NCBI GenBank assembly: GCA_049840815.1
Contig: JASGJI010000019.1
Span: 128,613-192,612 of the forward strand
Reading direction: 5' to 3'
Length of the DNA: 64,000 bases
DNA from: Thermomicrobiales bacterium
Lineage (GTDB): Bacteria; Chloroflexota; Chloroflexia; Thermomicrobiales; UBA6265
The notes beneath the pieces are model-generated. The model searched no databases. It was not told the origin of the DNA and saw nothing but the letters and a program-made list of their open reading frames with translations. This document shows positions 1 through 64,000 of this stretch, piece after piece (positions within the stretch are counted from its first letter, which is position 1; every line of letters starts with the position of its first letter). The translations under genes and the position numbers were made by a program.

Positions 1-702
1 CTGATCAACGAAATGCGACGGCGCGGGGTCGATACCTTGCTGGGGATGCCAATCGTCTGGGATGGGCAACCGCTTGGGGTGATTGCCGTATCCCAGAACA
101 CCCGCCATCCGGGGGTGCCGGTCATTCCGTGGGAGCGGCAGGGAGCCATCCTGCGTCGCGTTGCCATGACCATCGCCCCGATCCTGGAGAACCTGACCCT
201 CCACGAGAGCCTGACACGCGCGCTGAACGAAAGCGAAGTCCTGCGCAGCATCCTGAGCGATACCACCCGTCGCAACGATCCCGCCGAAGGGCTTCATGTC
301 CTCGCTAGGGCCGCGCACCTGCTCTACAGCGCCGACTATGTCGCGCTCGGCCGGGCCGATGGCGTGCGCTTCGACTGGCGCGTGCAGGTCGGTGCCCGGC
401 ATCCCTCGGCGTCGCGACTGACCTCGATCTCTCCACGGCTACAAGCCGCGATCGATGGCCTGATACCGGTCCTGGTTCGCAATTTCCCCAGCGATCCGCT
501 GATGGAGCATCCGGAGCTCTATCCCATCCACCAGTCCGAGGGCCTGCTGGCCTCGCTGACGATCCCGTTCGAGATCGAGGATGGTGGGCGCGGAGTCCTG
601 CTCGTGGGGCATCGCCGGCCCCATCAGTTCGACGCTGCGGATATCCGATTCGCCCGCTCGTTGGGCACTGCCGTCGCAGCGCGGCTCCTCACGAAGCCCT
701 GA
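1..702 (+). CDS. GAF domain-containing protein, 5'-truncated by the window edge
   Basis: Open frame from base 1. Two GAF-like segments (LLGMPIVWDGQPLGVIAV; LTIPFEIEDGGRGVLLVGHRRPHQFDAADIRF). Confidence 0.75.
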   Translation: MINEMRRRGVDTLLGMPIVWDGQPLGVIAVSQNTRHPGVPVIPWERQGAILRRVAMTIAPILENLTLHESLTRALNESEVLRSILSDTTRRNDPAEGLHVLARAAHLLYSADYVALGRADGVRFDWRVQVGARHPSASRLTSISPRLQAAIDGLIPVLVRNFPSDPLMEHPELYPIHQSEGLLASLTIPFEIEDGGRGVLLVGHRRPHQFDAADIRFARSLGTAVAARLLTKP

Positions 703-718
703 TTTCGTCACACGCGGA

Positions 719-750
719 AACGCGGCATCCCGAATGCGGGACGCCGCGTT
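719..750. terminator. Stem-loop between convergent genes
   Basis: AACGCGGCATCCCG-AATG-CGGGACGCCGCGTT imperfect inverted repeat. Confidence 0.6.
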
Positions 751-777
751 CTCTTTCCTCGCGACAGGAACGCCGGC

Positions 778-972
778 CTAATCCGTCGTCGTCTGCCGAT
801 ACATCACGATGCCAATGATCGAGACGATGACGCCGGCAATCATCAGCGCGAGCGTGAGGTCCGACTGAGTCTTGTCCGTGTCCCACTGCGACTCAAGGAT
901 CCCATAGAGCATGAAGCCAACGGATGCGGCGACAACCCCAGCCGCTGTGAGGATACGCGAAAGTTGCAGCAT
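778..972 (-). CDS. Small two-TM membrane protein
   Basis: MLQLSRILTAAGVVAASVGFMLYG...LALMIAGVIVSIIGIVMY, two hydrophobic helices. Confidence 0.65.
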   Translation of the reverse strand: MLQLSRILTAAGVVAASVGFMLYGILESQWDTDKTQSDLTLALMIAGVIVSIIGIVMYRQTTTD

Positions 973-1095
973 GATCTGGAATCTCCCCTGAACCGAGTCT
1001 ACCCACCACGAATCCACGCTAGCGTACCGAATCAGGCGACATGCGTCGAGGGGTTCCGGGCTGCTGGCGCATCCTTGCCCAATCCCGGACGCAAA

Positions 1096-1134
1096 AATCC
1101 GGGCGGAAGGGCATCTGCCCCTCCGCCCCGGATT
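1096..1134 (-). terminator. Intrinsic terminator
   Basis: GC stem followed by a T-run on the minus strand, downstream of the CDS ending at 1153. Confidence 0.6.
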
Positions 1135-1152
1135 CGAGAGCCTGCGCGCAGA

Positions 1153-2109
1153 CTAGGCGACCGTGACCGTGGTCGCCGCGCCAGCGGCGGACTGGAGTCC
1201 ACCGGCGGAAGCCGGGAGGCTGCTGAAGACCGCGTAGTTTCCAGCCTCGAGCGTCGCACCGACATAGGCGGTGGCATTCGGGGACAGGGCACCACACCCG
1301 GCAACGACAAGGCCGTTGACCGTGCCACCGGAAGCGAGTGCCGCCGCGATGGCAACCGGATCGATCGCCTCGCCGACTTCCTTCACCAGCACCACGTCCA
1401 TCACCTCGGTGGAGGTGTTGGTGACCTTCCAGATCGCCTGGGCGGTGGTCGCGTCGGACGCGAGCGAGATGCCATTGGCCGCGAGGGTAATGGTGTTGTC
1501 ACTCGGGAACGAATCGGCGACCGGGGAAGCCTCGGCAACCGGCGTTGCCGCAGCCTCTTCCTCGGCTGGCGCCGACACGCTGATCACCTGGGCGGACTGG
1601 TTCCCACCCGGATTCGAGCTGAAGGCCACCCAGCGGCCTTCCGACAGCGTGATGACCGACTGCGTCGTGAAGCCCGGCGCCGCGAACGCGCCACCAGCGA
1701 ACTGGGCGGCGTCGGTGGCGAACCACTCCGGGAGCGTACCGCCCTCGCCCTTGAAGGAGGACGAGAGAACCGACGTGAAGTCGCCGACCGAGACATCATC
1801 CGGCAGCTTCACGAAGTTGACGTTGGCGATGTTGTTCGTCGTCGCATTGATGAGTTCGACGAGTGTCTCGCCCGAAACGAGTCCAGCCGGCGGGGTGGAG
1901 ATCGAGAAGACATCTTCCTTCGCCGTAACGGCGATGGTCTGAAGGTCCGGCGCGATGCTCACCGGTGCTGCCGGGGTGGCGGCTGGCGTCGCAGACTGGG
2001 CGGCAACGATACTGCCAAACGAAACCGTGGAAACGGCGGCTGCCGTCACCACGCTGCCCGCAACCGCTGCGCGCAGCATGAACTGGCGTCGATCGTAGAC
2101 TCGATTCAT
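1153..2109 (-). CDS. Tat-secreted protein with two cupredoxin-like domains lacking copper ligands
   Basis: DRRQFM twin-Arg signal, AAQSATPAATP linker, two internally similar beta domains, GGAG RBS. Confidence 0.7.
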   Translation of the reverse strand: MNRVYDRRQFMLRAAVAGSVVTAAAVSTVSFGSIVAAQSATPAATPAAPVSIAPDLQTIAVTAKEDVFSISTPPAGLVSGETLVELINATTNNIANVNFVKLPDDVSVGDFTSVLSSSFKGEGGTLPEWFATDAAQFAGGAFAAPGFTTQSVITLSEGRWVAFSSNPGGNQSAQVISVSAPAEEEAAATPVAEASPVADSFPSDNTITLAANGISLASDATTAQAIWKVTNTSTEVMDVVLVKEVGEAIDPVAIAAALASGGTVNGLVVAGCGALSPNATAYVGATLEAGNYAVFSSLPASAGGLQSAAGAATTVTVA

Positions 2110-2292
2110 GCATTCACTCCTCGGGGCATGCCCCTTGCGCACCTTCCCCGGTGGGGAAGAGCTTTCCATGCCGGACGTGTGCAGGGACGGCGCCCGGATA
2201 GCAGCATCCATGGTATCGCATGTCGGTTGCCATCGACGATGTGCCGCCTGCACGCCGACTCGGTAGCCGTCTGCCGGAATCCCGGGGACAGC

Positions 2293-3618
2293 CTAGCGAG
2301 CAGCAGCGGCAGAGACGGTATCATCGGCAGGGGATGCCTGGGAGATGCGTTCGTCCGCATCCTCATGGACCGTGCTGAACCGTTCCCGCATCATCCAGAT
2401 ACCGGCGGCAGAAACAAGCCCGACAACGAAGAAGATGGTCCACGGCACCATCCCCATTCCCGGCCGCGTGCCAAGGTCATAGAGGGTTCCGCCGAGAAGG
2501 TTCCCCAGGCTGCCGCCAACCGCCAGCGAGAGGGACGCGACGCCAAAGTACGCGCCGCGTGCCGCGGGCTTCGCCAGATTCGCCGTCACGGTCTCCTGCC
2601 CGGGCCGAGCGAGGACCGCACCCACCGAGAAGACGGCTGAGGCCACCAGCAAGCCGAACGTGTTCGCGGAGAATCCGACCAGCAACAATCCACTGGCAAG
2701 CACGATCAACCCGACCACGAGCAGGGCAATCGGCGAGAACCACCGTTCCAGCGCGCGCGGCAGCAGATAGCCAAGCCCGATCGTGATCGCCGTGTTCACG
2801 GCGTAAAGCCAGGACACCGAGGCATCGGTCCCTGTAAGGTCGGCGGCAAAGAGCACGATCGTCAGTCCGAACTGCGACGACGCGAACCAGTACCCGGTCA
2901 GCAGCATCAGGAAGAGCATGAAATCGCGATCGCGGAAGACAGCGCGGAGGCCGGTCGCTGACCCGGCGGCTTCTCCGTCCTCGACCGTCTGCATCCGGGT
3001 CGACACGGAGATGTTGGGCAACATGGCGACCATCACCACGCTGATGATGACGTACGCCGAAGCCGCCGCAATGCAGACGATCCGGAAGTCCGCGCGAATC
3101 AGGAATGCGCCAAGCTGGGTGCCGACCGTCATTCCTGCGCCGGAGATGACGCCTAGCGTCGAGTAGAGGCGTTGGCGTGTCTCTGGCTGAGAGAGCGCCG
3201 CAATGGCTGCCGACTTCGGTGCCTCGAACATGGAGCCGCCAAACCCGGCGAGAATCGCCGCCAGCAGGACCGGCCAGAAATGACTCGCGTAGGCCATCGC
3301 GAAGAATCCCGCCGCGCGGACCAGCATGCCGGTCGCGATGATCGGCTTCGGGCCGATGCGGTCGGCGAGGACCCCGAAAAAGGCGGTCATACCCTGCTGC
3401 GTGAGCTGGCGGATGGCGAGCACGAGGCCAACGGTTCCGGCCGCCCAACCAAGATGATCGACATAATGAACGGCCACCAGCGGGATGACCATGAAGAACC
3501 CGCCCCACGTGAGGAAGGTGCTGATCATCACGGCGATCAGGCCGCTCCGGCGCTGGCGGTCGCTGAGACGTTCGGGCGGTATCGGGGCCGGCAGCGAGAG
3601 GGCGATACGGGCGTTCAT
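2293..3618 (-). CDS. MFS transporter (MdtH-like)
   Basis: About 12 TM segments, GVLADRIGPK motif A. Confidence 0.85.
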   Translation of the reverse strand: MNARIALSLPAPIPPERLSDRQRRSGLIAVMISTFLTWGGFFMVIPLVAVHYVDHLGWAAGTVGLVLAIRQLTQQGMTAFFGVLADRIGPKPIIATGMLVRAAGFFAMAYASHFWPVLLAAILAGFGGSMFEAPKSAAIAALSQPETRQRLYSTLGVISGAGMTVGTQLGAFLIRADFRIVCIAAASAYVIISVVMVAMLPNISVSTRMQTVEDGEAAGSATGLRAVFRDRDFMLFLMLLTGYWFASSQFGLTIVLFAADLTGTDASVSWLYAVNTAITIGLGYLLPRALERWFSPIALLVVGLIVLASGLLLVGFSANTFGLLVASAVFSVGAVLARPGQETVTANLAKPAARGAYFGVASLSLAVGGSLGNLLGGTLYDLGTRPGMGMVPWTIFFVVGLVSAAGIWMMRERFSTVHEDADERISQASPADDTVSAAAAR

Positions 3619-3869
3619 GCAGGAGAAACCTTCGGGAACGGACGGAAACGCCCCCCACGATCGGAACGGTGACGGATCGGATGACGTGCGAATTGTCGGT
3701 GTCGGCGCGGCTTCTGGCAATCGTCACGCCCACCGGATCAGCCGAACGACGGCGGCCTGCCAGCTACACTTGCGCGCATGGCGTCGTGGGGATGACGAGG
3801 GCATCGCCGCCGGTCCCTGGCGGTTCCCGGGGGGCAGAATCCGGATGCAAAGGAGCATCGTTCAGGGCC

Positions 3870-4490
3870 ATGAGCTACGATCCGCAGACCATCTTTACGG
3901 CCATTGATCTCTTCGGTGTCTTCGTAGGGGGAGTTACCGGCGCGTTGGTCGGTCGTCGGTTGCGCTACGACATTACCGGCCTGTGGGGGCTGGCCCTGGT
4001 GAGCGGCCTCGGCGGCGGATTGATCCGCGACACCTTTCTGCAGGATGGTCCGCCGCTGGCGCTGATCGAACCGACCTACCTGCCGACGGTGCTGGCGGCG
4101 GCATTCGCGGTGGCCTTCTTCGGCCCACATCTCGGGTCGCTGAAGATGTCCATCGTGGCCGCCGATGCCCTGGCGCTGGCAAGTTTCACCGTGGCGGGAT
4201 GCCTCCGCACCTTCGATGCGGGGCTGGGCATCTGGCCGGCCATCCTGCTCGGCGTGATCACGGCGGTCGGTGGCGGCATGATCCGCGACATCCTGACCGG
4301 GGACACGCCGATGGTCTTCCGCAACGGCGAGCTCTATGCGCTGGCAGCGCTGGGTGGTTGCCTCGTCGTCGTCCTCTGCCGCGAACTGGATGCGCCCCGC
4401 ACGATCACGAGCCTTGCCGGGATGGCGGTCGTGCTGTTGCTGCGCTTCGGGTCGGTTCGCTGGGGATGGAGGTCGTGGGTACCTCGCTGA
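3870..4490 (+). CDS. Trimeric intracellular cation channel (UPF0126) family protein
   Basis: Duplicated GLGGGLIRD / AVGGGMIRDIL motifs. Confidence 0.9.
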   Translation: MSYDPQTIFTAIDLFGVFVGGVTGALVGRRLRYDITGLWGLALVSGLGGGLIRDTFLQDGPPLALIEPTYLPTVLAAAFAVAFFGPHLGSLKMSIVAADALALASFTVAGCLRTFDAGLGIWPAILLGVITAVGGGMIRDILTGDTPMVFRNGELYALAALGGCLVVVLCRELDAPRTITSLAGMAVVLLLRFGSVRWGWRSWVPR

Positions 4491-4503
4491 GGGGCGCACA
4501 TCG

Positions 4504-4797
4504 TCAGGCGGTCCGTGGCTTCGGCGGGCGGATCAGCAACTCGATGTCCTCATCATGGATCTCGAAGACCCAGCCCGCCACGGTTGCGATGGCGGGGGTG
4601 GAGATCTCTCCGTAGCGGATTTCCACCTGATGCCCCTCGATCTCCACATTTCGCACGGCATGCCGGCTGAACGCCATGCGCGGGTTACGGTAGATCCGGC
4701 GCGGACCGCCGACCTCATCCACCGCTGCGTTCGCGATCCGCGTTGCCTCGTCCTCATCCAGTGGTATCGGTTCTGGTCGCTGTTCTGGCGTGGTCAT
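4504..4797 (-). CDS. Hypothetical protein (97 aa)
   Basis: AGGAGG-like RBS, protein-like composition, fills the gap between flanking genes. Confidence 0.7.
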   Translation of the reverse strand: MTTPEQRPEPIPLDEDEATRIANAAVDEVGGPRRIYRNPRMAFSRHAVRNVEIEGHQVEIRYGEISTPAIATVAGWVFEIHDEDIELLIRPPKPRTA

Positions 4798-4989
4798 CGC
4801 GCATTCCTCCTTGCGTCACCGCTTCGCGACACTGCTGAGCGCATGGTACTCCGCCACCGATCTGCCCGAATGGCATGTGCGCGAGACACAATTCACGAAT
4901 CCCGAAACGTCTGGTACGGTGCATCGAATCGGGCTGGGATGCCCGCCTACGAGCAGTTCGCCCATGCGCGCAGGAGCACTACGACCGCC

Positions 4990-6219
4990 ATGACCGCACC
5001 CGTTGTCCCGCTCCTTCGCTCCCTCTCCGGCGATATCGACGAGATCCTCCCCGGTGTCATCGCCGACCGCCGCCACCTCCACGAGCATCCCGAACTTGGC
5101 TTCCACGAGGTCGAGACCTCCCGTTTCGTGGCGGAACGCCTCGCCGCCCTTGGGGTGGAGGAGATCCGCACCGGGATCAACATCACGGGCGTCACCGGCC
5201 TGATTCACGGGTCGAAGCCATCGGATGGCCCAGGTCGGACCATCCTCCTTCGGGCCGACATGGATGCCCTTCCCATCATCGAAGAGACCGGCGCCGAGTA
5301 CGCTTCGAAGCACGACGGCGTCATGCACGCGTGCGGGCACGACGCGCACACTGCCATCCTGCTCGGGGTCGCGCGGGTGCTCAGCGAGCGGAAGGCGGAG
5401 TTCTCCGGCACCATCAAGCTCCTGTTCCAGCCCGCCGAGGAGATCGGCGACGGCGGCGCGAAGGGCATGATCGAAGACGGCGTGCTGGAGAACCCGCATG
5501 TCGATGCCGTCTTCGGCCTCCACATGAACCCCGCCGTCCCCGCCGACGTCGTGATGGTCGGGAGCGGTCCGCTCTTCGCGGCAGTCGACACCTTCACTAT
5601 CACCGTTCATGGAAAAGGCGGGCATGGTGCCTATCCGAATACGGCGATCGATCCGATCACGGCGGGCATGCACATCCTCTTCGGCCTCCAGCAGCTCATC
5701 TCCCGCGAACTTGACCCGATGACGCCCGCCGTGGTGAATGTCTGCACCTTCCACAGCGGCACCGCGACCAACATCGTCCCTCCCACGGCGACGCTCTCCG
5801 GCACCGTTCGATCGTTCGACCCGGACCTGCGCGAACACCTGAAAGAACGCATCCATGCCATCGCCGAAGGGACCGCCGCTGCCATGGGATCGCAGGCGGA
5901 GGTGGAGTATCACTGGGGCTACCCGGCGGGCATCACCGACGCGGCATTCTCCGAATGGGCACGGGATGCCCTGGCGGAGCAGCTCGGCCCGGATCGGGTG
6001 GCGATCTTCCCGCAGGAAATGGGCGCGGAGGACTTCGCCTACTTCCTCCAGCACCGGCCGGGGACGTTCATCTACGTCGGCTCCGGGAATGCCGAGCGCG
6101 GCATCACCTATGACTGCCATCATCCGAAGTTCGACATCGATGAGGAGGCACTCGCCACCGGCATCGAGGCGACCGTCACCGTGGCGACACGGTTCCTCGC
6201 AGGGGAGGGGGCTGCATGA
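4990..6219 (+). CDS. M20D family amidohydrolase, paralog 1
   Basis: RADMDALP, MHACGHD, FQPAEE, GLH, GAEDF, HHPKFD motifs. Confidence 0.93.
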   Translation: MTAPVVPLLRSLSGDIDEILPGVIADRRHLHEHPELGFHEVETSRFVAERLAALGVEEIRTGINITGVTGLIHGSKPSDGPGRTILLRADMDALPIIEETGAEYASKHDGVMHACGHDAHTAILLGVARVLSERKAEFSGTIKLLFQPAEEIGDGGAKGMIEDGVLENPHVDAVFGLHMNPAVPADVVMVGSGPLFAAVDTFTITVHGKGGHGAYPNTAIDPITAGMHILFGLQQLISRELDPMTPAVVNVCTFHSGTATNIVPPTATLSGTVRSFDPDLREHLKERIHAIAEGTAAAMGSQAEVEYHWGYPAGITDAAFSEWARDALAEQLGPDRVAIFPQEMGAEDFAYFLQHRPGTFIYVGSGNAERGITYDCHHPKFDIDEEALATGIEATVTVATRFLAGEGAA

Positions 6220-7415
6220 CCCACCAGCTTCCCGCCCTCCGCCACGACATCGACGAGATCATTCCCGGCGTCATCGCCGACCGGCGGCACGTCCACGAAC
6301 ACCCCGAAGTCGCCTTCCATGAGCACGCCACCGCGGCATTCGTCGCGGACCGGCTCGTAGCACTCGGCGTAGGAGACATCCGGACCGGCATCAACGGGAC
6401 GGGAGTCACGGGGGTGATCCGCGGAACGAAACCAGCATCTGGCCCTACGCGGACGATCCTCTTCCGTTCGGAGCTCGATGGCCTGCCCGTGCAGGAGGAG
6501 ACCGGAGCCGACTACGCCTCGCAGGTGACGGGGGTCTCCCACGCCTGCGGGCACGATGGCAACATCGCCGCGCTGCTCGCAGTCGCGCGCATCCTGATGG
6601 GACGACGCAACACGTTCTCCGGCTCCGTGAAGGTCCTCTTCCAGCCCGCCGAGGAATTGCCACCCGGCGGCGCGAAGGGGATGGTCGAGACTGGAGTGCT
6701 GGATGACGTGGATGCCGTCGTTGTGATGGGGATCAGTCTCTTCAATGATCTTGGTACGGTCATCACCTCGCCGGGGCCGATCCTCGCAGCCTCCGATATC
6801 TTCACCCTGACGATCACGGGGCAGGGTGGACATGCCGCCCTGCCGCACCAGGCCATCGATCCGGTGGTGATCGCCTTCCAGGTCGGCTCTGCATTGCAGA
6901 CGCTGGTCTCGCGGGAGGTCGATCCAATGGGACGTGCCGTGGTGAGCATCTGCTCGCTTCACGGCGGCGATGTCCACAACGTGATCCCAGAGACCGTGAC
7001 GCTCGCCGGGACAGTCCGCACGTTCGATCCCGACGTCCGCACCTACATCGCACGGCGGATCGACGAGATCGCCTCCGGAATCGCCGCAGCCAGCGGGGCC
7101 AGCGCCACACTCGACTACACCTGGGGTTACCCCGTCACCGTCAATGATCCAGAGATCACCCGGCTCGTGCAGGATGTTGCGGCTACGGTGGTTGGGGCGG
7201 AGCATTTGGGGCCGCTGGTTCCACTCCTCGGCGGGGAGGATGCTGCCTACTTCCTGGAAGGCCGCCCCGGCTGCTACGCCTTCGTTGGGGCACGCAACCC
7301 GGAGAAGGGGTTCACCTTCATGCATCATCACCCGAAGTTCGATTTCGACGAAGACGCGCTGGCAATCGACATCGAGATGATGGTCGCCACTGCCCTCCGA
7401 TTCCTCGATTCCTGA
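6216..7415 (+). CDS. M20D family amidohydrolase, paralog 2 (divergent active site)
   Basis: RSELDGLP, SHACGHDGN, FQPAEE, GGEDA, HHPKFD. ATGA overlap with paralog 1. Confidence 0.9.
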   Translation: MTHQLPALRHDIDEIIPGVIADRRHVHEHPEVAFHEHATAAFVADRLVALGVGDIRTGINGTGVTGVIRGTKPASGPTRTILFRSELDGLPVQEETGADYASQVTGVSHACGHDGNIAALLAVARILMGRRNTFSGSVKVLFQPAEELPPGGAKGMVETGVLDDVDAVVVMGISLFNDLGTVITSPGPILAASDIFTLTITGQGGHAALPHQAIDPVVIAFQVGSALQTLVSREVDPMGRAVVSICSLHGGDVHNVIPETVTLAGTVRTFDPDVRTYIARRIDEIASGIAAASGASATLDYTWGYPVTVNDPEITRLVQDVAATVVGAEHLGPLVPLLGGEDAAYFLEGRPGCYAFVGARNPEKGFTFMHHHPKFDFDEDALAIDIEMMVATALRFLDS

Positions 7416-7476
7416 TTCTTCGCTCACGGAAGACATCGCCCAGATGTCCCGGCCACACTCGACAGGAGAGGTTCCC

Positions 7477-8682
7477 ATGGTCACGACCACGCTTCAGAAC
7501 GACATCGACGAGCTCCTTCCCGGTGTGATCGCCGACCGGCGCTGGCTGCACGAGCATCCGGAACTCGGGTTCGAGGAAGTGCAGACGGCGGCCTTCATCC
7601 AGCAGCGGCTTGAGTCGCTGGGAGTGGAGGATATCCGCACCGGCATCGCGAAGACCGGCGCGACGGCCCTGATTCGAGGCACGGCGAATGGTCCCGGCAA
7701 GGACAAGGTCATTCTCCTTCGCGCCGATATCGATGCCTTGCCGATCCTGGAGGAGAACGAGACCGAGTACGTGTCGCAGACGCCGGGTACCATGCATGCC
7801 TGCGGGCACGATGCCCACACCGCGATCCTGCTCGGCGTCACCCGCCTCCTGGTGGAACGCCGCAACGAGTTCAGCGGCACGGTGAAGGTCCTGTTCCAGC
7901 CGGCGGAGGAGCGTTTCCCCGGCGGCGCCTCGGTAATGGTGCAGGAAGGCGTCCTGGAAGACCCACACGTCGATGCCGTCTTCGGCCTGCACATGGCCAA
8001 CGACACGGAAGTCGGATTCGTGAAGATCGCAGGCGGCCCGATCCTCGCCGCGCCGGACAGTTTCGAAATCATCATCCAGGGCAAGGGCGGCCACGCGGCG
8101 CGGCCGCAGGCGGCGGTTGATCCGGTGGTGATCGGCTCCCAGATCGTCGCGGCACTGCAAACGCTGGTCTCCCGCGAGACGGACCCGATGGACAACGCCG
8201 TGGTCAGCACGACGATCTTCCAGGCGGGCGAGGCGTTCAACGTGATCCCCGATACCGCACGGCTGGGTGGCACCGTCCGCACGTTCACGACCGAAACGCG
8301 CGAGCATATGGCGAAGCGCATCCCGGAGATCGCCAAGGGCATTGGCGAGGCGATGGGCGCGACGGTCGAGGCGACGTTTACCTACGGCTATCCCGCAACG
8401 ATCAACGATCCCGCCGAATCGGAGCGCCTGCGCGCCGTGGCGATCGCGGTCCTCGGCGAGGAGAAGGTCCTGCCGATGAAGCCGATCATGGGCGGCGAGG
8501 ACTTCTCCTACTTCCTGAACGAGCGTCCTGGCTCCTTCTTCTTCGTCGGCTCGAAAAACACGGAGAAGGGCCTGATCTGGGGCCACCATCATCCAAAGTT
8601 CGACATCGATGAGGAGTCGATGGGCGTCGGCATCGCGGTCAGTGTCGCGAACGTGATCGACTGGTTCTCCACCGAGAGGTGA
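7477..8682 (+). CDS. M20D family amidohydrolase, paralog 3
   Basis: Full motif set, AGGAGAGG RBS. Confidence 0.93.
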   Translation: MVTTTLQNDIDELLPGVIADRRWLHEHPELGFEEVQTAAFIQQRLESLGVEDIRTGIAKTGATALIRGTANGPGKDKVILLRADIDALPILEENETEYVSQTPGTMHACGHDAHTAILLGVTRLLVERRNEFSGTVKVLFQPAEERFPGGASVMVQEGVLEDPHVDAVFGLHMANDTEVGFVKIAGGPILAAPDSFEIIIQGKGGHAARPQAAVDPVVIGSQIVAALQTLVSRETDPMDNAVVSTTIFQAGEAFNVIPDTARLGGTVRTFTTETREHMAKRIPEIAKGIGEAMGATVEATFTYGYPATINDPAESERLRAVAIAVLGEEKVLPMKPIMGGEDFSYFLNERPGSFFFVGSKNTEKGLIWGHHHPKFDIDEESMGVGIAVSVANVIDWFSTER

Positions 8683-8687
8683 GCGAT

Positions 8688-8882
8688 GAGAGGAGTGAGA
8701 AGCGAGGGGGTTGCTGGGCGGGTTCCTGCATTCGGGAGTTCCGTATTCCCCCCACGTCCTACACCGCTTGCTGAATCCTGCTGATCCGGGCGTGTGGTGG
8801 ACGACCATACGTAGGGGCCGATCCCGTATCGGCCCGGTTTCGACAACGATGAGTTCCGCATTCCACCCAACTCACTCCTCTC
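8688..8882. repeat. Intergenic inverted-repeat element with an internal GTAG REP-like palindrome
   Basis: GAGAGGAGTGAG (8688-8699) / CTCACTCCTCTC (8871-8882); GTAG-GGGCCGAT-CCCGT-ATCGGCCC at 8811-8835. Confidence 0.7.
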
Positions 8883-8909
8883 GCCTCTCCCCTCAGAAAG
8901 GGTTCATCC

Positions 8910-10121
8910 ATGCCAACTGCTCCTGTCCCGTTGGCCGTCGAGGTCGATGAAATCCTCCCCGGCGTGATCGCGGACCGCCGTCATTTCCACGAGAACCCGG
9001 AACTGGGGTTCCAGGAGTTCGAGACCGCGAAGCTCGTCGCCGAACGCCTCGCGTCGCTGGGCGTCGAGGACATCCGGACCGGCATCAACACGACCGGCAT
9101 CACCGGCCTTATCCGGGGGTCTGGTTCGGGACCGAACGCCGACAAGACGATCCTGCTCCGAGCGGACATGGACGCCCTTCCGATCATCGAGGAAACGGGC
9201 GTCGAGTACGTGTCGAAGCACGAGGGCGTCATGCACGCCTGCGGTCACGATGCGCACACCGCGATCCTGCTCGGCGCAGCCCGCATCCTGACCCAGCGGA
9301 AGGACGCGTTCGCGGGGACCGTCAAGGTGCTCTTCCAGCCCGCCGAGGAAATGCCGCCCGGTGGCGCGCTCGGCATGATCGAGCAGGGCGTGCTGGAGAA
9401 TCCGCATGTCGATGCCGTCTTCGGGCTGCACATGGCGAACGCCCTTCCGGTAGGGCAGGTGGCCGTGGCAGGGGGGCCGATCCTGGCAGGAGGTGATCTC
9501 TTCAAGATCACCATCCAGGGCAAGGGCGGGCATGCCGCACGTCCGCAGGCGGCGATCGACCCGGTGGTGATCGGGTCGCAGATCGTGGCGGCGTTCCAAA
9601 CCATCGTTTCGCGCAGCGTCGATCCGATGGAGAGCGCGGTGGTCAGCATCACGTTCTTCAAGGCCGGGGAGGCATTCAACGTCATCCCGGATGTCGCCAC
9701 CATCGGAGGGACGGTGCGCTGGTTCTCGATGGACGTCGCCGCCCTGGTCGAGGAGCGGATGATCGCCATCGCCGAAGGGATCGGCAAGGCAGCCGGTGCC
9801 GACGTGACCGTCGAGATCATCAAGGGCTACCCGCCAACGATCAACGACGCCGACCAGGCGGCCATCGTGCGCGAGGCACTGGTGGCCGTGGCCGGCGAGG
9901 AGAACGTCATCACGCCAACGCCGATCATGGGCGGCGAGGACTTCTCGCGCTTCCTGCTGAACCGGCCCGGCGCGTTCTTCAACATCGGCTCGATGAACGT
10001 CGAGAAGGGCTTCGTCTACGGGCATCATCACCCGAAGTTCGACATTGACGAGGAATCGCTCGGGATGGGCGTCGCGGCAATGGTGCAGACCGTCCTGACC
10101 TGGTTCTCACGAGAGGAGTGA
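8910..10121 (+). CDS. M20D family amidohydrolase, paralog 4
   Basis: Full motif set. Confidence 0.93.
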   Translation: MPTAPVPLAVEVDEILPGVIADRRHFHENPELGFQEFETAKLVAERLASLGVEDIRTGINTTGITGLIRGSGSGPNADKTILLRADMDALPIIEETGVEYVSKHEGVMHACGHDAHTAILLGAARILTQRKDAFAGTVKVLFQPAEEMPPGGALGMIEQGVLENPHVDAVFGLHMANALPVGQVAVAGGPILAGGDLFKITIQGKGGHAARPQAAIDPVVIGSQIVAAFQTIVSRSVDPMESAVVSITFFKAGEAFNVIPDVATIGGTVRWFSMDVAALVEERMIAIAEGIGKAAGADVTVEIIKGYPPTINDADQAAIVREALVAVAGEENVITPTPIMGGEDFSRFLLNRPGAFFNIGSMNVEKGFVYGHHHPKFDIDEESLGMGVAAMVQTVLTWFSREE

Positions 10122-10171
10122 GGAGATGGTCTCGATGCAGGGCTTGTGCTGGCACCGTTTCCTCACTCCTC
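10113..10171. repeat. Intergenic inverted-repeat element
   Basis: GAGGAGTGAGGA (10113-10124, contains the stop codon) / TCCTCACTCCTC (10160-10171). Confidence 0.65.
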
Positions 10172-10210
10172 ATTCCTGTGTCCCCACCTCTCCCAGAAAG
10201 GCACGCATCC

Positions 10211-11443
10211 ATGACATCCGCAACCGCAACCCTTGTCGCCGAGGTCGATGAGCTCCTGCCAGGCGTCGTCGCCGACCGCCGCTGGCTGCACGAACACCCG
10301 GAACTCGGCTTCCACGAGACGGAGACCGCCGCCTTCGTCCTCCAGCGGCTCGAATCGCTCGGCGTCGAGGACATTCGCACGGGCGTCGGCGGCACCGGCG
10401 TCACGGCGTTGGTGCGGGGCATAAAGACTTCGGCCAACCCCGGCAAGGTCCTGATGCTGCGCGCGGACATGGACGCCCTCCCCATCCTGGAGGAGAACGC
10501 GGTCGAGTACGTATCGCAGAACCCCGGCGTCATGCACGCCTGTGGTCACGACGCCCACACCGCCATGCTGCTCGCCACCGCGCGCCTCCTGATGGAGCGG
10601 CGCAGCGAGTTCAGCGGGGCGGTGAAGCTCCTGTTCCAGCCGGCGGAGGAAGCGCATCCGGGCGGCGCGATCGGCATGATCCGCGATGGCGCGCTGGAGA
10701 ATCCGCACGTCGATGCCTCGCTGGGCCTGCACGTCATGTCCGACGTGCCGACCGGCAAGATCGGCGTGCAGGAGAGCTTTGGCACGAGCAATTCGGACCG
10801 CTTCACGATCTTCGTGAAAGGCAAGGGCGGCCACGCTTCCGCGCCCCACAATACGGTCGATCCGGTCATCATCGGGTCGCATATCATCGTGGCGCTGCAG
10901 AACCTGGTCTCCCGCGAGACCGACCCGATGGAGCCGGCCGTCCTCTCCGTGACGGCGAACCTGGCCGGGGAGGCGTTCAACGTGATCCCGGACAGCGCCG
11001 AGATCCGGGGCACGGTCCGCACCTACAGCGGCGAGGTGCAGGATCACCTCGAACGCCGCATGGCCGAGGTCGTGGAGGGTATTGCGAAGGCGCTCGGTGG
11101 GTCGGCGACACTCGACTACCGGCGCGGGTATCCCTGCCTGCCGAACGATGCGGGGATGGCCGCCATCGTCCGCGCCGCCGCGATCGAGGTGGTAGGCGAG
11201 GACGATGTCTTCGAGCCGCCGATGGGCATGGGCGGGGAGGACTACGCCTACTTCGCACAGGCAGTCCCGGCCTGCTTCTTCTGGGTTGGCGTGCGCAACG
11301 ACGAGAAGGGGTTGAACTGGCCGCACCATCATCCGCGCTTCGACATCGACGAGGACGGCATGGCGGCCGGCATCGCGACGATGGTCGCCGCGTCGATCCG
11401 CTACCTGAACGGGGAGGGGAGAGGCGAGAGAAGTGAGAAGTGA
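10211..11443 (+). CDS. M20D family amidohydrolase, paralog 5
   Basis: Full motif set; C-terminal tail encoded by the repeat arm. Confidence 0.93.
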   Translation: MTSATATLVAEVDELLPGVVADRRWLHEHPELGFHETETAAFVLQRLESLGVEDIRTGVGGTGVTALVRGIKTSANPGKVLMLRADMDALPILEENAVEYVSQNPGVMHACGHDAHTAMLLATARLLMERRSEFSGAVKLLFQPAEEAHPGGAIGMIRDGALENPHVDASLGLHVMSDVPTGKIGVQESFGTSNSDRFTIFVKGKGGHASAPHNTVDPVIIGSHIIVALQNLVSRETDPMEPAVLSVTANLAGEAFNVIPDSAEIRGTVRTYSGEVQDHLERRMAEVVEGIAKALGGSATLDYRRGYPCLPNDAGMAAIVRAAAIEVVGEDDVFEPPMGMGGEDYAYFAQAVPACFFWVGVRNDEKGLNWPHHHPRFDIDEDGMAAGIATMVAASIRYLNGEGRGERSEK

Positions 11444-11623
11444 GGAAACGAGGATTGGGGTGCAGCGAAGTCCACGGTCTCTGTCCGTAGATGCGGCCCT
11501 TGTGGCCGCCCTGCGAACGGCGGCCACAAGGGCCGCATCTACGAAGGAGGGATGGCAACACCATCGGACGTCGCGTCCCGCTGCCATCGTCCTCACTCCT
11601 CACTTCTCTCACCTCTCCCCTCC
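11413..11623. repeat. Inverted-repeat element (34-bp arms) enclosing an inverted GTAG REP doublet
   Basis: Arms 11413-11446 / 11590-11623 with 2 mismatches; perfect 25-bp stem 11486-11510 / 11519-11543. Confidence 0.8.
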
Positions 11624-11750
11624 GGAAGCTGGACAAGTCACCGCGATGGCGCGATAACGCTTCCAGAACGATGCGCGACCGGTGGTGTGGTCGTGCGGTC
11701 GGGCCACGCCGGACGCTGCACCAGCCGGCACACGACGAAAGATGGATCTG

Positions 11751-12962
11751 ATGGTCGCTTCACCCCCCACATCGAAACTCCACGCGGATGTCGATGAGAT
11801 CATGCCCGGTGTCATCGCCGACCGGCGTTGGCTTCACGAACATCCCGAACTCTCCTTCCACGAGGTCGAGACCGCGAAGTTCGTCGCGGATCGCCTCGCC
11901 CAACTCGGGATCGAGGACATCAAGACCGGCGTCGGAGGCACCGGCGTCACGGGCCTCATCCACGGCACGAAGCCGTCCGACGCACCCGGCAAGGTCCTGA
12001 TGGTGCGGGCCGACATGGACGCGCTCGCCATCCTGGAAGAGACGAACACCGCGTATGCATCGAAGAATCCCGGCGTGATGCACGCCTGCGGTCACGATGC
12101 CCACACGGCGAACCTGCTTGGTGTGGCGCGGCTGCTGCTCGACCGCCGCGATCAGTTCAGCGGCACCGTCAAGCTCCTGTTTCAGCCCGCCGAGGAAGTC
12201 CACCCGGGTGGCGCCAGGGGCATGATCGCCGACGGCGCGCTGGAGAACCCGCATGTGGACGCCGCGCTCGGCCTGCACGTGCAGTCGAACACGCAGGCGG
12301 GCCTGATCGGCATCCGGACGGGTCTCGGGTCCGCGAATTCCGATCGCTTCACGATCACCATCCAGGGCAAGGGCGGCCATGCCTCCCGCCCGGACATGGC
12401 GGTCGATCCGGTGGTGATCGGCTCGCACATCGTGGTCGCCTTCCAGAACCTCGTCTCCCGCGAGACCGATCCCCTCCAGCCCGCCGTGCTCTCCACCACG
12501 GTGCTGCAGGCGGGCGAGGCGTTCAACGTCATCCCCGACACGGCGGAACTGCGCGGCACGGTTCGCACATTCGATCAGGACACCCGCGAGCACATCGCCG
12601 CGCGCATCCCGGAGGTGGCGGCAGGCATCGCGGCGGCGCTGGGTGGCTCGGCGGACGCGACGTTCATGCGCGGCTATCCGAGCATCCAGAACGATCCGGC
12701 GATGGTCGAGATCGTCCGCGAGGCGGCCATCGAGGCGGTGGGGGAGGAGAACGTCTTCGAGCCACCGGTCGGCACGGGAGGCGAGGACTTCTCGTACTTC
12801 TCGCTGGAGGTTCCCAGCTGCTTCTTCTACGTGGGCGTCCGCAACGAGGAGCGCGGCATCGTCTGGGGCCATCATCATCCGAAGTTCGACGTCGAGGAAG
12901 AGGGCCTCGCCGCCGGGCTGGCGACGATGACCGGAGCAATCATCAAGTACCTGAATGCGTAA
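11751..12962 (+). CDS. M20D family amidohydrolase, paralog 6
   Basis: Full motif set; start chosen by analogy with paralogs. Confidence 0.92.
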   Translation: MVASPPTSKLHADVDEIMPGVIADRRWLHEHPELSFHEVETAKFVADRLAQLGIEDIKTGVGGTGVTGLIHGTKPSDAPGKVLMVRADMDALAILEETNTAYASKNPGVMHACGHDAHTANLLGVARLLLDRRDQFSGTVKLLFQPAEEVHPGGARGMIADGALENPHVDAALGLHVQSNTQAGLIGIRTGLGSANSDRFTITIQGKGGHASRPDMAVDPVVIGSHIVVAFQNLVSRETDPLQPAVLSTTVLQAGEAFNVIPDTAELRGTVRTFDQDTREHIAARIPEVAAGIAAALGGSADATFMRGYPSIQNDPAMVEIVREAAIEAVGEENVFEPPVGTGGEDFSYFSLEVPSCFFYVGVRNEERGIVWGHHHPKFDVEEEGLAAGLATMTGAIIKYLNA

Positions 12963-13000
12963 GTACGGAATCTCGTAATCAGATCAAGGAGTATCACACA

Positions 13001-14215
13001 ATGGTTGCAGGCGTTGTCGAGAAGATCCGGTCGGACGTCGATGAGATCATGCCAGGGGTCGTGGCCGACCGCCGCTGGTTGCACGAGCATCCGGAGCTTG
13101 CCTTCGAGGAGGTCGAGACGGCGAAGTTCGTGGTGGAGCGCCTCCAGCAGCTCGGGGTGGACGACATCCAGACAGGCGCCGGGGGCAGCACCGGCGTCAC
13201 TGGACTGATTCACGGATCGAAGCCAGCATCGGGCAAGACCAAGGTCGTCGCCCTCCGTGCCGACATGGACGCGCTGCCGATCCTGGAGGAGAACGCCGTC
13301 GAGTACGTCTCCCAGAACCCGGGCACGATGCACGCATGCGGACACGATGCGCACACCGCCATGCTGATGGCGGTCGCCCGCGTGTTGCTGGATCGCCGCG
13401 ACGAGTTCAGCGGCACCGTGAAGCTGCTCTTCCAGCCGGCGGAGGAACTGCCACCGGGAGGCGCCATCGGGATGGTGCAGGCGGGCGTGCTCGACTCACC
13501 GCACGTCGATGCCGTCTTCGGGGCGCACGTTTCGTCGCAACTGGCAGCCGGCAAGATCGGATTGCGTCCGGCTGGGCCGGGCTGCGCGGCGGCGGACCGC
13601 TTCCGGATCGTGATCCAGGGCAAGGGCGGCCATGCCGCGCGTCCGCAGGCAGCAGTCGATCCGGTGGTGATCGGCTCGCAGATCGTGCTGGCGTTGCAGA
13701 CGCTGGTCTCCCGTGAGACCGATCCGATGGATGCCGCAGTCGTCAGCACCACGGCCTTCCTGGCCGGTGAGGCCTTCAATGTCATTCCGGATACGGCGGA
13801 GTTGCGCGGAACGGTGCGCACGCTGACCGAGGAGACACGCCAGAACATCGCCAGGCGGCTGCCGGAGATTGCCAAGGGGATCGGCGAAGCAGCCCGCGCG
13901 GAGATCAGCGTCGATTGGTACTGGGGCTACCCGAGCATCCAGAACGACGGCGACATGGTCGCCATCGCCCGCGCGGCGGCGGAGGAAGTCGTCGGTGCGG
14001 AGAACGTCGTCGATTCCCCACTCGGCATGGGCGGCGAGGACTTCGCATACTTCTCGCTGGAGCGCCCAAGCTGCTTCTACAACGTCGGCACGCGCAACGA
14101 GGAGCGCGGCATTACCTGGGGCCACCACCACCCTCGCTTCGACATCGAGGAAGAGGGAATGAGCGCCGGCATCGCGACGATGGCGAACATCGCCATCAGC
14201 TACCTGGCCTCGTAA
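13001..14215 (+). CDS. M20D family amidohydrolase, paralog 7
   Basis: Full motif set, AAGGAG RBS. Confidence 0.93.
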   Translation: MVAGVVEKIRSDVDEIMPGVVADRRWLHEHPELAFEEVETAKFVVERLQQLGVDDIQTGAGGSTGVTGLIHGSKPASGKTKVVALRADMDALPILEENAVEYVSQNPGTMHACGHDAHTAMLMAVARVLLDRRDEFSGTVKLLFQPAEELPPGGAIGMVQAGVLDSPHVDAVFGAHVSSQLAAGKIGLRPAGPGCAAADRFRIVIQGKGGHAARPQAAVDPVVIGSQIVLALQTLVSRETDPMDAAVVSTTAFLAGEAFNVIPDTAELRGTVRTLTEETRQNIARRLPEIAKGIGEAARAEISVDWYWGYPSIQNDGDMVAIARAAAEEVVGAENVVDSPLGMGGEDFAYFSLERPSCFYNVGTRNEERGITWGHHHPRFDIEEEGMSAGIATMANIAISYLAS

Positions 14216-14245
14216 GCCGCCACTGCATCCGGCAGGCGTGCGCCG

Positions 14246-14282
14246 ATCGGGACGGGATCACCCTTGATCCCGTCCCGATTTC
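14246..14282 (+). terminator. Terminator of the amidohydrolase array
   Basis: 15-bp perfect stem ATCGGGACGGGATCA/TGATCCCGTCCCGAT followed by a short T-run. Confidence 0.7.
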
Positions 14283-14373
14283 GTGTGACCTTGAAGGGGA
14301 CATTGGCGCGACCGCTGCGACGTCAGAGCCGACGATCCCGGTCCGCGTCCCCAGTTCCAAGGAGTCCGTTTTC

Positions 14374-15114
14374 ATGTCCGAACCACGCAACACCACGCCG
14401 CACGGCGTTCCCGCCGGTGCGCCCGCTCCGGAAGCCCCGAAGTCTGCCTTCACGTCGTTCTGGCTCTACAAGCGCAAGCCGGGTTGGACGGCGATCAATG
14501 GCGACGAGCATTGGCCCGCCGCCGCCGCCCAGTTCCAGTCACTGATGAACGAGCTGCCGGATGGCATCGAGCTACGCGGCACCTATTCCTCGCTCGGCCT
14601 CACGCCGGATGTCGAGTTCATCGTCTGGGCCGTCGCGCCGACGCTCGACCTGCTGCAGGGCCTTGCGATCGCAATCGACCGCACGGCAATCGGTCAGCAC
14701 CTCGAACTGAAGCGCGTCTATCACGGTTCGGCGGGCGTCTCCCAGTACGACCCGACGCACGGTCCAGCCTTCCTGCTCGGCAAGCCGGCCAAGCGCTACC
14801 TGAGCGTCTACCCGTTCACGAAGACGCCGGACTGGTTCCTGCTGCCATACCAGGAGCGTCGCCGCCTGATGATCGAGCATGGCGAACTCGGCCGCGAATA
14901 CCCGTCGATCAACACGAACACGGTCAATTCCTTCGGTATCGCCGACCAGGAGTTCATCGTCGCACTGGAGGACGACAATCCGAAGCTGCTGATCGACATG
15001 GTACAGAAGCTGCGTGGCGCCGAGGTCCGCAAGTGGACGGCGGTGGACACCCCCATCTACCTGGGCGACCGCAAGCCGATCGGCGATGTGCTGTCCGACC
15101 TGCGCGGCCGGTAG
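14374..15114 (+). CDS. chdC: Chlorite dismutase family protein, probably coproheme decarboxylase
   Basis: VYPFTKTPDWFLL, proximal EHG, SFGIADQEFIVA, TPIYLG motifs; no Cld-type distal Arg seen. Confidence 0.75.
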   Translation: MSEPRNTTPHGVPAGAPAPEAPKSAFTSFWLYKRKPGWTAINGDEHWPAAAAQFQSLMNELPDGIELRGTYSSLGLTPDVEFIVWAVAPTLDLLQGLAIAIDRTAIGQHLELKRVYHGSAGVSQYDPTHGPAFLLGKPAKRYLSVYPFTKTPDWFLLPYQERRRLMIEHGELGREYPSINTNTVNSFGIADQEFIVALEDDNPKLLIDMVQKLRGAEVRKWTAVDTPIYLGDRKPIGDVLSDLRGR

Positions 15115-15138
15115 GTAATACCGGAAATACGGAGATAC

Positions 15139-15174
15139 GGAACGGCGGATGACCCATCGGTCATCCGCCGTTCC
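15139..15174. terminator. Bidirectional stem-loop
   Basis: 16-bp perfect stem between convergent genes. Confidence 0.65.
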
Positions 15175-15193
15175 GCGTTCATAGGAGCCTCGA

Positions 15194-16246
15194 TCAGTCC
15201 GCCACGGCGGCTTCCGCACCCGCGACTGGATGGCCATAGGTGCCCGGCTCGTTCTCCTTGCCAACCGCCTCCATCAGGCCACGCAGGTACCCGATCGCAT
15301 AGAGCCGCCCCATCACCTCGTAGCCGGGATTGTCGTTGCGCTCACCGGCCAGCGTCGGGACGTGATCGACCCGCATCACGCCGTCGAAGCGAACGTCGTT
15401 GTAGGCACGGATCGTCTCGTGCATGTCCGTCTGCCCCTCGTCGTGGAAGGTTTCGACGAAGGTGTCGCGGTCGCCCCGCACATCGCGGAAGTGAACGAAA
15501 TGGATCTTGCCCTGACGCCCGAAGTGACGGATCGTCTCCGGCACATCGCATCCCATCGCCGAGAAATTGCCCTGGCAGAAGGTGAGGCCGTTATTCGGGC
15601 TGGGAGCCATATCGATCACCCGCTGGAAGTTCTCCGGGCTGGTGAGGATACGTCCGATCCCGCGCACCGGCGAGCGCGGGGGATCGTCCGGATGCACCGC
15701 GAGCTTCACGCCCGCCTTCTCCGCGACCGGCACGACCTTCTTCAGGAAGTAGTCCATCCGCTCCCAGAGCTGCTCCTCCGTCACCTCGCCCCATTCCGTC
15801 AGCGGGGCGTTGTCGATCAGCGCCTGATCGTACCCGGTGACCATCGCGCCGCCGCGCCCCGGCACGTCCATCGTCGTGCGCAGCCAGCCGATACCCGCCA
15901 TCCAGTTGTGGCAGATCACCGGAATGTCCAGCCGCCCCATGTTCTCGATCAGCTGGCAGAAATGCGCGATGTGCTCGTCGCGATCGCCGAGACCGAGTTT
16001 GATCGGCTCCTGGATCGCGGCAGGACCGGACTCGATCACCTGCACGTTCAGGCCCTCGGCCAGGAAGGATTCCTTCACGCTCCGCAAGAGCTCGAAATCC
16101 CAGGGCGGGGGCAGGTCCGGCCCTTCCGGCACGCCGGTGACGACGTCCTGCACATCGAGCTGCTTGCAGAGATCCCACATCAGCGACTTCTGCGGACGCA
16201 GGACTTCGGCAATGCGGAACGGAACATTGGGGGTGGTATTGGCCAT
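15194..16246 (-). CDS. uxuA: Mannonate dehydratase
   Basis: ICHNWM, LAVHPDDPP, GLTFCQG, IHFVHFRDV, RVDHVP motifs. Confidence 0.9.
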   Translation of the reverse strand: MANTTPNVPFRIAEVLRPQKSLMWDLCKQLDVQDVVTGVPEGPDLPPPWDFELLRSVKESFLAEGLNVQVIESGPAAIQEPIKLGLGDRDEHIAHFCQLIENMGRLDIPVICHNWMAGIGWLRTTMDVPGRGGAMVTGYDQALIDNAPLTEWGEVTEEQLWERMDYFLKKVVPVAEKAGVKLAVHPDDPPRSPVRGIGRILTSPENFQRVIDMAPSPNNGLTFCQGNFSAMGCDVPETIRHFGRQGKIHFVHFRDVRGDRDTFVETFHDEGQTDMHETIRAYNDVRFDGVMRVDHVPTLAGERNDNPGYEVMGRLYAIGYLRGLMEAVGKENEPGTYGHPVAGAEAAVAD

Positions 16247-16739
16247 CGGAGAGAGTTCCTCCATCGCGCATAGATCGTCGGTCAACGGCGGCTCGTACCG
16301 CGCCCGGATATGGCACGGGCTGAGCGAATGACGACATGACTTCGTGCGCAGATTGTCCTGCGGGATGGCAGGCTTGGCAACTCTCCCGCGCATCGGCTAG
16401 GGTGTGCATGTCACTTGGCCATCACCATGAGGAATCATCATGATCGCATTCGTATCCCATCCCCCGCGTCGGCCCTCACCCTCTGCCGACCGCCTCGCCG
16501 TCGGGGAGCGCTGAGCCCGGCCGGACCCGATCCGGCCCGCTTCACTGACGGCGAAAGACCATCTGGATACCTCCTGCCCCGGATGCCGAACGTCGGCATT
16601 TGTGAGGGCGAATTCTGGTGTCCACATCGCTCCCCATGCAACTCCTGGCGCGCGTCATCGATCGATGGCGTCCTGATGTGTCGTGTCGTCGCTGGCCGGA
16701 TCGTGGTCCGAGTCGGGCGGCGAGGGGAGTCCGTGGTCC

Positions 16740-17969
16740 ATGCGACCGATCCTGACCAATCGTTCCTTCGTGTTTCTGTGGTTCGCCGGCCTGGCCGAGC
16801 AACTCACCTGGTGGATGCTGCATACGGCCATCCTGTTGCTCGTCTTCGAGCGGACGGGGTCGGCGTTCGGGACCGGGCTGATCCCGGTCTTCTCCTCGCT
16901 CCCCGCCATCCTGTTCGGCGCGGTGGCCGGGCGGATCGTGGACGGGTTCGACCGGCGGCAGGTAATGCGCTGGGGATCGGTGGCGATGCTCGCGTTACTG
17001 GTGGTCGCCCTCCCGTTCGCGCATGCGACCCCGGCGATCGGGTTATACGCCTTCATCGTGCTGCAATCGGCGGTGATGACCGTGATGTCGCCCGCCGAGA
17101 ACGCGTTGTTGCCCACCCTCGTCGACGTCGAGCACCTGAAGACGGCCAACGCGCTGAACGTGCTGAACGATGGTTTCGGGCGCATCCTTGGCCCGGCGGT
17201 CGGCGCGTGGCTGCTGGTGCGCTCGGGACCGACCTCGCTGGTGGCGATCTCCCTGGTCCTGACGGCCGTCGGCTGGGGATTGCTGACAGCGATGCCCCCG
17301 CTGGCGCCGCGTGCGGACCGCGAGCGGGTCGATCTTCGGGCGACCGGGCCGACAGGGATCGTCGCCTCGCTGCGCGATCAGGGGCAGCTCGCCCGGCGCA
17401 TCCTGATCGCGGGCGGACCGCTCGCGACGATCATCATCACGTTCCTGCTCTACATGGTCGGGGACGTGCCCTTCACGGCGGTGATCCCGGCATTCTTCAC
17501 CGATTCGCTCCACACGACGACGGAAGAATTCGGATTCATGCTCTCGCTGCGTGGCGTGGTCGGCATTCTGGGCGGGGTGCTGATCGCGGCGATCGCACGA
17601 TCGCCGCGCGTGTCGTCACGCGGGCTGCTGATGGCCGGGCTGGCGGGGTATGGCTTCGCCATGGCGATCCAGGGCGTCATCAACGACTTCCAGATCGGGT
17701 TGTGGTTCCTGATCGTGGTCGGACCCGCTGCCGCCGCGATCCAGACGGGCATGAACACGATGCTGCAGGAGGCATCGCCGGACGACGAGCGGGGACGCGT
17801 CTTTGCCCTTGTCGGCACGCTCGCCGGCCTCGTGACCATCACCATGAGCTTCAGCGCCGGAGCCATTGCCGATGTCGTGGGAACGCGCCCGGTCGTGATT
17901 GCGGCAGGAATGCTCCAGATCCTGCCGGTGCTCGTCCTGATGCGATCGCGGACGCCTACGATGACATGA
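16740..17969 (+). CDS. MFS transporter (H+ antiporter/macrolide efflux-like)
   Basis: AGRIVDGFDRRQVM motif A, about 12 TM segments. Confidence 0.85.
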   Translation: MRPILTNRSFVFLWFAGLAEQLTWWMLHTAILLLVFERTGSAFGTGLIPVFSSLPAILFGAVAGRIVDGFDRRQVMRWGSVAMLALLVVALPFAHATPAIGLYAFIVLQSAVMTVMSPAENALLPTLVDVEHLKTANALNVLNDGFGRILGPAVGAWLLVRSGPTSLVAISLVLTAVGWGLLTAMPPLAPRADRERVDLRATGPTGIVASLRDQGQLARRILIAGGPLATIIITFLLYMVGDVPFTAVIPAFFTDSLHTTTEEFGFMLSLRGVVGILGGVLIAAIARSPRVSSRGLLMAGLAGYGFAMAIQGVINDFQIGLWFLIVVGPAAAAIQTGMNTMLQEASPDDERGRVFALVGTLAGLVTITMSFSAGAIADVVGTRPVVIAAGMLQILPVLVLMRSRTPTMT

Positions 17970-17974
17970 AGAAA

Positions 17975-18009
17975 CCGCGCCCGTCTGCCTTCACGGCAGA
18001 CGGGCGCGG
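17975..18009. terminator. Bidirectional stem-loop
   Basis: 15-bp perfect stem between convergent genes. Confidence 0.65.
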
Positions 18010-18026
18010 GGAACCGGTCGCGGGGG

Positions 18027-20069
18027 CTACTCGGCGGTAACCGTACCCGCCATCCCGGCCTGCCGATGCCCAGGGACCGAGCAGTAGAAGTCGTAGCTGC
18101 CAGCCGGGAGGTTGACTGTGAACGTCGCCTGCTCGCCATTTTCCAGCAGGCCGGAGTTGATCGCGGGCTGGTCGATCACAAAGTCGTGCTGGATCGCGCC
18201 GGAGTTGACCAACGTGATGGCGACATCGGTGTCCGCCGGGATCGCGATCGCGCGCGTCCGATAGCCAAGATCGTACGCCTCGACCGTGATCGCCAAAACG
18301 CCGTCGTCATCGGCAACCGGCGTGGCGGCCTCCTGCGCGGTGACTCCGCTCTCTTCGGTCTCCGCCACGGGAGTGGATGCCGCAGCATCGGCCGCATCCG
18401 GCACGGTACCACCGCCGATGCCCAGCTTGAAGGCGACCAGCTCGGCGACCGGCTCCGGAACCTCGCCCTCCGGGAACTGCCCCGGCTTTACCATGAACGG
18501 ACCGCCTGCGCCAACGAGCAGCAGGTCGCCCGCGATCGAGACCGGAGCATTGATGCCACCGTGTAGCTGGAAGTTCCAGAGCTCGGTGCCATCCTCGGTC
18601 GAGTAGCCGCGTACGATACTGTTCCGGCAGAGATCACGACATCGTTGGCGACCGCTGCCGAACCAAGCGGAAGCGCTGGCGTGGTGTGCTGCCACAGCAC
18701 ATCACCGGTGTTCGCATCGAGGCAGAGGAACTCGCCGCTGGACTGGCTCTCGTCGATCCGGCTGAAGTCGAGTCCGGTCGAGTTATACCAGGTCGGCCAG
18801 TTGTTCACTGCAACGAACACGCGACCGTTGGAGACGGCGATGGGACATTGCACGGCCCCGTTGAAGCCCGGGAACACCTCGATGTACTCGTCGTCCGGCA
18901 ATTCCTCCAGCTCATCGTTCTGATGCTTCCCGACGAGCGTGTTCCAGATCAGGTTGCCGGTCTCGCGATTGACGGCGATGACATGCCCGTTCTTGCCGGA
19001 ACCGATGACTGCCGGAATCTCGCGGCCGTGCGACGTGATGCTCGTCACAACCGGCGTGTTCTGGTAGTCGAGGTCGAAGATATCGCGGGAGCGCGGCTGC
19101 TGATACCAGCGGACTGCTCCAGCCACCGGGTCGAATGCGACCAGCGAGTTGGTGTAGAGGTTGTTGCCCGGCCGGCTCCCGGAGTTGGGGTTGCCGGGGG
19201 TACCGGGGAACGGCCCGGGATTGCCGGTGCCGAAGTAAAGCTGGCCGGCATCGTCCACGGAGACCGCGTACCAGACGCCGCCGCCGGAATTCGCGCGGGA
19301 GTCGCCCCATAGGTCATCGGTGGTGGTGTCCCACTGCCACATGGTCGCTCCGCTACTGGCATCCAGCGCATAGAGAATGGCCCTTGGTACCGCCGGTGTA
19401 CCAGCCTGATGGCGTGCCCGGATTGCCAGGGACGGTGCTGACATACACCGTGCTGTCGTAGATGGTGGGCGCAATGGTGATGCTCTCGCCCGGATGATTG
19501 GTCAGCTGAACGCGCCAGACCAGCTCCCCGGTCTCGATGGCGACGGCAGCCACTTCGCCGGTGTTGCCGAGCGCACCGTAAACTTGCCCGTATCCGATGG
19601 CGAGTCCATTCGGCCCATGCGTGCCGACGTTGAAGTCGGTCTTCCAGATCTCTTCGCCGGTTTCGCGGTTCAGCGCGATGAAGTTGCTCTGCATGTCGTG
19701 CACGTAGATGACATCGCCCGCCACGATCGAGGTAGAGGTGATGGCGCCATAGCCGGACTTGCCTGTCAGGGTATAGCGCCAGGCCGGACCGAGCGTGTCG
19801 ACATTCGACGCATCAATGGTGGACCTGGCAGCGGCGCGCGTCGCTGCCAGGTTTCCGGCAGGCGTCGGCCAGTCAGCCGCAAACTCGGTGATTTCGGCGG
19901 GGATGGGATCACCCATCGAAACGGGCGTAGCCGGCACCATGATGCCCCCATCCTGGGCGACGGTCGAGCCGATCGTACTCACTCCAGCGATGGCCGTACC
20001 GGCCACAGCGGTTGTGGCTACGAAGGTACGACGGTTGACGCGTGTTCTGGACGACTCAGTCACAGGTAT
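18027..20069 (-). pseudogene. Tat-exported PQQ-type beta-propeller dehydrogenase with a C-terminal cupredoxin domain; two frameshifts (~19384 and ~18622), possibly assembly errors
   Basis: Three overlapping ORFs continue one protein: NRRTFV signal, propeller repeats, GGVW...GTGN, DIFDLD, then HDF...YCSVPGHRQAGM. Start taken at VTESSR, approximate. Confidence 0.75.
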
Positions 20070-20131
20070 GCCTCCCCGGCTGGTGCTCACCGCAATGTGA
20101 GCCGACGAACATGTCTTGCAATGCAGACTTT

Positions 20132-20190
20132 TTCAACACGTTGTTGAATACAACGAGCCTATCGATCCTGACCATGTTTGTCAACATGGT
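20132..20190. promoter_or_regulatory. Two palindromes, candidate TetR operators
   Basis: TTCAACA-CGT-TGTTGAA (20132-20148) and ACCATGTT-TGTC-AACATGGT (20171-20190) in the divergent promoter region. Confidence 0.6.
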
Positions 20191-20224
20191 TTTTCGCTAG
20201 ACTTCCCTCCTGATGGAGGCACCT

Positions 20225-20842
20225 ATGACATCGACCGATCCTCGTCCCGCTCGAACTCGCCAGCGACTCTTCGACGCTCTGTACCAACTTGCCGGAACCC
20301 ACGATCTGACCGAGCTTTCGATCAGCGAGATCGCCCGTACCGCAGGGGTCGATCGTGGCAGCTTCTACACGCAGTTTGCCGACAAGCAGACGTTTCTCGA
20401 CGCGGTCTGCGCGGAATTGTTCGTCGATTTCGACGAGATGCTCGAGAACCTCCGCGACGAATCGTGGTACCGGGATGAGATCGACATTGCAACCATTCCC
20501 AGCATCTACCCCATCGTGGCGAGACGCGCCGCGCTCTACCGCCAGCTTCTCGCTGGCGCGGGGCCGACCGCGTTTCGCAGCATGCTTCACCGACGGATGT
20601 GCGAAGCATTCATTGAACTCGCAGAATTGCACGGTGTCGCAACACCACATGCATTGCCCCCGCTTCCGATTCGCGCAGAATTTGCGTCTGCCGGTCTTCT
20701 CGCCCTGGTCTCCCGCTGGCTGGCAGATGAGCGTGAGGACGAGATCGACCAGTACACCTTCTGGGCATGGGAAATGTTGACACTGCTGGGGCAGCGCTCC
20801 CCAACGTTTCGGCCACTCGGCACCGGTTCCGCCAGGACATGA
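20225..20842 (+). CDS. TetR/AcrR family regulator
   Basis: LSISEIARTAGVDRGSFYTQFADK HTH. Confidence 0.92.
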   Translation: MTSTDPRPARTRQRLFDALYQLAGTHDLTELSISEIARTAGVDRGSFYTQFADKQTFLDAVCAELFVDFDEMLENLRDESWYRDEIDIATIPSIYPIVARRAALYRQLLAGAGPTAFRSMLHRRMCEAFIELAELHGVATPHALPPLPIRAEFASAGLLALVSRWLADEREDEIDQYTFWAWEMLTLLGQRSPTFRPLGTGSART

Positions 20843-20882
20843 CCGCGCCGCCGGGAGAACACTCCCCGGCGGCGCGGTCATG
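20838..20882. terminator. Bidirectional stem-loop
   Basis: 18-bp stem between convergent genes. Confidence 0.6.
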
Positions 20883-20906
20883 CGTGGATCGCGGTGTTCT
20901 TCTGGG

Positions 20907-23002
20907 TCAGGCGTTCGGGCGAACGCTGATCTCACCAGCCTCCAGCGCTCCGACCTCGACCACGAGCCCGGCCGCACCACCACGCAGCGGACGATCGTCG
21001 TCCGTCGCCTCCAGCGTGACGCCCGCGACCGTCCCACGCAGGGTATTCCCCTCGACGGTCAGCGTGAAGTCGTACTGCACATCGACCTCCCACGGGATAT
21101 CGGCCTCGGCGAGGACCGTGCGCTCATTGACACACTTCACGAGCTGCGCCTTGCCGCCCTCATGCAGCACCAGCGCGTAGTAGCGCCGCATGCCGCCAAT
21201 CCGCGCCGCAACGCCCGCCGAGGTCGCCAACGGGATGCTCGCGGTGGTGCTGATCGTATAGTCGGCCCAGTCTTCGGACCCCTGCGCGATCAGGCCGATG
21301 CCGCGATTCTGCACGATGTGGAATTCCGGCTTGAACCAGTCGTCCCAGGAATCGACGCCGTCGACCCACGCTTCCTTCCACTGGACCCCTGTCGCGTCCT
21401 TCCAGCGATTCCCCGCCCCGCTGCTCTTGCGGAAGGTCGTGTTCGGCGCGCCGGACCATGTCAGCCAGTCGAGTGCGACGGTATCGTCTGCCGCGCCGGT
21501 GACACGGATGCCGACCTGCTGGATCGGCTGATTCGGCAGGGCCGGCACGATCCAAGAGAGCGTCTCGTCACCACCCGGCGCGAGGGAGATGGTCGGCGCG
21601 GCGATCTCCTGTAGCGCATCGTGGTCGTCATAGGCACGAAGGACGAGTCCGACCGTGGCCGAAGCGCCGTTGGTGGCCGGAGCGATGACATGCGCCGTGA
21701 TCGTCTGTCCCGGATGCAGCGTCGGGGACGCGATGAGGCGGTAGCCCCGCGCTCGGAAGACCGAGGTCTCCTCCGGTGCGAAGGTTGGCGTCATCACGGT
21801 CGCACGATCTCCAGCGAGGGTGATGGCCAGTTGTCCGTCCGTATTGACGAGCAGCGTGTCCGGCTCGTCCGCCGTGAATCCCTGTGTCGAGCTGGGCAGG
21901 GTGAAGTGGAAGCGCGAGCCATCCTTCGGGACGATCGCCTCCTGACCCGTCAAGGCACGCGCGGCGTTCACGAGGCGGTACGTCTCGCGGACGGCATCGG
22001 AGATGCCGCGTCCCCCTCGGCGGTAGAGAGGTAGAGCTTGTCCGCCACCGGATCGCGCAGATCCGGGACCTCGGTGAAGGCGGCGAGGCCATCGCGGATA
22101 CCCAGGATCGTGCCGACATTTCCGGCGTTGCAGTCGGTATCCCAGCCACCCGTGTTGACGATCATCTGAGACCGCCGGAAGTCGCCGTTGCCATGCAGGA
22201 GCGCCATGATGATGAGCGCGTGATTCGGCACCATGTGGCAGTTACCGGGGAAGAGTTCGTAGTTGTAGTGCTGCTCGATCTTCGCGCGGGTGGCGTACCA
22301 GTCGTCGTTCGCCGCGTGCCAGCTACGAACGTCGTGGATGAGGCGGGCGATGGTCGAATCGGCGGGGATGACGCCGAGCGCCGTGTCCAGCAGCGCGTTC
22401 ATGTCGTGCTCGACAAACGCCTGCGCCTCCAGCGCCGCGATCACCTGTGCGCCGTAGATCGCCTCGCCATCGTGGGAGACGCTGCCAGCCCGGCGTGCCC
22501 AGTCGGCGGCCTTCTCCGGATCGCCAGGGAAGAGCATCGCCCAGCCATCAATAAAGATTTGCGCCCCGATCTGCTCGGCGATGGTGGTGCCATTCAACGC
22601 GATCGACCCCGACTCCGGGGCGCGGATGCCCTCCTGCAGACGCAGGAAGGCGGTGTGCTCGGTGGAGACGCCCATCCCACCCCACCAGAGGACGGTACGC
22701 TGGTCGATCAGGTAGTTCAGCCAGCCGTCGCCGATCTGGGCAGGCGTGAGGTCCGGGGCGAACCCGTTGTCCTCCAGCGCGCGCGGGAAGGTGAAGGTGC
22801 CGGCGATGTCGTCGTCGGTGACGATCAGCGGCATGTTGAAGCGCTCATGCACGTAGCGATCGACCTCGCCGAGTTCCGCGAGGATCGTCTCGTGCGTCCA
22901 GCCCTCGAACGGGCGCCCGAGATAGACGCCGATGATCTTGCCGAGCACGCCGGCGTAGACGCGTTCCAGATAGTCAGTCGAGGTGATGTCGTAGGCGCTC
23001 AA
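20907..23002 (-). pseudogene. ADP-ribosylglycohydrolase family protein with a C-terminal beta domain; one-base frameshift in a G run (~22014), probably an assembly error
   Basis: VTDDDI and GWDTDCNAGN motifs. Adding one G gives EGGRGISDAVRETYRLVNAAR, joining the two ORFs. Confidence 0.8.
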
Positions 23003-23137
23003 GGTTTCCCCCGTTGGTGATGCGTATGGGTCAGGTGGAACTCGCGTGTGGTGGAGAGCGGGCCGACATGGATGTCCGCAGCGCGACAGGCCCCGTTGGT
23101 ATCATGCGCGGCGTTCGCCGAGATCCGACGTGGCGTG

Positions 23138-24013
23138 TTATCCCTTCAGGCCGCCCTGGGTCATCCCCTCCACGAAACGGCGTTGGAGTGCCAGGAAGAT
23201 CACGATGATCGGCACGATCATCATCATGGCCGCCGCGCTGGTGAGTCCCCAATCACGGCTGAAGCGGGACGTGAAGTTGTAGTAGCTCGTGACGACGGTG
23301 AACTTGTCCTGGTCGGTGAGGAAGACCGTGGCGAGCAGGAACTCGTTCCAGACACCGAGCGCGACGACGAGTCCGACCGTGAGGAATCCCGGCCAGGAAA
23401 GCGGCACGATGATCTGCGTGAAGATTCGCCACTCGTTCGCGCCATCCACGCGGGCCGCATCCTCGAAATCGGCCGGCAACTGCACCATGTAGGAACGCAG
23501 CAGGAAGATCGCAAGCGGCGCATTGGTGGCGGTGTAGATGATCGCCAGCCCCGGTAGGCTGTTCACCAGTCCCAATTTCTGCCACAGGAAGAAGAGCGGC
23601 ACCAGGAAGAGCTGGATCGGGAGCGAGGAGCCGATGAGCAGGTAAAGCGTGACGAGGTTCGCGCCTGGCAGGTTCAGCTTCGCGAGGCTGTATGCGGCCA
23701 TCCCGCCGAGCAGCAATACAGCCAGGACGGTGAGGACAACAAGGATGCCGCTGTTCTGCACGGTCGTGGAAAAATTGCCCACCCTCCACGCCTCGGGATA
23801 GTTGCTCCAGAGGAAGGTGGTGGGAATGCCGAGCGGGTTCTTGCCGATCTCTGCCTTGCCCTTCACCGAATTGAACGCCAGGATCACCAGCGGGCCGAGC
23901 GCGAAGATGGCCAGCAGGATCAGCACAACGTAGTTCGGCACGAGCGCCCCCCGGGATCGGGTCCGGCGGTCGTGCCCGCCAGATTGCGGCGTAGCTGGTG
24001 TGGTGAATGCCAT
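23138..24013 (-). CDS. Carbohydrate ABC permease (MalG-like)
   Basis: EDAARVDGA EAA loop. Confidence 0.92.
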   Translation of the reverse strand: MAFTTPATPQSGGHDRRTRSRGALVPNYVVLILLAIFALGPLVILAFNSVKGKAEIGKNPLGIPTTFLWSNYPEAWRVGNFSTTVQNSGILVVLTVLAVLLLGGMAAYSLAKLNLPGANLVTLYLLIGSSLPIQLFLVPLFFLWQKLGLVNSLPGLAIIYTATNAPLAIFLLRSYMVQLPADFEDAARVDGANEWRIFTQIIVPLSWPGFLTVGLVVALGVWNEFLLATVFLTDQDKFTVVTSYYNFTSRFSRDWGLTSAAAMMMIVPIIVIFLALQRRFVEGMTQGGLKG

Positions 24014-24973
24014 CTAGATCTCCCAGCCCCGCTTGCGCAGGACGATGAAGATCGCGATCACGATCCCCACAAAGAAGCTCATGCTCAGACCAATCGCGCT
24101 GGCATAGCCTGCCTCCAGGTTCATGAAGGCATTCTTGAAGACCAGCACGGCCAGAACTTCCGACGATCCTGCCGGTCCACCCTGGGTCAGCATCCAGATG
24201 TAGTCGAAGGTCAGGAATGACCAGATGCTCGTCATCAGGATCATGAAGACCAGCGTCGGCCGGATGCCGGGGATGGTGATGTCCCGGAACTCCTGCCAGC
24301 GGGAAGCGCCGTCGAGCCGCGCCGCCTCGTACAACTCCGGCCCGATGTTCTGCATCGATGCGAGGAAGAGCACCATCAGGAATCCCCAGAAATGCCAGTT
24401 GTCCACGAAGGCGATCGTTGGCAGCACGGTGCTCTTGTCACCCAGCAGCGCTCGGTCGAATCCAGGGACACCCCATTCGGTGAGCGTCGCAGGTATGCCG
24501 CGATCGGGGTTCAGCAATGAACGCCAGATCGCCGCGACCACCACACTCGGCAGGACATAGGGGAGGAAGAGCGTCATCCGGAAGAAGAGCGATCCCCTCC
24601 TGACCTGCGACAGAAGACTTGCCGCCACAAGCGCGAGGGCGATCGGCACGGTGAGGAACATCACAAGCCAGATCAGATTGTTCCGAAACGCACGGGTGAA
24701 CGATGGATCGTTCACGAGCTGCCGATAGTTGTCGAGTCCGGTGAACGTCGCGGGACCGATTCCCGTCCACTCAGTCATCGAGTAGTAGATGGCCGAGAGC
24801 GCCGGGGCAAGCACGACTCCGACATTGATGAGCAGGATCGGCAGCACGAAAAGCCACGGCACGATCTTGCGTCGCCAGGTGGCGCGCTCCCAGAACCGCA
24901 GCTCGGGTTCCGCGTAGGAAGTCACCGCTCCCCGTGCCGGATTGGTCGATGTGGGAGGAAACGTCTGGACCAC
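24014..24973 (-). CDS. Carbohydrate ABC permease (MalF-like)
   Basis: LYEAARLDGAS EAA loop. Confidence 0.92.
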   Translation of the reverse strand: MVQTFPPTSTNPARGAVTSYAEPELRFWERATWRRKIVPWLFVLPILLINVGVVLAPALSAIYYSMTEWTGIGPATFTGLDNYRQLVNDPSFTRAFRNNLIWLVMFLTVPIALALVAASLLSQVRRGSLFFRMTLFLPYVLPSVVVAAIWRSLLNPDRGIPATLTEWGVPGFDRALLGDKSTVLPTIAFVDNWHFWGFLMVLFLASMQNIGPELYEAARLDGASRWQEFRDITIPGIRPTLVFMILMTSIWSFLTFDYIWMLTQGGPAGSSEVLAVLVFKNAFMNLEAGYASAIGLSMSFFVGIVIAIFIVLRKRGWEI

Positions 24974-25047
24974 GTGAATCTGCCTCTGCGTTCCGGGATT
25001 GAGCAGCCGGAGCGAGTGCCTGTTGCCCTCGCTCCGGCAGGAATGCG

Positions 25048-26409
25048 TTATGCCGGCCGGGCCGGGATCGGCGGAACGTCACCGGCCGCAAGCTCCGCGG
25101 CAAAGATGTCGTTCAGCTGAGACAGGAAGTCCTCCACCGTCAGGTCACCGGCCCAGACGTTCTCGATCTTCTCGATGATGAACGTCTCACTCTTGGGCGG
25201 GAAGAACGTCCAGGTGGTATAGCCGTAGCCACCTCCGGAAGACGCGGTGTTCAGCTGCTCGATCATGCGGGCTTGACGCGGGTCGATGCCGGTCAGGAGG
25301 TCAGCCGGGATCTCGATCGGGGCGGGCGCAAGGCCGACACCTGCGATCATCTTGGCCTGTGCCTCGGCGGAGAAGAAGTAGTCGAGGAAGTCAGCGGAGC
25401 CGTCGGCATCCTTAGTCTTGGCGTTGATGCTGTATGTTGACCCGATGCCCAGGTCGAAGATTGCCTCCCCCGACGCCGACGGCATGGTCACCCAATCCCA
25501 TTCCTGGCCGGACTCCTCGAAGAAGATGTTGGCGTTATTGACGAGCCAGCTCCCTTCGATCTTCATCGCGGCCTCACCATATGCCCAGGCCGAGTTCGCA
25601 TCGGCGACCGGCGTGGTGTAGTAGCGGTCGAGTCCTCCCATGAACCAGCCATTCTGCTGAATGGTGTCCAGTGGCGTGAGCGCATCCACGAAGACCTGGT
25701 CGGTCCACGGAAGCTTGCCGGTCAGTGCCTTGTAGACTTTGTCCGGACCGGCGCTATGATTCAGGAACTCGGTAACGAACCACTCGTTGGTGCCCTTCCA
25801 TTCGGCATTGGTGGCAGCGAACGGCGTGATGCCAGCGTCGGCGATCGTCTGCGCCAGCGTCATCATCTCGTCGATGGTGGTGGGCGGGGTCCAGCCCTTA
25901 TCGGTGAAGAGTGTCTTGTTGTAGTAGAGGACCAGCGTCTCGACTTCTGCGGGCAAGGCAACCAGCTTGCCCTCCACCTTCCCGAGGTCGATCGCCCATG
26001 GCGAGAACCGCTCGCTCCAGCCCTTCGCTTCCGCATAAGCGTCCATCGCAAGGACCTGCCCAGCCTTGCCCAGTTCCATCGACAGCGACGGTCCTGGCGT
26101 CACGACGATATCCGGCCCAGCGCCGCCGGCGAGGGCGGTCTGGGTAGCGGTCCAGCCGTTGGCCTGCATGGTGGCCTCGACCTGGACTCCGCCCTTGTCG
26201 TTGAAATCCTTGATCGTGTTGTCGATCAGCCACTGAGCGGTGTCGGAACCGCCGGTGGTGTCGAGCCAGAGCGAAATCTTGCCGGCATTCTGCGCAGCGG
26301 CGGTCTGGCCGCCCACGATGCTGATGCCAGTAACCGTCGCCCCGGCGGCGGCAAGCTGGGCGAAGAGACGGCGACTGAGCGGTGAACGGCGGAACTCATC
26401 GAGATTCAT
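25048..26409 (-). CDS. Sugar ABC substrate-binding protein, Tat signal
   Basis: LSRRLF signal, LYYNKTLF, MKIEGSW. Confidence 0.88.
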   Translation of the reverse strand: MNLDEFRRSPLSRRLFAQLAAAGATVTGISIVGGQTAAAQNAGKISLWLDTTGGSDTAQWLIDNTIKDFNDKGGVQVEATMQANGWTATQTALAGGAGPDIVVTPGPSLSMELGKAGQVLAMDAYAEAKGWSERFSPWAIDLGKVEGKLVALPAEVETLVLYYNKTLFTDKGWTPPTTIDEMMTLAQTIADAGITPFAATNAEWKGTNEWFVTEFLNHSAGPDKVYKALTGKLPWTDQVFVDALTPLDTIQQNGWFMGGLDRYYTTPVADANSAWAYGEAAMKIEGSWLVNNANIFFEESGQEWDWVTMPSASGEAIFDLGIGSTYSINAKTKDADGSADFLDYFFSAEAQAKMIAGVGLAPAPIEIPADLLTGIDPRQARMIEQLNTASSGGGYGYTTWTFFPPKSETFIIEKIENVWAGDLTVEDFLSQLNDIFAAELAAGDVPPIPARPA

Positions 26410-26624
26410 CGGGCACTCCAGGGCAATAGATACGTATCGGTTGGACACAGTCAGCGCAGCAAGCTGGAACGGTTGCTGGATCTCCTTTCCGAATGAGCGC
26501 GAATGGACCACCGTTCAATGGCGCAACGAAATGCGGAGCAGCACATACCCAGAATGCGTTGATGCGTGGAGGGCATCGTATGGCGTCACCAACAGAAGCG
26601 CAATCCCTGCCGTCAGATCAGACA

Positions 26625-26678
26625 GCAACAAACCGAGTGGAAACATTCCCGATGGGACGTTTCCACTCGGTTTGTTGC
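26625..26678. terminator. Long perfect hairpin (20-bp stem)
   Basis: GCAACAAACCGAGTGGAAAC / GTTTCCACTCGGTTTGTTGC. Confidence 0.5.
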
Positions 26679-26709
26679 GCGAAGCTGGACGAAGATCAGG
26701 ACACGCCGA

Positions 26710-28398
26710 TCAGAAGCTGAAGTCGGGACTGAACTGCCCCGTGTTGCTCCACGGAATCACGTACTCGGAGTAGATCACGAGGTTCAGGACCAGCAGCCCG
26801 ACGAAGATCGCCACCTGCACCCATGGCAGCCATTTCGGCGGGAACCACGAGCGGATGCCCAGCATCATCAGGATCGCACCCGCCGTGATCGCCGGGAAGA
26901 AATACCGCGCCTGCGTCAGGGCGAAGGTCAGCCCGAACTGCAGGATCGCGAAGTAGGCCAGCAAGCAGGAAAGCCCCAGCATCACCAGCGCGACCACCTG
27001 CCACCGCTCGATCCCGAGTGTGCCGTCTGCCTTCGCGGCGATCGCGGCGGCCTCCTCATCCGTCTCGGCGGCGAGGATCGGCTGTTGCGCCCTCCAGAAG
27101 CGGATCGCGTAGATGCCGAGGCCAATCACCCCGAACACGGCGATCCAGAAGAGCACACGCAAGAGCGTCTCACTGAGCGGAATCATCCGCCAGCCGAAAT
27201 CACCCCAGGTCTCGCCCCACCGCGCCCAGAAGAAACGCCGGCTGGAGAGCTGGCTCCAGATCGTCGGCTTCTGCCCGTCGGTGTAGTTCCACCATTGCAG
27301 TTCGCGGATTTGGGGCAGGGCCGTGAAGTTGCCGTAGGTGGTCCACATGAAGAGATACCACGGCCAGACCAGCAGACCGGCGGTGATCGCGGCCAATGCA
27401 CCCTTCGGAATCCACTGCTTCCAGTTCTTCCAGCCCAGCCCGGCGATCATGGCAAAGGCGATGATCGCCCCCGCCGTCGCCGAGGTGTTCTTGGAGAGCA
27501 TGGCCAGCCCGTAGAGGAAGCCGATCAACAGCACATTCCAGATCGGGAACTTCTTCTTCAAGCCCAGGATCACCAGCCACACCACACCGCTGGTGAAGGC
27601 AATGGCGAGGATGTCGTTGTTCAGCATCGCGGACTCATAGGAAATCTGCGGCTGGAACGCGACGAAGGCAGGAACGGTGAACGCCAGGAAACGATCGGTC
27701 GGAAAGAGCGTGCGCACCGCGAGGTAGGAGAACAGCACGGTCAGCATCCCGAACGGGATCACCGCCAGGCGCAGCAGATAGAGCTGATTGGTAAGCGACC
27801 ACCCATCCGACAGCCAGTAGAGCGGCGTCATCACGATGTAGTAGAGCGGCGGGTGGTTGGCCGTGTAGATCCAGCCGTTTGGACCCACCTGATAGTCGGG
27901 CGGCAGGTTCTGCAGGTAACACGGATCGTCGCATTGCGGCAGACTGCAGAAGTTCCAGTCTCGGGTCACGAACTGGCAATACGGCCAGAGCTTGGCGGGC
28001 ATGCGGTCCGCCGTGTCGGTGCCGTCCGCCTTGTACGCCGCCTGCCATTCTTTGAGGTCCGGAATAATGGGCATCCGGTGCTCAGTCGCGACGATTTCGA
28101 GATAGCTGTAGTGCGCGACCTCGTCGTGCCCGGAGAAGGGGACGTGGATGAACGATATCGTGATGCCCTTCGCCAGAAATACCAGCAGCAGGATCGCGAT
28201 GAACTTCTTCTCGACACTGGCGGCCAGCACCGCCGCCGCCATGCGTGCAAACACATTCGGACGTGACACGGTCGCAGGCGCCAGCCCAGGCACCGCCGCG
28301 CCAACCATCGTCGCCTGGCGCGAACTGGAGTCTGGTGATGCCGTGGTGGTCGATGCGTGAATCCCGGTCGACGGGTGGAGGCTGCCGTGTCCCTGCAT
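26710..28398 (-). CDS. Polytopic GT-C fold glycosyltransferase-like protein (DUF2142/GT39-like); start uncertain
   Basis: GHDEVAHYSY loop after TM1, NHPPLYY, LNNDILA, QARYFFP, many TM segments. Confidence 0.75.
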   Translation of the reverse strand: MQGHGSLHPSTGIHASTTTASPDSSSRQATMVGAAVPGLAPATVSRPNVFARMAAAVLAASVEKKFIAILLLVFLAKGITISFIHVPFSGHDEVAHYSYLEIVATEHRMPIIPDLKEWQAAYKADGTDTADRMPAKLWPYCQFVTRDWNFCSLPQCDDPCYLQNLPPDYQVGPNGWIYTANHPPLYYIVMTPLYWLSDGWSLTNQLYLLRLAVIPFGMLTVLFSYLAVRTLFPTDRFLAFTVPAFVAFQPQISYESAMLNNDILAIAFTSGVVWLVILGLKKKFPIWNVLLIGFLYGLAMLSKNTSATAGAIIAFAMIAGLGWKNWKQWIPKGALAAITAGLLVWPWYLFMWTTYGNFTALPQIRELQWWNYTDGQKPTIWSQLSSRRFFWARWGETWGDFGWRMIPLSETLLRVLFWIAVFGVIGLGIYAIRFWRAQQPILAAETDEEAAAIAAKADGTLGIERWQVVALVMLGLSCLLAYFAILQFGLTFALTQARYFFPAITAGAILMMLGIRSWFPPKWLPWVQVAIFVGLLVLNLVIYSEYVIPWSNTGQFSPDFSF

Positions 28399-28565
28399 GC
28401 GCCGATCTCGCTCCCGTGATCTCCAACAGTCCCCGACGTGGACGGCACGACGGGTCGCTGGAGTCCCATACCCGCCGGACTCCCCAAATCGTGGGGACGA
28501 TACCGCACCGGCCATCGTTCTGGCTACCCCGGCGTGCAGATCGCGCATGCCGGGGTAGCGCAGGC

Positions 28566-29033
28566 TCAGTCCTTCGGACGACCCGATTTCGCGAATGCGA
28601 GATGCAGCCAGTCGCGAATCTCGTCGGTGAGGCCCATCTCCGCCAGCGCATCCCGCGAGATCCATTCCGCGCCGTGCTCCAGCATCGGAAGATCCTGGGG
28701 ATCGCCCTCTGGCACCGCGAAATAGACCAGGTCGATGTGCTGATGACCGGGGGAAATGTCCTCCAGCTGGATGCCCTGAGGCCGGATCAATTGGCGTGGC
28801 TGTCCGGGATAGTCGATGGGCAGCCCGCGGTCGCCCAGCAGCCGAATGCGCAAGCCCGTCTCCTCCCACACTTCGCGCAGGGCGGCCTCATCGGGCAGCT
28901 CGTTCGGCTCGATGTGCCCACCGGGAGGCAGCCAGCGCGCCAGCTTGCGATGCCAGTGCATCACAACGTGATCGCGGCAGATCACGAAGACGGCCACCGT
29001 GAAATCGCGGGTGATCGCGGCCTGCTCGCTCAT
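28566..29033 (-). CDS. NUDIX hydrolase
   Basis: GGHIEPNELPDEAALREVWEETGL Nudix box. Confidence 0.93.
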   Translation of the reverse strand: MSEQAAITRDFTVAVFVICRDHVVMHWHRKLARWLPPGGHIEPNELPDEAALREVWEETGLRIRLLGDRGLPIDYPGQPRQLIRPQGIQLEDISPGHQHIDLVYFAVPEGDPQDLPMLEHGAEWISRDALAEMGLTDEIRDWLHLAFAKSGRPKD

Positions 29034-29902
29034 GATGGCGGTCGCGTGGTGTCGATAGCGTCGTCGGGGGATGCGGAGTCGTCTACCGGGGAGAGCCAGG
29101 CCGCATCGGTCACCGTTCGCCAGGAGACCAACTCCGCGTCAGCGCTCGGCGCGTCGGGCGAGGAATCCGCAGCACGCGCGGTCTGGGGTGCCGGAGTCGT
29201 GGTTGTGGTGGTGATCGTCGGAGCCGCTGACGCGCGACGCCCTCCCGGACGAGAGACCTCGACGGACGCCGTCCACCCATCCCAGACGCTAGTGCCCGCG
29301 ATCGGCTCTCCCTGGGCCAGCGAACCGGCAGGCGGGGCTGGCGCTGCGACGGGCATCGCATCCCGCCAGCTGGCCTCGGTCAACGCGGCCATATCGGCGC
29401 TCACGCCCCAGCCATCATCGCTGAGCGCCTCTCGGGGAGAGGCCCGGAAGTCCGCATCCTGGAGTTCGGTCGATCGTGCGGTAATCCACGTCGACCTCGG
29501 CTGGGAGATCGTCTCGCGGACCGGCAGGGACTGCTCATCCTCACGCAGGACCCCGACTGCGCGAATGATGCCCGTGATGGCCGCATGCACCACCAGCAGG
29601 GCGAGCCAGGCTAGTCCGACCCGGTCGATCCAGATCCGTTCCGGCGACTGAATCAGATTGACGAGAAAGAGGAGGGGAATGCCGGTCAGGAAGAGCGAGC
29701 AGTGAAAACGCAGGAACCCGTACCCACCCCACCATGCCGCGCTCGTCGGGAACCAGCCGAACGCACGCCGAGGGGGCTGCCCGGGCGAACGGCCAGCTGG
29801 CATGGATCGATGCATGACCGGAGTCGGATGCGATGGCACTTCCATAGGACGCGGGAACCCTGCTTCGCTGGTGATCGGATGACAGCTCCGACTATCGGGC
29901 AA
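29030..29902 (-). CDS. 2TM-domain membrane protein with a low-complexity tail; start uncertain
   Basis: FLRFHCSLFLTGIPLLFLVNL...WLALLVVHA; ATGA overlap with the NUDIX gene. Confidence 0.6.
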   Translation of the reverse strand: MPDSRSCHPITSEAGFPRPMEVPSHPTPVMHRSMPAGRSPGQPPRRAFGWFPTSAAWWGGYGFLRFHCSLFLTGIPLLFLVNLIQSPERIWIDRVGLAWLALLVVHAAITGIIRAVGVLREDEQSLPVRETISQPRSTWITARSTELQDADFRASPREALSDDGWGVSADMAALTEASWRDAMPVAAPAPPAGSLAQGEPIAGTSVWDGWTASVEVSRPGGRRASAAPTITTTTTTPAPQTARAADSSPDAPSADAELVSWRTVTDAAWLSPVDDSASPDDAIDTTRPPS

Positions 29903-30364
29903 GGATACTATCTCGATCCCGTCGCTGGCGTTGATCCCGGAACATTCGGCCAGACCATGTACCGCAAGGCCGATTCAGACGGACACTCGGCGGCTGCCCA
30001 CGCAGGGTCGAGGGGGATGGATTGGAGACGAAAATCAGGGGCCACGGCGAGCCTGCTGGAGCGGCGGCACAGAGGTTGCACCATCGTCCATAGTCCGCAG
30101 AAGATGCCCGGGGAAAGCCGAAGCTGTTTGTGAAAAGTGGTACAATCTGGGTAACAGATTCTGGGATGTTCGCTCGCGTCAACGTATCGATCCACCATCC
30201 CGCTTCGCCTCTGCCTGGCGCGCTGGCCATCCCACCCAGTATCCGTGCGAGATCGCTGCACGGCACCGTTACCCTCCTTCTCGTCCGCTCCGTGGTTGTG
30301 CTGGACAGGCTTTCGGCATCGCGCTCGTCCAGCGTTTCAGGAATCCCCTGGTCGAGGTACCACC

Positions 30365-30757
30365 ATGTCCCAGCCCGCACCCGTCCTCAGCACGCGCGAC
30401 ACGATCCGTGGCAATACGCCCATGCACTGCCCGATTTGCGATCGGGAACTGACCAACGTCATTGTCCGCGATCTCGGTGGCGTCACGGCCTCCATCATCT
30501 GGCAGTTGCACGCCGGTGAATGCCCGGAGCATGGCTGGTTCCAGACGGAGTTCGTCTCGCGTCCGCCGCGAGAGATCTTCGCGGTCACGCGGCCGTTCGG
30601 TGCCGCCCGCCGTGTGGTGCTCAATGGTCGCGAGTACTACTCCTTCTCCACGGTCTGGAACGATCTGACCGCCGAAGAGAAGCGGAAGCCCGTGAATCCC
30701 CTCGACGCTCGCTACTGGGCGACGCGGCCGGTTGCCCCGGAAAAAGCAACCGCCTGA
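30365..30757 (+). CDS. Hypothetical protein with a putative zinc ribbon
   Basis: CPIC...CPEH, GAGG RBS, followed by a terminator. Confidence 0.75.
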   Translation: MSQPAPVLSTRDTIRGNTPMHCPICDRELTNVIVRDLGGVTASIIWQLHAGECPEHGWFQTEFVSRPPREIFAVTRPFGAARRVVLNGREYYSFSTVWNDLTAEEKRKPVNPLDARYWATRPVAPEKATA

Positions 30758-30789
30758 TCCCGGCTCCGAATCCGGACATGCCCGCCGAA

Positions 30790-30827
30790 ACCACACCACC
30801 TGCATCTGCACGTGGTGTGGTCTTTTT
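30790..30827 (+). terminator. Intrinsic terminator
   Basis: ACCACACCAC/GTGGTGTGGT stem followed by CTTTTT. Confidence 0.75.
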
Positions 30828-30988
30828 ATGGAACGACGGCGTAGGGCGGAAGACCTTCGCGTTCGGGTACAGTTAGCCGCAAATCAACGGTGCAGTCACC
30901 CCGTCTGGTTGGGGATGACAGGTCCTCGGAACGTGTGGGTTCCCTTTGACCTGCCGCACATCATTATTGGGGGGGAGCAACGGCGATC

Positions 30989-32380
30989 ATGAGTTCGAAC
31001 GCGGCGACAGGATCGCCCCGGCTGCCCGCTCCGGGCGATCAGGGCGGCCCGTCCAACGGCCAGTTTCGCGGCATCACGCCGCTGTCGCTCTTCCTCATCC
31101 TCATCCTCGTCTGGGTGATGGTCCAGATCCAGATCGTGCTGGTGCTTGGCCTGCTGGCCCTGCTCCTCGGAACGATCCTGGAAGGACCCGTCTCCCTGCT
31201 CCAGCGACGGCACATGCCACGTCCGGCCGCGATTGCTGCCGTCTACGTCGGGCTGATCGGCGGCCTCGCCTTGCTCGTCTTCGCCATCGCGCCGCTGGTG
31301 GGCGATCAGGCCTCGACCTTTCGGGCCGAGGTGCCGGAGAAACTGCACGAGCTGGAGGCGAGCTGGTCGAAGAGCTCGAATCCGATCCTCAGCGGAGTCG
31401 GCGACCAGCTGCTGCTGGATGCGATCGACATCGTCGATTCGCCAGGCGGTGAAGTGAATGTCTCCCCGGACGCTGCCCAGCAGATCCTGCCGGTTGTGAC
31501 GTCCATCGGTTCGGTCATCGTCTCCCTGATCAGCTTGCTCGTCGTAACCTTCTACTACCTGCTCGAAAAAGCATTCCTGAAGCGGGTCGTCCTCGACCAG
31601 ATCACGAATACCGCCCGGCGCGATCGGGTCGCTCGCGTCTGGAATGACGTCGAACGCAAGGTCGGCGGCTGGATGCGCGGCCAGTTGGTGCTGTGTCTCA
31701 TCATCGGCGCCATCGCCACGGTGAGTTACGGCATCATCGGGTTGCCCTTCTGGCCGTTGCTTGGCCTCTGGGCCGGACTGACCGAGTTCTTCCCGATCGT
31801 CGGTCCGTGGATCGGTGGTATTCCCGCCGTCATCCTCGCGCTGACCGTTGGGTGGAAGGAGGCGATCTTCACCGGCGGCATCATCTTCCTCATGCAGACG
31901 CTGGAGAACTGGTTCCTCGTCCCTCGGGTGATGAAGGGCGCGGTGGGGCTGACGCCGCTGACCGTATTCGTCGCGATCCTAGCCGGGCAGCAATTCCTGG
32001 GGGTCGTGGGAGCCATTCTCGCCATTCCGATCGCGGCGACCATCCAGGTGATCCTGAGCGACTACCTCGCTGGCCGACGCGAGGAGGGATTCGACGCGGA
32101 GCCCGTGCCCACAGGATGGCGCTGGATGCTCAATCGCGGCGGGCTGCGCGATGACGGCGTCGACCCGGATACCCACCTCGGCCAGACACAGGTCGAGAGT
32201 GTCGTGACCACGCCGCCTCCCGCCGGGAACGCACCCTCACCGGCCCTGGCATTCGTGACGTCCGCCGCTCCCGACGCCGCGCCCAAGGCCTCGGACGCGG
32301 GCTTCAGTTGGCACCGCCCGGAGGATCGGCCTGCCCGCCCGGGCGACGACGCCCCATCGGATGGCGGCACCCGCGGCTAG
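30989..32380 (+). CDS. AI-2E family (UPF0118) transporter
   Basis: GGWMRGQ, FFPIVGPWI, ENWFLVPRVM motifs. Confidence 0.9.
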   Translation: MSSNAATGSPRLPAPGDQGGPSNGQFRGITPLSLFLILILVWVMVQIQIVLVLGLLALLLGTILEGPVSLLQRRHMPRPAAIAAVYVGLIGGLALLVFAIAPLVGDQASTFRAEVPEKLHELEASWSKSSNPILSGVGDQLLLDAIDIVDSPGGEVNVSPDAAQQILPVVTSIGSVIVSLISLLVVTFYYLLEKAFLKRVVLDQITNTARRDRVARVWNDVERKVGGWMRGQLVLCLIIGAIATVSYGIIGLPFWPLLGLWAGLTEFFPIVGPWIGGIPAVILALTVGWKEAIFTGGIIFLMQTLENWFLVPRVMKGAVGLTPLTVFVAILAGQQFLGVVGAILAIPIAATIQVILSDYLAGRREEGFDAEPVPTGWRWMLNRGGLRDDGVDPDTHLGQTQVESVVTTPPPAGNAPSPALAFVTSAAPDAAPKASDAGFSWHRPEDRPARPGDDAPSDGGTRG

Positions 32381-32524
32381 CGCTCCCGTGATGGCATCAA
32401 TCAGGCAATGTCCTGCCCGAACGATCAGGCAGGTGGCGGATGTCCACCCTCCCTGCAGCGCGTGAGAATCACCGAAGGGAGCGATTGTTGCGCTCCCGGA
32501 CGACATTCCGAGGAAGAGGTACCC

Positions 32525-33325
32525 GTGACCGATACCACAGCCACCCATCCGATCAAGGTCAGCATTCAGGTCCAGCCGCAACATGCGACCTACAAACAGC
32601 AGCGGGCGGCCTGGGTCGCCGCCGACGACCTCGGTGTGGACGTGATCTTCAACTGGGATCACTTCTACCCCCTGAGCGGAGATCCGGACGGCGCGCACTT
32701 CGAGGCCTATACGCTGCTCGCGGCGATGGCCGAAGTGACCGAACGCGCGAAGATCGCTCCGCTGGTCACGTGCAACTCCTATCGCAATCCGAACCTGCTT
32801 GCCGACATGGCCCGCACCATCGACCACATCTCGGGCGGCCGCTTCATTCTCGGTATCGGTTCCGGCTGGTTCGAGAAGGACTACGATGCGTATGGCTATG
32901 AGTTCGGGACGGCGGCCAGCCGGCTCCAGGACCTGAAGCGCGACCTGCCGATCATCGAGGAGCGGATGGCGAAGCTGAATCCGGGTCCGGTGAATGGCCA
33001 CATCCCGATGCTGATCGGCGGTGGAGGGGAGAAGGTGACACTGCGCCTCGTCGCGAAGCATGCCGACATCTGGCATGGCTTCGGGGATCTGGAGACGGCA
33101 CAGCGCAAGGTGCAGATCCTCGACGAGTGGTGCGAGAAGGAAGGCCGCGACCCGAAGACGATCGAGCGGTCAGTCGGCGTCTCTCCGGCGACGCAGAAGG
33201 ACCTCGAAGGCTTCATCGCGGCGGGGATCACCCACTTCACGGCCAGCGCATCCGGCCCAGACTACGACTTCGGCTTCCTGCGCGAGCTGATCGAGTGGCG
33301 CGACAGCCGCCAGCGCACCACGTAG
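32525..33325 (+). CDS. LLM-class (probably F420-dependent) oxidoreductase
   Basis: NWDHFYPL, LVTCNSYRNPNLLADMARTIDHISGGRFILGIGSGW. Confidence 0.9.
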   Translation: MTDTTATHPIKVSIQVQPQHATYKQQRAAWVAADDLGVDVIFNWDHFYPLSGDPDGAHFEAYTLLAAMAEVTERAKIAPLVTCNSYRNPNLLADMARTIDHISGGRFILGIGSGWFEKDYDAYGYEFGTAASRLQDLKRDLPIIEERMAKLNPGPVNGHIPMLIGGGGEKVTLRLVAKHADIWHGFGDLETAQRKVQILDEWCEKEGRDPKTIERSVGVSPATQKDLEGFIAAGITHFTASASGPDYDFGFLRELIEWRDSRQRTT

Positions 33326-33381
33326 GGCGGATCACCGCAGCCCGGTCGTCCACGAAGGCAGCATCCGGCAGACAGACACAC

Positions 33382-33415
33382 CAAGGGGCGAGCCACGTAC
33401 GTGGCTCGCCCCTTG
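33382..33415. terminator. Perfect 34-bp palindrome between convergent genes
   Basis: CAAGGGGCGAGCCACGTACGTGGCTCGCCCCTTG. Confidence 0.65.
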
Positions 33416-33441
33416 TGATTCCGGGCACGGAAGACGTGCGA

Positions 33442-33633
33442 TCACGCGCGGGTCTTGTTGCGCCGAACAATGGTCGAGATGATATACGAGACCACAAACG
33501 CGAAAATCGCGAAGAAGATGGCGCCATACACGACCTGTTGCGTCGAACCGCCAAAGATCAGGCTCATCACCACCCAGATGACCACGGCGATCACGGCCGC
33601 AATGACAGAACTGCGAACGGTTTCCTGCTGCAT
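33442..33633 (-). CDS. Small two-TM membrane protein
   Basis: 63 aa, two hydrophobic helices, basic tail, GGGG RBS. Confidence 0.65.
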   Translation of the reverse strand: MQQETVRSSVIAAVIAVVIWVVMSLIFGGSTQQVVYGAIFFAIFAFVVSYIISTIVRRNKTRA

Positions 33634-33895
33634 GGTTGCCCCCTGCTTCGAAATACGGTTTCCGGCGCCCCGACTGAGACGCACCATCCACCGCCGATCC
33701 GCGTCATCCGTCGATTCCCTCTTCGCACAGGAGGCTCGTGCGGTCCGCTATCCCGAGTTGCCAATGACCGGAAGCGGCCTGCATCCGGGGATGCGGTCAT
33801 CATCCAGCAATGGCAAGTTTTCTGCCATCCATTTGGACAGAACACAGCGGCTCTATGGCCAACCTTTCATCTCGCGACGCCGATCGACCGGGCCA

Positions 33896-35944
33896 CTACG
33901 TTGCCGCGATAGCAAACCCCTTGCCAAATGCGGTGAGACCCTCGATTACGAAAGGCACCATCGAGGCCGGCGGATCGACGGTGGGTTGGATGCTTCCCGT
34001 CTCCGCGTTCGCGCGCAGGCCGAGTAGCGCCCGCACCGCGAGCAGCCCCGATCCCGCCGCCCACGCCTGCGGAATGCAACTCACCGGGTAGTTCACCGGT
34101 CCGCGTTCCGGCTCCTGAGGGAAGCCGCAATAGAGCTCCGCCAGACGTGCGTTCGGCGCGAATCCGGCGAGCTCGACCAACCCGCGCGCGAGCGATGCCG
34201 CTTCCTGATGAAAGCCGTAGTCGGCGAGGCCCGCCATCGCCAGGCTGCTATCGTGCGGCCAGATCGACCCGTTGTGGTAGCTCAGCGGGTTATAGGTCGC
34301 CATCGAGGTGCCCAGCGTACGCACGCCCCAACCGCAATTCAGCTCCGGCGACATCAGCATCGCCGCGACCCGCGCCGCGCGCTCGGGCGAGGGCAGGCGG
34401 CAGAAAAGCAGATGCCCCGGATTTGAGCTGATGGCGTCCACCTGCCGCTTCTGGCCGTCCAGCGCCTGCGCGTAGAAGCCGGCATCCTCCATCCAGTAAC
34501 GATCCTCGACGGTCTGGCGGACGCGCTCGGCTTTCGCCGCCAATTCGTCGGCCCAGGCGAGATCGCCCCGCCGACGCGCGGCATCGGCGAGACCGGCGTA
34601 GGCCGCATAGAGATAACCCTGCACCTCCACCAGCGCGATCGGCCCCTCCACCTCGCGCCCATCGGCGAAGTGGAGCGAGTCGAAGCTGTCCTTCCACCCC
34701 TGCTGCGTGATGTGGACGGCATCGTTCGCCTTCGCGCCGAACTCCAGCAGCCCGTCGCCATCGAGATCGCCGCGCGTTTCGATCCACTCCAGCGCCCGCT
34801 TCACGTGCGGCATGAGTTCATCGTAAAGCGCATCGTCACGATGCCAGCGGTCATATTCGGCGACCGTCATCACAAAGAGCGGCGTCGAATCGACCGAGCC
34901 GTAATAGGGCGAATGCGGCGCCTGCCCGCTGCGAGCCATGTCGCCATAGCGCATCTCGTGGAGGATCTTGCCCGGCTCCTCCTCCCGCCACGGATCGTCC
35001 TTCGTGCCCTGCAACGCCGCCAGCACGCGGAGGGTGGATGCCGCGCGGTCCGGATAGACGTGCATGGTCTGCAACGCGACGACGAGGCTATCGCGACCGA
35101 ATGGCGCGATGAACCAGGGGATGCCCGCCGCCGGAATCGCGCCTTCCGGGAATGAGGTGTAGAGCAATGCCAGGTCGGCATCGCACCTCGCGATGAACGC
35201 ATCCAGGGCAGGATCGGCAGAGGTAAACCCAAGGCGTGGGCGGAACGACGCATCCTCGCCATCGGCCGGGGCCGCGATCAGGGGCGTGCCAGCCGGTTTC
35301 GGGGCGATCGACAGGTCGATCGTCGCCGACTCCCCATGCGCGAGAGCGAGCGGCCATCGGAGTGTCACGGTGCCACCGGCTTCCGGCTCGAACGACACGT
35401 CGGCGTTGCCCGGCGCAGGCGAGAGCGTGACATCCGTGGCGATGGCGACGCCATCGGTGCCGGTCGCGGTGAAGGCGACCGTATTGCCATCCACGATCGG
35501 AGCGGCGAGCGTGGGGCGGGTCGTCGGCGTCATGCCGCGCACATCGAACATGTCGCGGAAGTCGACACCGAGGTCGATCTCCAGCGCTACGGAGACCGGT
35601 TGCCCATCGAAATTGCTGATCCGCGTGCGGACGTGGAGGGCATCGGTGAGCCAGATGCGCTGCTCCACGAAGAGGGATTGCCCCTGCAATCGACGCGGTT
35701 CCCCGCCCTCGGACTCCGGAACGATGAAGAGCTCCGGGGCGGCGGCAGAGATCTCCAGCGTCGCCGCATCGACCTGGCGGAGATCGAGGATCTCCAGCGC
35801 CTTGCCGTGGATGCGCGTCTCGAAACGCGAGAGGAACCGCGTGTCGCGGACAAAGAGGCCGGACTCATCCATGCCGGATCGTTGCTGGGGGCGTCCAAAG
35901 AGGCAGAGTTCGTTGTTCTTGAGCATCAGGTCGAGGTGCAGCAT
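33896..35944 (-). CDS. Glycogen debranching/amylo-alpha-1,6-glucosidase-like glycoside hydrolase
   Basis: AGIPWFIAPFGRDS, EEEPGKILHEMR, QGWKDS, YHNGSIWPHD. Confidence 0.9.
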   Translation of the reverse strand: MLHLDLMLKNNELCLFGRPQQRSGMDESGLFVRDTRFLSRFETRIHGKALEILDLRQVDAATLEISAAAPELFIVPESEGGEPRRLQGQSLFVEQRIWLTDALHVRTRISNFDGQPVSVALEIDLGVDFRDMFDVRGMTPTTRPTLAAPIVDGNTVAFTATGTDGVAIATDVTLSPAPGNADVSFEPEAGGTVTLRWPLALAHGESATIDLSIAPKPAGTPLIAAPADGEDASFRPRLGFTSADPALDAFIARCDADLALLYTSFPEGAIPAAGIPWFIAPFGRDSLVVALQTMHVYPDRAASTLRVLAALQGTKDDPWREEEPGKILHEMRYGDMARSGQAPHSPYYGSVDSTPLFVMTVAEYDRWHRDDALYDELMPHVKRALEWIETRGDLDGDGLLEFGAKANDAVHITQQGWKDSFDSLHFADGREVEGPIALVEVQGYLYAAYAGLADAARRRGDLAWADELAAKAERVRQTVEDRYWMEDAGFYAQALDGQKRQVDAISSNPGHLLFCRLPSPERAARVAAMLMSPELNCGWGVRTLGTSMATYNPLSYHNGSIWPHDSSLAMAGLADYGFHQEAASLARGLVELAGFAPNARLAELYCGFPQEPERGPVNYPVSCIPQAWAAGSGLLAVRALLGLRANAETGSIQPTVDPPASMVPFVIEGLTAFGKGFAIAAT

Positions 35945-36074
35945 ACGGGCAATGCGGGCCTTTCCAGGTGCGAGTGCGCGGTTGGTTCCAGGGAGCCGGG
36001 TTGCAGCGTGGAAACACCGGGATGATACCGGACGCGCGGCCTGCGAGAACCAGGCCGCGCATGATACGGGCTGG

Positions 36075-37007
36075 CTATCCCTTCACGCCCGAAGAAACGT
36101 TGCTGGCAATGAAGTAGCGCTGGAAGACGAGGAAGAAGAGCGCGATGGGCACCGTGGTGATCACGGCGATGGCCATCAGCACCGGCCAGTTCGCCTGGTA
36201 CTGCGACTTGAAGTTCGCCAGGCCGACCGGCAGGGTGTAGAGATCCGTGTTGCCGCCCGAGATGAAGATCAACGGCTCCAGGAAGTTGTTCCAGCTACCC
36301 TGGAAGCTGAAGATCGCGAGCGCGGAGACCGCGGGAATCGCGTTCGGCAGGATGATGGTGCGAAAGATCTGGAAGCGCGTCGCGCCATCAGTGCGAGCCG
36401 CGTCCTCCAGATCGATGGGGATCGATTCGAAGAATTGCTTCATCAGGAAGATGCCAAACGCATCCGCGAGGAAGGGAATCGTCAGCGCCCCGTACGTGTT
36501 CAGGATGCCGAGATCCTTCAACAGGATGAAGCGGGGGATGATCATCACGATACCCGGCACCATCATCGTCCCGAGGATGAGGGTGAACATGAAATCCCGC
36601 CCCGGAAACTGCATCCGGGCGAAGGCATAGCCAGCCAGCGTGTCGACCATCGCCCGCCCGATCACCCAGACGGCCGCGACGATCACGCTGTTCAGGAACC
36701 AGCGCTGGATGTTGGAATCGAGCGCCGTGCGATAGGCGGCCAGCGACCATTCGCGCGGCCAGAACATGGAGTCCAGCGTCAGGCTGGCGGCATCCGGCGC
36801 GGTCTTGAACGAGGTGGCGAGCGAGAAGAGGAAGGGCACGAACATCAGCAGGGCCACGAACACGAGGACCGTGAAGGCGATCCCCGTGATCACTCGCTGC
36901 CCGAGCGAGCGGCTGCCACGCACCTGCCCCTGGCGCAGGGTGGATCGCGGGGCCGGATTGTCCGTGCTGAAAGCCGAGTTGGTCGATGTCGACGGCGTCA
37001 TGGTCAT
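36075..37007 (-). CDS. Carbohydrate ABC permease (MalG-like)
   Basis: LEDAARTDGA EAA loop. Confidence 0.92.
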   Translation of the reverse strand: MTMTPSTSTNSAFSTDNPAPRSTLRQGQVRGSRSLGQRVITGIAFTVLVFVALLMFVPFLFSLATSFKTAPDAASLTLDSMFWPREWSLAAYRTALDSNIQRWFLNSVIVAAVWVIGRAMVDTLAGYAFARMQFPGRDFMFTLILGTMMVPGIVMIIPRFILLKDLGILNTYGALTIPFLADAFGIFLMKQFFESIPIDLEDAARTDGATRFQIFRTIILPNAIPAVSALAIFSFQGSWNNFLEPLIFISGGNTDLYTLPVGLANFKSQYQANWPVLMAIAVITTVPIALFFLVFQRYFIASNVSSGVKG

Positions 37008-37013
37008 CCTCTC

Positions 37014-38000
37014 CTATAGCTGTTCAGATCGGCCGATGACCCTGCGCTGCACGAAGTAGATCGCGAGGATGATCGCGAAGAGCACGATGGCGATGGCCGA
37101 TGCATAGCCCATCGCGAAGTTCTGGAATCCTTGCTGATAGACCAGGTATCCCAGGGTGAGCGTGGTCTTCGCGGGGGCGCCGCCGGGGGCCATGATGTAG
37201 ATCGAATCGAAGACCTGGAAGGTGCCGATGAATCCGAGGGTGACGACGAAGAAGATGACCGGGCGGAGAAGCGGGATCGTGATCCCGAAGAACTGCTGGC
37301 GGGCGTTCGAGCCGTCCAGCGCGGCGGCCTCATAGACATCCGGCGGGATGTCCTGCAGCCCGGCGAGGAAGATCACCATGTAGCTGCCCATCGAGGTCCA
37401 GATCGCCATCATCATGATCGAGAGGAGGGCGACGCTGGGGCCGGCCAGCCACGGATCGACGTGACCGATCCCGACATGGTTCAGCAGCATCTGGATCACG
37501 CCCTTCGGGTTCGCGAGCCAGGGTGGCTGGGGCGGCGCGAAGCCGATCTTCCGCAGCACGAAGTTGATCAGCCCATTCTGCTGGTAGAGCCACAGGAAGA
37601 TGACCGCGATCACCACGGTCGAGCTGATTGAGGGGAAGTAGAACGCGGTCCGAAAGAAGCCGCGCCCCCGGATCTTCTGGTTGGCCAGCACGGCCAGGAA
37701 GATGCCCAGGAACGTCTGGACTGGCACCACGCCGACGGAGTACCAGAGCGTGTTCCGGAGTGCGATCTCGAAATCGGGGTTCTTGAAGAAGTCCCGGTAA
37801 TTCTGAAGCCCTACCCACGGCTTCTCCGGCGTGATCACGCTCCACTGGTGGAAGCTGAGCCAGAAGATCTGGGCAATGGGCCAGAAGATGAAGACCGACA
37901 CGAGGATGATGGCCGGGGCGATGAAGATCCACCCGGCGATGGCGTCCTCGGTGGCGGTGGGATTGCGCGGGCGCTTCTGCCGCGACAACGCGAACTGCAT
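37014..38000 (-). CDS. Carbohydrate ABC permease (MalF-like)
   Basis: VYEAAALDGS EAA loop. Confidence 0.92.
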   Translation of the reverse strand: MQFALSRQKRPRNPTATEDAIAGWIFIAPAIILVSVFIFWPIAQIFWLSFHQWSVITPEKPWVGLQNYRDFFKNPDFEIALRNTLWYSVGVVPVQTFLGIFLAVLANQKIRGRGFFRTAFYFPSISSTVVIAVIFLWLYQQNGLINFVLRKIGFAPPQPPWLANPKGVIQMLLNHVGIGHVDPWLAGPSVALLSIMMMAIWTSMGSYMVIFLAGLQDIPPDVYEAAALDGSNARQQFFGITIPLLRPVIFFVVTLGFIGTFQVFDSIYIMAPGGAPAKTTLTLGYLVYQQGFQNFAMGYASAIAIVLFAIILAIYFVQRRVIGRSEQL

Positions 38001-38018
38001 GGTGACCCCCTGCAAACA

Positions 38019-38050
38019 GGGGAGGCCCGTCGTGTGCGACGGGCCTCCCC
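38019..38050 (-). other. Intra-operon stem-loop after the binding-protein gene
   Basis: 14-bp perfect stem; the position is typical of mRNA-stabilising hairpins in ABC operons. Confidence 0.55.
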
Positions 38051-38078
38051 TCCTCCCGGATCGAGCTGTCCGCGCTGA

Positions 38079-39416
38079 CTATTCGCCGGTGAGGGTGATG
38101 TCGGCGACAGCAGTGTCGTAGATCTGCTGCATGGCGGCATCGGCTTCGATCTGCCCGGCCCAGAGCGATTGCAGAATGGCATCGGCATCCTGCTGGAACT
38201 TCTGGCCACCCGGACCGTACTGGACGGAGGTGGCATAGGCGCCAGCTTCGACGTACGGCTTGCGCTCCGGGAAGAGTTCCAGCCAGCCCGCTTCGAGATC
38301 CGGGCGACCCGGAATCGCGAGACCGAGTTCACTGGCGATCTTCGCGCCTTCCGGTCCTGTCAGGAAATTGACGGCCACCCAGGCGGCGTCCGGATTCTTC
38401 GATCCCGAGAAGATGGAATAGGAGGTCGTGAACGCCGGGGTGCCCTTGCCCGCCGGACCGGCCGGAAGTTCGGCGACGGCGTACTTGCGATCCGGGTGGT
38501 CGGAGGCGAGACCCGGGAAGATCCAGTTCCCCTCGAACGCAACCGACGTCAGGCCCTGACCGTAGGCATCGCCCGGCCACCCTGCGCCGATGTCGGCAGA
38601 TGGGGTGCTGAGGCCGTCCTTGTAGAGCCCGTACATCTCGTTCAGCGCCGTCTTTGCCGCGTCGGAGTTGAGCTCGATCTGGGTCACTTCCGGGTTCGTC
38701 AGGCTGCCGCCCGCCTGGAAGAGCCAGATCACATAGCGCGCCATCTGGGGGTCCAACGCGAACTGGACGCTGCCCTTGCTGTCCTTCAACTTCTGGAGAG
38801 TGTCATGCAACTCGTCCCAGGTGGTGGGAACGGAGGCACCGGCCGCCTCGAAGGCGTCGGGATCGTAGACCATCGCGATCGGCGACCAGTCCTTCGGGAG
38901 ACCGTAGAGCTTGTCCTGCCAGGTGTAGGCGTCGATCAGCGGCGTATAGAACTCGTCCTTGGCGATGCCATCTTCGGTCAGGTAGTCGTCGATGGCGAGC
39001 AGGACGTTGCGGGACATGAAGTCCTGCGCGTATTCGTTCTGCACCATGAAGACATCGGCGACGTTGCCGGCGGCGATGTCCGCCTGGATCTTGGTCAGGT
39101 AGTCGGACGGAATCGGTTCGGCCTTCACCGTGATGTTCGGATACTTGGCAGAGAACGCAGCCCAGACCTTGTCCAGCTGCTTCATCTCCACTTCGCTCCA
39201 GAAGCCAGTAACGCGTACCTCTCCGGACGCACGTTCCGCGACCTTGGAGGTCGTCGCAACGGGCGACGCGGCCGGTGAGGCACCCGGCGTGGCCTGCGCG
39301 GCGGCGATGGAGCTTCCACCCATCAGGGCGGCGCCAGCGGCGAGACCGGCCCCGGACGCAATGAGTCCGCGGCGGGTAAGCGGTGTGGTGGATGCAAGTG
39401 GCGAACGACGATTCAT
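38079..39416 (-). CDS. Sugar ABC substrate-binding protein, Tat signal
   Basis: LTRRGLI signal, QATPGASPAASP linker, YGLPKDWS, FEGNW. Confidence 0.9.
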   Translation of the reverse strand: MNRRSPLASTTPLTRRGLIASGAGLAAGAALMGGSSIAAAQATPGASPAASPVATTSKVAERASGEVRVTGFWSEVEMKQLDKVWAAFSAKYPNITVKAEPIPSDYLTKIQADIAAGNVADVFMVQNEYAQDFMSRNVLLAIDDYLTEDGIAKDEFYTPLIDAYTWQDKLYGLPKDWSPIAMVYDPDAFEAAGASVPTTWDELHDTLQKLKDSKGSVQFALDPQMARYVIWLFQAGGSLTNPEVTQIELNSDAAKTALNEMYGLYKDGLSTPSADIGAGWPGDAYGQGLTSVAFEGNWIFPGLASDHPDRKYAVAELPAGPAGKGTPAFTTSYSIFSGSKNPDAAWVAVNFLTGPEGAKIASELGLAIPGRPDLEAGWLELFPERKPYVEAGAYATSVQYGPGGQKFQQDADAILQSLWAGQIEADAAMQQIYDTAVADITLTGE

Positions 39417-39562
39417 GGTGACCTCCGTTTGCCGCACCTGTTCCGGTGCGACGCGATGCGATCTGGAGACCCGGCATTCCCGTGATGCAGGCTGGTATGA
39501 CGGGAAAGCGCAGAATCCGTACCGCACGATGACGGGAACCACCGAAAGGAGTCAACTCTTGC

Positions 39563-40123
39563 TCAGATTGCCGACGATTCCCCATCGGAAAGCGGGGGCA
39601 GGCCGATCTGCTCGCGGCTGGTGAAGATGTGCATCCGCTCGGCATCGATCCGGGCATAGGGCGCGGGTTGGCCCCACTCTTCGCGCCAGTCGTCCATCTG
39701 CTTCGGCCACCAGTCACCGTAGATGCTCGCCGCGTTCGCGAAGAACGCGCGAAAGAGGTCCGTGTCCTGATCGACGATCCCGGCCCGGCCGTGAATGATG
39801 ATGCCCAGGGATTCGCCTTCGAGATAGGTGGCGCTGACGTCCGGACGCTCGCGGATGTGGCGCATCCGGAGCGAGTGCGGGGCCGAACCAAACCACCATG
39901 CGCCCCGGAAGAAGAAACCATCCACCGGGGCGTTGCGCGGCCGGCCGTCGCGGGTGACCGTGGCGAGGCTGAGCAGGCGCATGCCGGTGAGGTGATCCGC
40001 GAGTTCCCTGGCGGAGATGTAGCGGTCGGGGGTGATGATCGACCGCATATGCTCCCCCATGCTGGCGTAACTGTGATCGAGCAATGCCTGAAGCTGACGC
40101 AGATCGTCCGGTGTCTCGTGCAT
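39563..40123 (-). CDS. Pyridoxamine 5'-phosphate oxidase-like (PPOX) family protein
   Basis: LATVTRDGRPRNAPV, RMRHIRERPDVS. Confidence 0.85.
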   Translation of the reverse strand: MHETPDDLRQLQALLDHSYASMGEHMRSIITPDRYISARELADHLTGMRLLSLATVTRDGRPRNAPVDGFFFRGAWWFGSAPHSLRMRHIRERPDVSATYLEGESLGIIIHGRAGIVDQDTDLFRAFFANAASIYGDWWPKQMDDWREEWGQPAPYARIDAERMHIFTSREQIGLPPLSDGESSAI

Positions 40124-40273
40124 GAATCGCTCCCCTTGGTGATGGACGAGCGACTATTCTGGAACAGATGATCGCATTTGGCAATCGGTATGACGCCCAG
40201 ATGCGCGAGGTACAGGAAGGGCTGGCCCATATGGACCAGCCCTTCCCGGCGTTCTGGATGTACCGGATGACGG

Positions 40274-41143
40274 TCAGGAAGCAACGCCCGCAACGTCGAG
40301 GAGCTTCTGCGTGGCCTCGGCGGTCTGCTTCGCGGCGGCGAGTGGGTCCTTCGCGCCAAGCTCGCTCAGCTCGACCAGGAATGGCTCGGTCGCGACCGGA
40401 CCGGTGTAGCCGATCTTGGCGAGTCGGCGCAGCATTTCCGGCGCATCGATGACGCCGGTTTCCAGCGGCATCGCCCGGCGGGAGTCGACCTGCTCGTCGA
40501 TCTCAAGCCCCTTCGGCGCGTCGTTGACGTGCACGTAGAGCACATCGGACGCCTTCAGGTTATCGAGTTCGTCGATGGTGCCGTGGGCGGTGTAGTGGTG
40601 CCAGACATCGAAGAGGACGCCGACATTGCCCGTTCCCGCATCCTTGGCGAAGCCGAGCATCTGCTGCATGGAGTAGATGCCCTCATAGGTGAAGAGGTTG
40701 CGCAGGGTCTTCGGCGAGATGAACTCGATGCCGATCTGGAGACCAGCGGCCTTGGCAGCCTCGGCGGTGGGGCGGAATCGCTCCAGCATCCAGGCGTAGT
40801 TCTCGTCGTAGGGACGGTCATTGCTGCCCGGCATGATACCGGTGAGGCTGTTGCTGGCGCCGAGCGCGAGGGCGACTTCGGCCAGGGCCGGAAGCTCGGC
40901 GATCTGGGCGTCGCGGGTCTCGTCGTTCTGCCAGTTGATCGGCAGGCCGAAGCCAGCCGGCTTGATCCCGGCGTCGTCGAAGAGGGCCTTCACATAGGCA
41001 ATGCCATGCTGATCGGCGAGGTCCTTCGCCTCACGGACTTCGAAGTTGACGCCCTGGAAGCCCGCTTCCTTGGCGAGGGCAATTGTCTCGGCGAGGGTCA
41101 GACCCTTGATGCCGATGGCGCCCGGCAGAAGTGCGTTGTACAT
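40274..41143 (-). CDS. Sugar phosphate isomerase/epimerase (xylose isomerase-like TIM barrel)
   Basis: GIEFI, LFDVWH, VHVND, TEPF metal-binding motifs. Confidence 0.88.
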   Translation of the reverse strand: MYNALLPGAIGIKGLTLAETIALAKEAGFQGVNFEVREAKDLADQHGIAYVKALFDDAGIKPAGFGLPINWQNDETRDAQIAELPALAEVALALGASNSLTGIMPGSNDRPYDENYAWMLERFRPTAEAAKAAGLQIGIEFISPKTLRNLFTYEGIYSMQQMLGFAKDAGTGNVGVLFDVWHHYTAHGTIDELDNLKASDVLYVHVNDAPKGLEIDEQVDSRRAMPLETGVIDAPEMLRRLAKIGYTGPVATEPFLVELSELGAKDPLAAAKQTAEATQKLLDVAGVAS

Positions 41144-41166
41144 GGGGTGTGCTCCGAGAAGTGATA

Positions 41167-41243
41167 AGTGAGGACATAGAACAGAGGACCGAGAACGGAG
41201 AGCGACACCCTTCGTTCTATGTCCTCCGTCCTATGTCCTCACT
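41167..41243. repeat. Intergenic inverted-repeat element of the same AGTGAGGA family
   Basis: 23-bp arms 41167-41189 / 41221-41243, 21/23 identity, adjacent to a stop codon. Confidence 0.65.
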
Positions 41244-41246
41244 CCT

Positions 41247-42371
41247 CTAGTGGACGATTTCCTCAGGCACCTCGACTGAGTACGGCGTGGAGACCGCTTC
41301 GGTGCGGATGACCGGGGCAGCGGTCGGATCTTCCGGCAGCGTGACCCACTGGCCAGCCTGCGCGGAGAGGTACGCGCCCTTGATCACCTGGAGGGTGCGG
41401 ATGGTCTCGGCCATCGGCGCGGCGTTCTTGGCGCCGGACTGCACCATGTCGATGAAGTGGCCGATCTCCAGCGTGAAGGAGTGGATCGGATCGAACGTGC
41501 GCTTCGCGGCCTCCGGCCAGCGGTAGAGCTGGTGCTCCAGGTAGTTCGGGCCACCGGCGAGGGTGCCGAACTCACCGCTGACCTCGAAGTGGCGGGCGCC
41601 AACGACATCGAACGCCCAGCTCGTGATGATCTCGCCGATCACCCCGGACTCGAAGCGGACGAGCACCTGGCCCGTGTCCTCGGTCGGCAGGTTCTGGTGC
41701 AGGAAGCGGCTGAGGACGCCGAAGACTTCCACCGGGCGATCGCCGTTCGCCAGCGAGAGCAGGCGATAGGTGCTGTGGTAGCCAGTGTCCAGCAGCTCGC
41801 CGCCGCCGGCCTGCTTCAGGTCCGCGCGCCAGCCCTTCTGGTCGCCACCCTTGCCGGAGCTGCCCGGTTCCCACGGATCGAAGCTGCGAGCCTGGAAGGT
41901 CTCGATCGAGCGCAGGTAGTACGGGTTGCCGAGGAAGCCGCCATCGAGCAGGCGCCGCGCCTCCAGCAAGGACGGGTAGAAGAGGTTGTTGTGCGCGCCC
42001 ATGAAGATGACGCCGGCCTCTTCGACGGCCTTCTGGATGGTGATGGCGTCGTCGAGGGAGGTCGTCAGCGGCTTCTCGCAGAGGATGGCCTTGCCGGCCT
42101 TCGCACCGGCGAGGATGGCCGGGGTGTGCAGGTGATGCGGGAGGCAGATATCGAAGACATCGATATCGGGATCGGCGGCTGCCTCTTCAATGGTGCCGTA
42201 GACCTTGGCCTTGCCACCGGTGTACTTGTCGCTCTGGGCCTGGGCGCGATCGGTCGCGATGTCGATGTACGCCGCGATGACGGCCTTTTCGGGGAAGCTG
42301 TTCCAGCCGACGGAGTGGACGTTCGAGATACCGCCTGCGCCGACGATGCCAACTCGGAGAACGTTTGCCAC
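41247..42371 (-). CDS. Gfo/Idh/MocA family oxidoreductase
   Basis: VGIVGAGGIS, LCEKP, GGGELLDTGYH. Confidence 0.92.
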   Translation of the reverse strand: MANVLRVGIVGAGGISNVHSVGWNSFPEKAVIAAYIDIATDRAQAQSDKYTGGKAKVYGTIEEAAADPDIDVFDICLPHHLHTPAILAGAKAGKAILCEKPLTTSLDDAITIQKAVEEAGVIFMGAHNNLFYPSLLEARRLLDGGFLGNPYYLRSIETFQARSFDPWEPGSSGKGGDQKGWRADLKQAGGGELLDTGYHSTYRLLSLANGDRPVEVFGVLSRFLHQNLPTEDTGQVLVRFESGVIGEIITSWAFDVVGARHFEVSGEFGTLAGGPNYLEHQLYRWPEAAKRTFDPIHSFTLEIGHFIDMVQSGAKNAAPMAETIRTLQVIKGAYLSAQAGQWVTLPEDPTAAPVIRTEAVSTPYSVEVPEEIVH

Positions 42372-42780
42372 GGGGGAGATCCTCACTTCTGCTCGTCGCG
42401 GCGTCGTGCCGCGTTGCTGCCCTCACCGGATTGCCGGTGATGTTGCGTAGGCCGCCATGGCGCATTGTACCGAGGCCCCCGAAGATCACAAGGGGGAGGA
42501 TAGCCACATTGCATCAGGAAGGCCCATCCCCGCATCCCCGGGCGACCTACGGGCGCGTATTTCGATAGCGAATTCGGCAACCGGTGCCACTTCCATCCTG
42601 AATAGTCAACTGCTGAATATTCAGGAAATCTATATTCATCTCGATGATAGAGAGACGATATTCACGATAACCATTCTTACCAGAGATCAAGACTCGTGAT
42701 AACCTTTGATCCGTCAGATGGGTTTCTCTGATGCGCGCCGCAATGGAACGGCACGACAGCGCTGATCTATAGGACAGGGA

Positions 42781-43257
42781 ATGGCTATGGCAACAACACT
42801 GAATATCAATGGCCGCGATGTCGAAGTACCCGTCGATGCCTCCGATGAGACGGTCCGCTTGCTGTGGGTCCTGCGCAACGACCTCGGCATGACGGGCACG
42901 AAGTTCGGATGTGGCGTCGCCCAATGCGGAGCCTGCGCCGTCCTCATCGATGGCAAGGAAGCCCGTGCCTGCATCACGCCGCTCTCGGCCGCGGTCGGGA
43001 AGAAGATCACCACCGTCGAAGGCCTCGCCGATCCGAACGGCACCCTGCACGCACTTCAGCAGGCCTGGATCGCGTTCGGTGTTCCCCAGTGCGGCTATTG
43101 CCAGTCGGGTCAGCTCATGGCTGCCGCCTCGCTCCTGAACGAGAATCCGCATCCGACCGACGACGAGATCCGTGAGGGAATGTCGGGTCACCTCTGCCGA
43201 TGCGGAACGTATACCCGCATCTTCAAGGCTATCCAGAGCGTGGCCCAGCAGAACTAG
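42781..43257 (+). CDS. (2Fe-2S)-binding small subunit (IorA/CoxS-like)
   Basis: GCGVAQCGAC, QCGYC, HLCRCGTY. Confidence 0.95.
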   Translation: MAMATTLNINGRDVEVPVDASDETVRLLWVLRNDLGMTGTKFGCGVAQCGACAVLIDGKEARACITPLSAAVGKKITTVEGLADPNGTLHALQQAWIAFGVPQCGYCQSGQLMAAASLLNENPHPTDDEIREGMSGHLCRCGTYTRIFKAIQSVAQQN

Positions 43258-43266
43258 GGGAACACC

Positions 43267-45582
43267 ATGATCAGCGAAACACCGAAAACCGAATCGTCGC
43301 TCGCGCAGAAGACGCTCCACCGCGCGCTGAGCCGCCGCTCGTTCTTCAAGACGGCTGGCGCTGCCGGGGGGTTGGCGATCGTCTGGAGAACGGGCGCGCT
43401 CGCGCAGGATGCAACACCGTCCGCATCGCCGATCGCCCTGCCGCCCTCAAGCAATCTCGTCGACAACTACAATCCCGCTCCCAACATCACCATTCTCAAG
43501 AGTCCAACCGATGTCGATGCATACCTTGCCATCGACCAGGATGGCAACGTCACGCTGAAGACCAGCCTGGTCGATTTCGGCCAGGGCATCGAAACCGGGT
43601 TCATGCAGATCGTCGCCGAGGAGCTCGGGACCGCATTCGAGAAGGTGTCCCTGATCATGGGGCAGGTCGATGAGGTGCCCTTCAACATCGGAACCTTCGG
43701 CAGCCTGAGCACCCAGGTCTCTGGTCCCATCTTTCGCTCGGCCGCCGCGACCATGCGCGAGTGGCTGCTCGATCTCGGGGCCGAGGCCCTTGGCGTCGAC
43801 CGCAGCGATGTCGTCGCCGAAAACGGGGGCGTCGTCTCCAAGAGCGATCCGAACAAGCAGATCGGCTTCGGCGACCTCGCGGGCGGCAAGGCGTCGTCCA
43901 AGCAGATCGATGCCAAGGTCACGCTCAAGGATCCCTCGACCTACACGATCGTTGGCCAGCCAATCCCGCGCGTGCATGCGCTGGAAAAGGTCACCGGCCG
44001 GTCGAAATACGGCATCGATTCGGCCCTTCCGGGAATGATTCACGCGAAGCTGGTTCGCCCGCCGCAGCTTGGCGCGCAGCTCCAGGACATCGACTTCAGC
44101 GAAGCCGAGAAGGTCCCGGGCTACGTCGGCAGCTTCCGGGACGGCAACTTCGCCGCGGTCGTCGCGGATCGCTACGAGCATGCCGCCGCCGCCGTGCAGG
44201 CGGTCAAGGCGACGTGGAGCGAAGTCAAGACCGGCAACACCTCGGAGAACATCCACGAGGTGTTGCGCTCGACCGCCGATGCAGGCCGGCCGCTTGGCGC
44301 GGCAGCCGTTGGGGAGGGAACGCCAACCCCGGTTCCGGCCACGCCGTTGCCTGCCGCCCAGACCCTCAAGCTGACGTTCCAGGACCAGTACGTCAACCAT
44401 GCGCCGATCGAGCCCAAGGCAGCCCTGGTCAATGTTACCGCCGACCGGGTCGATGTCTGGGCATCGTCGCAGACGCCCCACGGCGTTCAGGCTGCGGTGG
44501 CTGCCCAGCTCGGGATCGACACGAGCAAGGTCTCGGTGCACACGCTCCTCTCCGGCGGCGCCTTCGGCAGCAAGATCCTGGCGAACCCGGAACTGCCGGC
44601 GGCGGTGCTTTCGGCCCACTTCGGCAAGCCGGTCAAGCTGATCTGGGACAGGAGTGAGGAATTCCAGTATGCGCAGTTCCGTCCGGCGATGGTCGTCGAT
44701 GTCACCACTGGCCTGACCAGCGATGGCAAGATCACCTCCTGGACGTACGACGCGTATTCCGCCGCGTACTATCCGGAGGGAGCCAAGACGGCGACGGATT
44801 CGGCGTCGGACTGGGGCGCGGATGTCACCGAGATCTACTCGGTCGACGTGTCCAAGTCCACGTTGTTCGGAGGCCACGCGCCGCTCCCGCCGTACTACTG
44901 GCGCGTGAACGGCGCATCGACGAACGCATTCGCGCGTGAGACAACGATCACCCAGTTGGCGGAACTTGCCGGCAAGGACCCGCTCAGCTTCCGGCTCGAG
45001 TTGCTGGACAAGAATCCGCGCATGGCCGCCGTGCTGCAGGCGGTTGTCGACCAGGCCGGATGGACGCCGGGCGTCGGCTCGTCAGGGAAGGGATTCGGCC
45101 TTGCGTGTGCGTTCGACGCCAGTTCCTACGTGGCGCAGGTCGCGCAGGTGAAGATCGACGAATCGACGGGAGTGATCTCTGTGGAGCGCGTCGACTGCGT
45201 GATCGACTGCGGCCTCATCGTCAATCCCGAGGGGGTGCGCCATCAGGTGGAAGGCGCGATCGTGCTCTCGCTGAGCCCGACGCTCAAGGAAGCCATTACC
45301 TTCGACAACGGCAAGGTCACCAATCCCAGCTGGGCGCAGTACAACCCGTTGCACATGAACGAGGCTCCCCGCCAGATCGAGGTCGGCTTCGTCGAGGACA
45401 AGAGCAACCCGATCAGCGGCGTTGGCGAACCGGCGGTGGCGCCGGTGCCGGCGGCGGTTGCCGCGGCCGTCTACGATGCGGTCGGAGTCTGGCTGTACGA
45501 GATGCCATTCACGCCGGATCGCGTGCTGGCCGCGCTCCAGAACGCGGGCAAGGCGACCCCGGCGGCGACGCCAGCATCCTGA
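43267..45582 (+). CDS. Molybdopterin-dependent oxidoreductase large subunit (IorB-like), Tat signal
   Basis: SRRSFFK signal, GQGIETG, GGAFGSK, GVGEPAV. Confidence 0.92.
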   Translation: MISETPKTESSLAQKTLHRALSRRSFFKTAGAAGGLAIVWRTGALAQDATPSASPIALPPSSNLVDNYNPAPNITILKSPTDVDAYLAIDQDGNVTLKTSLVDFGQGIETGFMQIVAEELGTAFEKVSLIMGQVDEVPFNIGTFGSLSTQVSGPIFRSAAATMREWLLDLGAEALGVDRSDVVAENGGVVSKSDPNKQIGFGDLAGGKASSKQIDAKVTLKDPSTYTIVGQPIPRVHALEKVTGRSKYGIDSALPGMIHAKLVRPPQLGAQLQDIDFSEAEKVPGYVGSFRDGNFAAVVADRYEHAAAAVQAVKATWSEVKTGNTSENIHEVLRSTADAGRPLGAAAVGEGTPTPVPATPLPAAQTLKLTFQDQYVNHAPIEPKAALVNVTADRVDVWASSQTPHGVQAAVAAQLGIDTSKVSVHTLLSGGAFGSKILANPELPAAVLSAHFGKPVKLIWDRSEEFQYAQFRPAMVVDVTTGLTSDGKITSWTYDAYSAAYYPEGAKTATDSASDWGADVTEIYSVDVSKSTLFGGHAPLPPYYWRVNGASTNAFARETTITQLAELAGKDPLSFRLELLDKNPRMAAVLQAVVDQAGWTPGVGSSGKGFGLACAFDASSYVAQVAQVKIDESTGVISVERVDCVIDCGLIVNPEGVRHQVEGAIVLSLSPTLKEAITFDNGKVTNPSWAQYNPLHMNEAPRQIEVGFVEDKSNPISGVGEPAVAPVPAAVAAAVYDAVGVWLYEMPFTPDRVLAALQNAGKATPAATPAS

Positions 45583-45602
45583 TTCCTGTTCGCCTCAACG
45601 GA

Positions 45603-45634
45603 CGAGGGGCGCCGGCATTTGCCGGCGCCCCTCG
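45603..45634. terminator. Bidirectional stem-loop
   Basis: 15-bp stem between convergent genes. Confidence 0.65.
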
Positions 45635-45658
45635 CGGCGTCTCAGGAAATCGGTTCGC

Positions 45659-46651
45659 TCAACTCGGGAACGCCGGGGACGGCTCGCCATCGATCAGGTA
45701 GCGTTGCAAGTCGTCCTGCACGTATCGAGCGGCCATGTACCCACGCAACGTGATCCAGTATTCCTGCGGCACGAAGTAGATCGTCTGGTTCTGGACGGAT
45801 TGCAGGCCCTTCACCAGATCGGACTTGAAGAACTCCGCCACCGACGCATCGGCATCGGCGTTGCCATCAGACACGATCCAGAGCGTTGGGAAGTCGACAT
45901 CCCGGATGTTCTCGATCGACAGGTCCGTCGCGATGCCGTTGCTCCCGGCATCGACATCCGGAACCTGCAGGGTGTGGTCGGCCAGGATACTGGAGATGCA
46001 GGCATTGCGCTTCTGGAGGCGGATCGCTTCCTTCGTGAACCGCAGGACTGCTGTCTCGGTATCCCGGAACTGCTCCGGCAGCGCCGCCACGATCTCCTGC
46101 ACCCGCGCATCGTACGCGTCGGAGACGGTCTGCAAGGCATCGAGCCGGTTCATCGCGTCGGCAGCGATCATCGAATCATCGCGCCAGCCGTCCCGGAACT
46201 CGCCGGAGAGCACGGTCGGGGCGATGTGCTTGACCAGGTCGTAGGTGGTGGGATCACCGTAGTAGGTCATCACGATCAGGTCGGGATCGAGTGCGACCAC
46301 TGACTCGACATCCAGCGTCTCGTTCTTGCCAAGCGCCACGATCCCGTCGGTGTCCTCGCCGAGGATCTTCGGGAATGCGTCCGCCGTGCCATAGCGGGAC
46401 GCTGCCACCGGCTTGATGCCCAGCGCGAGCGCCAGACCGAGCAGGTTGACGTCCAGCACGACGACGCGCTGCGGATCGGCCGGAATCTCGACCGTATTGC
46501 CGAGAACGTCCGCGACCGTGCGGAAGCCGGTCGCCGGAGAGGCGGCGGGCGTGGCCTGACGGCCCTGCGCGACAAGGGGCGGTCCCGCGACAGCCGCGGC
46601 ACCGGCCATGCCAGCAAAGGTACGACGTGAGATGTGGCGACGATCGACCAT
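45659..46651 (-). CDS. Iron-siderophore/cobalamin-type ABC substrate-binding protein, Tat signal
   Basis: SRRTF signal, IPADPQRVVVLD, ESVVALDPDLI. Confidence 0.88.
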   Translation of the reverse strand: MVDRRHISRRTFAGMAGAAAVAGPPLVAQGRQATPAASPATGFRTVADVLGNTVEIPADPQRVVVLDVNLLGLALALGIKPVAASRYGTADAFPKILGEDTDGIVALGKNETLDVESVVALDPDLIVMTYYGDPTTYDLVKHIAPTVLSGEFRDGWRDDSMIAADAMNRLDALQTVSDAYDARVQEIVAALPEQFRDTETAVLRFTKEAIRLQKRNACISSILADHTLQVPDVDAGSNGIATDLSIENIRDVDFPTLWIVSDGNADADASVAEFFKSDLVKGLQSVQNQTIYFVPQEYWITLRGYMAARYVQDDLQRYLIDGEPSPAFPS

Positions 46652-46752
46652 TCCCGCTTCCTTCTGCGATCTGTAAGGGCAAATCCGGCCCCGGCATACC
46701 GAAGTACATAAAGCATACTATAATGGTCGGATTTATCTCTGGGCAGAAGGTA

Positions 46753-47412
46753 TCAAACCGGCACCATACCTCGAGTGGCACGCTCGGTGAGCGCAGCCCC
46801 GATGCGTGCCATGGCCCAGCAAACCACAACGAACCCGAGCAGGATCGCCACACACACGGCAACCACGCCCGGCCAGCCGCCGGATTGCGCCGGATCGAGG
46901 AACGGGTAGGGATACCAATCCACGATCTGCGCCCGGATCAGGGTATACCCCAGCCAGAGCATGGGATAGATCGCCCAGATGAGCGACTGCCGAAACGTGA
47001 TGCGGCGAGAGAGCGGGACGAGCAGGAAGTCGGCGATCAACACGAGCGGCACGATCCGGTGCACCACCTCGTTGACCCAGGGAATCGTCGTCTGGAGTTC
47101 CTCAGTGATGTCGGAGAGGAGCAGCGCGAAGACAATGAACGTCAGGGTGAGATAGATCGCCGCCGCCCCGCGCACCAGGTCCCATTCCCGCGTCGGGCGG
47201 GCGACGAACGGCAACCCGAACGCCCCGACCAACAGCACGACCGCCGCAATGATGTTGCTCTGGATCGTGAAGAGGCTGAAGAAGTTCGCCTGCTTGAACG
47301 GATCGCCGTGGCTGCCACTGAAGAACTGCTACGCCATCGCCACGATATCGAGCACCCCGAAGACAAGGCGGTACCCGCGAACCGAGAGCGGCAACGGACC
47401 CGGAGGAATCAT
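46753..47412 (-). pseudogene. Pr6Pr-family membrane protein with an in-frame TAG at codon 28
   Basis: NFFSLFTIQSN, H..VP, WYPYPFLDP motifs; ATGA overlap with the upstream gene; TAG at 47331-47329. Confidence 0.7.
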
Positions 47413-48107
47413 GGCGTCACCTCCCACCGCGTACCCGTCATCCCGATGCGACGTCCATCTGTCGTCGAAATCTGCACCTTCGCCGCGACAGCGATCGCCG
47501 CCGTTCCCAGCAGCACGCTTCCCACCACATCACTGGTCCAGTGCGCACCGCTCCAGATTCGCGCGAAGCCTGTCACCCCGACCCCGACAACCCAGATCGC
47601 ACCAGCAAGGCGCGGAGCGAGCGGCCACGACAGGTGCCGGACCATCAACACGGCAATGGTCCCGAACAGCGCCATCGCGGTGAGCGTGTGCCCGCTCGGG
47701 AAGCCGAACCCGTTCGCGTGCTCCACGAGGTGAACCTGCGCCGATGTCGGCCGCGGACTCTGGACGATGCTCTTGATGGGGAAGGCCGCCGCACGCAGGA
47801 TCAGGACGGCCCCCAGGAGGGCCACATCATTCCACCACCGCATCGCAGCAGTGACGATGAGTCCTCCAATGGCGATCCAGATAATCCAACCGCTCGTCCC
47901 GAAGGCGTCTCCGATATGCCAGAGCGTGCGCCACGGCTGCCCATGCAGGCGCTGCAGGTGAGTGGTCACCCAAAGATCACCGGGAAGGGTTTCGACCGTT
48001 CCGGCAAGCATCGCCAGCACGACGAAGAGGGATGCCAGCACCCCGATGGCCGGCCAGGAGAGCGGCCAGCCATCGGGCCGGGTCCGGAGTGGAGGAGGTT
48101 CGGTCAT
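47409..48107 (-). CDS. PAP2 family phosphatase
   Basis: KSIVQSPRP, FPSGH, ARIWSGAHWTSDV. Confidence 0.9.
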   Translation of the reverse strand: MTEPPPLRTRPDGWPLSWPAIGVLASLFVVLAMLAGTVETLPGDLWVTTHLQRLHGQPWRTLWHIGDAFGTSGWIIWIAIGGLIVTAAMRWWNDVALLGAVLILRAAAFPIKSIVQSPRPTSAQVHLVEHANGFGFPSGHTLTAMALFGTIAVLMVRHLSWPLAPRLAGAIWVVGVGVTGFARIWSGAHWTSDVVGSVLLGTAAIAVAAKVQISTTDGRRIGMTGTRWEVTP

Positions 48108-48796
48108 GGGCGCACCGTTTCGAGGATCGCGCCAGCTTCGTCAATGGTCAGGGCGAGATCGGCCATGCCGATGAAGAGGCCATGCTCCACCACGCCGACA
48201 ATCGACTTCAGCGCCCCGGCCAGTCCGGCAGGATCGGCGAATCCCCCCTCCGGCGGGTCGCAATCGACAATCCAGTGGCCACCATCGGTGACATACGTCG
48301 ACCCGTCCGCGTTCGCGCGCAAGACCGGATTCAGGCCGAGCGCGACGATTTCACGGGTCGTCGCCTTCCATCCAAGCGGCATCACCTCGACGGGCAATGG
48401 CAGGCGCGTCCCGAGCCGGGGGACCAGCTTCTCGTCGGAGGCGATGATGAGGTAGCGATGCGCCTGCCGGGCGACCAGCTTCTCGAAGAGCAGCGCACCA
48501 CCCTTGCCCTTCACCACATCGACGTTCGCATCGATCTCGTCCGCGCCGTCGATGCAGAGATCGAGGCGTTCGACATCGTCCAACGCGGCGAGCGGGATGC
48601 TCAGGCTCTGCGCGAGGGCAATCGTGCGATTCGAGGTCGCGACACCGGTGACCTCCAGGCCATCCGCGACGCGAGCACCGAGGGCGCGGATCATGGCCTC
48701 AGCGGTGGACCCGGTGCCAAGCCCGACCGTGCTGCCATCGGCAACTTCGGCGGCAGCGCGCGCACCGATGAGGGCGAGTCGTTCGTTACTGTCCAT
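48104..48796 (-). CDS. rpiA: Ribose-5-phosphate isomerase A
   Basis: GLGTGST, DGADE, KGKGGALLFEK. Confidence 0.96.
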   Translation of the reverse strand: MDSNERLALIGARAAAEVADGSTVGLGTGSTAEAMIRALGARVADGLEVTGVATSNRTIALAQSLSIPLAALDDVERLDLCIDGADEIDANVDVVKGKGGALLFEKLVARQAHRYLIIASDEKLVPRLGTRLPLPVEVMPLGWKATTREIVALGLNPVLRANADGSTYVTDGGHWIVDCDPPEGGFADPAGLAGALKSIVGVVEHGLFIGMADLALTIDEAGAILETVRP

Positions 48797-49583
48797 CGGT
48801 CGGCGTCCGATCCAGCTGGGCTGCGGCGGCCTCGTCCACGAGCCAGATCAGGGTGCCGTCGGTCGGGCGAATGACCTGGCAAGGCGTTTCGTCGATCTGG
48901 ATCGGGCCATCGAGGACCTGATGCAGGCGTTCTGCCTTGCCCGCGCCAGCGAGCAGGAAGACGGCCATTGCGGCAGCGTTCGCGAGTGCCGGGGTGAAGG
49001 TGAGACGCGTCGTGTTCAGCTTCGGCACCTCGTTCTCGACCGCCAGCCGGGCGTGATTGTGCACGGCGGAAGTGTGCGGGAAGAGCGAGAGCGTATGCCC
49101 GTCGTCGCCCATGCCGAGGAAGATCAGGTCGAAGCGCGGCGCGCCGTCTTCGACCTGCGTCACCTCCCGGATCAGACGCTCGTAGCGGTCAGCGGCGGCG
49201 GCAGGATCACTTCCGGGGTCCGTCTCCCAGGGATGGACGTTCTCGGCCGGGATGGCGACATGCTCCAGGAATCCGCGGAGGGCTTCCCCGGCGTTGCTCT
49301 CGGGGTCCTCGATGGAGACCCACCGCTCGTCGCCCCAGAAGGCTTGCAGGCGGTCCCAGCGGACACGGCCGGCGTACTCCGGGGTCCGGAGGAGGGCTCC
49401 CATCTTCTTGGGGGTCGAACCGCCCGAAAGCGCGACGATCGCGTCACGGTCCTCGGCGGCGGCAGCGGCGATGACCGAGATGAGCGTCTCAGCGGCAGTG
49501 GTAGCGAGCGTATCGCCGTCCTGAACGACGACGACGGTACCTCGCTCGCCATAGTCGATAGTCTTGAGGCCAGTGAATGGCAT
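48786..49583 (-). CDS. pgl: 6-phosphogluconolactonase
   Basis: LSGGSTP, FWGDERWV, LGMGDDGHTLSLFP. Confidence 0.95.
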   Translation of the reverse strand: MPFTGLKTIDYGERGTVVVVQDGDTLATTAAETLISVIAAAAAEDRDAIVALSGGSTPKKMGALLRTPEYAGRVRWDRLQAFWGDERWVSIEDPESNAGEALRGFLEHVAIPAENVHPWETDPGSDPAAAADRYERLIREVTQVEDGAPRFDLIFLGMGDDGHTLSLFPHTSAVHNHARLAVENEVPKLNTTRLTFTPALANAAAMAVFLLAGAGKAERLHQVLDGPIQIDETPCQVIRPTDGTLIWLVDEAAAAQLDRTPTDGQ

Positions 49584-49779
49584 GGATCGGCTCCGTTCCC
49601 GTGGTGATCTCAGCGGACGAACTGCTGCGGGAATTGTACCGCCGGTGGGAGATGGGTGGCCTGACACGGAATGCTGCCATCGTCCCGATCGATGAACTCT
49701 CAGGACAATCTGGTCTGGATATGAGATTGTGTGTAAAGAGCATTGGCCCGACTGGTGACTGAACGAACAGGGTGAAGGG

Positions 49780-50244
49780 GTGGATGACGCAAAATGCGAA
49801 CTTCCAGAGCCCGTCGGCATCCGCCGCACTCCGCCGCTCGCTCCAACTCCGGTCCATGAACGTCACGTTCTGATGCGTTTGCCCAAATCAGCCCAGCCAC
49901 GAGAAGCGAATACCATCGTTCTCCCGGGAGTCGATCTCGATGACGATCTGGAGGCGATCAGGCGTGGTGATTGCTGGTTCGATAGCGCAACGCGTCGGAT
50001 CTGGGTGAACGGTCGACTCTATGGACAGCACGACAATGGCCAACTCTACCCAATGCACGGGGTGGGATTCGTACGCATCGATCGCCAGACATTTCGCGCA
50101 CTTCGCACATTCCGACGATACAATGGATTGACCGAGCGGGCGCTTTTCGAAATCGCCCGTGATCCATATATCACAGACGATCAGCGAGACTTCGCAATTC
50201 GCCTTTGGCGCATTCGGGGAGATCGAGAAAGGAGCGGCTCGTGA
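49780..50244 (+). CDS. Hypothetical protein, possible orphan toxin C-terminal domain
   Basis: GTG start with RBS, basic composition, VNGRLYGQHDNGQLYP segment, lower GC than neighbours. Confidence 0.6.
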   Translation: MDDAKCELPEPVGIRRTPPLAPTPVHERHVLMRLPKSAQPREANTIVLPGVDLDDDLEAIRRGDCWFDSATRRIWVNGRLYGQHDNGQLYPMHGVGFVRIDRQTFRALRTFRRYNGLTERALFEIARDPYITDDQRDFAIRLWRIRGDRERSGS

Positions 50245-50687
50245 CGACTGTTGGCGCTGCCATGATTTCCATGTCTCATAAGCCGAGTCCGGAATCGCTT
50301 CGTCGTGCGGCGGCGCTGGGCTATGGTATTGGTGAAGGGGAGGTCTTCATCGGAGCATATTCCGGCGATCATCAGCCATTCCCGGCCGGCTACCGCGTGT
50401 ACCTCAATCTCTGGGACGATACCTACGCTGGCGATTTCCCGGTTGCGTTCGACCAGGAGATCGACGAAGCATTGGTTCCGTCGATGGAGTGTGCCCTGCA
50501 AGGCATGGCGAGACTCCTGAATGTTCTCATCGTCACGAACGACTCCGAGGAAGAGAATCCGATTGTGTATCTTCCGAATGGATCAGTTCAGCGCCGATTC
50601 CTGAAGTCCCTTCCGGACGACGGGCGTGTCCTGCCTCCCGATCTCAAGGCATTCCTGGTCCAGCATCCTCAAGCAAGGGCAGCGTAA
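50241..50687 (+). CDS. Hypothetical acidic protein, possible immunity protein
   Basis: GTGA overlap, strong AAAGGAG RBS. Confidence 0.65.
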   Translation: MTTVGAAMISMSHKPSPESLRRAAALGYGIGEGEVFIGAYSGDHQPFPAGYRVYLNLWDDTYAGDFPVAFDQEIDEALVPSMECALQGMARLLNVLIVTNDSEEENPIVYLPNGSVQRRFLKSLPDDGRVLPPDLKAFLVQHPQARAA

Positions 50688-50775
50688 GACAGGTGTGTAC
50701 CAGACGCGAGAGCGGGCGCCCCTTTCCGGGGCACCCGCGACCGCTGCGTCATGCGTTGATTCGTGTGCGGATGCC

Positions 50776-52008
50776 CTACGGCAGCAGGCGCGTCGCGAAG
50801 CGGAGCGCCTCCTCGAAGACACGATCCGGCACCAGGCGCTGAAGCTCCTCGGCCAGCATCGACTCGCTGTCCGGCCGCTTCGAATAGACCATGCGGCTCA
50901 CACGCGGCATGGTCGGCAGCTCGCTCGACGTGATCAGATCGTCCTCGTCGGTCCGTTCGACCTTGAACACGCCCGGATGCTCGCCAGTCGCGACCAGCTC
51001 GACGCTGCGCAGCGAGAACTTCGCCATCGCGCTCTTGTCCGAGATCAGCCGCACCTGCACGGTGCGCTGCGTCGTCCCCGAGCGGGCCAGCAACGGCACC
51101 CACGAGGCACCGGCGCGTTGGTCCAACTGGTCAATCGCTTCCCAGCCGAGCCGGCTTCCCAGCCAGCCGACGGTCAACAGGGCCGAGGCCAGGCCAGACG
51201 ATCCGTCCTCGCGCGATTCCGCGTAGGCGACCGTCACGCTATCAATCGTCTGCAGGGATGCCTGCGAGTCCTCGCCATCGAAGAACTGGGCAATCAACTG
51301 CCGCCAGGTTCCCAGCCGCAGCCAGGTGAAATCGCCGATGATCGCATGATGGAAATCGGCGTCCACCAGATCGCGGAGCGCGGCAACGCCACGCACATCG
51401 CGACCGAGCTGGGCGCTATCAACCATCAGCCGGTCGACGATGGCCAGCAGATCGTGGAAGAGCGGGCTGCGCGCAAAGTCGCCGCTCGGCCACCACAGGT
51501 AGTTCGGCAGCTCGGACATCAGCAGTGGGGATACCACACTCGCCAGCCGACCGGCTTCGCGGGCGTCGGCGCTGATGGTGATGGTCTCGAACTTGAGCTC
51601 GCTCTGCTTTTCGCCCTCTGGCGCCTGATCGCGCAGTTCCACGCGCACCGAATAGGGAATCGTCTCCTCGTCTCCATCTTCCGGCGTGCGAAGGATGATG
51701 ATAACGGTGCGCGACGGCAGGAAATCCTTCAGCCGCCCGACGCTGGCTGCGATGAGGCCCGCGTCCTTCTCGGACGGTGCGACGGCCACGAGGTTGAGCG
51801 TCGTGGCCCGCATGAGGCCGCCGCCAAACCCGGCAACATCCGGGTCGATCTCGTCGAATCCGCGCGGCCGATCCAGAACGCCGCCAACCTGCTCCCAGAG
51901 CTTGGCGACCTCGTCGTAGATGGCTCCCGTATCGATGGAATCGGTCGTCCACTCGGTGACATACACCGGACGAGCCTCCGATTCCGGGGTGGTGGTGGAC
52001 GTTGACAT
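50776..52008 (-). CDS. opcA: Glucose-6-phosphate dehydrogenase assembly protein OpcA
   Basis: RATTLNLV, LPNYLWWP, DFTWLRLGTWR; directly downstream of zwf. Confidence 0.9.
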   Translation of the reverse strand: MSTSTTTPESEARPVYVTEWTTDSIDTGAIYDEVAKLWEQVGGVLDRPRGFDEIDPDVAGFGGGLMRATTLNLVAVAPSEKDAGLIAASVGRLKDFLPSRTVIIILRTPEDGDEETIPYSVRVELRDQAPEGEKQSELKFETITISADAREAGRLASVVSPLLMSELPNYLWWPSGDFARSPLFHDLLAIVDRLMVDSAQLGRDVRGVAALRDLVDADFHHAIIGDFTWLRLGTWRQLIAQFFDGEDSQASLQTIDSVTVAYAESREDGSSGLASALLTVGWLGSRLGWEAIDQLDQRAGASWVPLLARSGTTQRTVQVRLISDKSAMAKFSLRSVELVATGEHPGVFKVERTDEDDLITSSELPTMPRVSRMVYSKRPDSESMLAEELQRLVPDRVFEEALRFATRLLP

Positions 52009-52086
52009 CGTTCTGCTCCTCGCGAGACGCCGTATCCGGGCGACATCGCGGGCGCCGTCCTTGTCAGACGGCGCCCGCGCACGCCG

Positions 52087-53748
52087 TTACGGACGCCGCC
52101 ACTCCCGGCCCTCGCGCCGCAACATGCTGTCCGACTTCGACGGTCCCCACGTTCCCGATTCGTACGGGTAGGTCGGGATGGCATCGGTCTCCCACGCGTC
52201 GAGGATCGGCTGCATCAACGTCCAGGCGGTCTCCACTTCGTCGCGGCGGGCGAAGAGGGTCGGATCGCCGAGCATCGCATCGAGCAGCAGGCGCTCGTAG
52301 GCATCCGGCCCCGCCTCGCCGAAGGACTGGCCGTAGAGGAAGTCCATGCGAACCGGTCGCAACTGCATGGATGGCCCCGGCACCTTCGCCGCGAACTTGA
52401 GCGCGATGCCCTCGTCTGGCTGGATGCGCATGGTGATGACGTTCGGCGTCAGGTCCAGTTCGCTGCCGGACTGGAACATCAGGTGCGGCACCTGCTTGAA
52501 CATCACGGCGATTTCCGTCACGCGGCGCGGCAGGCGCTTGCCGGTGCGAAGGTAGAAGGGCACGCCAGCCCAACGCCAGTTGTCGATCCCGAGCTCCATC
52601 GCCACGAAGGTCTCCGTGCGCGAGCCGGGACGTACGCCGCGCTCGTCACGGTACGCGCCGACCGGACGGCCGTTCTGGAAGCCCGCCTCGTACTGGCCAC
52701 GCACCGTCCGCTCGGCGACCTTGTCTCCGTGCGGCGTGACGACCGCGCGCAGGACCTTCACCTTCTCGTCGCGGAGGGCGTTGCCGTTGAAGAGCGCGGG
52801 CGGCTCCATCGCGATCACCGCGAGCAACTGGAGGATATGGCTCTGCACCATGTCGCGGAGCGCACCAGAATCCTCATAGTAGCCGCCGCGCCCTTCGACA
52901 CCAATGGACTCGGCCACCGTGATCTGGACGTGATCGACATACTGCCGATTCCAGACCGGCTCGAAGAGGGTATTCGCGAAGCGGAAGGCCAGGACGTTCT
53001 GCACCGTCTCCTTCCCGAGGTAGTGATCGATGCGGTAGATCTGGCGCTCGGAGAAGACGGAGCCAATTTCCGCGTTCAGGGCGCGGGCAGAATCGACATC
53101 GCGGCCGAATGGCTTCTCGATGACGATCCGGTTCCAGCTGCTGCTGCGGCTGTAGTAGATATCCTGCCGCTTGGCAAGACCCGACTTGCCGAGGTGCTGG
53201 ATGATCGGGCCGTAGAACGTCGGCGAGGTGGCCAGGTAGAAGAGGCGGTTCCCGTGGGCGCGACGCTCCTCGTCAATCACTTCCAGCCGCTGCTTGAGTT
53301 CGGTGTAGACCTCTTCCGTATCAAAGCCGCCCTTGACATAGTAGAGGCCCTGCGCGAAGAGGTTCCACGCTTCCTCCGTGACCGGGGCGCGGGCACCCTT
53401 CTTCACCGCCTCGTACATCTCGTTGCGGAAGGTTTCGTCGTCCCAGTCGCGGTGGGAGACCCCAACGATGGAGAAGCCTTCCGGCAGCGGATGGCCCACG
53501 GCAAGGTCGTAGAGCGACGGCATCAGCTTGCGCGCGGTGAGGTCACCGGTGACGCCGAAGATGACCATCACGCACGGGGCGGGCACGCGCTCCAGCTGAA
53601 GGCCGGCTCGCAGCGGATTCGTGTTGCGCTGATGGAGTTCTTCGCCGAAGTCGAACTGGTGGCCGACATGATCGGCCTCGCCCTCCTGAAGCTCGGGCGG
53701 CGTGTACTGGGTTGGGATGTCCTGGACATCGAGTTCTGTCTTCGGCAT
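52087..53748 (-). CDS. zwf: Glucose-6-phosphate dehydrogenase
   Basis: FGVTGDL, RIDHYLGKE, YLRTGKRL. Confidence 0.97.
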   Translation of the reverse strand: MPKTELDVQDIPTQYTPPELQEGEADHVGHQFDFGEELHQRNTNPLRAGLQLERVPAPCVMVIFGVTGDLTARKLMPSLYDLAVGHPLPEGFSIVGVSHRDWDDETFRNEMYEAVKKGARAPVTEEAWNLFAQGLYYVKGGFDTEEVYTELKQRLEVIDEERRAHGNRLFYLATSPTFYGPIIQHLGKSGLAKRQDIYYSRSSSWNRIVIEKPFGRDVDSARALNAEIGSVFSERQIYRIDHYLGKETVQNVLAFRFANTLFEPVWNRQYVDHVQITVAESIGVEGRGGYYEDSGALRDMVQSHILQLLAVIAMEPPALFNGNALRDEKVKVLRAVVTPHGDKVAERTVRGQYEAGFQNGRPVGAYRDERGVRPGSRTETFVAMELGIDNWRWAGVPFYLRTGKRLPRRVTEIAVMFKQVPHLMFQSGSELDLTPNVITMRIQPDEGIALKFAAKVPGPSMQLRPVRMDFLYGQSFGEAGPDAYERLLLDAMLGDPTLFARRDEVETAWTLMQPILDAWETDAIPTYPYESGTWGPSKSDSMLRREGREWRRP

Positions 53749-53903
53749 GAGGTGATCCTGTAGTGGCTTGATGATGGGAACGCCGGGGTCAATGGAGGAA
53801 GCAGGGCAGCATGGCGGCGAGGACGACGGCTCCATTGCCGGTTGGGAGGATCGGTGGCATCGCGAGTCCCGGTATGCCGCCAGGACTCGCGGGCGGCCCT
53901 GGA

Positions 53904-55349
53904 TCAGTGCGTTTCGAGCGTGCCCCACTCGGTGTGGAAGACGCCATCCATGTCGAGGCGGCGATAGGTGTGCGCCCCGAAGAAGTCGCGCTGGCCCTGG
54001 ATCATGTTGGCGGAGGTGAACTCCGAGCGGTAGGAATCGATGTAGCCGAGCGCGGTGCTGAGCGCCAGCGCCGGGATGCCGCGCTGCGCCGCGATCGTGA
54101 CCGCCGTGCGCAGGCCGCCGATGTTCTCGTTGACCTCGGTGGCGAAGTAGGGATCGACGAGGAGGTTATCGATCTGCTTGCCTCCGGCGAAGGCCTCCCT
54201 GATCGGGTTGAGGAGCTTGGCGCGGATGATGCAGCCGGCCTTCCAGATGCGGGCGATCTCGGAGAGGTTGAGGTTCCAGCTGTAGGTGTCGGACGCAGCC
54301 TGCAGCAGCGCCATGCCCTGCGCGTAGGATGAGACCTTCGCCACGTAGAGGGCATTCTCCAGTGCGTCGATGGTGGCCTGCTTGTCGAGCGCCGGCAATC
54401 CGGAAACATCCGGCCCGTTCAGGATGTGGCTGGCGCGCACGCGCTTCTCCTTCATGGAGGAGAGGATGCGCGCATTCACCGCGGCGTTGATGACCGGGGT
54501 GGCCGTGCCCAGCTCGTAGGAACTCTGGCTGGTCCAGCGGCCAGTGCCCTTCTGCTCCGCGGTGTCGAGGATGTGGTCGATCAGCGGGGTGTCGGTCTCC
54601 GGATCGACGTAGCGGAGCACACGCTCCGTGACCTCGATCAGGAAGGAATCGAGCTTGCCCTCGTTCCACTTGGCGAAGACATCGGCAATCTCGCCGGCCG
54701 ACATGCCCAAGCCCTTGCGCATGATGTCGTAGGTCTCGGCGATCAGTTCCATGTCGCCGTACTCGATCCCATTGTGGACCGTCTTGACGTAATGACCCGA
54801 CCCACCAGGGCCGATGTGGGTGACGCAGGGGCCGGAATCGGAGACGGCGGCGATCGCCATCAGCATCGGCTCCAGTTCCTTGTACGCATCCGCCGGGCCG
54901 CCCGGCATCAGGCTCGGTCCCCAGAGCGCGCCTTCCTCTCCGCCGGAGACACCCATGCCCACGAAGTTGAAGCCGAGGCCATCGACTTCCTTCGAGCGGC
55001 GTTCGGTGTCCTGGAAGAAGGAATTGCCACCATCGATCAGGATGTCACCCGGCTCCAGGTACGGGGCCAGTTCCTGGATCACGGCGTCGACCGGGGCACC
55101 GGCCTTCACCATGAGCAGGATGCGGCGCGGCCGCTCCAGGGCACCAACGAACTCCTCGATCGTGGTGGTGCCGAGGATCTGCGTGCCCTGCGCCTTCTCG
55201 GCGAGGAACGTCTCCGTCACGGCGGTGGTTCGGTTATAGACGGCGGGGGCGAACCCGTTGCGCTCGAGATTCAGCGCCAGGTTCTCGCCCATGACGGCCA
55301 GTCCGACGACGCCGACGTGACGCCGTTCCTGCGAAGATGTCGTGCTCAT
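53904..55349 (-). CDS. gndA: NADP-dependent 6-phosphogluconate dehydrogenase
   Basis: GLAVMG, GVSGGEEGA, HNGIEYGDM, QRDFFGAH. Confidence 0.97.
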   Translation of the reverse strand: MSTTSSQERRHVGVVGLAVMGENLALNLERNGFAPAVYNRTTAVTETFLAEKAQGTQILGTTTIEEFVGALERPRRILLMVKAGAPVDAVIQELAPYLEPGDILIDGGNSFFQDTERRSKEVDGLGFNFVGMGVSGGEEGALWGPSLMPGGPADAYKELEPMLMAIAAVSDSGPCVTHIGPGGSGHYVKTVHNGIEYGDMELIAETYDIMRKGLGMSAGEIADVFAKWNEGKLDSFLIEVTERVLRYVDPETDTPLIDHILDTAEQKGTGRWTSQSSYELGTATPVINAAVNARILSSMKEKRVRASHILNGPDVSGLPALDKQATIDALENALYVAKVSSYAQGMALLQAASDTYSWNLNLSEIARIWKAGCIIRAKLLNPIREAFAGGKQIDNLLVDPYFATEVNENIGGLRTAVTIAAQRGIPALALSTALGYIDSYRSEFTSANMIQGQRDFFGAHTYRRLDMDGVFHTEWGTLETH

Positions 55350-55542
55350 GCGCGTGGTGCTTCCTTTGTTCTTGCGATCTCAACCCGACCCCGATGGCGG
55401 GCTGTCCGGACCGGCGTCGTGGCAGGTCTGCATCATCGAACGTCATAACCCATGCGGGTATCGCTTGCCCCGCGTATGGCCGGATTCCCGGCGTCGGCTT
55501 ACCGGAGCCTGTGGGGAGAATCGGGCCATCAGCCGGGCAGAA

Positions 55543-55573
55543 CGGAGGGGCGTCCCGGTGGGGCGCCCCTCCG
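55543..55573 (-). terminator. Stem-loop downstream of tal
   Basis: CGGAGGGGCGTCCC / GGGGCGCCCCTCCG. Confidence 0.5.
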
Positions 55574-55582
55574 TCGCGGGGA

Positions 55583-56719
55583 CTAGCTCGCGGCACCGGC
55601 CAGCGCGGCGCGCTTGGACTCGACATCGGCCAGCAGCCCATCGTAGGAGGTGATGAAGGTGGCGATGCCTTCCTCCTCCAGCTGGCTGGTGATCTGGTCG
55701 ATCGAAAGGCCGACCTTCGCAAGATCGTCCAGCACCGCATGGGCGCCGGCGAGATCCGCATCGACGGTGCGGGCGACAACGCCGTGATCGAGGAAGGCCT
55801 CGATCGTCGGCACTGGCGCGGTGTTCACCGTCTCAGGGCCGATCAGCGTCTCAACATAGAGCACATCGCTGTACGCCTTGTTCTTGGTGCCGGTGCTGGC
55901 CCACAGCGGACGCTGCACCTGCGCACCAGCGGCGGCCAGCGGCGCGAAGCGATCGCCCTTGAAGAGGTCCAGGAACCTCTCGTAGGCCAGCTGCGCGTTC
56001 GCAACCGCGACCTTGCCCTTGAGGGAGGTCGCAAGTTCAGCGTTCGCGCCGCCCTCGGCGATCACGCCATCCAGCTGCTTGTCAGCCAGCGTATCGACGC
56101 GGGAAACGAAGAACGACGCCACGGAAGCGATGCCGGAGACGGCCTCGCCCTTCGCCTGGCGGGCTTCCAGCGCCTCGATGAAAGCCAGCGCCACGCGCTC
56201 GTAGTTGGCGAGCGAGAAGAGCAGGGTGACGTTGATGTTCACGCCTTCAGTCAGCAGCGTGCGGATGGCGGGGACGCCTTCCTCGGTGCCGGGGACCTTG
56301 ATCATCACGTTCGGGCGGTCGACGGCGGCCCAGAGCACGCGGGCATTGTCCAGCGTGCCCTCGGTGTCGCGCGCCAGCGACGGCAGGACCTCGATGGAGA
56401 CGAATCCATCGGTGCCGTTGCTCTCGTCGAAGATCGGCCGGAAGAGATCGCAGGTGTCCTGGATATCCTTCACGGCGACGGTCTGGAAGATCTCGGCGGC
56501 GGACTTGCCCTCGCCCAGCTGCGCCTGGATGTCCTCGTCGTAGGCATCAGACCCAGCGATCGCCTTCTGGAAGATGCTCGGGTTGGATGTCACGCCACGG
56601 ATGCCGGTGTCGATCGCCTTCTGCAGCGCACCGTTTGCCAGCAGCGCGCGGGAGATGTCGTCCTGCCAGACGGACTGATCCTGCTCGGTGTGGAGCGTCT
56701 GAATCGGGTTCATGCCCAT
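55583..56719 (-). CDS. tal: Transaldolase
   Basis: GVTSNPSIF, MIKVPGT, NVTLLFS, LWASTG. Confidence 0.96.
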   Translation of the reverse strand: MGMNPIQTLHTEQDQSVWQDDISRALLANGALQKAIDTGIRGVTSNPSIFQKAIAGSDAYDEDIQAQLGEGKSAAEIFQTVAVKDIQDTCDLFRPIFDESNGTDGFVSIEVLPSLARDTEGTLDNARVLWAAVDRPNVMIKVPGTEEGVPAIRTLLTEGVNINVTLLFSLANYERVALAFIEALEARQAKGEAVSGIASVASFFVSRVDTLADKQLDGVIAEGGANAELATSLKGKVAVANAQLAYERFLDLFKGDRFAPLAAAGAQVQRPLWASTGTKNKAYSDVLYVETLIGPETVNTAPVPTIEAFLDHGVVARTVDADLAGAHAVLDDLAKVGLSIDQITSQLEEEGIATFITSYDGLLADVESKRAALAGAAS

Positions 56720-56775
56720 GTCCTTTCGGTCATGCGCGGGGGATGCATCGTCGTCATCCCCCGCGTGAATACGGA

Positions 56776-58914
56776 TCAGGAGTGGCCGTCGGCGCCTGTG
56801 GCCTGCTTGCCAGCGGTGTCGCCGGTCAGGTAGTCGGAATCGACCTCGTCGGCCAGTTCGCCCTTGCCCAGAAGGCGGAGGGCGGTCGCGGCGACGTGCT
56901 CCCTGGTGAAGCCGAAGTACTTCAGCACCAGCCCGCCCGGTGCCGATTCGCCGTAGCGGTCGATGCCGACCTGGGCGCCGTTGTCACCGGTGTACTTGAA
57001 CCACGGCGCGGTCACACCTGCCTCGACGGAGACGCGGGCGGTGCCCTTCGGTCCGAGCACCGATTCGCGGTATTCCGCGGACTGGGCGTCGAAGAGTTCC
57101 GTGCTCGGCATGGAGACGACGCGCGCCTGCACGCCATGCTCCGCCAGCAGGTCCTTCGCCATCAGCGAAAGCTCGACCTCGGAACCAGTGGCGATGAGGA
57201 CGACATCCGGCGCGCCTTCGGCATCGGCCAGGGTGTAGCCACCCTTCGCGACATTGCCCTTCACAGCCTCCGGATCGAGCACCGCCAGATCCTGCCGCGA
57301 GAAGACGAGGACGCAGGCCTCGCCGCGCTCGACGGCAAGCTTCCATGCTTCGGCGGTCTCGTTCGCATCCGCCGGGCGGTACACCGTCAGCTTCGGAATC
57401 AGGCGCATGGACGCGGTCTGCTCGACCGCCTCGTGCGTCGGGCCATCCTCACCGACAGCAATGCTGTCGTGCGTGAAGACGTAGATGGAATGCAGGTGAC
57501 TCAGCGCGCCGAGGCGGATGCTGGGCCGCATGTAGTCGGAGAACGGGAGGAAGGTGGCGGAGAACGGGATGATGCCGCCGTGCGCGGCCAGGCCGTTCAC
57601 GATGCTGCCCATGCCGTGCTCGCGGATGCCGAAGTGGATGTTGCGGCCGCTGTAATCCTGTGCGCCGCCGACTTCGCCCTGGGCATCCTCGGGGATGCTA
57701 CCCGGAGCCTGGAAGTCGCCGCCCTTCTTCAACGCGGTGTTGGTCGACGGGTTGAGGTCCGCCGAACCACCGATGAAGGTCGGGAGCTTCGCGAAGAAGC
57801 TGTTCAGCACCTCGCCGGATGCCTTGCGGGTGGCCATCGCCTTCGTGCCCGCCGGCCAGACGGGGATATCGCTATCCCATCCCGCCGGGAGTTCGCCCGC
57901 CATCGCGGCGAGGAAGCTGGCGGCCTCCGCCGGGTACTCGGCCTGGTAGGCGGCGAAGCGGGCGTCCCAATCCGACTCCGCCTTCGCGCCGTCAGTCAGC
58001 GCCTCGTGGAAGTGGGCGTAGACCTCGTCCGGCACGAAGAAGGCCGGCTCGGTCGGGACGCCGAGCGTCTCCTTCGTGAGCTTGACCTCATCCGGACCGA
58101 GCGGGGAACCGTGAACGCCGAAGGTGCCGGCCTTGTTCGGGGAGCCGAAGCCGATGATCGTCTGCGCGCAGATGATGCTCGGGTGCTCCGTCTCGGCCTG
58201 GGCGGCCTCGATCGCGGCCTTCACCGCCGCCGGGTCCATGCCATCCACGGTCTGGACGTGCCAGCCGAGCGCCGCGAACCGGGCCGGGACATCTTCCGAC
58301 ATGGAGAGGTTCGCGGAACCGGCAAGGGTGATGTGGTTCTGGTCGTAGAGATAGATGAGCTTGCCGAGCTTGAGATTGCCGGCGATGCTCGCCGCCTCGA
58401 AGGCGACGCCCTCCACGATGTCCCCATCGGAGACGATCGCGTAGGTGTAGTGATCGACGATCTCATGACCCGGCTTGTTGTAGGTCGCGGCGAGGAACGC
58501 CTCGGCGACGGCAAGGCCGACACCGTTGGCGAAACCCTGGCCGAGCGGGCCGGTGGTGACTTCGACGCCCGGCGTGATGCCGCGCTCCGGATGCCCCGGC
58601 GTCTTCGAATGCAGCTGCCGGAAGTTCTTCACTTCCTCGATCGGCAGGTCGTAGCCAGTGAGATGCAGCAGGGAGTAGGTGAGCGCAGAACCGTGACCGG
58701 CTGAGAGGACGAAGCGATCGCGGTCGACCCAGGTCGGATCCTGCGGATTGTGCTTCAGGAAGTCCTGCCAGAGCACATAGGCCATCGGCGCCGCACCGAG
58801 CGGCAGGCCGGGGTGGCCGGAGTTGGCTGCCTGAACGGCATCCATGGAGAGGGTGCGGATCGCGTTGATCGCCGCAGTCTGGAGATCGGTCGTGCTTGCG
58901 GTGGCCGTTGCCAC
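56776..58914 (-). CDS. tkt: Transketolase
   Basis: [33 protein letters not shown]; GTG start with AGGAGG RBS. Confidence 0.97.
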
Positions 58915-59123
58915 GATATCCTCCTTGATACCAGCCGTGAACGTGCCCTCGACAAACCGGGAAGATGACATGCCTCACCATGAGATGAAGCCGGGTCATC
59001 GGGTACCGCCCGGAGTCCCGAATCGGGGGATGAGGGGCGTCGGAGGCGGCCTGCTGGGCGAGCCCGCACTCCTGCTTGTATGATCCATTATGGCACGCCC
59101 GGCAACCCAAAAACCCGAAGGAA

Positions 59124-59162
59124 TGTACCGATCGGTACACCTTCTTCGATGAAACGATTTCA
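59124..59162. promoter_or_regulatory. Candidate operator palindromes upstream of tkt
   Basis: TGTACCGATCGGTACA (59124-59139) and TGAAACGATTTCA (59150-59162), near a TG-n-CATAAT extended -10. Confidence 0.5.
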
Positions 59163-59278
59163 CGGTGGGGAAGCGGTCAACGCGGCATGAAATCGCCGGT
59201 CACGATGCCCCTGCGGGGCGCGCTTCTTCTGGCGTCGCAGGGCATGTTCCACCGGCCCACCGCTCGTATGAACGCAAA

Positions 59279-59310
59279 CGAGCGAGACGGGGCGTACCCC
59301 GTCTCGCTCG
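59279..59310 (-). terminator. Terminator of the zinc SBP transcript
   Basis: 14-bp perfect stem followed by TTTG on the minus strand. Confidence 0.65.
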
Positions 59311-59341
59311 TCGTGCAGCATGGCCGTGGATACGGAGGGGC

Positions 59342-60328
59342 TTACCCCAGTGCGCCGACGATGCTGTCCCGGTTGAAGCGCATGAGCGCCAGGTAGGAGT
59401 CGACGCGGCCAGCGAAAGAATCGGTCAGCAACTCACCGATCTGCACGCCCGCCTCGTCCTGAATCACCGAGAGGACATCCGTATTGAACTGCGGCTCCGC
59501 GAAGACGGTGGTGATGGTGTACTCCTCGATCGTGCCGATCAACTCCGCCATCTCCTGCGCCGAGACCTCACCTTCCTCTGCATTCGGCATCACGATACCG
59601 ACGATCTCGAAATCGTAGCGAATCGCGAAGTAGGTGAACGCATCGTGGAAGACGACCAGCACGCGCCGGTCCTCCGGGATGGCGGCGAACGATGCGGCCA
59701 GCTCGTCGTTCAGGGCCTCGACCTGCTGCGTATAGGCGGCAGCCTGATCCGTATAGGCCGCTTCGCCTTCGGGATCGAGACCGATCAGGTGATCGCGGAT
59801 GACCAGAATCGCCTCGACGACCTTCAGCGGATCGAGCCAGATGTGGGGATCACCCTCGCGCAGGTCGTGGGTGTGGTCGCCGTGGTCGATGACGCGGTCG
59901 ATCTCGATCAGGTCGATGTGATCGGTAACCTCCAGCTCCGGGATTCCAGCATCCTTCACCGCGCGTCGCCAACCGCCAGCCTCGACGAATGGCTCCAGGT
60001 GATGCCCGATCGAGATGAACGTATCCGCCTCGGTCACGCGGACCATGTCCTGCGGGGAGGCCTCCCAGGTGTGGGGATCGGCGGTGTCGGGCATGATCGA
60101 GAAGACGGTGGCGCGATCACCGGCGATGTTCGCAATGATGTCGGCCAGCAGCGGCATGCTCGCGGCGATCACCAGGCCGGATGCAGTTGGCGTCGCCTCG
60201 GCAGCGACCGGGTGCTGGCGGGTGGCAGCAAGGCCGAAGACGGCGAACGCTGCCGTGCCCGTCCCGAGCCGGAGCACGGCGCGACGATCGATGCGGTGGG
60301 TGATGGTCTGATTGATGGAAGACGTCAT
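59342..60328 (-). CDS. Metal (Zn) ABC substrate-binding protein, ZnuA/AztC-like, Tat signal
   Basis: DPHTWE, DHGDHTH, DPHIWLDP, FHDAFTYF. Confidence 0.9.
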   Translation of the reverse strand: MTSSINQTITHRIDRRAVLRLGTGTAAFAVFGLAATRQHPVAAEATPTASGLVIAASMPLLADIIANIAGDRATVFSIMPDTADPHTWEASPQDMVRVTEADTFISIGHHLEPFVEAGGWRRAVKDAGIPELEVTDHIDLIEIDRVIDHGDHTHDLREGDPHIWLDPLKVVEAILVIRDHLIGLDPEGEAAYTDQAAAYTQQVEALNDELAASFAAIPEDRRVLVVFHDAFTYFAIRYDFEIVGIVMPNAEEGEVSAQEMAELIGTIEEYTITTVFAEPQFNTDVLSVIQDEAGVQIGELLTDSFAGRVDSYLALMRFNRDSIVGALG

Positions 60329-60345
60329 GGTCCCGGATAGCCCCC

Positions 60346-61693
60346 CTAGCGGCCGATACGATCGGTGAACGAAGCCGCAGTGCCAAAGACGGCGAGGTAG
60401 CCGCCACCATCGAGCGGGCTGGGCACGGTGATCGTCTCGCCCAGCGCACCCCGCTCCAGGTCGACGACCACGACCTGGCCATCGCCGCCCTGCGTGACGA
60501 AGCCGAGCGCACCATCCGGCGTCGCGGCGACGGCGCGGTACTGGTTCGCGGCGTAGATGTCCTCGCCCGCCTTCGGTCCCGTCGTCATCGGAGGGATGGC
60601 GATTTCGGCCTTCACCGTGCCGAACGTCGGCGAATCCGCCGCCAGATCGACGACCAGCGCGGCATCCCCCTCGCCCCCGATCCGGGAGAAGAGCACGCTG
60701 TCCGGCGTCAGCGCGAATCGGAAGACGTAGCCCGCACCCAGTTCGGTGCGCGTCACCTCGTCGGAGGAGATGTCCGGCAAGCCAGAGATCGTTCGTCCAC
60801 GTCTCCCAGGCGGTTTCGGCCGCCGCGCGGTTGGCGGTGTAGGAGACGATGTGCGATTCGTCGAGCGAGAGGCGCTGAAAGTAGCCCCGACCGCCGGTTC
60901 GCCCGGAGGCATCCCATCCGTAGGTCATCAGGTAGGTCAGTGCCTCCCCATCCCAGGCGAGCACGTCGATACCATCGTCGGTGGCAGTGAAGAGCGTCGA
61001 GCCGTCGTGCGTGATCGCCTCACCGTGCCCGAACGTGCCGATGTCGACCGTCGAGAGCGGCTCTGCCGACCCAGCGAGCAGATCCACGATCGCGTAAGCC
61101 TCCACCTGATTCGTCACATCGTTCCGGTGGAAGAGCATGTCGTGGGTCATCATCAGGCCAACTTCCCCGGCCTTCGGCAGCGCGACCGGGGTGGCCTCCC
61201 ACGTCTCCAGATCGACCAACACGATCGGCGCATCCTCGGCATCGGTGCCGACGGCAGCGTAGTGACTGTGGTCCGAATCGACTGCGAGATGGCTGACCGT
61301 GGTTCCTGGTAGGCCGACGGTGCGGGAATGGATGTGATCGCCGTGGACCTCGATCGCGACCAGTTCTCGCGCGCCCTCATCCACAAACAGGAGTTGCCCG
61401 TTCGCGAGCGGCAGAAAGCCAGCATGCGTCTGGACGGTCACGCCATCCAACGTTTCGAGGAGCTCGCCGTCCAGCGAGGTGATATGGAGCTGATTAGCGG
61501 CGGGATCGGCGATGGCGAGCCACGCGGTGCCGCCCGCGTGATGGGCGTGATCGTCAGTGGGCGACCCGACCGGCGTGGCCGACTGGGCCAGTGCTGACGA
61601 GGCTGCGGCTCCGACAGCAAGCGTTGCGGCACCGGCGGATGCGGTGCGGAGGAGGGTTCGGCGGTCCAGGCGGCGGACATCGGACACAGGCAT
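60346..61693 (-). pseudogene. Tat-secreted beta-propeller protein, AztD-like; +1 frameshift at ~60775, probably an assembly error
   Basis: DRRTLL signal, DDHAHH and HGDHIH clusters, HGEA. Removing one base restores WLADISSDEV and continues to a stop at 60346. Confidence 0.65.
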
Positions 61694-61727
61694 GCAAGGT
61701 TTCTCCATGGTGGATACGAGCCGGAAC

Positions 61728-61748
61728 TATCGAGACAATATCTCAATA
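61728..61748. promoter_or_regulatory. Zur-like box
   Basis: TATCGAGACA-A-TATCTCAATA, a 10-1-10 palindrome (8/10) between divergent zinc genes; a second weaker one lies at ~61820-61839. Confidence 0.6.
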
Positions 61749-61952
61749 AACCCTACTGGGCGCCCTATGCATCCGTCAAGCCAGCCGCACCACGCTGACG
61801 GTTGTCAGGTTGCACGAATAATTGATACCCAGTATCGTTATCGCTCGATGTGACCCGAAGGCCGGGTTGTCTGTGTCACACCAGCGGCATCCTTGCTGGC
61901 GGTGATTCGGTCAGAGGAACGGTGAGCACCCGCGAGTGAGGAATCTGACACC

Positions 61953-63202
61953 ATGTCTGCGCTATCAACTCCCACCCCGATTGCGGCGCGTGAACCGGCG
62001 ACGCGATTGCCCGTTACGGTCCTGTCTGGCTTCCTCGGGGCCGGCAAGACCACGCTCCTGAACCACCTGCTCACCAATCGAGAAGGAAGGCGCGTCGCGG
62101 TCATCGTCAACGACATGAGCGAGGTGAATATCGATGCCGAACTTGTGCGCGATGGTGGCGCCGATCTCAGCCGGACGGACGACAACTGGTCGAACTGACC
62201 AATGGCTGCATCTGCTGCACCCTGCGCGACGATCTGCTGATGGAGGTCCGCCGCCTGGCCGAGCAGGGTCGATTCGACTACCTGCTGATTGAATCGACCG
62301 GTATCTCCGAACCCCTTCCCGTGGCCGCGACATTCACCTGGCGCGACGACGAAGGCAAGAGCCTGGATGACGTGGCCCGGCTCGACACGATGGTGACGGT
62401 GGTCGATACCGCAAGCCTGCTCCGGGATTTCTCCTCGGTCGACTTCCTGCGGGAGCGCGGCGAATCGAACGGTCCCGGCGATGAGCGGACGCTGATCGAC
62501 CTGCTGGTAGAGCAGATCGAGTTCGCCGATGTGGTGGTGCTGAACAAGACCGATCTCGCGACGCCGGAGCAGCTGGTCGACGCGCGCACGATGATCCGGG
62601 CACTGAATGCGGATGCCCGCATCGTGGAGTCGTCGTTTGGTCGCGTGCCTCTGGACGACGTGCTCGATACCGGGCTGTTCGACGCCGAGCGTGCCGCCGA
62701 GCATCCGCTCTGGGTGCAGGAGCTGAACGGGTTTGCCGATCATGTGCCGGAGACGGAGGAGTACGGCATCCGGAGCTTCGTCTACCGGGCGCGTCCGCCG
62801 TTCAATCCCCTCCGCTTCCATCAATTCCTGCAGGAGGACTGGCCGGGCATCGTGCGGGCGAAGGGCTTCTTCTGGCTGGCGACGCGTCCGGACTGGGCGG
62901 GCGAACTCAGCCTCGCCGGGGCGCAGATGCGGAACGAGGCGAGCGGGTTCTGGTGGGCATCCGTGCCACAGGAACGGTGGCCGCAGTTTCCGGAGTTCCG
63001 ACAGCGCCTGCGCGAGCGGTGGGATCCGCGCTACGGCGACCGCCAGCAGGAGATCGTCTTCATCGGCTCGGCGCAGGATATGGACGAGGCCGCCATGCGT
63101 GCGCGACTGGACGCCTGCCTGGTCGGTCCCGGCACCAGCGAGCCGCTCGATGCCGAGGGCTGGCCGCTGCTGCCCGATCCCTTTCCGGAATGGCGCCGCT
63201 AA
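61953..63202 (+). pseudogene. COG0523/CobW family GTPase (zinc metallochaperone); one-base frameshift at ~62185, probably an assembly error
   Basis: [40 protein letters not shown]. Confidence 0.85.
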
Positions 63203-63373
63203 TGCCATTCCCGAGCGGAAGAACCCCGCGGTCGCTGGCGCTCCCACGCCCGGACACCTCGTCACGGAGTTACGCAATGCCGTAGTTCGAACTCGCCGCG
63301 CATCGTCGTGCGGCCCGTCTCTCTGTCTTGCCGGGAAACCGGCCTGTCATCCGTTCCGGGGAGGAACCGTTTC

Positions 63374-64000
63374 ATGTCCCACGACCGTTTCGCCATCCGT
63401 TCCATCACGCAGCACACTGCCATCTCCCGCCGCGCCGCCGTCTCCGGGGTCGCGGCGGCGGGCGCGACCCTGGCGCTCGGTCTCCACGCCGGAGCGCAGA
63501 CGCCGGAAGCGTCACCGGTGACGTCTCCGGGAGCGTCGCCCGCCGCGTCGCCGATCTCGGCAGGGGCCGGGCGCTACCTCTTTGCCGCGGACCGCACGCA
63601 GACGGCGATCGAGGTCTACTCGGTGCCGGACGGCGCGCTCGCCGGGCGGATCGAGGACATTACCTGCGCGACGCACGCCGGATCGCTGCTCTTGCCGGAT
63701 GGCCGGCTCCTTTTCGGCGACCAGAAGAACGAGGAGATCGTCACCCTTGCCGTGGGAGCAGACGGCACCCCGGCCATCGTCGATCGCGTGCCTGCCACCT
63801 TCGGCTCGGGAGCGGCCTGGATCGCCGCCAGCCCGACGCTTGACTACGTGACGATCGGCTCGTTGCGGGAGGGGGAGCACAGCCAAGTACTCAACATCGT
63901 GGAGATCGCGACGTTCACGAACACGGCGGTCGAGTTCGCCATGAATGAGGACGAGGAGCTGACAGCCTGGCTGCTCAACGACCCGCTGAACCTCTATGTC
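63374..64000 (+). CDS. Tat-secreted AztD-like protein, second paralog, 3'-truncated by the window edge
   Basis: SRRAA signal, ASP-repeat linker, THAGSLLLPDGRLLF matches THAGFLPLANGQLLF of the divergent paralog. Confidence 0.65.
   Translation, partial: MSHDRFAIRSITQHTAISRRAAVSGVAAAGATLALGLHAGAQTPEASPVTSPGASPAASPISAGAGRYLFAADRTQTAIEVYSVPDGALAGRIEDITCATHAGSLLLPDGRLLFGDQKNEEIVTLAVGADGTPAIVDRVPATFGSGAAWIAASPTLDYVTIGSLREGEHSQVLNIVEIATFTNTAVEFAMNEDEELTAWLLNDPLNLYV

Follow-up and report, generated by a model that had tools for sequence, protein, structure and literature searches.

The window (the whole stretch of DNA analyzed, 64,000 nucleotides from an uncultured Thermomicrobiales bacterium) carries an array of seven intact, co-oriented genes, each encoding ~400 amino acids, at positions 4990 to 14215 of the + strand (Table 1). 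From copy 1 to copy 7, the gaps between them are -4, 28, 227, 89, 298, and 38 nucleotides. All seven products matched TIGR01891 over profile positions 5 to 366 with 328 to 381 bits (curated cut-off, 153.75 bits), and both the catalytic domain PF01546 and the inserted dimerization/lid domain PF07687 scored above cut-off in every copy. These matches, along with the positions of the open reading frames (ORFs), bear out the original prediction of seven co-oriented M20D genes of this size. The N termini, judged by eye, have no obvious signal peptide. AlphaFold modeled copy 4 with a pLDDT of 96.7 and copy 2 with one of 95.5. When the copy 4 model was used as a Foldseek query, the best match was 4EWT, a putative aminohydrolase of S. 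aureus (E = 7e-49; TM, 0.91/0.95; root mean square deviation, 1.9 Å; 40% identity), while 1YSJ (B. subtilis YxeP; TM, 0.83/0.93), 1XMB (ILL2; TM, 0.82 to 0.88), and 6SLF all matched at an E value of ~1e-42 or better. The closest solved structures to the array copies are thus 4EWT and 1YSJ, which differ in being products of single genes; the 4EWT entry names no substrate.

Table 1. Genes, spacers, and terminator-like hairpin of the M20D array, in positions of the window
Feature	Positions	Strand	Details
M20D copy 1	4990–6219	+	409 aa; TIGR01891, 381 bits; PF01546 and PF07687
M20D copy 2	6216–7415	+	399 aa; one metal-ligand His missing; ATGA overlap with copy 1
M20D copy 3	7444–8682	+	412 aa; TIGR01891, 379 bits; internal Met at 7477 may be the true start
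Spacer 3/4	8683–8909		Inverted repeat arms and a small GC hairpin
M20D copy 4	8910–10121	+	403 aa; TIGR01891, 370 bits; modeled reference copy
M20D copy 5	10211–11443	+	410 aa; C-terminal tail GEGRGERSEK from a dispersed-repeat arm
Spacer 5/6	11444–11741		REP/MITE-like dispersed element
M20D copy 6	11742–12962	+	406 aa; TIGR01891, 381 bits; start may be 11751
M20D copy 7	13001–14215	+	404 aa; TIGR01891, 367 bits
Terminator-like hairpin	14245–14290	+	15- to 16-bp GC-rich stem, then AUUUCGUGUG

The array had been described as ending at a single terminator. The hairpin after copy 7 is indeed present (-42.7 kcal/mol; z, -4.5), and a simple terminator scan missed it because its U-tract is short; however, two of the spacers hold further hairpins. 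In spacer 5/6, inverted arms (11413 to 11446 and 11590 to 11623) flank a perfect 25-bp palindrome (11486 to 11543), and the resulting hairpin has a folding energy of -66.5 kcal/mol (z, -9.7). A blastn search of the bacterium's own genome returned 135 matches for the palindrome and 74 to 81 for each arm, with self-matches and overlapping matches counted. The inverted arms of spacer 3/4 (8676 to 8699 and 8871 to 8894), one purine rich and the other pyrimidine rich, belong to a repeat dispersed genome-wide, and its smaller GC hairpin is followed by GGUUUCG. Given these internal hairpins, the array may be read from more than one transcript. A scan for sigma-70 promoters found nothing on the + strand. 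An Rfam scan of positions 3000 to 16000 at permissive E values gave only chance microRNA-like matches and thus no riboswitch or leader.

To place the active-site residues, we mapped the seven copies by sequence homology (~32% identity) onto 6SLF, the inhibitor complex of the Corynebacterium N-alpha-acyl-glutamine aminoacylase N-AGA, also called CsAga (PMC7209930). The equivalents of N-AGA Cys105, His107, Glu140, Glu141, Asn251, Arg264, and Asp340 are invariant in all seven, a set that includes the catalytic base, the Arg and Asn that bind the alpha-carboxylate, and metal ligands. Five metal ligands were assessed (Cys, His, Glu, His, and His, corresponding to N-AGA C105, H107, E141, H168, and H370), which we take to be C137, H139, E173, H197, and H397 in ILL2. 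All five are found in copies 1 and 3 to 7, whereas copy 2 has G/S in place of the H168/H197 His. Because the 6SLF alignment stops short of the fifth ligand, a His preceding Pro, we located it with the ILL2 alignment instead; it is present in all seven copies. The array products and N-AGA have in common the Cys-bridged binuclear site, the Arg/Asn clamp, and the two substrate pockets, but the Asn191 and Asp301 that make N-AGA specific for Gln are replaced in each of the seven.

The residues lining these pockets are diverse. From copy 1 to copy 7, the equivalents of N-AGA pocket residues read T/I/S/L/R/R/R (Asn191), W/W/Y/K/R/R/W (Asp301), N/F/A/A/M/Q/S (Phe170), L/I/I/I/G/G/G (Phe185), F/L/L/L/T/S/C (Leu186), and E/L/I/I/G/G/G (Leu335). 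Mean entropy was 1.70 for the seven mapped pocket sites versus 0.97 over 396 columns (P = 0.006), and these more variable sites correspond to the two pockets of 6SLF, one for the amino acid side chain and one for the acyl group. The pocket-loop motifs quoted in the original prediction are all present: the residues after AEE are IGD, LPP, RFP, MPP, AHP, VHP, and LPP in copies 1 to 7, and those before HHP are YDC, FMH, WGH, YGH, WPH, WGH, and WGH. Sites that are conserved between orthologs and diverse between paralogs cluster beside AEE, GLH, GGH, and HHHP, although pocket sites also drift somewhat between orthologs, with 4 to 7 of 7 pairs in agreement at each site. The GKGGH-x-x-x loop of the dimerization domain varies as well (position 211 is Y/L/R/R/A/R/R). 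The seven copies also share the N-terminal motif D(I/V)DE(I/L/M)xPGV(I/V)ADRR, which had been singled out as unusual. It occurs in nearly every member of a family-level Thermomicrobiales clade versus 1 of 85 homologs elsewhere; thus, it is a signature of the whole clade that was inherited and is not specific to the array.

Copy 2 departs from its paralogs in having VVMGIS for FGLH, HDGN for HDAH, RSELDG for RADMDA, and EDA for EDF. The same substitutions are found in a congener (G002) and in P0001 to P0003. Among 5.8 billion proteins, only three orthologs with at least 84% identity were found, and these likewise lack the ligand His. Comparison with the G002 ortholog gave a dN/dS of 0.09. Copy 2 may still be an enzyme, mononuclear or with altered chemistry, or it may instead serve as a non-catalytic partner.

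The paralogs are old relative to one another. Their pairwise protein identity is 48 to 67%, and their nucleotide identity does not exceed ~78% in 300-nucleotide blocks, which rules out recent gene conversion tracts. Congener G002 has a one-to-one ortholog of each of the seven genes, in unchanged order and with matching flanking genes; this synteny in a second species and the DNA-level divergence of the paralogs exclude mis-assembly, a concern raised with the original prediction. Across the G002 ortholog pairs, dN/dS ranged from 0.05 to 0.13, indicating purifying selection on each copy: copy 6 is the most conserved (93% identity; dN/dS, 0.05), copy 1 has 83% identity and a dN/dS of 0.11, and copy 3 has a dN/dS of 0.13. 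Copies 3 and 7 have orthologs in both G002 and another congener, G003. In the tree, copies 1 and 2 are sisters (support, 98/92), and copy 5 is sister to the copy 6 lineage (100/99). The array appears to have been built by serial tandem duplications of single genes from fewer ancestral copies, within the family-wide clade.

A genome usually holds one or two copies of this clade, and several genera hold four to six. Nine clade copies are present in the genome studied here, seven of them in the array. Many members of the family have arrays of two to six genes from this clade, and runs of three or four are formed by a distinct M20D lineage in a different family of the class. The seven-gene array is the top end of a continuum. 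Its unusual size, as claimed at the outset, is real: among the matches listed for the 192 genomes of the order, this array is the largest and its genus has the highest copy count. An apparent 1,200-amino-acid triple-M20D frame in genome G523 proved to be three ORFs separated by stops, and a fusion of paralogs was therefore rejected.

Among curated models, the CpsA model NF040868 scored best for all seven copies, over the full length, but at 365 to 425 bits none reached its equivalog cut-off of 500 bits; the copies are thus relatives of CpsA and not CpsA itself. CpsA (CPSso), the M20D enzyme of Sulfolobus solfataricus, has subunits of ~43 kDa, strips almost any C-terminal residue off short peptides, and hydrolyzes N-blocked amino acids (PMC4177664). 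It is encoded there by a single gene, whereas the bacterium studied here has nine clade copies. Assignment to the N-acetyl-2,4-diaminobutanoate deacetylase DoeB2 (NF038260) was rejected (265 to 319 bits; cut-off, 550), and no ectoine-degradation genes were seen near the array. Arabidopsis has an ILR1-like family (ILR1, IAR3, and ILL1 to ILL6) whose members differ in the IAA- or JA-amino-acid conjugates that they cleave, and some of its genes lie in tandem. ILL2 matched the array proteins strongly in structure and at 275 bits in sequence. These plant enzymes are hormone-conjugate hydrolases targeted to the endoplasmic reticulum or cytosol, show ~36 to 40% identity to the array copies, and are not encoded in one contiguous array. 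The family has been listed as an M20D multigene family (PMC11511702, Table 1). It is the best precedent for how a single M20D enzyme can diversify to cover a panel of substrates. Two further enzymes were set aside as comparators: Sapep is PepV-like, with a His/Asp/Glu metal site that has no bridging Cys, and OngB belongs to the amidohydrolase superfamily and not to M20. Our literature search found no published account of M20D arrays in bacteria or of an M20 expansion in Thermomicrobiales.

Collectively, we consider it likely that one M20D clade of ILR1/aminoacylase/CpsA-like binuclear metallo-amidohydrolases has expanded in tandem at this locus, specifically in this lineage, and that the set covers different substrates. 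All seven genes are intact and individually maintained. With the catalytic base and the alpha-carboxylate-clamping Arg and Asn kept in 7 of 7 copies and the five metal ligands in 6 of 7, the predicted chemistry is that of an aminoacylase/carboxypeptidase, which would hydrolyze the amide bond before the C-terminal L-amino acid of N-acyl-amino acids and short peptides. The side-chain- and acyl-pocket residues differ between paralogs and are largely kept between orthologs, from which we infer that the copies most likely act on different substrates. On the sequences, the most likely products are cytoplasmic aminoacylase/carboxypeptidases with differing substrate preferences, and they would act downstream of peptide-type ABC importers, of which the organism has a very large number. 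The genome has 48 genes for family-5, peptide-type binding proteins (SBP_bac_5). Of the two arrays in congener G003, one lies next to such a gene and the other next to a clustered homolog; across genera, the number of SBP_bac_5 genes does not track M20D copy number. The library of deacylases first proposed thus stands as an amplified, cytoplasmic set of the deacylase/carboxypeptidase type, with its catalytic residues kept and its pockets significantly diverse.

The surroundings of the array bear on whether it might instead serve one catabolic or salvage route, for example for one conjugate class or a xenobiotic amide, together with neighboring transporters. A Gly_transporter gene (PF03458) lies just upstream, at 3669 to 4490, a homolog of it (38% identity) adjoins the single-copy M20D gene of genome G016, and MFS genes are close by. 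However, flanking synteny is restricted to the G000/G002 pair, the neighbors in G003, in G004, and at a second locus on contig C4 are unrelated, and the surroundings of the array yielded no regulator, riboswitch, or pathway enzyme, making this the least probable of the readings that we weighed. Some "neighbors" shared between loci were antisense ORFs within M20D genes and were rejected. Amplification for dosage, in which the copies share one job and are kept for greater enzyme output, also appears very improbable. It would account for the retention of core catalytic and carboxylate-binding residues in all copies, and adaptation to a limiting activity usually starts with tandem amplification, but dosage arrays are normally near-identical and unstable, whereas here the duplications are old, dS is near saturation, orthologs are common to both species and partly to other genera, and pocket sites vary above the average.

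In N-AGA, a dimerization-domain loop of the partner subunit enters the active site, which makes the dimer the unit of catalysis (PMC7209930). Different paralogs might therefore join in mixed dimers or tetramers whose active sites are composite. Copy 2 would then have a non-catalytic or regulatory role, for example as a dedicated partner of copy 1. The corresponding loop differs between paralogs, and copy 2, though ligand deficient, is under purifying selection, is predicted to be well folded, and overlaps its sister gene. Yet the overlap is not kept in G002, which has a 41-nucleotide gap instead, no genuine fusion of paralogs was found, and one or two copies suffice in most relatives; we therefore regard hetero-oligomers as unlikely. 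Because a partner loop completes the M20D active site, many mixed oligomers could form, and a bolder version can be drawn up in which the co-expressed paralogs (seven, or nine genome-wide) make a combinatorial hydrolase of mixed dimers and tetramers with composite pockets, the genus-restricted copy 2 serving as a non-catalytic specificity or regulatory subunit. This version is more doubtful still.

We return to the expansion of one clade with differing specificities as the preferred reading. It does not make the locus the undescribed system that was initially suggested: across the compared arrays, no partner gene, transporter, or regulator is conserved beyond the genus, smaller arrays of the clade are common, and the M20D family and its multi-paralog, multi-specificity behavior are already well known. 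The array is not a new kind of system and opens no new class. If the specificities of the paralogs truly differ, it would instead be a panel of M20D aminoacylase/carboxypeptidases that are closely related to one another and have been diversified by nature. Few substrates are known for the M20D family, and such a panel could help to identify the pocket residues that determine specificity. It could also be of use in biocatalysis, for example in the resolution of N-acyl-amino acids or in surfactant synthesis, a subject that has been reviewed (PMC11511702). The conserved, His-less copy 2 would show cleanly, as a natural experiment, whether an M20D protein with a crippled second metal site still functions or takes another role. 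Ecologically, the array adds to a picture in which this family of Thermomicrobiales scavenges peptides and amino acid conjugates heavily. Among sequencing runs, array sequence was present only in two wastewater metagenome contig sets (13 to 17% of words), and no RNA run was among the matches. These contigs are low-depth fragments of a related strain, too sparse to weigh for or against the array; they lack the 143 nucleotides between the arms of spacer 5/6, and some of them span the junctions between copies 2 and 3 and between copies 6 and 7.

The window has a G+C content of 65%, and the seven co-oriented open reading frames (ORFs) under study, here copies 1 to 7 in gene order, are followed by a terminator-like hairpin 3' of copy 7. 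All seven scored 328 to 381 bits against TIGR01891, the model for the M20D amidohydrolase subfamily (cutoff, 153.75 bits), and contain a Peptidase_M20 catalytic domain with an inserted M20_dimer domain; the original prediction of a seven-gene M20D paralog array is correct. The top curated model for these genes is the Sulfolobus carboxypeptidase/aminoacylase CpsA (365 to 425 bits); because these scores fall below the equivalog cutoff of 500 bits, identity as CpsA was ruled out, and the genes are relatives of CpsA rather than CpsA itself. The AlphaFold model of copy 4 is very confident (pLDDT, 96.7) and superposes on the solved M20D structure 4EWT (TM scores, 0.91/0.95; RMSD, 1.9 Å) as well as on the M20D structures 1YSJ, 1XMB, and 6SLF. 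Inspection of the N termini by eye gave no clear sign of a signal peptide, and a cytoplasmic location is therefore probable. The N-terminal motif and three loop motifs noticed earlier are all present as described, and the former (D-x-D-E-I-x-P-G-V-I-A-D-R-R) characterizes the entire family-level clade, occurring elsewhere in 1 of 85 homologs.

Pairwise identity between copies is 48 to 67% for protein and at most ~78% for DNA in 300-nt blocks, and this block comparison found no long identical DNA tracts. Sequencing runs containing pieces of the locus were wastewater metagenomes only. In another species of the genus (G002), seven genes occur in identical order, and the two arrays share flanking genes (GAF protein, MFS, and Gly_transporter, then chlorite dismutase-like and UxuA genes). 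In a maximum likelihood (ML) tree, each copy pairs 1:1 with its G002 counterpart with support of at least 100/99. This syntenic, orthologous array excludes mis-assembly, which had been named as a possible refutation. The ratio dN/dS for each ortholog pair is 0.05 to 0.13, copy 2 included, values that are approximate because dS is near saturation; selection nonetheless clearly maintains all seven copies.

To locate active-site residues, we mapped the 6SLF inhibitor complex of the Corynebacterium N-acyl-glutamine aminoacylase onto the copies by phmmer alignment, with numbering calibrated on the Cys/His ligands. In 6SLF, the metal ligands are Cys105, His107, Glu141, His168, and His370; the amino acid moiety is held by Glu140, Asn191, Asp301, and Asp340, with Arg264 and Asn251 binding the carboxylate; and the acyl pocket comprises Phe170, Phe185, Leu186, Leu335, Gly337, and Met354 (PMC7209930). 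Because this alignment stops before His370, its equivalent was placed by alignment to ILL2, an Arabidopsis ILR1-like member; it is the His directly before Pro in HHHP (CHHP in copy 1) in all seven copies. The seven copies and their G002 orthologs agree at the general base, at Asp340, in the carboxylate clamp, and at all mapped ligands except one, the His168 equivalent in copy 2. Side-chain and acyl pocket positions differ strongly among the paralogs: for instance, the residue in place of Asn191 reads T/I/S/L/R/R/R across copies 1 to 7 and that in place of Asp301 reads W/W/Y/K/R/R/W, and copies 5 to 7 have Gly at both the Phe185 and the Leu335 positions. Mean entropy is 1.70 at the seven mapped pocket sites versus 0.97 over all 396 aligned columns (P = 0.006, resampling). 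Moreover, 36 sites are conserved between orthologs yet diverse among paralogs, and they cluster beside AEE, GLH, GGH, and HHHP, exactly the pocket-proximal loops proposed to have diversified. By this mapping, the catalytic machinery and the predicted requirement for a free alpha-carboxylate are shown to be conserved, and the pockets diversified.

At the His168 position, copy 2 and its orthologs have Gly/Ser, and every other sequence examined has His. Copy 2 carries HDGN for HDAH, RSELDG for RADMDA, and EDA for EDF; G002 shares these changes, as do three further close orthologs, the only others among 5.8 billion proteins searched, after which the next match falls to 57% identity. Its dN/dS of 0.09 indicates purifying selection, and its very confident model (pLDDT, 95.5) predicts a normal fold. 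Together, these features identify copy 2 as a maintained, genus-restricted variant with a putatively damaged second metal site, which would make it a mononuclear or altered enzyme or else a noncatalytic partner.

The source genome (G000; 4.7 Mb) has 16 M20D genes above the cutoff, of which nine belong to the array clade: the seven of the array and a tandem pair on contig C4. That pair is conserved in G002 and in a third congener, G003, and its neighborhood (EF-G-like GTPase, OsmC, methyltransferase, and APH genes) is unrelated to that of the array. There are two further tandem pairs from more distant M20D lineages, one a few kilobases from an MR_MLE (enolase superfamily) gene and the other upstream of an amino acid ABC transporter; tandem groups hold 13 of the 16 genes.

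A single private burst producing all seven copies was rejected, since G003 has a four-gene array of orthologs of copies 3, 4, 6, and 7, complete within its contig and in a different neighborhood. A 100/100 clade unites copies 5 to 7, the C4 pair's second gene, and genes from three other genera. Copy 5 splits off the lineage of copy 6, and copies 1 and 2, both on long branches, are sister to each other (98/92). The family-wide clade has support of 98/99, and the ML tree did not resolve the remaining internal branching order. Serial local single-gene duplication fits the physical order (1,2)(3)(4)(5,6)(7). The array clade is represented by one or two copies in most of the 192 species genomes of the order and by four to six in several genera; G000 and G002 have the most (at least nine each). 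In one other genus, two copies of a six-gene run are damaged, one truncated C-terminally and one split by a frameshift, so relatives' arrays lose copies too. Runs of three or four genes from a different M20D lineage occur independently in a separate family of the same class, and 80 diverse loci from other phyla hold one copy (75/80) or two (5/80). The array thus stands at the far end of a tendency that recurs in this lineage and is not a singular object. The proposal of an undescribed system was not borne out: the enzyme family is known, smaller versions are common in the lineage, and no partner genes are conserved around the arrays. At this locus, that family has undergone a large expansion of paralogs that is old and well maintained.

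Positions of the array and other features (window coordinates unless a contig or locus is named)
Feature	Position	Strand
M20D copies 1 to 7	4990-14215	+
Dispersed repeat, array spacer	8676-8909	
Dispersed repeat, array spacer	10156-10198	
Dispersed repeat, array spacer	11413-11623	
Palindrome (repeat 2)	11486-11543	
Chlorite dismutase family (HemQ-like) gene	14374-15114	
Cupredoxin domain ORF	18027-18695	-
PQQ beta-propeller ORF	18488-19474	-
PQQ beta-propeller ORF	19353-20090	-
ADP-ribosylglycohydrolase gene, 354-aa ORF without assignment, and sugar-type ABC transporter	20907-26511	-
Array-clade tandem pair (G000)	C4:78374-80829 (locus L101, 8374-10823)	
Distant tandem pair (G000, L102)	C14:218535-221928	
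Distant tandem pair (G000, L103)	C11:377594-380355	
Six-gene array (G189:C62)	locus L107, 5074-8670	

Intergenic gaps from copy 1 to copy 7 are -4, 28, 227, 89, 298, and 38 nt; the ATGA overlap of copies 1 and 2 is not conserved in G002. Both long spacers are occupied by repeats dispersed genome-wide. Repeat 1 is an inverted-arm element with a purine-rich arm, GGAGGGGAGAGGCGAGAGAAGTGAGAAGTGAGGA, and its pyrimidine-rich complement (74 to 81 blastn hits per arm in G000), and repeat 2 is a perfect palindrome with a 25-bp stem and a fold energy of -66 kcal/mol (135 hits; both counts include self and overlapping hits). The final codons of copy 5 and its stop come from one repeat arm. Related-strain contigs of two metagenomes skip the 143 nt between the arms, which suggests a polymorphic or mobile insert. 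These repeats are REP/MITE-like insertions, not array-specific regulators, and could divide the array into as many as three transcripts (1-3, 4-5, and 6-7).

CPSso, the closest characterized relative, has broad carboxypeptidase activity and can also remove the acyl group from N-blocked amino acids (PMC4177664), and other M20D members include aminoacylases, hippuricase, IAA-conjugate hydrolases, and Met-X carboxydipeptidases (PMC11511702). We infer that the copies would differ in their preferred N-acyl-amino acids or peptide C termini and cautiously guess that the Arg-lined pockets of copies 5 to 7 favor acidic residues. The core of the original prediction, an amplified, pocket-diversified set of cytoplasmic deacylases/carboxypeptidases, is supported by sequence-level evidence. 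G000 encodes 48 family 5 (SBP_bac_5, peptide/oligopeptide-type) ABC binding proteins, and in G003 one array has a gene of this type next to it and the other has a clustered homolog; both are consistent with a role in completing the breakdown of peptides and conjugates after import. Across genera, binding-protein number did not correlate with M20D copy number. Nine other family genomes examined have 42 to 58 SBP_bac_5 genes, and G021 (2.9 Mb, two contigs, another family of the order) has 16. Of most interest are the true range of substrates, what kind of protein copy 2 is, and the possible mixing of paralogs in oligomers.

Immediately downstream of the array is the HemQ-like gene; G002 and G012 also have a homolog next to their arrays, in G012 on the opposite strand. 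Farther on, the two overlapping PQQ beta-propeller ORFs and the cupredoxin domain ORF that follows them look like one frameshifted or fused PQQ dehydrogenase/blue-copper gene. The ADP-ribosylglycohydrolase gene and the 354-aa ORF adjoin a sugar-type ABC transporter (SBP_bac_1/8 and two permeases).

Follow-up and report, generated by a model that had tools for sequence, protein, structure and literature searches.

A series of minus-strand genes in the window, by which we mean the whole 64,000-nucleotide stretch of Thermomicrobiales DNA analyzed here, is interrupted by two small open reading frames on the plus strand, ORF1 and ORF2. By Pfam assignment, rpiA and pgl flank the pair to the left, and opcA, zwf, gnd, and tal follow to the right. 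This arrangement raises the question of what the two genes encode, how they came to stand between opcA and pgl, and in which setting their products act. A preliminary description, made from the letters of the sequence, had taken the pair for an orphan toxin/immunity or addiction module. The explanation that we consider probable for the locus as a whole is a stand-alone toxin/immunity cassette that has no delivery part and resembles a toxin-antitoxin (TA) module.

The two-gene cassette and its site of insertion

Both the basic and the acidic frame of the preliminary description were found, on the plus strand amid minus-strand genes (Table 1). The stop codon of ORF1 and the start codon of ORF2 share four nucleotides, GTGA (50241-50244), and this overlap, together with the strong ribosome-binding site GAAAGGAG in front of ORF2, implies translational coupling of the two genes. 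The visibly lower GC content noted earlier is likewise real: it is 57.3% in the cassette segment against a genome mean of 64.9%, with values of 0.55-0.58 over positions 49550-50750 and about 0.66 in the flanks. A scan of the locus for sigma-70 promoters found none.

Table 1. Positions of the cassette genes, their neighbors, and the elements at the insertion boundaries
Feature	Position	Strand	Remarks
pgl (6-phosphogluconolactonase, PF01182)	48786..49583	-	divergent from ORF1, 196-bp spacer
GGGAATTGTACCGCC, pgl-upstream motif, left insertion boundary	49629..49643		kept in both filled sites and in the empty site
Inserted segment, approximate, ~1.07 kb	49644..50711		relative to the empty site of the same-genus genome G002
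ORF1, putative stand-alone toxin gene, 154 aa, basic	49780..50244	+	start GTG, pI 9.2
Shine-Dalgarno GAAAGGAG of ORF2, within the 3' end of ORF1	50227..50234	+	6 nt upstream of the ORF2 start
ORF2, putative cognate immunity/antitoxin gene, 148 aa, acidic	50241..50687	+	start GTG, pI 4.7
GC-rich hairpin separating the convergent stops of ORF2 and opcA	50712..50738		homologous to the empty-site hairpin
opcA (G6PD assembly protein, PF10128/PF20171)	50776..52008	-	convergent with ORF2

The start of ORF1 was placed at the GTG codon at 49780, because an orthologue in a metagenome contig (L007) starts at the same GTG and because the invariant residues R28-H29 lie upstream of the internal ATG at 49873, which was rejected as a start. 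A further protein, 84% identical to ORF1 (P0005), begins at the same position. ORF1 seems to have been overlooked by gene callers, as no gene is called at its position in L007, and the record of its own genome returned no protein identical to it.

In a genome of the same genus (G002; pgl 88% and opcA 90% identical) the interval between opcA and pgl is only 190 bp and lacks the cassette. The two genes are also adjacent and cassette-free in six further genomes of the family; about 350 bp lie between them in G003, about 110 bp in another of the six, and at most 30 bp in the rest. The earlier supposition that these genes are normally neighbors and have been split by the cassette is thus confirmed by the empty-site comparison that had been proposed for it. 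Alignment of the filled and empty sites puts the left boundary of the insertion just past a conserved motif, GGGA(A)TTGTACCGCC, and the right boundary just before the GC-rich hairpin. The conserved element GGGAATTGTACCGCC may be a promoter or operator element of pgl. No target-site duplication and no terminal (inverted) repeats were detected at the insertion edges, and no transposase is present near the cassette, as had been observed before. A mobile-element signature was therefore rejected, also in view of the fact that only one of the ten copies of the cassette in the genome (see below) adjoins a transposase fragment (DDE_3).

The hairpin belongs to a longer stem of -31.8 kcal/mol (z -2.75), and a homologous hairpin of -37.9 kcal/mol stands in the empty site of G002. 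It follows that the hairpin reported downstream of the pair does exist, but was not imported with the cassette; it is a terminator-like element native to opcA that is now also positioned behind ORF2. Similarly, the suggestion that the insertion forced a new promoter on pgl is not supported, since the empty site already has the 190-bp spacer, the terminator-like hairpin, and the conserved pgl-upstream motif; pgl was probably transcribed separately before the insertion. Antisense overlap would need transcriptional read-through, as ORF1 and pgl are divergent and the hairpin lies where ORF2 and opcA converge.

The cassette occupies the same site in L007, whose pgl is 86% identical to that of the window. 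In the comparison of the two, dN/dS is 0.083 for ORF1 and 0.14 for ORF2, with 0.126 for pgl and 0.119 for rpiA, and dS is similar across the four genes. Both ORFs are thus real genes under purifying selection, and the shared site with comparable dS places the cassette already in the common ancestor. The cassette is therefore old and entered its site, with the terminator hairpin of opcA on one side and the region upstream of pgl on the other, in an ancestor that the window shares with L007.

The ORF1 domain, the ORF2 family, and their structure models

Polymorphic toxin systems combine C-terminal toxin domains with immunity genes located downstream, and also include solo toxin cassettes; what defines a polymorphic-toxin warhead is its occurrence as one C-terminal module behind variable carriers (Zhang, Aravind et al. 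2012, PMC3482391). When 1.84 billion representative proteins were scanned in full with HMMER, 394 matched ORF1, and the motif VNGRLYG... quoted in the preliminary description is the conserved core of this family. The domain covers approximately residues 28-146, with invariant or nearly invariant R28, H29, T45, P49, D56, I60, G63, R79, Y81, P91, G94, and G96. Among the best 150 of the 394 relatives, about half are small proteins, and in the remaining half, 205 to 1298 residues long, the match is at the extreme C-terminus. The N-terminal parts of these carriers are diverse trafficking, repeat, or pre-toxin regions: RHS, PAAR, DUF4280, MuF (Phage_Mu_F), eCIS_core/DUF4157, PT-TG, PT-VENN (in Snodgrassella alvi), and PT-HINT (in Pseudomonas aeruginosa). 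Names given to them at source include 'VENN motif pre-toxin' protein and 'polymorphic toxin-type HINT' protein. Pairwise alignments start at the RH motif and stop no more than a few residues short of the carrier C-termini. Some family members of 230-260 residues have helical N-termini without a Pfam match; these look WXG/LXG-like, although this is only an impression.

The likeness to polymorphic-toxin tips, which the preliminary description had noted, is therefore confirmed by the search. ORF1 itself contains no trafficking or secretion domain, no signal peptide, and no Pfam domain in its 154 residues. On this comparison we assign ORF1 to a C-terminal domain of polymorphic toxins that had not been catalogued before, and of which it is the stand-alone form. 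Neither ORF1 and ORF2 nor 64 members of the ORF1 family and 14 of the ORF2 family matched any model in Pfam, NCBIfam, PADLOC, or PHROGs; with the PADLOC models of catalogued defence proteins there was no match for ORF1 or ORF2 at E <= 1. In this they differ from the families of Zhang, Aravind et al., as the Tox, Ntox, and Imm models built from that work (PMC3482391) are among the Pfam models that failed to match. A tblastn search with ORF1 against annotated plasmids and phages had no match, and a literature search by accession returned nothing.

The neighbors of the long toxins point to the role of ORF2. In six long toxins that carry the ORF1 tip, a gene for a 131-150-residue protein comes next, either overlapping the toxin gene or no more than about 20 nt away from it. 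Three of these post-toxin genes aligned over 119 columns with a profile built from 14 ORF2-family proteins (hhalign probability 87.9%, E 3.2e-6), and an ORF2 HMM matched four of the six (E 3.5e-8 to 2.4e-5). In the seventh toxin, the PT-HINT protein of locus L032, a gap of about 500 nt is followed by a gene for a 134-residue protein that does not match the ORF2 profile. ORF2 is thus a small gene directly downstream of the toxin domain, from a family that travels with it, as is expected of cognate immunity genes, and by these profiles it can be placed in a small-protein family encoded directly after toxins bearing the ORF1 domain. Both parts of the homology check suggested earlier, toxin C-termini and ORF2 homologues behind them, gave the outcome predicted for a toxin/immunity pair, and we regard this identity of ORF1 and ORF2 as very likely.

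The AlphaFold2 model of ORF1 (pLDDT 95.5, pTM 0.87) shows a beta region of six strands and then three helices, and that of ORF2 (pLDDT 89.9) combines a ferredoxin-like alpha/beta core with a C-terminal tail that is disordered and ends in ...ARAA. Foldseek searches of PDB and BFVD with both models found nothing significant (best E 0.1-0.3, TM <= 0.39), and a sequence-profile search of PDB gave chance matches only. With no significant fold match, assignment of ORF1 to the ART, HNH, PD-(D/E)xK, BECR-type RNase, or deaminase folds is unsupported, and reading its NGR sequence as a Fic motif was rejected, as in the model it lies in a beta-hairpin. The combination of a basic toxin with an acidic partner, the invariant R28, H29, D56, R79, and Y81, and the absence of a signal peptide suggests that ORF1 may be an enzyme whose target lies in the cytoplasm and is most likely a nucleic acid. 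These five residues are candidate catalytic positions, and ORF2 would neutralize ORF1 by 1:1 binding. With confident models that match no solved structure, both the toxic activity and the inhibitor fold may prove to be new once they are characterized.

A close parallel is provided by the PT/PIM pairs, novel short polymorphic-toxin domains that were tested as single-domain genes (Nachmias et al., bioRxiv 10.1101/2021.10.19.465003); these too are uncatalogued toxin tips of about 80-150 residues, found in addition as genes for the single domain with an immunity gene behind them. Identity of ORF1 with PT1 or PT7, which have solved structures, or with the RhsP2-like PT3 was rejected for lack of a fold or profile match in PDB, assuming that those structures are in the copy searched. 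PT5 and PT9 were rejected by the peptides from their mutagenesis primers, which are unlike ORF1. PT2 and PT8 are set apart by their described distribution, Neisseriaceae and Leptospiraceae only, and PT4 and PT6 by their described periplasmic site of action. ORF1 and ORF2 are thus apparently an uncatalogued polymorphic-toxin domain and immunity family, with folds that are possibly new. They add to the known repertoire a family of 394 matches whose carriers include proteins of Pseudomonas aeruginosa and Snodgrassella alvi.

Copies of the cassette and the setting in which the pair acts

The genome of the window contains ten dispersed intact ORF1-ORF2 cassettes, in which the ORF1 homologues are 29-64% identical. 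Every ORF1 copy retains the invariant residues and has an ORF2 homologue of 146-151 residues directly after it, with a 4-nt overlap in seven of the ten. Identities of ORF1 and ORF2 co-vary across the cassettes (r = 0.79), the divergence of ORF2 being faster; the two genes thus duplicate and diverge together. Two more ORF2-family genes in the genome have no toxin partner. Altogether the ORF1 family was detected in 9 of 61 genomes with 1-10 copies each; the relatives have 0-7, with seven in both G001 and G035. A locus search with a shallow alignment gave only two related loci, both in a 'Chloroflexia bacterium' MAG; this MAG is the nearest relative of the cassette that bears a name, in agreement with a Chloroflexota origin of the window's genome.

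The other nine cassettes have mostly housekeeping neighbors, by Pfam assignment of one or two neighbors each: a dynamin-like GTPase, RecN, two GFO/IDH/MocA oxidoreductases, an ECF sigma factor, an aminotransferase, and an amidohydrolase. No gene is conserved beside the ten cassettes. Every open frame of the ORF1 family in the genome is at most 226 residues long, and there are no fusions. A delivery carrier (RHS, PAAR, MuF, WXG100, or HINT) was not found in the assembly, which is 95% complete, and tblastn with carrier N-termini had no match in the genome. RHS and WXG100 genes are absent by searches whose controls worked; the eCIS_core search also had no match, but it is uninformative, as its control was silent too.

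These data bear on several explanations of the pair. It is hardly credible that ORF1 and ORF2 are not a toxin pair but two co-evolving small housekeeping or regulatory proteins whose domain is shared with toxins by chance. Stable inheritance, housekeeping-like dN/dS, and the failure of either fold to match known structures would suit such proteins; however, in eight kinds of carrier the domain forms precisely the variable C-terminal tip, with an ORF2-like gene after it, relatives carry it only patchily, and a genome of the same genus lacks the cassette at this site. An exported small effector is a less remote explanation, although still an unlikely one. ORF1 would then be secreted, or loaded into a delivery machine, through its 27-residue proline-rich N-terminus or through an unlinked adaptor, with ORF2 providing immunity against kin. 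The same domain serves at least five delivery routes elsewhere (locus L064 includes the eCIS gene Pvc16_N), the N-terminal PxxGxRRxPP is conserved among stand-alone copies, and the two lone ORF2-family genes are what one expects of acquired immunity. Against export, ORF1 has no signal peptide or known trafficking domain, the N-terminal stretch is packed into the domain in the model (pLDDT about 97 from residue 11), and the genome offers neither an RHS or WXG100 gene nor a conserved neighbor of the cassettes.

A classical orphan cassette, that is, a silent spare toxin tip with its immunity gene kept as raw material for recombination onto a full-length toxin, has precedent, since solo toxin cassettes with immunity genes are known at polymorphic toxin loci (PMC3482391), and the arrays of PT-VENN and PT-HINT genes at L029 and L032 provide examples. 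Orphans of this kind are recognized by a full-length toxin, or shared pre-toxin homology, in the same genome; here no full-length carrier of any kind was found, and the ten cassettes are scattered among housekeeping genes rather than arrayed. Moreover, none of the cassettes lacks a start codon of its own, translation of the ORF2 genes is coupled, and the low dN/dS of ORF1 and the retention of the invariant residues in every copy do not suit a silent spare. We consider this explanation very improbable. The initial proposal thus stands in its toxin/immunity part, with the domain at toxin tips and ORF2 homologues next to it, and fails in its classical orphan part for want of a full-length carrier; of its two options, an addiction or TA-like module is the better fit.

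For the stand-alone toxin/immunity cassette, the lack of a recognized export route for such small toxins suggests action inside the producer cell, and we see about an even chance that the pair has such an intracellular TA-like role. It would then work within the cell as an addiction module or as one triggered by stress or phage. The trigger would be loss of ORF2, conceivably through a ClpXP-type degron in its conserved Ala-Ala/Ala-Ser C-terminus.

Toxin-antitoxin modules and the ORF2 tail

ORF1 and ORF2 share features with two classes of known systems. Like polymorphic toxins, they have the toxin gene first and the immunity gene next, with the genes overlapping, and the ORF1 domain occurs as a C-terminal tip followed by a member of the ORF2 family. 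They differ from them in that ORF1 lacks a trafficking or pre-toxin part, the genome has no full-length toxin, and the ten copies are dispersed instead of arrayed. Toxin-first order and protease-labile antitoxins are found in the type II TA modules HigBA and MqsRA. As in modules of that type, the pair consists of small coupled genes, one for a basic toxin and the other for an acidic antidote. This layout, with many copies per genome among housekeeping genes and patchy occurrence in relatives, conforms to type II TA modules, and a degron-like antitoxin tail is possible. Unlike these modules, the pair has no homology to known TA families in profile searches. Many type II antitoxins carry a DNA-binding domain; no HTH, RHH, or AbrB match was obtained for 14 members of the ORF2 family, so that the DNA-binding domain expected for type II autoregulation is not recognizable in ORF2.

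A more specific scenario, which we put forward tentatively and hold to be possible rather than likely, is that a toxin domain with a fold not described so far, which across bacteria arms T6SS, Rhs, CDI-type, phage-MuF, and eCIS toxins, was domesticated in one lineage of Chloroflexota as a multi-copy TA family without delivery, its immunity protein becoming a labile antitoxin. ORF2 would in the course of this have gained a C-terminal extension of about 15-20 residues ending in an ssrA-like Ala-Ala/Ala-Ser degron. The ten carrier-less cassettes and the degron-like tail of the antidote make this locus a concrete case on which the suspected evolutionary exchange between polymorphic toxins that are secreted and TA modules that act inside the cell can be tested, and domestication, if true, would give a direct view of the conversion of an interbacterial weapon into an intracellular addiction or abortive-infection switch.

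The proposal of a labile antitoxin arises from the conserved end of the ORF2 proteins and from the rule that a free C-terminal Ala-Ala is the key determinant for recognition of ssrA-tagged proteins by ClpX. After a variable stretch that cannot be aligned, 26 of the 36 ORF2 proteins of the lineage end in Ala-Ala (14) or Ala-Ser (12), and 33 of the 36 have Ala at position -2, counts that are not independent, as the sequences are related. By comparison, AA or AS endings occur in 6% of about 2,800 putative genes in the genome, and Ala at -2 in 16%. In the immunity proteins behind delivered toxins, a set of only six, one ends in this way (AAS). The ORF2 proteins of the lineage are 146-151 residues long versus 131-150 behind delivered toxins, up to about 15-20 residues longer than most. 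A ClpXP-type degron in this tail, and with it a protease-labile ORF2, is a candidate explanation that we judge from the sequences to be somewhat doubtful. The tmRNA tag of the host is ANNRQLAFAA, and the tail motif of ORF2 is R-A-A or L-A-S, as against the canonical L-A-A.

Neighbourhoods and composition of the cassettes

Every one of the ten ORF1-ORF2 cassettes in the genome containing the window (G000) is lower in GC (0.57-0.64) than the genome as a whole (0.649), and the window copy is still low in GC despite an age of at least its split from L007, a metagenome contig with the cassette at the same pgl/opcA site. A three-gene synteny found at one copy, in which a dynamin-like GTPase gene (625-649 aa) lies directly ahead of the cassette and a PD40 beta-propeller gene after it, recurs on an unrelated metagenome contig (L001, 1961-4790). 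Two further copies adjoin GFO/IDH/MocA oxidoreductase paralogues whose relative orientation differs between them, a pairing that may be a remnant of segmental duplication. Only one copy is adjoined by a transposase fragment (DDE_3, IS630-like). Two ORF2-family genes on contig C19 have no detectable ORF1 upstream; their tails (...VRAA and ...PLAS) are of the types seen in paired ORF2 proteins, and by appearance they look like lone immunity/antitoxin genes.

Features of G000, the window and compared loci
Feature	Position	Strand	Remark
Cassette	C11:341395-342275		between GTPase and PD40 genes
Cassette	C11:281742-282170		beside GFO/IDH/MocA paralogue
Cassette	C11:255120-255533		beside GFO/IDH/MocA paralogue
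Cassette	C11:164372-164761		beside DDE_3 fragment
ORF2-family gene without ORF1	C19:63876-64286	-	outside window
ORF2-family gene without ORF1	C19:304655-305080	-	outside window
GGGA(A)TTGTACCGCC	window 49629-49643		
GGGA(A)TTGTACCGCC	L007 about 3423-3437		
GGGA(A)TTGTACCGCC	L017 2343-2356		
tmRNA gene	C7:133583-133947		tag peptide ANNRQLAFAA

Annotation and the pgl upstream region

ORF1 seems to have been overlooked by gene callers: L007, an ENA contig, has no called gene at the corresponding position (3585-4046), and no 100% match to the window ORF1 (49780-50244) was found in the protein collection, where ORF2 is present as a 100% match (P0008). In three genomes the tabulated motif is kept approximately 45-60 nt upstream of pgl, with the cassette present or absent, and is a candidate promoter or operator element of this gene.

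The ORF1-type domain in longer toxins

At locus L064 (1501-4365), a 454-aa toxin with an ORF1-type C-terminal domain is accompanied by an ORF2-like immunity gene; a Pvc16_N gene approximately 1.1 kb downstream places this pair inside an extracellular contractile injection system locus. In a class of mid-length toxins of 230-260 aa (P0028, P0029, and P0036), the domain follows a helical N-terminus of approximately 100 residues. This N-terminus has no Pfam match and may be a WXG/LXG-like domain for type VII export that has so far escaped recognition.
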